The notes below the pieces were generated by a model. The model saw nothing but the letters and a program-made list of their open reading frames with translations. It made no database searches and had not been told where the DNA came from. The translations under genes and the position numbers were made by a program. Below are positions 1 through 17,098 of a DNA stretch of 17,098 bases, piece after piece (position 1 is the first letter of the stretch; every line of letters starts with the position of its first letter). The stretch covers positions 1-17,098 of the forward strand of contig CAZHPN010000136.1 of the NCBI GenBank assembly GCA_964534375.1. Reading direction: 5' to 3'. Source of the stretch: an uncultured bacterium. GTDB taxonomy: Bacteria > Lernaellota > Lernaellaia > Lernaellales > Lernaellaceae.

Positions 1-1355
1 GCTGCCAGATGCAGGGCTCGATCTTCGTCGACTGCGACGGCGCCGCGCTGCGCAACCCGATGATCTACATGGACGCGCGGGCCACCAAACAAATCGAGGA
101 CGCGCTCTACACCGGCCCGCTGCGCATCGAGAAAATCAACGCCTTCAAGCTGCTGCCGTCGTTGTGGATCACCGGCGGCATGGCCGCGACCGCGAAAGAC
201 CCATTGTGGAAATATCACTGGGTCCGCGAAAACGAACCCGCCGTGTTCGGCGCGGCGTACAAGTGGCTGGACGTCAAGGACTACCTCGCCGCGCGCTGCA
301 CCGGCCAATTCGCCATGACGCAGGACTCGGCCAATATCACCTTTGTTTACGACACGCGCCCGGGCAAGCTTGGCTGGAGCCGCGAACTCTGCGCGCTGTT
401 CGGCGTCAACCGCGACCATCTGCCGCCCGTGATCAAATCGACCGATCGCGTCGGCGAGCTTGCGGCCGGCGCGGCGCGCGAACTGGGCTTGCGCGAGGGC
501 ACGCCGGTGTTCGGCGGCGGCGGCGACGTGTCGTGCATTTCGCTCGGCGCCGGCTGCACGCGCACGCACGACACGCACATCTACGTCGGCACGTCGGGCT
601 GGGTCGTGGCCAACGTCGAAAAACGCATGGTCGACATCGGCAACTTCATCGCCTCGATTCTCGGCGCCATTCCCGGCCGCTACAACTACGTCGCCGAGCA
701 GGAAACGTCGGGCCTGTGCCTGGCGTGGGTGCGGGATCATCTCGCGCTCGATGAAATCGGCGTCTATCTCGACGGCCGCGGCGGCCCGAAGAACCGCGGC
801 GACCGGCCGCTGTACGAGCTGCTCAACGAGACGGTCGAGCAGACCCCGCCCGGCGCCGGCGGCGTCATCTTCACGCCCTGGCTCCACGGCAACCGCGCCC
901 CGCGCGAAGACCCGTTCGTCCGCGCGATGTTTTTCAACGTCGGCCTGAACACCGGCAAGCGGATGCTCGTGCGCGCGGTGCTCGAGGGCGTCGCCTATCA
1001 CAAGCGCTGGATGCTGGAAGCGATGGAAAAACGCATTCCGCGGCAGAGCAAATTGCGCTTTGTCGGCGGCGGCGCCAAGTCCGAGGTCTGGTGTCAGATC
1101 ATGGCCGATGTCACCGGGCGGACGATCGAGACGATCGAAAACCCGCAGGACGCCGGCGCGGTCGGCGCGGCGATGATCGCCGGCGTCGGGATGGGCGCGA
1201 TCCCGTCGTTCGCGGCGGCCCATTCCTTCGTGCCGCTGAAAAAATCGTACGAGCCGCGCGGCGAATTTCGGGCGCTGTACGACCGCGGATTCGCGGTTTT
1301 CCAAAAACTTTATCAGCAAAACAAGAAATTATTCTGGGCGATGAACCGGGACTGA
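1..1355 (+). CDS. FGGY-family carbohydrate kinase (xylulokinase-like), 5'-truncated by the window edge
   Basis: Frame is open from the window start (C-Q-M-Q-G, resembling the FGGY 'xQMHG' segment). Motifs: IYMDAR, GGGGD, YVGTSGW, PWLHGNRAP, RAVLEGVAY, VGGGAKSEVWCQIMADVTG, GAVGAA. Stop TGA at 1353-1355. Substrate cannot be assigned. Confidence 0.93.
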   Translation, partial: CQMQGSIFVDCDGAALRNPMIYMDARATKQIEDALYTGPLRIEKINAFKLLPSLWITGGMAATAKDPLWKYHWVRENEPAVFGAAYKWLDVKDYLAARCTGQFAMTQDSANITFVYDTRPGKLGWSRELCALFGVNRDHLPPVIKSTDRVGELAAGAARELGLREGTPVFGGGGDVSCISLGAGCTRTHDTHIYVGTSGWVVANVEKRMVDIGNFIASILGAIPGRYNYVAEQETSGLCLAWVRDHLALDEIGVYLDGRGGPKNRGDRPLYELLNETVEQTPPGAGGVIFTPWLHGNRAPREDPFVRAMFFNVGLNTGKRMLVRAVLEGVAYHKRWMLEAMEKRIPRQSKLRFVGGGAKSEVWCQIMADVTGRTIETIENPQDAGAVGAAMIAGVGMGAIPSFAAAHSFVPLKKSYEPRGEFRALYDRGFAVFQKLYQQNKKLFWAMNRD

Positions 1356-1377
1356 TCGTGAAAGGCGGCGGCGCGCG

Positions 1378-2010
1378 GTGGGAAAAAGAGAAAACAATGC
1401 CAAGCGTCAGCGAAAACTCATCTTGCGCGCCGCCGCCGCTCTCTTTTCGAAGAAGGGATACCACAAAGCGTCCGTCGGGGAAATCGCCGAGCGCGCCGGG
1501 GTCGGCAAGGGCACGATTTACCTGTATTTTGCCGACAAGGCGCAGTTGTTCGCGGCGACCGTGACCGAGGGCATGGAAGAGATCATCGGCGGGCTGCGCG
1601 CCGAACTGGAATCCGATCTGCCGTTTCGCGTGCATTTTCAGCGCCTCGTCGAGCGCCACGTGGCGCTGTATTTGCAACACGAGGACCTGACCGGAATTTT
1701 TCACCGCGAGATGTCCAACGGCATCGACCGGCAGACGCTGAAGAAGATCGAGGAAGTGCGCCGCCGTTACGTCGACTTTCTCGCGGACACCCTCGCCGAC
1801 GGCCATCGCCGCGGCTATATCAAGGCGATCGATTTCCATCTCGCGGCCGTCGGCGTGGTCGGCCTGGTCGACGTGTTGTGCAGCGACTATTGGAAAAACG
1901 AACGCCCGCTCGACCGCGGCGAGATCGCGGCCACCGTGTATTCGCTATTGTCGACGGGCCTGACCGCGCCCGAAAAGGCGGCTCCGGCGGCGCGCGGCAA
2001 GACCCGCTAG
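1378..2010 (+). CDS. TetR/AcrR-family transcriptional regulator
   Basis: N-terminal TetR HTH signature: ILRAAAALFSKKGYHKASVGEIAERAGVGKGTIYLYFADKAQLF. GTG start 22 nt after the kinase stop. Confidence 0.95.
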   Translation: MGKRENNAKRQRKLILRAAAALFSKKGYHKASVGEIAERAGVGKGTIYLYFADKAQLFAATVTEGMEEIIGGLRAELESDLPFRVHFQRLVERHVALYLQHEDLTGIFHREMSNGIDRQTLKKIEEVRRRYVDFLADTLADGHRRGYIKAIDFHLAAVGVVGLVDVLCSDYWKNERPLDRGEIAATVYSLLSTGLTAPEKAAPAARGKTR

Positions 2011-2441
2011 ACCCTGTCGACGATCTTGGCCTCGATCAGCACCTGCCCCCAGCCGCCGCAGCCGATGCCCACGTCGTCGCAATGCGCGCGATAAAAAAAT
2101 GGCTTCGGATCGAGGCCTTCATAAATGCGCTCCTGGATCAGCCACATCAGCCGCGCGAACGCCGGCATCAGATAGGGGCAGACCTTTTTCGGCCCGCGGT
2201 GCGCGAGCATGTAGCCTTCGGCCGAAAAGGGAAACTGCTCGCCGACTTTATGTTCGATGTTGCAGCCGTGCGATTCCACAACTTCGAAGATGACGGTCTT
2301 GTTGAGCAGGTCGGCGGCGCGTTCCATGATCCGCTGATTCCGCGGATCGCTCTTGAAGATTTCGAGTTCCTCGTCGGTGTAGCCCAGCCGGTGCTGCATC
2401 AGATTCCACACGCTCTCTCCGACGACGATTTTCTCGCCCAC
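2007..2441 (-). CDS. Conserved hypothetical protein with spaced cysteines, TIGR04076-like putative metal-binding protein
   Basis: AAGGAGG RBS before GTG. Pattern EVVESHGCNIEHKVGEQF...VCPYL...HCDDVGIGCGGWG resembles the TIGR04076 Cys pattern (recalled, not searched). Stop overlaps the tetR stop convergently. Confidence 0.7.
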   Translation of the reverse strand: MGEKIVVGESVWNLMQHRLGYTDEELEIFKSDPRNQRIMERAADLLNKTVIFEVVESHGCNIEHKVGEQFPFSAEGYMLAHRGPKKVCPYLMPAFARLMWLIQERIYEGLDPKPFFYRAHCDDVGIGCGGWGQVLIEAKIVDRV

Positions 2442-2469
2442 GATTCGCCTCCTTCTGTTTGTGCGCCGT

Positions 2470-2910
2470 TCAGTTTTTCGCCGATGCGATCGCCGTTTTC
2501 AGATTCGCCAGCCGCTTGTCGTCCGTCTTCTCGACCATGCGGGCGATGTACCCGGCCCATAATTTCGCCACGCCGTGCGCGTCCATCTCGCATGCGAAAC
2601 GCACGCGCGTGCCCGCGCCTTCCGGCGCGAAGTCGAACGCGAATGACGCGTCCACGCCCATGATCCGCGCTTTCACCGCGTGCCGGCTCGGCCGGTTGTG
2701 CGCCACGACCTCCACCTCGTTGGTCATCTGCCGCCCGCCCTGCCGGCGGACCTGGCGCAGTTTCGCGCCCGCCTCGATCGGCCGCCCGCCGACGACTTCG
2801 CTGCGCACCACCTCCGGCGACCACTTCGGCAGATTCTCCTGATTGGTGACGAAATCGAAGACCTGCTCCGGCGGCGCTTCGATCAATTCCGTCCGGGAAA
2901 ACTTCGTCAT
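2470..2910 (-). CDS. SRPBCC (polyketide cyclase/dehydrase-like, START fold) family protein
   Basis: IEAPPEQVFDFVTNQENLPKW and GAGTRV motifs, C-terminal helix LANLKTAI. GGAGGG RBS supports the ATG at 2910 rather than the ORF-track start at 2952. Confidence 0.9.
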   Translation of the reverse strand: MTKFSRTELIEAPPEQVFDFVTNQENLPKWSPEVVRSEVVGGRPIEAGAKLRQVRRQGGRQMTNEVEVVAHNRPSRHAVKARIMGVDASFAFDFAPEGAGTRVRFACEMDAHGVAKLWAGYIARMVEKTDDKRLANLKTAIASAKN

Positions 2911-3017
2911 GTCCAGCCCTCCTCTCGTTGCGTCTCTACGCATGGATAACATCGACTCGGACTGGCCTTATGTCAATTCCATCTTCGGCGAGATCCGGAA
3001 TGAAATGTAGTTTTTTT

Positions 3018-3091
3018 GACAGGATCAACAGGATCGACGGGATCGATTTATTCTCTGTGTCCTCTGTGAAACCTCCGCGCCCTCTGTGTTT
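3018..3091. repeat. Intergenic ~9-bp-periodic imperfect repeats
   Basis: GACAGGATC-AACAGGATC-GACGGGATC at 3018-3044, then CTCTGTG-type units at 3053-3091. Confidence 0.75.
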
Positions 3092-3106
3092 AAGGCGTCC
3101 TGGCCC

Positions 3107-3940
3107 TCATCGCCCGACGAGGCGGCTGAGCCACGCCGGCCCCATCGGCAATTGCGCGTGAACGTGATCGCCGACGCGCCGCAGCCACGCGAGTTCGTCG
3201 GCGGTCAGCGGCCCGCGATCGAGGGTCTGCAGCGCCTCTTCCATCTGCGCGAAATTTTTCGGGCCGGTCATGCAAACGTCGACGCCCGCCTGCGTGAGCG
3301 CAAAGCGATAGCAATCCGAGGCGCGCGGCGTCGGCGTGTTCGGCGGCATGCGCGCGGGGTCGAGCAACCGGCCCCACCGCGTCGCCGTGTAGATGACGAC
3401 CCCGGGCCGATTGTCCGCCGGCAACTTCGCGAACACCTCGCTCTCGGCGCCGCGGTGCGCCGCGTTGTAACGAACGTGAAAAACGTCGAAACCGCCCTGG
3501 GCCGCGAGCGCCGGGAACAGCGGCCGGTGGTGTCCGGACACGCCCAGCCAACGCACCAGCCCTTTGGCTTTCAACTCGCGGCAAAGGTCGAGAAGGCGTT
3601 CCGCCGGCGGCGCGTTCCACCAACCGAGCAGGAGCACATCCGCATGGTCGAGTTTCAGGTCGCGCAGGAACGACTCGACGCTGCGCCGCAACTGCCAACC
3701 GAAGCGCGTGTAAACCTGCGCGACGATCGCCAGTTGGTCGCGCCGGCCCTGCGCCACGAGGTTCCGGATCGCCTCGGCCATGCCGGGGCTGCGGCGCGAG
3801 CCGTGATAGAAGTAGTTGCAGCCGCGTTCGAACGCCATTTCAAACGCCTTCGCCGGCGCGCCGTAGCCGCCGGACACGCCGAGCCGGCCGACGGTCAGAT
3901 CGGTGTTCCCCAACCGCCGAGCCGCGTGAAAATCGCTCAT
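3107..3940 (-). CDS. Aldo/keto reductase-fold protein with atypical catalytic residues
   Basis: RRLGNTDLTVGRLG, SVESFLRDLKLDHADVLLL, LKAKGLVRWLGVSGH, RYNAAHRGAE, GPKNFAQMEEAL..LDRGPL. GGGAGG RBS before the ATG at 3940. Confidence 0.88.
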   Translation of the reverse strand: MSDFHAARRLGNTDLTVGRLGVSGGYGAPAKAFEMAFERGCNYFYHGSRRSPGMAEAIRNLVAQGRRDQLAIVAQVYTRFGWQLRRSVESFLRDLKLDHADVLLLGWWNAPPAERLLDLCRELKAKGLVRWLGVSGHHRPLFPALAAQGGFDVFHVRYNAAHRGAESEVFAKLPADNRPGVVIYTATRWGRLLDPARMPPNTPTPRASDCYRFALTQAGVDVCMTGPKNFAQMEEALQTLDRGPLTADELAWLRRVGDHVHAQLPMGPAWLSRLVGR

Positions 3941-4085
3941 GCCGTTTCCTCCCGAGCCATCGTTTTGGCCATTATCGACCGCGATTTGCCGCGCGTCCAG
4001 ACGCGGCCGCGATGGCGGCGCCGGCTTGTCACCCCGCGTGCGCTGCGCTAACAATCTGCGCAACGCCGTAATCGCCCGAGGTCCC

Positions 4086-6176
4086 ATGGCCGCCGAAAAA
4101 TCGAACGCCGCGACGCACTCCGCCGGTGAGCGATTTTTCTGGGCCGCGCTGCTGATCGCCGGCGTGGGGCTCTACGCGGTTCGCTTTGTCTCGCATTACT
4201 ACGCGTTCGACGTCGAAACCGCGAAAAACGGCATGCTGGCGCGCGGCATCATCGAAGGCCTGGCGGCGCCGTGGTGGAATTATCAATACAAACCGTTTTC
4301 GCACGGCACGGCGATCTTCGGCCTCGCGCTGACGCCGTTTTTCTATTTCGGCGGCTCGAAATATTTATGGACAAAGCTCCTCTCCGGCGCGATGGTCGTC
4401 CTCGGCGCGATCTTTTGGACGGTCGCCGTGCGGCGTTGCTGGGGCCGCAAGCCGGCGATCGTTTTCGCCCTCCTGTGCATTCTGCCGCCGCCGCGTTTCG
4501 AGGCGCTGCTGCACGCGTCGTGGGCCAATCACAGCGAAAGCCTGTTCTTCACGGGCCTCTTGCTGCTGTTGTTCGCCAACAAGCCCAATCCGTCGGCGCG
4601 GTCCGGCGCGCTGATCGCGGCCGGCCTGCTCGGCGGTTTCGCCTGCTTTTTTTCGTTCGAAAACGCGCTCTTCTTCGCCGCCCTATTGGTCGGGCTTGTC
4701 ATCTGCCACGGCGTCGGTCTGGCGCGCCGCCTTCTGTTCTTGACGATTCCCGCGTTTCTCTTCGCTTTTTCGCCGCACTTTCTGACGCCGACGTCGTTTC
4801 CGCACGCCATGGTCGATCTCGCCCAGGGCGCTTCCGTGAAAGCGTGGTTTTGGGAACGATACGCCTCGTTTTTCAAGATCCTCTGGACGCTCGCCTGCGA
4901 ATACAAATATCCGCTTTTGTCGAAGGCTTTTTTCCTGGCCGCGGTTTTGGGATATTTCCTGCTCGTCTGGCGAACGGTTCGCACGTGGAACGCCGGGTTG
5001 CCGAAGCTCGACCTGCTGGGCGTCGCGCTGCTGGCGCACTCGGTCATTTTCTTCGGGGCCTACGGTTTTTCCCATTTCTACATGGCGCCGAGCGCGGACT
5101 TCAAAGGCTTCGGCGCCCTGCAATACCTGGCGGTGATTTTCCCGTTCTGGCTGGCGTTTCTGTGCCAGGCCGCGCGTTCGGCGCCGGGTTTTCTGGCCGC
5201 GGCGCTGGCCGCGCCGTTTCTTTTCGGCGGCGCGCTCCATGTCGCCGCCGACCCGCTGCCCGACGCCCGCACGCTGCGCTACGGCTGGGACACGCTGACG
5301 TTCTTCCGCGGCGACGACAACGATTATCTCATCTACGTCGCGCTGCCGCCCACGTGGGGCGCCGAATTCGACGAAACGGCGCGGTCGGTCGAAGCGCTGA
5401 CGCCGGCGTGGCGCTGCGACGGGTTCATCTCCGCCGGCGCGGGGCTCTCGTTTTCGCAGGTCCATAACGCGCTCGCCGGCAGCGCATTACGCGACCGCGA
5501 ACAGGCCGGCTGCCTGGTGCGCGGTTTCGCCGGCCACGAAGCCGCCGGTTTCGCCGGCGCCAAGACCATAGAATCGGTCGACGAGTTTCAATTGCGTCGG
5601 GATTTGGCGCGCTTCGCAGCGGACGATCCGCTCTTGGCGCAAAACTACTTCGAGGGCTTTGGCGCCGGCTTGCTGCCCTCGCCGTTCCGCTTTGACTCCG
5701 CGATTTTCGATTTTTACGGCTGGCTGATCGCCGGCGGCGACCTGAATCAAACGTCGCCCGACATTCAGCGCGTTTGCTCGCATATCCGCTATTATTTCGA
5801 ACTCGCCGGGCGCGAGGCGCCCGACCCGGCGGCGGCCCGCGCCTCTCTCTTTCGCGGTTTCGGCAAATGGCTGGGCGCCATTGCGGCCGCCGCCCGCGTC
5901 CGACTCCGGCCGGAGGACGAACCGCCGGAGCGAGCCTTTTTGCGAATGATCGCCGCGCTCACCGGCGCGCCCGTAACCGACGCCGAAATCGCGGCGCTCC
6001 GCCGCGGCGTGGCGGCGGGCGAGGCCCACGCCTTGCAAAATTACGCGAACCGCTTTCAGGTCGTGCCCCCCTTTGACGGCCTCGACCTGCTCATCGACGA
6101 GGCCGCGAAAAACGGCGTGGTCATCAGCAAAGTCGCCGGCCCGCGCGAGGAATATCGGCTCGACGAGAAAAAGTGA
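4086..6176 (+). CDS. Polytopic membrane protein, probable GT-C fold glycosyltransferase (ArnT/PMT-like) with a soluble C-terminal domain
   Basis: Many hydrophobic segments in the first ~390 aa. Acidic D-x-E in the loop after TM1 (YYAFDVETA), plus later NHSES motif. GAGGT RBS before the ATG at 4086. The family call is inferred from topology. Confidence 0.6.
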   Translation: MAAEKSNAATHSAGERFFWAALLIAGVGLYAVRFVSHYYAFDVETAKNGMLARGIIEGLAAPWWNYQYKPFSHGTAIFGLALTPFFYFGGSKYLWTKLLSGAMVVLGAIFWTVAVRRCWGRKPAIVFALLCILPPPRFEALLHASWANHSESLFFTGLLLLLFANKPNPSARSGALIAAGLLGGFACFFSFENALFFAALLVGLVICHGVGLARRLLFLTIPAFLFAFSPHFLTPTSFPHAMVDLAQGASVKAWFWERYASFFKILWTLACEYKYPLLSKAFFLAAVLGYFLLVWRTVRTWNAGLPKLDLLGVALLAHSVIFFGAYGFSHFYMAPSADFKGFGALQYLAVIFPFWLAFLCQAARSAPGFLAAALAAPFLFGGALHVAADPLPDARTLRYGWDTLTFFRGDDNDYLIYVALPPTWGAEFDETARSVEALTPAWRCDGFISAGAGLSFSQVHNALAGSALRDREQAGCLVRGFAGHEAAGFAGAKTIESVDEFQLRRDLARFAADDPLLAQNYFEGFGAGLLPSPFRFDSAIFDFYGWLIAGGDLNQTSPDIQRVCSHIRYYFELAGREAPDPAAARASLFRGFGKWLGAIAAAARVRLRPEDEPPERAFLRMIAALTGAPVTDAEIAALRRGVAAGEAHALQNYANRFQVVPPFDGLDLLIDEAAKNGVVISKVAGPREEYRLDEKK

Positions 6177-6340
6177 CAAGTCGCGGCCGCATCGGCGCCA
6201 ACTATTGAAACTGGCGCGCACGCTGGATACCGATCGGTGGGTTGAATAGGTCGGATAGGCCCCAGAGGTCTCATGGAGGTCCTGATAGAGAACGTCGATT
6301 TTCTCGGATCGACCGATTTTTGCGAACGCATCCTCCGCAC

Positions 6341-6420
6341 AATGGCGAATGGCGAATGGCGAATGCAGAATTGCCGACGTCGCCCGAAATTCGCCATTTG
6401 CCATTCAACATTCTACATTC
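6341..6420. repeat. Heptamer tandem repeat forming an imperfect inverted repeat
   Basis: (AATGGCG)x3 AATGCAG on the left arm and ATTCGCC ATTTGCC ATTCAAC ATTCTAC on the right arm, between two convergent genes. Confidence 0.85.
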
Positions 6421-6553
6421 CGGTTTGCCGTCCCAAGAAACGTATAGTTCGCAGCCATCGGTGGTCGGCAGGCCGAGGTGGCATTTATCGACGATCTCTA
6501 TAGCCCGGGCCCCGCCCCTTCTACTCCGCCGGCCGGCATCGAAGTCTGCGAGT

Positions 6554-7987
6554 TCAAAATTTGATTTGGCCCGTGCGCGCCAACCGGCGGGCGTTGCGAA
6601 CCACGGCTTCCCGCGCCCTTTTCACGTCTGCCGCCGAGGCGGCGCCGGTACGCTCGACTTCCGCGGCGACGATCGGCGCTGCGTGAACCGGCAGGCAACG
6701 GAGCAATTTCTCGCGCGTTGCGTCGTCGGCGGCAGACAATGCGGCGGCCGCATCGCCCACCGCGGTCGCCGCGAGAACGCGGCGCAGGTCGGCGTCTTCC
6801 AGCCGAAGCAGGTCGGTGAAGGCGAGGCGCTGCCGGCCCATCTGCGCGGCCAACTCGGGTTCGTCTTTTGTCAGCTTTTCCAGAATGGCGTCCGCGGTTT
6901 CGTCCGGCAGATCGCCGAGAATGTCAGCGACGGCCGCGACGCCGCCGGCCGGTTCGCCTGGGTCGGCGGCGAGCGCCGCCAACTCGCGGCCGAGAACCTC
7001 GATCACTTCCTCCAACGCGCCGGGCGCCGCCTCGTTCAGCCGCGCGACGCGGCGCACGACTTCGGCGCGCAAATCCGGCGCGAGGCCCGCGACGACTTGC
7101 GCCGCGGCGTCGGGCGGCAGGCGGGCCAGGACAAAAGCGATCGTTTGCGGATGTTCGCGCTGCAGCACCGCGGCGATCGCCCGCGGGTCGCTGCGGCGCA
7201 CGCGTTCAAGTTGACGCTCGAACGCCAGACGCCGCAAGACGTGCCGCGCCTCCGCCGGGTCCAGCGCCTGATCGACGAGGTTCGCGGCGAAGTCGCCGCC
7301 GGCCGGGGCCAGGTGCGCTTCCCGCGTCAGCCGGCGGATGAATTCATCGAGAATCGCCTGCATGGTTTCGGGCGCGACGCCGTCGATGCCGGCGATGGCG
7401 CCGGCCGCAACGCGGACCTCGTCTTCGTTCAGCCGGCGGAAAACCTCGATCGCTAGATCCTCGCCCAGAAACATCAACAAGGCCGCGGCTTTTTTGGCGC
7501 CGGGAACCGTCCGCCGCCCGCCGGCGGTCTCCTCTGGCGCGCGTTCGGGCAGGTTCAGCCAGCGTTTGACGACCATCGCAACCGCTTCGCTATCGTTGGC
7601 CGCAAAGCGCCGCAAATCGGCTTTTTCTTTTTGGAGTCGGCCGAGCGTTTCGGCAGGCGGCTGGCCGGTCGCGGGCGGCCGGAGGTTGGCGGCGGCGCCG
7701 CCTGCGACCAGCGCCTCGAGTTCGCCGATCGTCAGCGCGGCCAGACGTTCGGGCGGCAGGTCATACATTGGCGGGAAATCGAGCGCGGTTTTCACCCGCC
7801 CGGGCCGTCGGTAAACGACGTAGAGCAACAAACAGCCGCAGACCGCGGCGACGATCGCGAAACCGACCACGAGCCACGGCGTGGCCGCGTCGTCGCTCGC
7901 GCCGGAGAACGCTTCGGCGGCGCGCGGCGCGACGACCACCGACCACGCGGCAATCAGCGATAGCAATATCGTGCGCAATGCAGTCAT
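6554..7987 (-). CDS. fliG: Membrane-anchored FliG-like protein: signal peptide + TM + FliF C-terminal-like tail fused to FliG N/M/C domains
   Basis: FliG motifs: GAKKAAALLMFLGEDLAIEVFRRLNEDEV, REHPQTIAFVL, GGVAAVADIL, RRLARTGQI. The ~160-aa N-terminal extension has an AEA-type signal peptide, a TM helix ending VVYRRP, and LRRFAANDSEAVAMVVKRWL. Start set at ATG 7987 because ATG 8035 lies inside the sigma-54 promoter. Confidence 0.88.
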   Translation of the reverse strand: MTALRTILLSLIAAWSVVVAPRAAEAFSGASDDAATPWLVVGFAIVAAVCGCLLLYVVYRRPGRVKTALDFPPMYDLPPERLAALTIGELEALVAGGAAANLRPPATGQPPAETLGRLQKEKADLRRFAANDSEAVAMVVKRWLNLPERAPEETAGGRRTVPGAKKAAALLMFLGEDLAIEVFRRLNEDEVRVAAGAIAGIDGVAPETMQAILDEFIRRLTREAHLAPAGGDFAANLVDQALDPAEARHVLRRLAFERQLERVRRSDPRAIAAVLQREHPQTIAFVLARLPPDAAAQVVAGLAPDLRAEVVRRVARLNEAAPGALEEVIEVLGRELAALAADPGEPAGGVAAVADILGDLPDETADAILEKLTKDEPELAAQMGRQRLAFTDLLRLEDADLRRVLAATAVGDAAAALSAADDATREKLLRCLPVHAAPIVAAEVERTGAASAADVKRAREAVVRNARRLARTGQIKF

Positions 7988-8022
7988 CGACCCTGCGACA
8001 AAAAAGTCCTGAATTACGTGCT

Positions 8023-8040
8023 TAGCAAACACCATGCCGG
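8023..8040 (-). promoter_or_regulatory. Sigma-54 (-24/-12) promoter of the fliG-like gene
   Basis: Minus strand reads CCGGCATGGTGTTTGCTA: GG(8038-8037)-N10-GC(8026-8025), close to the consensus TGGCAC-N5-TTGCW, about 38 nt upstream of the ATG. Confidence 0.85.
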
Positions 8041-8052
8041 CGCGTTTGTTGC

Positions 8053-8080
8053 GAAAACCGCCTCAAATTGGCGGATTTTC
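8053..8080 (-). terminator. Hairpin, possible intrinsic terminator of the upstream Cys-rich gene
   Basis: Minus strand: CCGCC-AATTTGA-GGCGG followed by TTTT. Short stem; it could instead be a protein-binding palindrome. Confidence 0.35.
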
Positions 8081-8106
8081 CCTATGTCGGCGGCGCTTGG
8101 CCTCTG

Positions 8107-8128
8107 GCCCGTCAACATTTTGACGGGC
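8107..8128. promoter_or_regulatory. Palindromic putative enhancer (UAS), FleQ-type GTC-N8-GAC box
   Basis: GCCCGTCAA-CATT-TTGACGGGC with perfect 9-bp arms and core GTCAACATTTTGAC, about 100 bp upstream of the predicted sigma-54 transcription start. Confidence 0.65.
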
Positions 8129-8168
8129 ATGAGCGATCTGTCCAACCGTGCCGATCATGCCGATTAGC

Positions 8169-8222
8169 GTGCATTCGCGGCCTGCCCCGACGTAGCCTCG
8201 GCGAAGTCGGGTGCATTCGCGG
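8169..8222. repeat. 12-bp direct repeat GTGCATTCGCGG flanking a 30-nt hairpin-containing insert
   Basis: Copies at 8169-8180 and 8211-8222. The insert contains CCGAC...GTCGG. The exact reverse complement of the 12-mer occurs at 13337-13348. Confidence 0.75.
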
Positions 8223-8232
8223 TTCCAGCGCT

Positions 8233-9429
8233 TCAATCGACCTTGTTTCGCGGCGTTTCGCGGCGCCGATACGCGGCCATTTCGCGGTCGGCCTCGGCGA
8301 GGATCGTTTGCATCGACCGCGGCGCCGCGTCGCCGTGGACGCAGCCGCAGCCAATGCATTGGCGCGCGCCGCGAATCGGGAACTTGTCGCAAGGCAACAG
8401 GCGGCCCGCGGCGTCGACGCGCCGGCCGTGTACGGCGTCGTTGGGGATGAGCGATTGCTCGGAGCCGCCCTGGTAATGCCAGTTGGTCAGCACGCAGCCG
8501 CCGGCGTTCTCCGGCGTCGGGCACGAACAAATGCAATAGGGCGTGTCGAAGAATTTCATCGCCGAAAAGACGATGCCTTTGGCCAGGTAGAAGGTCGTCG
8601 CCAGTTCGAAGGCCAGTTCCTTGTGCAAGACGAACGACTTGCGATTGGCGTGCAACGACCGAATCCAGGTGGGCGAGTACTTGTCGGCGAGAACGGGCAG
8701 AAATTCCCAATCCGGGTAGGTCGATGCCAGCAACGTCTCCAGCCTGTATTCCGGCGACCCGGCGGCGCGCCCGGCGGCGAGCCGCGCGAACATCTCCCGG
8801 TAGCGCGGCGCGGTATCGGGCAGCGCGCCGTGCGCCTCGATCAGCGCGTCGTAGCGCCCCATGATCCGGTCGAGCAGCAGGCGGTTGTCCGCGTCGGAGG
8901 CGATCGTAAACACGCGGCCGTCGTCGCGGAGCAGGTCGTCCGCCACCTTCGCGCTGCGGCAGGTGCAGTGGCCCATGAACACCAGCGGCGAATCGAGCAG
9001 ATCGCGCCACACGGCTTGCAGCGGCACGACGCGGCCGTTGAGAATGTACTCCAAGCCGATCTCGCGCAGGCGGGCGAACACCTCGCCCGGCATCGCGGCG
9101 ACCCACCACGGCGCGAGCACGAGCAACTCGTGGATGACCGGCGTCGTCATTTCGCGCCGCCAGAGCAGGTAATCGCCGATCGCGTCCGCCATGCGCCGCG
9201 CGACCGAGCGGTTGACCGCCGGCGGCGAGTCCTCGACGATCGCCCGGTACAGGCCTTCGAGCAGAGTTTTCTTCTCGACGCCGGCCAGTTCGCGCGGCAG
9301 GCTCTCCGGATTGGCGCGCAGCCGCACATCTTTGATCCGTTCGACCAGGTTTCGGATTTCGTTCACCGCCATCGGCAGCCGCCGGCGCAGTTCCAGTTCT
9401 TCCGGACTTTCAAATTCGTGATTGGTCAA
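8233..9429 (-). CDS. Cysteine-rich hypothetical protein, probable Fe-S or metal-binding
   Basis: Motifs GRVVPL...MGHCTCRS, KGIVF...YCICSC...GGCV, and C-terminal PCDKF...CIGCGC. GAGG RBS supports the TTG start at 9429; the ORF-track start at 9462 lies inside a repeat element. Confidence 0.7.
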   Translation of the reverse strand: MTNHEFESPEELELRRRLPMAVNEIRNLVERIKDVRLRANPESLPRELAGVEKKTLLEGLYRAIVEDSPPAVNRSVARRMADAIGDYLLWRREMTTPVIHELLVLAPWWVAAMPGEVFARLREIGLEYILNGRVVPLQAVWRDLLDSPLVFMGHCTCRSAKVADDLLRDDGRVFTIASDADNRLLLDRIMGRYDALIEAHGALPDTAPRYREMFARLAAGRAAGSPEYRLETLLASTYPDWEFLPVLADKYSPTWIRSLHANRKSFVLHKELAFELATTFYLAKGIVFSAMKFFDTPYCICSCPTPENAGGCVLTNWHYQGGSEQSLIPNDAVHGRRVDAAGRLLPCDKFPIRGARQCIGCGCVHGDAAPRSMQTILAEADREMAAYRRRETPRNKVD

Positions 9430-9448
9430 GATGGCCTCATTAGGTTTG

Positions 9449-9520
9449 CACCACAGAGGCACAGAGGAAACAGAGATTTCGATGTAAGGTCCTCTCCGTG
9501 TTCTCTGTGGCTCTGCGGTT
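9449..9520. repeat. REP-like imperfect palindrome built of CACAGAG/CTCTGTG units
   Basis: Left arm CACCACAGAGGCACAGAGGAAACAGAG, right arm CTCCGTGTTCTCTGTGGCTCTGCGGTT. Related half-elements at 3053-3091 and 11592-11620. Confidence 0.8.
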
Positions 9521-9571
9521 CATTCTTTATTCATTATCCCAAGCGCAGCGCGGGATTTCCCATTTCGCGGC

Positions 9572-10966
9572 TTATTGGTAGTCGAGCCCTTTTTTCTTCA
9601 GTTTTTCGACGAGCGTCGTGCGTTTCAGGCCCAGCAGTTGGGCCGCGAGGTTCTTGTTGCCGCGCGCCTTCGCCATCGCCGCGGCAATCAGGCGGTTCTC
9701 GAAATCGTCGACCAGGCCGTTGAAATCGACGCCGGCCTCCGGAATCTCGGCCGCCTCGCCCGCGGGATCGATCTTCGCAGCCAGGTATTTTTCCGGCAGA
9801 TCGCCGAGCGCGATGCGGTCGTCCTCCGCCAGGATCACGAGGCGTTCGATCAGGTTCTCCAGTTCGCGGACATTTCCCGGCCACTCGCACCGCCGGAAGA
9901 CATCCAGCAGTTCCGGGCCGAATGGCCGCAATTTGCGATGGCGCAGGCGGCAGAAATTCTCCAGAAAGTAATTGGCCAGCAGCGGGATGTCATCGAGGCG
10001 CTCGCGCAACGGCGGAATGGCGATCGGAATCACCGACAGCCGATAGTACAAATCTTCGCGGAACTTGCCCTGCGCGACCAAATCCTCCAGGCGGCGGTTG
10101 GTGGCGGCGATCACGCGCACGTCGACCTTCTTCGCGCGATTGGCGCCGACGGGCTCGAACTCATGGGATTGCAACACACGCAGCAGCTTGACCTGCAGCG
10201 CCGGGCTCATGTCGCCGATTTCGTCGAGGAACAGCGTCCCGCCGGCCGCGGCCTCGAACCGCCCGATGCGGTTGGTCGTCGCGCCGGTGAACGCGCCCCG
10301 CATGTGGCCGAACAGTTCGGACTCCAGCAGCGTTTCGGGCAGCGCGCCGCAGTTGACCGGCACGAGATAGCGTTCGCGCCGCTTCGAGTTGAAGTGCAGC
10401 GCGCGCGCCACCAGTTCCTTGCCCGTGCCCGACTCGCCCTGAATCAGCACGGTCGAATCGGTGTCGGCGACCTTTTCGATCAGGCGAAACACTTCCTGCA
10501 TCGGCCGCGAATCGCCCACCATGTTTTCGAAGCGGTATTTCTGCCGCAGTTGCGTCTTGAGCGTGACGTTTTCTTGCAGCAGTTCCTGGTAGCGCAGGGC
10601 GCGGTGCAGAACGATCAGCAGTTCTTCGACGCGGAACGGATGCGTCAGGTAGTCGAAGGCCCCGTTTTGCATCGCCTGCACCGCCGCCGGGGCCGCGCCG
10701 GCATCGGCCACGACCACGATCATCGTGCGCGGCGCAATCGTCTTGAATTCGCGCACCAGGTCGAGGCCGGCGGCTTGCGGCGACCGCAGGTCGGCGATCA
10801 CCAGTTCGCAAAGATGCGCGCGAAACGCGTCGAGCGCCTCGGCGCAATCGCCCGATTCGACGACGAGAAACCCCTCGCCCGCAAGATGCCGGCGCAACTC
10901 CGCGTTTTCGGCGCAATCGCCGCCGACCAGTTGAATCGTGGCCCGGCGCGATTCCGTCATCGCCAT
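9572..10966 (-). CDS. Sigma-54-dependent transcriptional activator (receiver-like + AAA+ + Fis-type HTH), FleQ/FlrA-like
   Basis: GESGTGKE Walker A, ESELFGH, GAFTGA, LFLDEIGDM Walker B, FREDLYYRL, WPGNVRELEN, and HTH AAQLLGLKRTTLVEKLKK. Start is ATG 10966 or 10960. Confidence 0.93.
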   Translation of the reverse strand: MAMTESRRATIQLVGGDCAENAELRRHLAGEGFLVVESGDCAEALDAFRAHLCELVIADLRSPQAAGLDLVREFKTIAPRTMIVVVADAGAAPAAVQAMQNGAFDYLTHPFRVEELLIVLHRALRYQELLQENVTLKTQLRQKYRFENMVGDSRPMQEVFRLIEKVADTDSTVLIQGESGTGKELVARALHFNSKRRERYLVPVNCGALPETLLESELFGHMRGAFTGATTNRIGRFEAAAGGTLFLDEIGDMSPALQVKLLRVLQSHEFEPVGANRAKKVDVRVIAATNRRLEDLVAQGKFREDLYYRLSVIPIAIPPLRERLDDIPLLANYFLENFCRLRHRKLRPFGPELLDVFRRCEWPGNVRELENLIERLVILAEDDRIALGDLPEKYLAAKIDPAGEAAEIPEAGVDFNGLVDDFENRLIAAAMAKARGNKNLAAQLLGLKRTTLVEKLKKKGLDYQ

Positions 10967-11029
10967 TGTGGTCGACCCTGGTTCATTTTCCCGTTTCTTC
11001 GCCAGTGACGCGGCGGAGATTAGCAAAGC

Positions 11030-11043
11030 GTCGGAAGTTTGAC
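11030..11043. promoter_or_regulatory. Putative GTC-N8-GAC box upstream of the activator
   Basis: GTCGGAAGTTTGAC, same spacing as the box at 8111-8124. Confidence 0.4.
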
Positions 11044-11126
11044 AAGGAAAAACTGATCGAATTCGCGAAGTTTCCGCAACGCTCAACAAATGGCGGTCTT
11101 GAAATAACGGAACGGCATTTGGTGTC

Positions 11127-11140
11127 GTCAATTTTTTGTC
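11127..11140. promoter_or_regulatory. Putative FleQ-type box upstream of the activator
   Basis: GTCAATTTTTTGTC, one mismatch from GTCAA-N4-TTGAC. Confidence 0.5.
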
Positions 11141-11169
11141 TAAATCGGTCCGGCGTTTCTGAATGCCGC

Positions 11170-11198
11170 TTGACCAGCCCATAAGCTCACGATATAGT
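11170..11198 (+). promoter_or_regulatory. Sigma-70-type promoter of the HesB-like gene
   Basis: TTGACC-N17-TATAGT, 30 nt upstream of the ATG at 11229. Confidence 0.75.
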
Positions 11199-11228
11199 GA
11201 CAACGCTACATGCGAAAGGGAACGCCTC

Positions 11229-11564
11229 ATGCCGAATGTCGACCTCAAACCACTGTCCGTCGTCGTCACCCCGGCCGCCTGCGACGAATTTCGCCACGTC
11301 CTCGCCGAGCCAGGACGCGCGGGCAAAACCATCCGCCTCACGTTTGCCGGCTTCAGTTGAGGCGGGCCCAAACTGGGCCTGGCTCTGGACGAGTCAAACG
11401 ACGCGGAGATCATTTACCGGGAAAACGGTCTGACGATCCTCGGCGACGCCCGCCTTCAGGAACAAGTTCGCAACGGCGGCGGCGTGACCATCGATTTCGC
11501 CCCCGACGGCCGGCGCGGCCGCGGGTTCGTCATTTCGCTGCGGGACGCCGCGGGGTGCTGCTGA
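11229..11564 (+). CDS. IscA/HesB-like protein, probable selenoprotein (in-frame UGA at 11358-11360)
   Basis: Readthrough gives 111 aa: MPNVDLKPLSVVVTPAACDEF...IRLTFAGFS-U-GGPKLGLALDESND...GVTIDF...GFVISLRDAAGCC. U sits at the position of the conserved first Cys of the HesB G-x-C-x-G motif. AAAGGGA RBS and an upstream promoter are present. Confidence 0.88.
11361..11395 (+). promoter_or_regulatory. Candidate bacterial SECIS element
   Basis: Stem-loop GGCTC-TGGAC-GAGTC (11381-11395), loop starting 25 nt after the UGA with G at loop position 2. A second hairpin GGCCCA-AAC-TGGGCC lies just before it. Confidence 0.6.
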
Positions 11565-11591
11565 GCCCGACATTTTCGGCATGATTTTGTA

Positions 11592-11696
11592 CACCGCAGA
11601 GGTCGCAGAGGACGCCGAGGATGGGCGCGTTGGGCGTCGTTCTCGGGACAAACGGCGTCAGCGAACCGGTCACTGTCGACTGACCACTGACCGCTG
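11592..11696. repeat. Short periodic repeats between convergent genes
   Basis: 9-mers CCGCAGAGG/TCGCAGAGG/ACGCCGAGG (11594-11620) and heptamers CACTGTC GACTGAC CACTGAC CGCTG (11671-11696). Confidence 0.65.
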
Positions 11697-11699
11697 TCT

Positions 11700-12185
11700 T
11701 TAGCAGTTCTTGATCTTCGCCACCGTCTGCGTCGTCGACCGGCCAGGCACGAGCGGAAAGCGGATAACTTTGCCGCCGTACGACTCGACGACCTCGCGGC
11801 CCACGACCTGATCGGGGCCCCAGTCGCCGCCCTTCATCAAGACATCCGGACGAATCGCCTCGATCGCGGCCAACGGCGTAGAATCGTCGAAGATCGTCAC
11901 GAAGTCGACGGCGTCGAAAGCCGCGAGCAGTTCGGCGCGTTCCTGCTCGGGATGAATCGGCCGGTCGGCGCCTTTTTCCAGCGTGCGGACCGAACGGTCG
12001 GAATTGATTGCCACGATCAGCAGGTCGCCTGCCGCCTTGGCCGCCTCCAGCAGGCGCACGTGGCCGACGTGCAGCACATCGAAGCAGCCGTTGGTGAAGG
12101 TCACTTTTTTTCCGGCGCGGCGCGCTTCGGCCAGGCGGCCCGGCAACGCGGCGACGGGAACGAGCTTGTCGGTTCGGTATTTCAT
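11700..12185 (-). CDS. rfaE2: D-glycero-beta-D-manno-heptose 1-phosphate adenylyltransferase (standalone RfaE domain II)
   Basis: FTNGCFDVLHVGHV (HxGH), AINSDRSV, KGADRPI, PDVLMKGGDW, GRSTT. Confidence 0.95.
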   Translation of the reverse strand: MKYRTDKLVPVAALPGRLAEARRAGKKVTFTNGCFDVLHVGHVRLLEAAKAAGDLLIVAINSDRSVRTLEKGADRPIHPEQERAELLAAFDAVDFVTIFDDSTPLAAIEAIRPDVLMKGGDWGPDQVVGREVVESYGGKVIRFPLVPGRSTTQTVAKIKNC

Positions 12186-12189
12186 AGCC

Positions 12190-13203
12190 TTAGGGGTAAT
12201 AAATGACTAGTTGGATGGAATGCGTGAAGTCTCTGACGTGATCTACGCTGCCCTGGAACGAGTAGCCGATCGTGCCGTGTTTGTCGACGAAACCGAGGCC
12301 GACCGAGTACATTCGCGCGCCGGAAATCTCGTCGTAGTTGAAACCGCCGCGCAACGACAGCAGTTTGACGATGACGCCCTCGGCGCCGGCCGCAAACACA
12401 AACGTCCCCTTCGGCTGATAAAGCGGGCCGTTGAGTTTTTTCAAGCCGTCGAACACCTTGGTCACTTCCAAGCTGACTGTGGCGTAGTCCATCACGTAGC
12501 CGGCGACGCCCAGCGCCACTTCGCGCCGGACCACCAACGGCTCGTCGTTGCCCAGCAGGTTGCGCCCGGTCAGGCCGACTTTGATCAGGTTGATCGCGTT
12601 GATCAACATGCCCACGTCAAAATCGAACTTGCCTTTGCCGGTCGGATCGAAATTCACCCAGCGCGCCGTCCCGCCGAAGTTCACGATGTTGGCGAAGCCG
12701 CCGGCCGCGGACAAGTCGGCCTGAAAGTCGGTGCCGTGTTTGAACAACTGGTTGGACGGGTCTTGGGTCGTGAACGCCGCGCCGACGGCGACCAGAGGGT
12801 TGACGTAGCCATCGGCGATGGCGAGGTGATACCAATCTTCGCTGAATTTCTTGTTCGCGGGCGCGGTGGGGGTCGTGTTGTTGAAATAGCCGTTGCCGAA
12901 TTCGTTGCTCGATGTTTTCTGAATCAGTTGCGGTTGCAAATAAGGGAAATCGCCGAACAGGTACTGATGGTATTCGTAGTTGATATCGAACCCCATCTGC
13001 TTGTTTTTCGTCAAGGTCGTCAGGCCCGCCGGGTTCCATTCGATCGCGTCCACGTCGTTCGCCACGGCCGTGAACGCCCCGCCCATGCCGATCGGTCTCG
13101 TGCCCCAATACATCTGCGCGTCCGCCGCGCCGACGCCGGCGAGCAAAAACGCCGCAACCAGCGCAAACAGGAGCACTCCGCTTTTTTCCCTATCGACAAA
13201 CAT
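12190..13203 (-). CDS. Outer-membrane beta-barrel protein (PorV/PorQ, UPF0164, FadL/TraF-like plug motif)
   Basis: Signal peptide ending ADA. N-terminal RPIGMGGAFTAVANDVDAIEWNPAGL plug motif, amphipathic beta-strands (LSLRGGFNY, YSVGLGF). Start is ATG 13203 or TTG 13212. Stop lies 4 nt before rfaE2. Confidence 0.8.
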   Translation of the reverse strand: MFVDREKSGVLLFALVAAFLLAGVGAADAQMYWGTRPIGMGGAFTAVANDVDAIEWNPAGLTTLTKNKQMGFDINYEYHQYLFGDFPYLQPQLIQKTSSNEFGNGYFNNTTPTAPANKKFSEDWYHLAIADGYVNPLVAVGAAFTTQDPSNQLFKHGTDFQADLSAAGGFANIVNFGGTARWVNFDPTGKGKFDFDVGMLINAINLIKVGLTGRNLLGNDEPLVVRREVALGVAGYVMDYATVSLEVTKVFDGLKKLNGPLYQPKGTFVFAAGAEGVIVKLLSLRGGFNYDEISGARMYSVGLGFVDKHGTIGYSFQGSVDHVRDFTHSIQLVIYYP

Positions 13204-13478
13204 GCGTGGCAACCTAGCGAACTTGCGTCACGGTGTCAAATTATGGACACTCGCTACGCTGCGAAGATTCAGAAATCCGCATGTCGCGGTGTTTTTAACC
13301 GCAAACGAAGCGGGATTTGTTTTTTTGTTTTTTTTACCGCGAATGCACGCGAACAAGAACGGATAAGCATTGATTGACCGTCCGATCGTGCCGCTTCGCC
13401 TGCATTAGCGGTTCCATTTCTTTCTCTAATCATTCCGGCCATCCATTCTCATTCGCCGTTCCTGCTCGGTCTGCCGCT

Positions 13479-13510
13479 TTCTGACTTCTGACTTCTGGCT
13501 TCTGGCTCCT
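13479..13510. repeat. Heptamer tandem repeat
   Basis: TTCTGAC TTCTGAC TTCTGGC TTCTGGC TCCT just upstream of the tRNA promoter. Confidence 0.8.
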
Positions 13511-13527
13511 TGGCCCGCCACGTTCTG

Positions 13528-13556
13528 TTGACACCGCCATAAGCCCGTGCTAGGAA
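13528..13556 (+). promoter_or_regulatory. Sigma-70-type promoter of the tRNA
   Basis: TTGACA-N17-TAGGAA with TG at the extended -10 position. Confidence 0.6.
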
Positions 13557-13585
13557 AAAGGCCCTTTTTTGTTCTTTTGCAGCGT

Positions 13586-13659
13586 GCGGCTGTAGCTCAG
13601 CTGGATAGAGCGCCGGACTACGAATCCGTCGGCCGGGGGTTCAAATCCCTCCAGCCGCG
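13586..13659 (+). tRNA. tRNA-Arg (anticodon ACG)
   Basis: Acceptor stem GCGGCTG/CAGCCGC, D arm GCTC-AGCTGGATA-GAGC, anticodon loop CT-ACG-AA, T arm GGGGG-TTCAAAT-CCCTC, discriminator G. CCA is not encoded. Confidence 0.97.
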
Positions 13660-13665
13660 CACCTC

Positions 13666-13702
13666 AAAAGCCCTGAAAAACACGAGTTTTCAGGGCTTTT
13701 TT
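13666..13702 (+). terminator. Intrinsic terminator after the tRNA
   Basis: AAAAGCCCTGAAAA-ACACGAG-TTTTCAGGGCTTTT followed by a T-rich run. Confidence 0.85.
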
Positions 13703-13810
13703 CTTATCTTTTGATTTTCTCCCCGGAGGTCAAAAAATGGCTAAAAGGCGCCAAAAATGGCGCTGCCTTGTCAAACGCTTGGCAAACGAAAACGGGCCGG
13801 CGGAATCTTC

Positions 13811-13840
13811 TTGACACTATCTAACAGCTTCGTATATGGT
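13811..13840 (+). promoter_or_regulatory. Sigma-70-type promoter, predicted to give a leaderless mRNA
   Basis: TTGACA-N18-TATGGT, with 7 nt between the -10 and the ATG at 13848 and no SD sequence. Confidence 0.65.
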
Positions 13841-13847
13841 CCGCGCC

Positions 13848-14102
13848 ATGAACGGCGAACGCGAATTCTCTTTCGACGAAATGCTCGACACCGAACAGGC
13901 CGCCGATCTCGCCGGCGTGAAGCCCGTCGCAATCAGGCTCGCCATCAGCCAAGGGCGGCTGCGCTCGACGAAGCGCCGGGGCGCACGTTTCATCAGGCCC
14001 GACGATTTGCAAGCGTACATTGCGGCCAGCCGGAAGCTCACGCCAAAAGACCCGGCGCGCGCCGCGAAAAGCCGCGCCCGAAAATTAAAGGCAAAAAAAT
14101 AA
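13848..14102 (+). CDS. Small HTH_17 (excisionase/MerR-like) DNA-binding protein
   Basis: MLDTEQAADLAGVKPVAIRLAISQGRLRSTKRRGARFIRPDDLQAYI followed by a basic tail, 84 aa. Confidence 0.85.
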   Translation: MNGEREFSFDEMLDTEQAADLAGVKPVAIRLAISQGRLRSTKRRGARFIRPDDLQAYIAASRKLTPKDPARAAKSRARKLKAKK

Positions 14103-14255
14103 CGGAACGTCGAGTGCGTCGATCGGGCGCGGCAATCTTCGCCGTCTCCGTTCCTTGCCTCGCGCGAACGCCGCTGGTAAGATCGTTTCGTCACCACGGG
14201 AATATGCTTTCTGGTCAGGGAAACGAATCCAGACTTCGGGGAGGCACGGAATCCT

Positions 14256-17098
14256 ATGTCGAGTCTAACTCCGCCGACGCCAAAGAAATTCCTCACCAAC
14301 CAAGGCGACAACACTCTGAGCAAGCGGCTGGAAAAAATTCTGCCGCTGACGCATGACTTCGATTGCCTCGTAGGCTACTTTTTCATCAGCGGCTTTTTCA
14401 GGCTCTATCCCGCTCTCGAACCGGTCAGCAAAATACGAATCCTGATTGGCCTCAAGAATGAGCAGGTCGTTTATGGTCTGCTTCGGACGGCCGACAACGG
14501 CGACGAGGAAGGCGTACCGGCCACAGCGGAGGTCGTCAAAACTTTAGGCGGCATGATGCGGAGCGAACTCGTCCAGGCGTCGGATTCAGCCGACATCGAA
14601 ACGGGTGTCCGAAAATTCATCGAGTGGATTCGCTCAGGCAAGCTGGAAGTGAAGCTCTATCGGGCGCAAAACATCCATGCCAAGGTTTACATAATGACCC
14701 CGGAAAATCCAGACTCAGACTTGAATACAGGATGGGTCATCACGGGGTCGAGCAACCTCTCTCACAGCGGACTTGAAGGAAATCTGGAATTCAATGTCTT
14801 GTTAAGAGAACCAGAGGAACACGATTACGCGCTGTATCGGTTCAACGAACTTTGGGCGGACGCCGTGGACGTGAAAGACGTTCACGAGACGATCATCAAG
14901 ACCGTGGAAACGGATTCGCCGTTCGCCTTCTTCACCCCCTACGAACTCTATCTGAAATTTCTCGCGGACTATTTCCGAGACTACCTGGGCGACCGCTCGA
15001 AGTTGAACGCCGAGAACCTGCCGCAGAATTTCAAGAAGCTGCAATACCAGGAAGACGCCGTTTTCACGGCGCAGCAGATGCTCAAGTCCTATGGCGGCGT
15101 TTTCCTGGCCGATGTCGTCGGCTTGGGCAAAACCTACATGTCGGCGCTTTTGGCGCTGCAACTCGACGGCCGATGCCTCGTCATCGCACCGCCAAGCCTC
15201 CTTGATGAGAACAGCCCCGGCTCATGGCCTCGCGTGTTTCGTGATTACTGCGTCCCCGGCCACAAGTGCGTCTCCATCGGCAAACTCGAAGAGGTCTTGG
15301 AGCAAGGCGTCGAGTTCTACAAGTACGTATTTATCGACGAGTCGCAACGGTTCAAGAGCGATTCGACACAGCGTTACGAGCTTCTCGCGCGCATCTGCCA
15401 GAACAAGGGCGTCATCCTGGTTTCGGCGACTCCTTACAACAACACCATTGACGACATCTACAGTCAGTTGAAGTTGTTTCAGCCCCCTCGCATGAGCACG
15501 ATCCCGGGCCTCCGCAATCTGGAAGCATTTTTCGAGACGCTGCGAAACCGCATCAAGCCATTTCATCGGGTCGATGACGCCGAGAACTATGTCGCGGCCG
15601 TTGAGCAGAACGCCAAGGAGTTGCGCGAACGGGTGCTCAAATACGTTATGGTGCGCCGCACGCGCCGCGAAATTGAGGAATTCTACGGCGACGACCTGAA
15701 AAGACAGAAGATTTGGTTTCCAAAGGTCGCCGATCCTGTCCCGCTGCTCTATCAACTCAATCGCACGGAGAGCGAGGTTTTCTCCGACACGTTGAAAAGC
15801 ATTACGAGTTCCGACTTCCACTATGCGCGTTACCAGCCGCTGAATTATTACACTGGGCCGGTCCAAGAGCAGGCTTTGCAGGGCCAGCGCAACCTCGCCA
15901 CGTTCATGAAAATATTGCTCGTCAAACGACTCGAAAGCAGCTTTCACGCATTCAGGGAAACCATCGGCCGGTTCATTAAATCCCACGAACTTGTCTTGAA
16001 GGCGTTCGATAACGAACACTCCGTTTATACGAGCCGGAAGCATAGCAACAAGGTGCTGGAATTTTTGGAGAAGGGCGACGATGCTGCCATCGACGCTCTC
16101 ATCGAACAAGAAAAGGTAGTAAAATTCCCCGCTAGTGCTTTCACTGCGGCTTTTCGTCGAGACGTTGCGTCAGACTTGAAGACCTTGCGTGAAATTCAGA
16201 GATCATGGTCGGGCGTGAAACGAGACCCGAAATGGATCGAGTTCAGGCGGGTTCTCACTTCGGAGCCAAGGTTGAAGAAAGGGAAGCTCGTCATCTTTTC
16301 TGAATTTGCGGAGACGGCTGAGTATTTGGCCAAAAAAATTTCGACAGAGGTCGAGCGGAAGACGATCTGTTTTAGTGGGGCTTCCAGTCCTGAACTTCGC
16401 CGCGAGGTCATTGCCAACTTTGACGCGAATTTCGTGAATGCCAGAGACGATTACCGAATTCTCGTAACCACCGATGTCCTGGCCGAAGGCATGAACCTGC
16501 ACCGTTCGGCCACGGTCATCAACATCGACATACCTTGGAATCCGACCCGCATGATGCAGCGGGTCGGGCGCGTAAACCGCGTCGGCACGAAGTTCACGAC
16601 CATTTACAGTTACAACTTTTTCCCCACCGATGAAGGCGACGACGAGATCGCCTTGACGGAAGCCGCGAAGTCGAAAATCCGCGCCTTCATTACGCTGCTC
16701 GGCAACGATGCCCGCCTGCTGACACGCGACGAAGAAATTACCGCGCACAACCTATTCGACCGCATCAATTCCAAGAAAGCGGTCGAGGGCGATGCACCCG
16801 AACCCAAGAGCGAGTTGAAGTATCTGCGCCACATTCTCGACGTGAAGGAAAAACAGCCGGAGCTTTTTCAGCGCATCGTCAACTTGCCGCGGAAAGCGCG
16901 CTCAACCCGCGCCCACGCGCCGGAGCCAACACCGGCAGATCGCCCGGATGCCATTCCGGCGCCAAGCCGCCCGGCTCTCATCACTTATTTTCGCCAAGGT
17001 CGGCTCGACAAATTTTTCCGTTCCCATGACGGCAATGACTACGCCGACGAACTCGACTTCTTCACGACGGCCGAAACTCTCGAAACCACGGTCAAGGA
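14256..17098 (+). CDS. PLD-like nuclease domain fused to an SNF2-like superfamily-2 helicase, 3'-truncated by the window edge
   Basis: Absent from the ORF track because there is no stop in the window; translated by hand. GGGGAGG RBS, MSSLTPPTPKKFLTN..., VGYF, IHAKVY (CAT at 14676), TGSSNLS (GGG at 14745), NLEFNV, LADVVGLGKT, IDESQ, SATPYNN, VIFSEFAETAEYL, TDVLAEGMNL, PWNPTRMMQRVGRVNR. All motifs and the window end are in one frame. Confidence 0.92.
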   Translation, partial: MSSLTPPTPKKFLTNQGDNTLSKRLEKILPLTHDFDCLVGYFFISGFFRLYPALEPVSKIRILIGLKNEQVVYGLLRTADNGDEEGVPATAEVVKTLGGMMRSELVQASDSADIETGVRKFIEWIRSGKLEVKLYRAQNIHAKVYIMTPENPDSDLNTGWVITGSSNLSHSGLEGNLEFNVLLREPEEHDYALYRFNELWADAVDVKDVHETIIKTVETDSPFAFFTPYELYLKFLADYFRDYLGDRSKLNAENLPQNFKKLQYQEDAVFTAQQMLKSYGGVFLADVVGLGKTYMSALLALQLDGRCLVIAPPSLLDENSPGSWPRVFRDYCVPGHKCVSIGKLEEVLEQGVEFYKYVFIDESQRFKSDSTQRYELLARICQNKGVILVSATPYNNTIDDIYSQLKLFQPPRMSTIPGLRNLEAFFETLRNRIKPFHRVDDAENYVAAVEQNAKELRERVLKYVMVRRTRREIEEFYGDDLKRQKIWFPKVADPVPLLYQLNRTESEVFSDTLKSITSSDFHYARYQPLNYYTGPVQEQALQGQRNLATFMKILLVKRLESSFHAFRETIGRFIKSHELVLKAFDNEHSVYTSRKHSNKVLEFLEKGDDAAIDALIEQEKVVKFPASAFTAAFRRDVASDLKTLREIQRSWSGVKRDPKWIEFRRVLTSEPRLKKGKLVIFSEFAETAEYLAKKISTEVERKTICFSGASSPELRREVIANFDANFVNARDDYRILVTTDVLAEGMNLHRSATVINIDIPWNPTRMMQRVGRVNRVGTKFTTIYSYNFFPTDEGDDEIALTEAAKSKIRAFITLLGNDARLLTRDEEITAHNLFDRINSKKAVEGDAPEPKSELKYLRHILDVKEKQPELFQRIVNLPRKARSTRAHAPEPTPADRPDAIPAPSRPALITYFRQGRLDKFFRSHDGNDYADELDFFTTAETLETTVK

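Follow-up and report, generated by a model that had tools for sequence, protein, structure and literature searches.

The window, a stretch of 17,098 nucleotides from an uncultured bacterium of the phylum Lernaellota, carries a gene in which the end of fliF is joined to fliG. Single open frame at 6554–8035 on the reverse strand, with in-frame ATG codons at 8035 and 7987. An AGGG motif lies 4 nt before the ATG at 7987; the ATG at 8035 lacks one. Gene callers disagree, with database entries of 493 aa and of 477 aa; residues are numbered here from 7987. The protein consists, in order, of a signal-like helix, about 12 outside residues, one transmembrane (TM) helix, a cytoplasmic tail and the FliG_N, FliG_M and FliG_C domains (Table 1). 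Mean pLDDT of the AF2 model is 82.

Table 1. Positions of the fusion gene, its parts and two upstream neighbours in the window
Feature	Position	Strand	Basis or remark
Whole fliF'-fliG fusion ORF	6554–7987	−	477 aa plus stop (P0001); 493 aa from the ATG at 8035
Residues 1–26, signal-peptide-like or TM1-like hydrophobic helix ending AEA	7910–7987	−	Read from the translation; AF2 helix 2–29, pLDDT about 60–70
Residues 27–38, short extracytoplasmic stub	7874–7909	−	Aligns with the juxtamembrane residues preceding FliF TM2 (alignment A1)
Residues 39–59, TM helix homologous to FliF TM2, then RRPGRVK	7811–7873	−	BLASTP, alignment; AF2 helix 36–59
Residues 60–150, FliF cytoplasmic tail	7538–7810	−	BLASTP to the FliF C-termini of 6/6 family relatives; tail helices pLDDT 86–91
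FliG-binding helices, residues 112–131 and 133–145 (predicted, by homology)	7553–7654	−	Within the FliF cytoplasmic tail
Residues 151–161, linker in place of the old fliF stop, intergenic bases and FliG N-terminus	7505–7537	−	Junction compared with 6 relatives
FliG_N, residues 162–257	7217–7504	−	Pfam PF14842, E 6e-29; conserved columns retained
FliG_M, residues 268–340; EHPQT (278–282) and R313 intact	6968–7186	−	Pfam PF14841, E 4e-26; Foldseek 3soh_B, rmsd 1.1
FliG_C, residues 370–476; fold retained, hinge and torque-helix charges changed	6560–6880	−	Pfam PF01706, E 1e-20; Foldseek 1qc7, rmsd 1.3–1.5
409-aa Cys-rich orphan ORF, candidate neighbour only	8233–9462	−	Relatives have TPR, kinase, second activator, flgC and fliE there
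Sigma-54 enhancer-binding response regulator	9575–10966	−	Ortholog (64–72% identity) of an activator in the relatives' flagellar cluster; synteny remnant

An earlier note, made from the letters alone, had described this layout, and each element is found as described: the signal-like helix, the short stub, the TM helix, TIGELEA (residues 86–92), the helix LRRFAANDSEAVAMVVKRWL (residues 125–144, exactly at nt 7615–7556) and FliG. Residues 1–26, MTALRTILLSLIAAWSVVVAPRAAEA, resemble by eye a Sec-type signal with n-region, 15-residue h-region and AEA as the putative cleavage site. Similarity of these residues to TM1 of the relatives' FliF is undetectable by alignment. No ATG, GTG or TTG lies in frame between Met137 and Leu170, and FliG therefore has no separate start at its usual site, near 7500. 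The first candidate internal starts (TTG170, TTG171, ATG172) fall within the conserved KAAALLMFLG helix.

For the 409-aa ORF neither family nor relatives were found, and its Atlas model is poor. Tblastn with the relatives' flagellar proteins (E up to 5) detected no flagellar remnant in the window beyond the fusion and the activator; with the window annotation, this confirms that no other flagellar structural gene is present there. The sequence TGGAACCGCGAATGCA at 8212–8227 (−) has sigma-54-like spacing and was rejected as a promoter. The identical 16-mer occurs at 6 genome sites and the form TGGAAC-N5-ATGCA at 8, and at 4 of these at least one more copy of CGCGAATGCA follows; because of this recurrence it is treated as a dispersed repeat. 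Polytopic membrane proteins beside fliG and upstream of fliM are paralogs. This adjacency was rejected as a link between the two loci, since the family occurs on about 25 contigs, at about 30 or more places (tblastn), and adjacency to it is weak evidence.

FliF-derived part and FliG domains

Residues 29–149 are homologous to the final ~125 residues of FliF in all six same-family relatives (BLASTP, 30–38% identity, E 4e-10 to 7e-5). The homology is evident only via the relatives' genomes: residues 1–160 have no Pfam match, and a PDB sequence search with residues 1–165 returned one irrelevant match (E 2). About 375 FliF residues, approximately 45–418 of the relatives' protein in the alignment, are missing. 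The relatives have ordinary fliF-fliG-fliH operons, of which none was found in the present genome, and their FliF has both YscJ_FliF (PF01514) and YscJ_FliF_C (PF08345). Neither ring domain has a match in the fusion protein or in its genome. These results bear out the earlier identification of the extension as TM2 of FliF together with its FliG-binding cytoplasmic tail, with the ring-building region absent. With TM2 and tail kept and the ring region gone, the product would therefore be a self-anchored FliG, as had been proposed. The length of the junction, compared with 6 relatives, fits read-through of the old fliF stop, loss of which would have left the anchor fused to FliG. By these comparisons the gene arose by lineage-specific deletion within, and fusion of, an ancestral fliF-fliG pair.

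Residues 125–475 align to 573–935 of the FliF-FliG fusion chain 8z4d, the match taking in FliF sequence of that chain. In complex prediction, tail residues 105–150 with FliG-N residues 155–262 scored 0.54 and the best of three controls 0.01; contacts agreed between runs by at least 60%, and partner pLDDT was at least 61. Of 80 solved complexes, 58 reach the mark used, as do 2 of 110 mismatched pairs; passes at 0.60 or below comprise only 7 of the 80 and both passing mismatches. Structures of like complexes exist (5tdy, 5wuj), and the predictor may simply be reproducing them; the packing of the tail helix on FliG-N proposed earlier is weakly supported.

Profiles of all three domains score over their cut-offs in the order N-M-C. 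Foldseek probability against FliG structures is 1.00. The TIGR00207 equivalog cut-off of 226.7 bits is not reached (195.7). The MgtE_N profile also matches the FliG part (E 2e-9). Residues E278, H279, P280, Q281 and R313 of the EHPQR FliM-binding motif are retained, as is the Gly-Gly linker (G348, G349). The hinge MFVF is changed to RLAF. Four torque-helix charges are replaced: K418S, R435H, E442A and the R of GPVR by S. The roles of the MFxF hinge and of the conserved charged torque-helix residues are those known from E. coli. The protein had been called a complete FliG; this is correct for the fold but overstated otherwise, since neither the hinge motif nor the charges of the torque helix survive. 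Domains N and M together keep 31/37 conserved positions (relatives 32–34/37). The stator-facing C domain keeps 16/31 (six relatives 30–31/31). Residues 160–477 align with the 6 relatives without a gap column in 318.

Flagellar genes elsewhere in the genome

The genome is a wetland MAG of 381 contigs, 94.43% complete, with 3.56% contamination and 5.6% missing. The fusion is its sole FliG_C match. Intact fliM, fliN and flhG are present on two other contigs, C32 and C48. The fliM gene is whole across the C32/C48 overlap, its middle domain being split by the contig break. FliM retains LTQDEIDALM and LGGAG. FlhG retains SGKGGVGKT (deviant Walker A) and the C-terminal membrane-targeting helix. The description of the fusion as an orphan thus holds within the window but not for the genome. 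All of the switch-complex proteins FliG, FliM and FliN are encoded, intact; genes of an MS ring or export gate were not found.

The flhG reading frame begins 15 nt after fliN, and FlhG is 56.5% identical to that of relative G005. In G005, fliO, fliP, fliR, flhB, flhA and flhF lie between fliN and flhG. Relatives G003 and G001 have the same run of ORFs there by size, the genes being unannotated. Since fliN is followed directly by flhG on one contig, the genes from fliO to flhF are deleted rather than missed.

FHIPEP (FlhA) has no match in the genome. Flg_bb_rod has none either, compared with 6 each in six of seven family relatives and 2 in the seventh; Flagellin_N, present in 5/5 family relatives, is likewise without a match. 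Tblastn with the relatives' FlgE, FlgD, FliK, FliH, FliE, FlgC, FliL, FliO, FliP, FliR, FlhB and FlhA found nothing in the genome. Queries with FliI, FlhF and FliA gave paralog-level matches only, FlhF hitting SRP-type proteins at 26–28%. For the stator, the MotA of one relative has no tblastn match, and MotB matches only OmpA-like domains (32–38%). The earlier suggestion that the protein modulates motor assembly is unsupported, as the genome yielded no motor genes. CheW domains are encoded on contigs C24 and C28. MinC_C is over its cut-off in none of the nine genomes searched.

Divergence, selection and alternative explanations

In the FliG tree the fusion nests within its family (f1), sister to G004 (support 99/78), on a terminal branch of 1.91; those of the six family relatives are 0–0.12. 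FliG is 37–44% identical to the relatives, which share 70–96% among themselves. FliM behaves alike (37–42%; relatives 64–97%). FlhG (57–67%; relatives 61–69%), FliN (58–76%; relatives 73–78%) and the sigma-54 activator (64–70%; relatives 66–70%) complete the comparison. The very long FliG and FliM branches also fit strongly relaxed selection.

Neutral change was simulated in 2000 runs that started from the G004 gene and ended at the observed identity; the simulation is crude, with uniform sites, no indels and a single proxy ancestor. Only 24/2000 runs remained stop-free. In domains N and M, 32/37 conserved positions are identical to G004 (mean over the simulated runs 17.3, highest value 28), and 0/2000 runs reach this value. 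Retention in the C domain is indistinguishable from neutral in the same simulation. Identity by codon position is highest at the 2nd (0.70), then the 1st (0.57), then the 3rd (0.47). Domains N and M are, on this evidence, under purifying selection that is domain-specific.

The strongest competing explanation is decay: a flagellum lost recently, with fliF'-fliG, and fliM with it, non-functional and not yet broken or deleted. The long branch, the low identity, the neutral loss of conserved C-domain positions and the TIGR00207 score agree with it, as do the occurrence in one species only and a high G+C content, which makes long open frames common. The open and gap-free frame, the retention in N and M and the order of the codon positions argue against it. 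The rates of FlhG and FliN are normal for the family. Every partner-binding motif is retained (FliF tail, EHPQ, R313, GG, and GGxG and EIDAL of FliM). Deletions flank fliF'-fliG and sit between fliN and flhG, yet spare exactly these four genes. Decay is therefore considered unlikely. The earlier note had named a deletion fusing a decaying fliF-fliG pair as a competing origin; lineage-specific deletion and fusion did take place, but purifying selection on N and M speaks against the decaying part.

Less probable still is that the FliG part acts alone, as a membrane-bound adaptor or regulator comparable to the FliG-like N domain of MgtE, outside any FliM/FliN complex, with fliM, fliN and flhG kept for unrelated reasons. 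The MgtE_N match would agree with this, and fliF'-fliG and fliM-fliN-flhG lie on separate contigs with different neighbours. Against it, the EHPQ/R313 surface for FliM is kept while other conserved residues drift, and FliM keeps its GGxG loop and is accelerated like FliG, as co-evolving partners would be.

A flagellated organism, with the missing genes in the absent 5.6% and the fusion as an accessory or regulatory FliG paralog, is very improbable. The incompleteness of a 381-contig MAG, in which fliM itself is split by a contig break, leaves some room for it. However, the fusion occupies the ancestral fliF-fliG position by the conserved activator and the genome has no second FliG_C match, the residues that contact the stator are lost, the deletion of fliO-flhF lies within one contig, and rod, hook and flagellin matches are absent where most relatives have them.

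A chimeric contig joining a fliF fragment to fliG has next to no probability, the general risk of metagenome assembly and adapter sequence at one unrelated contig end here being set against contigs of other runs that cover the gene without differences. One 2462-nt contig of X2 spans 6664–8300 with 0 differences and 0 gaps, and X3 pieces cover 6400–7080 and 7218–8300 equally. X2, X3 and X4 belong to three studies distinct from the possible source study, perhaps of one campaign, and are without differences in the covered parts. The identical protein is present on 4 contigs from NCBI, JGI/IMG and ENA. No population variation in the gene was seen in the covering contigs. The gene is read here as neither a decaying pseudogene nor an assembly artefact.

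The fusion is carried by one species-level genome only. No relatives above ~45% identity were found among 1.84 billion representatives or 185,579 species genomes, and P0001 was its own sole match among the 8000 candidates of a word-index search. Other odd-length FliG fusions (P0017, P0033, P0049, P0066, P0124) are singletons or near-singletons; the contig of P0017 is 2849 nt long.

Proposed role and comparison with known systems

The favoured explanation, held with moderate confidence, is an exapted, non-rotating, membrane-tethered switch-complex scaffold, possibly acting with FlhG or CheY. The earlier proposal of a C-ring-like scaffold outside the flagellum is the best reading of the data. 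The flagellum would have been lost in this Lernaellota lineage and the fliF-fliG pair shortened in place to a single gene. The periplasmic ring-building region of FliF would have gone, and the membrane anchor and the C-terminal helices that co-fold with FliG-N would have been kept. Most likely topology is inner membrane, with FliG cytoplasmic. The EHPQR surface of FliG-M would hold FliM via the GGxG loop of the latter, and FliM would hold FliN, giving a putative oligomer. The N-terminal LTQDEIDALM peptide of FliM would be free for the MinD-like ATPase FlhG, for CheY-P or for both. Rotation of such an assembly would be impossible, because the search for a stator found none, the torque helix has lost its charges, and MS ring and rod are absent from the genes found. 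The binding parts of the fusion still appear to be under selection, so it probably has another job now. By analogy with Campylobacter jejuni, the preferred job would be that of a platform at the membrane on which FlhG docks or is positioned; the alternative is a platform for chemosensory output. More tentatively, and with doubt, a ring-less and stator-less FliG/FliM/FliN machine on a FliF stump may position or titrate FlhG and perhaps read CheY-P, for example placing the division site where no MinC is found.

In the available part of the published surveys, rotor proteins are recorded in filament-less genomes and another use is asked about, without a worked case (PMC12199754). The set retained here is exactly the switch complex and its assembly ATPase, with the surrounding deletions mapped. 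The pattern of selection divides FliG into FliF- and FliM-binding domains that appear still needed and a stator face that appears no longer needed, a natural dissection of the interfaces. The fusion is a candidate minimal membrane anchor for C-ring proteins and could serve the study of C-ring assembly without an MS ring. It also makes FlhG together with the switch complex a concrete candidate for a role outside motility. If the more tentative explanation is true, the switch half of the flagellar motor survives as a machine of its own.

Canonical FliF and FliG (5tdy, 5wuj) share with the fusion TM2, the tail with two FliG-binding helices, the three FliG domains, EHPQ, R313 and Gly-Gly. The fusion differs in the absence of periplasmic ring domains, in being one chain, and in its RLAF hinge (not MFVF) and four replaced charges; its genome differs from that of a canonical motor in that stator, rod and export gate were not found. 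Natural FliF-FliG fusions of 790–920 aa are present in the database (P0005, P0053, P0069, P0121). Full-length FliF-FliG fusion mutants are known in Salmonella. An engineered Vibrio FliFG fusion is described in the accessible text of PMC10941966 and PMC11481574 (PDB 8z4d, 8z4g). All full-length fusions have the same covalent link of FliF C-terminus to FliG N-terminus; they keep FliF entire and make MS rings in flagellated cells, whereas here the ~375 residues of FliF are gone.

In Campylobacter jejuni, FlhG with FliF, FliM and FliN blocks polar cell division; rod, sigma-54 and single export components are dispensable, the fliG mutant has little or no minicell phenotype, and FlhF is required, as given in the accessible sections of PMC3228812. 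The parts FlhG, FliF, FliM and FliN overlap with the present set, and no MinC was found here; the likeness is one of genes. C. jejuni differs in having complete flagella, in its need for FlhF and in the small effect of its fliG mutation; no FlhF was found in the present genome. In non-flagellated Lysobacter enzymogenes, part of the flagellar set survives and is reused, in the accessible portions of PMC9927559 and PMC7688988. In Lysobacter the export apparatus remains and fliG, fliM, motA and motB are lost (same portion of PMC9927559), whereas here the reverse set is kept, FliG, FliM, FliN and FlhG, and the searches found no export apparatus.

The fusion protein and its parts

The protein under study, P0001, is a membrane anchor and FliF tail fused to FliG; FliM, FliN and FlhG are intact in the same genome (6.3 Mb, 381 contigs, completeness 94.43%, contamination 3.56%). 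The window is contig C136 of this genome in its full length of 17,098 bp. The order described in the earlier note, a signal-like helix, short stub, transmembrane helix, tail and FliG, is borne out by the reading frame and Pfam. Residues 1–160 have zero Pfam or NCBIfam matches. A separate FliG start, sought near nt 7500, is absent from the usual place, since no in-frame ATG, GTG or TTG occurs between Met137 and Leu170.

Features of the fusion, of its surroundings and of two further contigs of the genome
Feature	Location	Strand	Remark
Polytopic membrane protein, ~700 aa	window 4083–6176	+	convergent to fliG
Open frame of the fusion	window 6554–8035	-	ATGs at 8035 and 7987
P0001	window 6554–7987	-	start at 7987; 477 aa
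Hydrophobic helix	P0001 N-terminus		ends in PRAAEA
Extracytoplasmic stub, ~12 residues	P0001, after N-terminal helix
Second hydrophobic helix	P0001, after stub		followed by RRPGRVK
Cytoplasmic segment, ~90 residues	P0001, between second helix and FliG_N
LRRFAANDSEAVAMVVKRWL	nt 7615–7556		part of the cytoplasmic segment
FliG_N	P0001 residues 162–257		above Pfam cut-off
FliG_M	P0001 residues 268–340		above Pfam cut-off
FliG_C	P0001 residues 370–476		above Pfam cut-off
TGGAACCGCGAATGCA	window 8212–8227	-	upstream of fliF'-fliG
409-aa ORF	window 8233–9462	-	adjoins fusion upstream; Cys-rich, CxCxC and CxGCGC near C-terminus
Sigma-54 response regulator (activator)	window 9575–10966		upstream of fliF'-fliG; 64–72% identical to activator of relatives' flagellar cluster
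PorV/PorQ-like outer-membrane protein (below NCBIfam cut-off), then cytidylyltransferase-like gene	window 11700–13212	-	upstream of activator, same strand
One-base-different copy of TGGAACCGCGAATGCA	window 13401–13416	-	upstream of PorV-like gene
Excisionase-like HTH ORF, then >947-aa protein	window 13836–17098	+	domains: PLD-like nuclease, SNF2/helicase; truncated at contig end
N6/N4 DNA methylase, then GGDEF diguanylate cyclase	C48 (L030) 2009–4270	+	place of fliA after flhG in relatives
Adapter sequence, presumably Illumina	C32 (L041) 1–48		contig end; splits fliM in assembly
Three tandem copies of polytopic protein	C32 (L041) 688–6961	-	upstream of fliM

The fusion is not an assembly artefact. 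The identical protein occurs on four contigs from three archives, the longest of 102,904 nt. Sampled words of nt 6400–8300 are present at 86–99% in three wetland runs and at 43% in a fourth. No artefact is seen in the contigs of other runs: one 2462-nt contig of run X2 covers 6664–8300 with 0 differences and 0 gaps, and pieces of run X3 over 6400–7080 and 7218–8300 have 0 differences. Run X1 is left out of this support, as this DNA may have come from it; X2, X3 and X4 belong to three studies, all on wetland samples of 2017 and perhaps of a single campaign.

The extension is the second transmembrane helix (TM2) and cytoplasmic tail of FliF without the ring-building region, as had been proposed. 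Same-family genomes carry canonical fliF followed by fliG, and residues ~28–156 of P0001 align with the end of that FliF (search of 40 related genomes). By BLASTP the extension matches the C-terminal part of FliF in 6/6 family relatives examined (identity 30–38%, E 4e-10 to 7e-5; for example, residues 29–144 against 424–547 of a 550-aa FliF). Homology runs from just N-terminal of TM2 through the C-terminal VRKWLKED. About 375 FliF residues with the YscJ_FliF and YscJ_FliF_C ring domains, present in relatives, are absent. Residues 125–475 align with the engineered FliF-FliG chain of PDB 8z4d, spanning the FliF/FliG joint. For residues 1–26 the alignment gave no demonstrable derivation from FliF TM1.

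The AF2 model (126-row alignment) has a mean pLDDT of 82, with 85–97 in the FliG domains, 86–91 in tail helices 112–131 and 133–145, and low values in the transmembrane region and linkers. By Foldseek it matches FliG structures, single domains at 1.1–1.5 Å (3soh_B, 1qc7, 4qrm_B, 8ucs_H); the whole-chain rmsd is high because domain orientation differs. Predicted as a complex, tail 105–150 and FliG-N 155–262 score 0.54 (best of three controls 0.01), a pass on a mark that 58/80 solved complexes and 2/110 mismatched pairs reach, passes at ≤0.60 comprising 7/80 solved complexes and both of those mismatches. Runs share at least 60% of contacts, with partner pLDDT of at least 61. The pass may reflect memory, because similar complexes have been solved (5tdy, 5wuj). 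For the packing of the tail helix into FliG-N that the earlier note proposed to test, the verdict is weak support; the prediction hints that the tail may pack there.

Flagellar genes lost and retained

No canonical fliF-fliG-fliH operon was found in the genome. In the family search FliG_C gives one match, the fusion itself, and YscJ_FliF, FHIPEP (FlhA), Flg_bb_rod and Flagellin_N give none; Flg_bb_rod is matched in 7/7 family relatives (six have 6 matches apiece, and the seventh, with a completeness of 84%, has 2) and Flagellin_N in 5/5. Searched by tblastn with relatives' proteins, the genome has no match to FlgE, FlgD, FliK, FliH, FliE, FlgC, MotA, FliL, FliO, FliP, FliR, FlhB or FlhA, and paralog-level matches only (24–31%) to FliI, FlhF and FliA. 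It is the sole case of FliG without rod proteins among 17 same-class genomes searched. MinC_C is above the Pfam cut-off in 0/9 genomes of the group (G000–G005, G008–G010).

The retained set is FliF-tail::FliG, FliM, FliN, FlhG and one activator. FliMN_C has two matches at the start of contig C48, which by Pfam reads C-terminal two thirds of FliM, FliN, MinD/ParA ATPase. The FliM N-terminus lies on C32; the two contig ends share a 53-nt overlap, beyond which C32 is adapter, so fliM is whole (~320 aa). The ATPase is 56.5% identical to FlhG of the related genome G005, where the order is fliM-fliN-fliO-fliP-fliR-flhB-flhA-flhF-flhG-fliA; G003 and G001 have the same run around fliM, judged by ORF sizes alone. 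In the fusion genome the flhG frame opens 15 nt past fliN on a single contig, hence a deletion and not an assembly gap.

The region around the fusion is likewise reduced. The relatives' interval from activator to fliF is occupied by genes for a TPR protein and a kinase, another activator gene, flgC and fliE; in the fusion genome a lone 409-aa orphan ORF takes their place. Downstream, fliH, fliI and the next genes of the relatives' cluster are missing. The 409-aa ORF has no family match; two genomes of the class contain short ORFs similar to its last ~50 residues alone. The ~700-aa polytopic protein has no match in Pfam or NCBIfam. A paralog stands directly upstream of fliM (33% over 474 aa, E 9e-42), and the family gives tblastn matches on ~25 contigs of the genome, in ~30 or more places, several close to sigma-54 activators. 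The gene for the >947-aa protein may belong to a defence system or a mobile element. The TGGAACCGCGAATGCA sites have sigma-54-like GG-N10-GC spacing; the exact 16-mer looks like a dispersed repeat, because it has 6 genome sites, 4/6 followed by at least one additional CGCGAATGCA copy.

Origin and selection

In relatives the end of fliF lies 10–15 nt ahead of fliG, or the two genes overlap; two relatives have both in one frame with a single stop between. The 21-residue linker of P0001 has about the length of a read-through across that junction. In the ML tree the FliG part falls within its own family with G004 as its sister (support 99/78), which makes its descent vertical. The terminal branch leading to it measures 1.91 substitutions per site; for the six family relatives the values are 0–0.12.

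Identity to relatives is 64–70% for the activator (66–70% among relatives themselves), 57–67% for FlhG (61–69%), 58–76% for FliN (73–78%), 37–44% for FliG (70–96%) and 37–42% for FliM (64–97%). By these values constraint is normal on FlhG, FliN and the activator, with strong acceleration of FliG and FliM that differs between domains of FliG. FliG aligns with six relatives over 318 columns with zero gaps. At columns at least 70% conserved in the 126-row alignment (query, 122 FliG or FliF-FliG, three FliF from relatives), P0001 keeps 31/37 in the N and M domains, against 32–34/37 in six relatives, and 16/31 in the C domain, against 30–31/31. EHPQT, R313 and the Gly-Gly linker are retained. The hinge is altered from MFVF to RLAF, and conserved torque-helix residues are replaced (K418S, R435H, E442A, GPVR to GAAS); these we take, from the E. 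coli literature, to be stator-contact charges. FliM retains its N-terminal LTQDEIDALM peptide and LGGAG loop. In FlhG the deviant Walker A motif and the amphipathic helix at the C-terminus are likewise present, and the SpoA domain of FliN is almost unchanged.

Neutral substitution was simulated 2000 times from the sister (G004) gene to the same 43% identity, a crude model with uniform sites, no indels and a single proxy ancestor. Stop-free runs number 24/2000 (mean 4.2 stops). The observed N and M retention is reached in 0/2000 (32/37 identical to G004; simulated mean 17.3, maximum 28); that of the C domain, 17/31, is inside the neutral range. Identity to the sister at codon positions 1, 2 and 3 is 0.57, 0.70 and 0.47. 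We conclude from these sequence comparisons that purifying selection acts on the FliF- and FliM-binding portions of FliG and that the stator face is free to drift. Such a pattern is to be expected if P0001 still works with FliM, FliN and FlhG but not with a stator any more.

Possible role and comparison with known systems

The N-terminal helix would insert or be cleaved after AEA. TM2 would span the membrane with the positive RRPGRVK inside and FliG on the cytoplasmic side, and the tail helices would pack into FliG-N in the manner of FliF:FliG complexes. FliG-M would hold FliM via EHPQR and GGxG, and FliM would hold FliN. The EIDAL peptide is a binding site for both FlhG and CheY-P; the FliM N-terminal peptide would bind either or both. 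Ring-building motifs are absent, so any oligomer would need FliG-FliG and FliM/FliN contacts. Our best guess, by analogy, is that the complex would be a membrane platform for FlhG. In Campylobacter jejuni polar division is prevented by FlhG acting with FliF, FliM and FliN, and this does not depend on rod, sigma-54 or single export components (PMC3228812). The parallel has caveats: in C. jejuni a fliG mutant has little effect and FlhF is required, and no FlhF was found here. One alternative to the FlhG platform is a role in chemosensory output; CheW-domain genes occur on contigs C24 and C28. Another is that the complex would titrate FlhG, keeping it from the conserved activator.

The ring-less fusion is carried by one uncultured species, known from a MAG only, with no sister species having it. 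The nearest other protein among 1.84 billion representatives has 33% identity and an ordinary length, and the architecture is in 0 of the best 80 loci from 185,579 species genomes. In open-access papers and preprints no description was found of a ring-less FliF-tail::FliG or of the retained FliG-FliM-FliN-FlhG set. Other natural FliG fusions in public data (P0124, P0049, P0066, P0033, P0017) are all singletons or near-singletons. Read by eye, a FliF-like helix with FliG is joined to a sulfatase-modifying-enzyme-like domain in one (688 aa) and to a FliM-like domain in two (593 and 601 aa); another consists of a FliF-tail and FliG in soluble form, and one (431 aa) of a single transmembrane helix, FliF helix and FliG. 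P0017 is a partial look-alike, with a single transmembrane helix, a FliF helix and a FliG whose C-domain motifs are canonical. Found once, on a contig of 2849 nt, it could be a fragment. Full-length FliF-FliG fusions are sporadic in the protein database, and engineered ones are known (8z4d; PMC10941966, PMC11481574). Lysobacter shows the converse: it has kept the export apparatus but neither fliG nor fliM (PMC9927559).

Follow-up and report, generated by a model that had tools for sequence, protein, structure and literature searches.

The locus analysed here raises the question why a bacterium in whose genome no flagellum can be recognised retains an unbroken homologue of FliG that has lost most of the charges contacting the stator. 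The window, a stretch of 17,098 nucleotides from an uncultured Lernaellota bacterium, had been read in a preliminary description as encoding a torque-incompetent FliG paralogue, acting either as a decoy, clutch or brake or as a repurposed scaffold. The reading that we favour, with a probability of roughly 0.7, is a torque-dead, membrane-tethered remnant of the switch complex under relaxed selection, in a lineage without a flagellum.

The gene is located at 6554..7987 on the reverse strand and encodes 477 amino acids plus a stop codon (P0001); GC3 in this frame is 0.79. If translation started further upstream, at the ATG at 8035, the open reading frame would span 6554-8035(-) and the protein would have 493 amino acids. 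Judged from the sequence, the ATG at 7987 is the more likely start: a weak AGGG is found 5 nt upstream of it and none upstream of the ATG at 8035, and the database form of the protein likewise comprises 477 amino acids. The segment 6557-6860(-) corresponds to the final ~101 residues of this frame.

The protein consists of a FliF-derived membrane part and a complete set of FliG domains. A first hydrophobic helix (residues 2-27, 7907..7984(-), Kyte-Doolittle maximum 1.88) is also predicted as a helix by AF2 (pLDDT 67-75) and may represent a signal peptide (PRAAEA/F) or else the first of two membrane helices; residues 1-27 have no match in any relative. Residues 28-146 (7550..7906(-)), ending in ...AVAMVVKRWLN, are homologous to the C-terminus of FliF. 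They match residues 423-548 of FliF in the relatives G010 and G011 as well as the equivalent parts of FliF in G012-G016, and they align with the FliF portion of 8z4d, a FliF-FliG fusion from Vibrio. This segment includes the last membrane helix of FliF (residues 36-59, 7811-7882(-), Kyte-Doolittle maximum 2.75), with only about 12-20 residues between the two hydrophobic helices, and the cytoplasmic tail that binds the N-terminal domain of FliG, including its tryptophan. The fusion lacks ~390 periplasmic FliF residues, and YscJ_FliF, which covers the periplasmic ring-building domains, has no Pfam match in the protein or in the genome.

A short linker after residue 146 leads into three FliG domains in canonical order, all with Pfam scores above the cut-offs. 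The N-terminal domain (residues 162-257, 7217..7504(-); PF14842, 101 bits) matches 5tdy_B with a VIA Z-score of 8.8 and an rmsd of 1.0, the middle domain (residues 268-340, 6968..7186(-); PF14841, 91 bits) matches 3soh_B with Z = 11.7, and the C-terminal domain (residues 370-476, 6560..6880(-); PF01706, 74 bits) matches 1qc7_B (Z = 13.9, rmsd 1.5) and the FliG of the MotAB complex 8ucs_H (Z = 13.4). A phmmer search of the PDB matches T. maritima FliG 1lkv (E = 3.9e-35). The mean pLDDT of the AF2 model is 82.6, with 90-97 for the FliG domains, values owed in part to the canonical FliG sequences in the underlying alignment. The two helices of the FliF tail (residues 112-131 and 133-145) reach a pLDDT of 89-92, and it is this measure that suggests their docking on the FliG N-terminal domain in the model; Foldseek/VIA, a single-chain alignment, gives no matched range over residues 112-145.

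The stator-contact charges of E. coli FliG, which we take to be K264, R281, D288, D289 and R297, were located in a MAFFT alignment of 131 FliG cluster representatives (300-400 aa) and 15 FliG sequences from the same phylum. The corresponding positions read S/H/A/E/S, as against K/R/E/D/R in all 15 other FliG sequences of the phylum. S418 (6734-6736(-)) stands at a position occupied by K in 122 and R in 7 of the 131 representatives, H435 (6683-6685(-)) at one with R in 123, and S451 (6635-6637(-)) at one with R in 87 and K in 33; at the adjacent A442 and E443 (6659-6664(-)) the representatives have E in 95 and D in 25, and D in 69 and E in 59 cases, respectively. One of five charges, an acidic one, is therefore left. 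The phmmer pairing with 1lkv is free of gaps over the same segments (ALKGA/ALSAA, SKRAA/PVHAA, KDELE/AAEVE and GPVRL/GAASA). The MFxF motif is replaced by RLAF (6818-6829(-)): MFVFED has become RLAFTD, with M changed to R, the first F to L and the last F retained. The loss is not lineage-wide, because all other FliG sequences of the phylum retain the five charges. The FliM-binding EHPQ motif (residues 278-281, 7145-7156(-)) and R313, both in the middle domain, are intact, as is the Gly-Gly hinge (residues 348-349, 6941..6946(-)). The alignments with 1lkv, the 131 representatives and the 15 phylum sequences thus bear out what the preliminary description had said by eye: four stator-contact charges gone with one acidic position (E) left, MFxF altered, EHPQ and the Gly-Gly linker preserved. 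According to the structure prediction, the C-terminal domain is one in which the fold is retained and the torque surface lost.

Compared with canonical FliG (1lkv, 3hjl, Salmonella 8umd/8wiw), the fusion protein shares the three domains and their order, shows no indels relative to T. maritima FliG over the middle and C-terminal domains, and its predicted domain folds superpose at an rmsd of 1.0-1.7. It differs in the loss of four of five stator charges and of MFxF, in a score of 195.7 bits for the fliG equivalog TIGR00207 of NCBIfam (cut-off 226.7), in the additional 146-residue membrane anchor and FliF tail, and in belonging to a genome without MS ring, stator or export apparatus.

This genome is distributed over 381 contigs, with a completeness of 94.4% and a contamination of 3.6%, and holds a single FliG_C match. 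No match was found in the 94.4%-complete sequence for Bac_export_2 (FlhB), FHIPEP (FlhA), YscJ_FliF, Flagellin_N or Flg_bb_rod; across the phylum, FHIPEP occurs in 15 of 17 genomes and flagellin in 14 of 17. Queries with the Pfam-named motA, fliL, fliO/P/Q/R, flhB, flhA and fliK of the relatives gave no tblastn match in the source genome, and those with flgB/C, fliE and fliH/I (ORFs of the relatives named by their expected position beside fliF-fliG) gave nothing orthologous. FlhF of the relatives, used as a query, produced a weak partial match only (28% identity) and no orthologue. Four matches to the MotA_ExbB family are all TolQ/ExbB-like and none is near a MotA cut-off; MotA and MotB were found neither in the genome nor beside the fusion gene. 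The usual context of FliG, consisting of MS ring, MotAB stator and export gate, is not found in the source genome. As far as gene content tells, the source organism is a lineage that has lost its flagellum, and the loss is seen in cis, since the ring region of FliF is missing within one ORF and fliN directly abuts flhG. In one paper on the phylum, as far as accessible, we met no statement on flagella in Lernaellota.

Tree and gene neighbourhood identify the fusion gene as orthologous to fliG of the relatives, inherited vertically and in a syntenic position. In the tree its FliG part is placed inside family f1 as sister to G015 (support 100/87). The relatives encode fliF (~550 aa) and fliG (~340 aa) as separate genes. 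A sigma-54-dependent response-regulator activator (9572..10966(-); Pfam Sigma54_activat, Response_reg, HTH_8) is 64-72% identical over 439-464 aa to ORFs of G016, G015 and G010 that adjoin their flagellar loci; being orthologous to the activator that flanks fliE-fliF-fliG in the relatives, it serves as a synteny anchor. NCBIfam places it with AtoC/NtrC, with a score under every cut-off. The interval that separates the activator from the fusion gene, occupied by flagellar genes in the relatives, contains P0005 (8233..9462(-)), a Cys-rich protein of 409 aa with no match in Pfam or NCBIfam; being found in none of seven same-family genomes, with short partial matches in two genomes of another family, it is by sequence a lineage-specific protein. 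Convergent on the fusion gene is a multi-pass membrane protein of 745 aa with a PMT_2/ArnT-like lead (3939..6176(+)). Three tandem copies of this family are located just upstream of fliM on contig C32. A functional link between the membrane protein and the relic loci was considered, as paralogues flank both, but dropped: the family matches ~30 contigs.

A close orthologue of the fusion protein was not found. The nearest sequence in an exhaustive search of 1.84 billion representatives is 33% identical, a word-indexed search returned the protein itself and three matches at 28-31% identity, and a scan of genome contigs gave a best match at 35-38%. The metagenome scan yielded only contig L038, identical over 13.66 kb with all 5 mismatches at the alignment edge. 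L038 belongs to the same population as the source; the fusion gene is known from one population only, and its product is a singleton in all databases searched.

Three further flagellar genes, fliM, fliN and flhG, are retained next to each other on two other contigs. In G010 the genes fliO-P-Q-R-flhB-flhA-flhF lie between fliN and flhG, and all seven are missing in the source genome. FliN and FlhG are 55-76% and 57-68% identical to family members, respectively, where neighbouring orthologues typically have 54-72%. FliM spans a contig break caused by sequencing adapter, between the end of C32 and the start of C48, which overlap exactly over 54 nt, and is intact; it is colinear with its relatives and keeps the N-terminal EIDAL motif (VLTQDEIDALM) and GGXG, with Pfam scores of 57 and 35 bits versus 171-213 in the relatives. 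FlhG retains the Walker A/ATPase motifs and the C-terminal membrane-targeting helix and is devoid of the DQAxxLR motif, the helix that acts on and activates FlhF according to the accessible part of a review (PMC12826062).

About 45 nt upstream of fliM we find a consensus sigma-54 promoter, TTGGCACagagaTTGCTT. Upstream of the fusion gene, the sigma-54-like candidate TGGAACCGCGAATGCA at 8212-8227(-) was rejected as part of a dispersed repeat: a near-copy is located at 13401-13416(-), and the genome contains 103 copies of GCGAATGCAC, many of them arranged in tandem. A scan of the whole window for sigma-54 promoters with at most 2 mismatches gave 14 matches, compared with 17.9 expected. With respect to division-site placement, MinC exceeds the Pfam cut-off in none of the 17 phylum genomes and MinE has no match in any of them, so that FlhG, FliM, FliN and a FliF-derived membrane part, the constituents of a platform of the C. 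jejuni type, are present where Min is absent. One other genome of the phylum, G009, is without flagellar genes and without a match to FlhG or Min; that all of these can be dispensed with in the phylum counts against the preferred reading.

How much constraint the retained genes are still under bears on whether they have a function at all, as they might be a functionless relic, in which fliF'::fliG and fliM are neutral and still-unbroken leftovers of flagellum loss. The branch of the fusion FliG is of extreme length (2.69 changes per site vs 0-0.15 for its siblings) and its composition is outlying. The GARP fraction is 0.45-0.46 in FliG and FliM, compared with 0.24-0.26 in the relatives and 0.30-0.34 in FlhG, FliN and the activator of the same genome. 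This drift towards residues with GC-rich codons, specific to FliG and FliM and extending over both proteins beyond the FliG C-terminal domain, is in sequence terms a signature of relaxed constraint. Together with the low equivalog score of FliG, the low Pfam scores of FliM and the singleton status of the fusion protein, it is what neutral decay would lead one to expect. Neutral change on such a scale should however, on general grounds, also bring many frame-breaking indels, as in bacterial pseudogenes, whereas the fusion FliG and the FliG of G015, with ~60% of the residues replaced, differ by just 3 gap columns each way over 315 aligned residues and by no frameshift, and FliM is colinear. Nor are the replacements evenly distributed. 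While the FliG sequences of family f1 share 64/82/84% identity among themselves in the N-terminal, middle and C-terminal domains, the source sequence shares 41/50/29% with them; family-conserved columns are retained in 10/10, 10/10 and 10/21 cases, respectively (N-terminal and middle domains combined, 20/20, vs C-terminal domain, Fisher p = 1.6e-4). The fraction of charged residues, 0.29 vs 0.30, is unchanged. EHPQ, R313, the Gly-Gly hinge, the tryptophan of the FliF tail and the GGXG and EIDAL motifs of FliM are all kept, fliN and flhG next to fliM show the degree of conservation usual for orthologues, and fliM is preceded by its consensus promoter. We therefore consider a purely neutral relic unlikely.

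Much less probable still is an artefact of assembly or binning, that is, a flagellated organism whose genes lie in the unassembled ~6% of the genome or were binned elsewhere. The number of contigs, the incompleteness, the contamination and the contig ends that terminate in adapter would allow for such an error. The losses, however, lie within contigs, as in the absent FliF ring region inside one ORF and in fliN followed directly by flhG; an independent metagenome contig, L038, carries the same sequence over 13.7 kb; and the error would have to extend to every one of more than 30 flagellar genes at several loci. A role of the fusion protein as rotor in a rotary device other than the flagellum is highly improbable, given that the genome and the vicinity of the gene contain no MotA/MotB, the torque charges are lost and the ring-forming part of FliF is absent. 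Least credible of all is an additional FliG copy, unable to generate torque, that would poison, brake or declutch a functioning flagellar motor. The missing stator-contact charges and the retained EHPQ had made the paralogue, decoy, clutch or brake of the preliminary description conceivable, but this is the sole FliG of the genome, orthologous by synteny to the one fliG of the relatives, and as neither export apparatus (FlhB, FlhA), MS-ring domain of FliF, rod protein, flagellin nor MotA was found, there is no motor to brake.

Of the earlier interpretation, the torque-charge loss and the intact EHPQ and Gly-Gly elements stand, and the option of a repurposed scaffold fits; the fusion to a membrane tail of FliF had gone unnoticed there. 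The switch-complex remnant that we prefer would have arisen as follows. Deletions in the ancestral fliE-fliF-fliG locus would have removed the ring-building periplasmic part of FliF and, by the same events, fused its final membrane helix, together with the tail that binds FliG, in frame to FliG, giving a membrane-tethered FliG that bears its own FliF docking peptide. With the stator absent, the C-terminal domain would in step have lost its charged ridge and the MFxF hinge and retained its fold, and the N-terminal and middle domains, the presumed binders of the FliF tail and FliM, would have retained every family-conserved residue; fliM-fliN-flhG would have survived as a compact unit behind the sigma-54 promoter. 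The remnant probably has a role other than swimming, because FliG survives fused to a FliF tail without its torque charges and is kept together with FliM, FliN and FlhG. Presumably the fusion protein is still made, and a torque-dead FliG-FliM-FliN assembly at the membrane may recruit or regulate the MinD-like ATPase FlhG, in which case the fusion protein is probably an FlhG-binding platform. The output of this assembly probably lies in positioning the cell pole or the site of division, or in sigma-54 transcription gated by FlhG, and not in rotation. The full proposal is that FliF-tail::FliG, FliN and FliM, the last with its CheY/FlhG-binding motif preserved at the N-terminus, form a non-rotating cytoplasmic platform that acts via FlhG and the sigma-54 activator, either designating the pole or division site or controlling transcription, in a cell with neither flagellum nor Min. 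It is tentative, and we would sooner call it possible than probable. Against the preferred explanation counts that, without the ring-building domains of FliF, nothing obvious would act as a template for ring assembly.

Fusions of FliF and FliG are not without precedent. Mutants with such fusions exist in Salmonella, and the engineered Vibrio protein 8z4d and natural FliF-FliG proteins of 790-920 aa (P0011, P0059, P0075, P0127) likewise have the FliF tail in frame with the FliG N-terminal domain and share the conserved tail motif ...VVKRWL... with the protein described here. They differ in having the whole ring-building FliF and, where inspected, the canonical torque residues, both of which are lost here. 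A description of a ring-less fusion of FliF tail and FliG was not found in the literature searched.

A functional parallel, as far as it is covered by the part of the report at hand, is Min-less C. jejuni, where FlhG together with FliF, FliM and FliN blocks polar division; FlhF is also needed, a fliG mutant made few minicells, and single T3SS components are dispensable (PMC3228812). The source genome resembles C. jejuni, on this partial account, in the absence of Min and the presence of FlhG, FliM, FliN and a FliF-derived membrane part, and it lacks the T3SS components. In C. jejuni, moreover, these parts belong to a working flagellum and fliG is not needed, whereas the source organism, known from genes alone, has neither flagellum nor FlhF orthologue and retains FliG. 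The precedent thus fails to explain the retention of FliG, since FlhF is needed there and absent here and the fliG mutant made few minicells. FlhG is further described, in the accessible part of the review cited above for its DQAxxLR helix, to bind the N-terminus of FliM and the sigma-54 activator FlrA/FleQ (PMC12826062). Measured against this network as there described, the source genome retains FlhG, the EIDAL motif of FliM, an orthologous sigma-54 activator and a sigma-54 promoter at fliM; it is without the DQAxxLR helix and an FlhF orthologue, and its activator ranks with AtoC/NtrC below the cut-offs. A mirror image is provided by the non-flagellated Lysobacter enzymogenes, which, according to the available part of the source, keeps the export apparatus, has lost fliG, fliM and motAB, and is thought to have newly employed the retained genes (PMC9927559), whereas in the source organism it is the export apparatus that is lost, and the switch complex and FlhG that are retained. 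Among the partially accessible sources, our literature search for non-flagellated bacteria that keep FliG, FliM or FliN gave only this inverse case, and the available part of a survey of Actinobacteria does not mention relic flagellar genes.

Studies of Campylobacter and of polar flagellates point to additional roles of the C-ring and FlhG, in cell division and in the control of genes, that are inseparable there from motility. In the source genome evolution has made that separation: the export apparatus, rod, hook, filament and stator have disappeared, as have FlhF and the ring part of FliF; the remaining flagellar genes are largely those whose products interact with FlhG; and FliG, in which a domain-specific loss affects just the stator interface, is anchored in the membrane by a remnant of FliF. 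Should the platform reading be true, the C-ring would have a second function, one that selection can maintain independently once motility has disappeared. An active module would offer a clean system for the non-motility function of the switch complex, as well as a natural experiment on which surfaces of FliG serve which partner; if it is instead a slowly decaying relic, it would still be a well-resolved snapshot of the dismantling of a flagellar regulon.

The interval 6557-6860 lies within one real gene of the GC-rich window (6554-8035, minus strand; 493 aa), as judged from GC3 frame analysis and the ORF list. The second ATG of this frame (7987) is the start of the database form, P0001 (477 aa); since a weak AGGG is found 5 nt upstream of it and none before the first ATG, residues are counted from there. 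The product carries FliG_N, FliG_M and FliG_C in order, each over its Pfam cut-off, and the interval corresponds to the C-domain portion, its final ~101 residues. An AlphaFold2 model built with a 140-sequence alignment has a mean pLDDT of 82.6 (FliG domains 90-97, FliF-like helices at 112-145 89-92). In structural superposition, the N-domain of the model pairs with 5tdy_B at Z 8.8 and an rmsd of 1.0, and the M-domain with 3soh_B at Z 11.7. For the C-domain, 89 residues align with 1qc7_B (Z 13.9, rmsd of 1.5), while FliG from the MotAB complex 8ucs_H gives Z 13.4. The protein is a FliG by descent and fold; it scores 195.7 against an NCBIfam equivalog cut-off of 226.7, and has neither the charged ridge nor the motor context of a flagellar FliG.

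The preliminary description proposed a torque-incompetent FliG paralogue, and its reading of the C-domain is borne out. Residues 262-475 align without gaps with T. maritima FliG (1lkv; phmmer, PDB sequences), whose ALKGA, SKRAA, KDELE and GPVRL stand opposite ALSAA, PVHAA, AAEVE and GAASA. In E. coli FliG, the charged ridge contacting MotA consists of K264, R281, D288, D289 and R297. Aligned with 131 FliG cluster representatives (300-400 aa) and 15 FliGs from other genomes of the phylum, the protein reads S/H/A/E/S at the five positions: S at 418 (K in 122 and R in 7 representatives, K in all 15 relatives), H at 435 (R in 123 and 15), A at 442 (E in 95 and D in 25; E in 15), E at 443 (D in 69 and E in 59; D in 15) and S at 451 (R in 87 and K in 33; R in 15). 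The MFxF motif is likewise altered, RLAFTD replacing the MFVFED of 1lkv, while MF[VI]FED is present in 15/15 relatives. EHPQ (278-281), R313 and the Gly-Gly linker (G348-G349) are intact.

The gene is a fusion. In relatives, a ~550-aa fliF is directly followed by a ~340-aa fliG, and residues 28-146 of the protein match the final ~125 residues of the relatives' FliFs, that is, the second membrane helix and the cytoplasmic tail (ATVGELEAQMAGG...AVTLMVRKWLKED in genome G010 corresponds to LTIGELEALVAGG...AVAMVVKRWLN). The same residues align with the FliF part of 8z4d, an engineered Vibrio FliF-FliG fusion. The periplasmic, MS-ring-building part of FliF (~390 residues) is missing. Residues 1-27 form a moderately hydrophobic helix without a match in searches of databases and relatives; it may serve as a signal peptide (PRAAEA/F) or as a first membrane helix. 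Because the basic stretch YRRPGRVK follows the strong helix, the FliG part would be placed in the cytoplasm. Databases contain natural full-length FliF-FliG fusions, 790-920 aa long (P0011, P0059, P0075, P0127), and no other database protein with the ring-less architecture matched along the N-terminus. Two further proteins, P0055 (593 aa) and P0072 (601 aa), appear to combine a FliM-like middle domain, judged by eye from sequence, with a segment resembling the FliF tail and a complete FliG whose torque residues are canonical.

Sequence and gene order indicate that the fusion gene descends from an ordinary flagellar fliG and is the orthologue of the relatives' fliG. Vertical descent is supported by synteny around a sigma-54 response regulator (9572-10966, minus strand), which shares 64-72% identity with the activator adjoining the flagellar locus in relatives. 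The ORFs between activator and fliF and those just downstream of fliG in relatives have no orthologue in the genome; judged by position alone, they should include flgB/C, fliE and fliH/I. The sole matches to these ORFs, a second sigma-54 activator (~40%) and a putative FliI (29%), are likely paralogues. The place of the missing ORFs is occupied by a gene for a 409-aa Cys-rich protein (8233-9462, minus strand; clusters CTC, CICSC and CIGCGC, no family match). This protein is found in 0/7 same-family genomes; in another family, two genomes have short ORFs that match it over its C-terminal ~50 residues only. In a maximum-likelihood tree the protein falls within its own family as sister to G015, with support 100/87. 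Its terminal branch measures 2.69 changes per column, versus 0-0.15 in siblings; as its row is flagged as long and compositionally deviant, the clade is surer than the exact sister.

The notion of a paralogue in a motile cell has to be abandoned. In the genome (6.3 Mb, 381 contigs, of which C136 carries the window; 94.4% complete, 3.6% contaminated) the fusion gene is the only FliG_C match in a profile search, and Bac_export_2/FlhB, FHIPEP/FlhA, YscJ_FliF, Flagellin_N and Flg_bb_rod have no match. Four MotA_ExbB matches score as TolQ/ExbB, far under every NCBIfam MotA cut-off, and a tblastn search with the MotA of G010 found nothing. Among 17 genomes of the phylum, FHIPEP is present in 15 (absent here and in G009), Flagellin_N in 14 (absent here, in G009, and in the 84% complete G011), FliM in 15, including this one, and FliG in 16, all except G009.

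A second locus retains partners of FliG. Matches to the Pfam FliM model fall at the ends of two contigs, C32 and C48, which are contiguous and share 54 identical overlapping bases. Beyond the overlap, C32 (1-47, minus strand) consists of 47 bases of Illumina adapter read-through (AGATCGGAAGAGC...), which also terminates contigs C250 and C307. fliM is therefore intact, its break being an adapter artefact. On C48, fliM and fliN are followed at once by a MinD/ParA ATPase gene, the orthologue of flhG (57-68% identical to relatives). In G010 the order is motA-motB-motB-fliL-fliM-fliN-fliO-fliP-fliQ-fliR-flhB-flhA-flhF-flhG-fliA; since fliN here adjoins flhG, the seven genes between them, as well as motAB-fliL upstream, were removed in cis. 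The identity of FliN to that of relatives ranges from 55 to 76% (55% in the longest alignment, 61-76% in the conserved C-terminal ~86 residues). FliM shares only 36-42% identity with same-family relatives, yet is colinear and retains the N-terminal VLTQDEIDALM and the GGXG loop. FlhG retains KGGVGKT and the C-terminal amphipathic KGNIQFLWRRVL and lacks the relatives' N-terminal DQAExLRK, the helix that activates FlhF according to the excerpted text of PMC12826062; no FlhF orthologue was found in the genome. About 45 nt before the start codon of fliM there is a consensus sigma-54 promoter, TTGGCACagagaTTGCTT; perfect TGGCAC-N5-TTGC[AT] sites number only 8 genome-wide. About 6 kb from this unit, on the C32 stretch L136, are a sigma-54 response regulator (6960-8429) and two type IV pilin-like genes (8546-8986 and 9106-9495; KGFTLIELMIVISIIG...), all on the plus strand. 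On C48, a GGDEF protein is encoded 1 kb downstream of flhG, beyond a DNA methylase.

Both loci border on members of a family of 660-745-aa multi-pass membrane proteins, which has matches on about 30 contigs of the genome, no Pfam or NCBIfam match, and a PMT_2/ArnT-like glycosyltransferase as ESM Atlas lead. One copy (3939-6176, plus strand) is tail-to-tail with the fusion gene; three tandem copies (L136 688-2667, 2706-4679 and 4721-6712, all minus strand) lie just upstream of fliM, in place of the relatives' motAB-fliL. This could be chance, or the copies could have participated in the deletions. An apparent sigma-54 promoter before the fusion gene (TGGAAC-N5-ATGCA) was rejected as a dispersed intergenic repeat: GCGAATGCAC has 103 copies genome-wide, frequently arranged as 10-mers in tandem, with sites in the window at 8150-8232 and 13380-13420 (both minus strand, repeat search). 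A longer element, CCGC-AATGCA-GC-AA-CGGCA, is shared by the upstream regions of the fusion gene and of the gene at 12190-13212 (minus strand). An independent metagenome contig, L038, equals the window sequence as far as about 13661, diverges beyond that point and then stops. An assembly junction or the boundary of an island may mark the start of 13662-17098; over the last 4 kb (from ~13000), which contain a PLD/SNF2 helicase gene, the GC content drops to 0.54-0.56.

Neutral decay of the fusion gene is disfavoured. On such a scale it should break the frame of a bacterial pseudogene many times, a point of general knowledge rather than of computation, and despite much change the frame is unbroken (3 gap columns each way versus G015, no frameshift). 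FliGs from other genomes of the family agree with one another at 64% of positions in N, 82% in M and 84% in C, versus 41%, 50% and 29% between them and this protein; the relatives' best-conserved domain is therefore the most diverged one here. Of the columns with at least 80% agreement among 139 diverse FliGs, 10/10 are retained in N, 10/10 in M, 2/3 in the linker, and 10/21 in C (N+M versus C, Fisher p = 1.6e-4). Losses in C include M387, F388, K418, S433, R435, P449, E456 and Q459; the retained F390, D392, A416, L417, G448, V455, L469 and G473 appear to occupy the core or turns. Against strong constraint weighs the Gly/Ala/Arg/Pro fraction, 0.45-0.46 in FliG and FliM, versus 0.24-0.26 in relatives and 0.30-0.34 in the genome's own FlhG, FliN and activator, a drift of the kind that relaxed selection produces in a GC-rich genome; the charged fraction is steady (0.29 versus 0.30). 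We read the gene as being under relaxed purifying selection, with a stator interface that appears completely freed. The sole other copy, on L038, is from the same population, and the case rests on that one population.

The analysis shows a membrane-anchored FliG carrying its own FliF docking peptide, with FliM-facing motifs intact on both FliG and FliM, the stator surface lost, no stator detected, and fliM-fliN-flhG co-retained with a sigma-54 promoter. FliG, FliM and FliN would assemble as a non-rotating platform at the membrane, to which FlhG would bind. This is plausible because of the known partners of FlhG, namely the FliM N-terminus and FlrA/FleQ-type sigma-54 master activators (PMC12826062, in excerpt), and because of division control in the Min-less C. 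jejuni, where FlhG with FliF, FliM and FliN blocks polar division and single export-apparatus components are dispensable (excerpt of PMC3228812). MinC over cut-off and any MinE match occur in 0/17 phylum genomes. A role in division is weakened by the requirement for FlhF and the dispensability of fliG in C. jejuni (same excerpt), and by G009, which has no flagellar genes, no FlhG and no Min match. CheY input via the FliM N-terminus is possible, since the genome has two chemosensory clusters as well as two genes for MCPs. The closest published situation, in the excerpted text of PMC9927559, is its mirror image: non-flagellated Lysobacter has kept the export apparatus and lost fliG, fliM and motAB.
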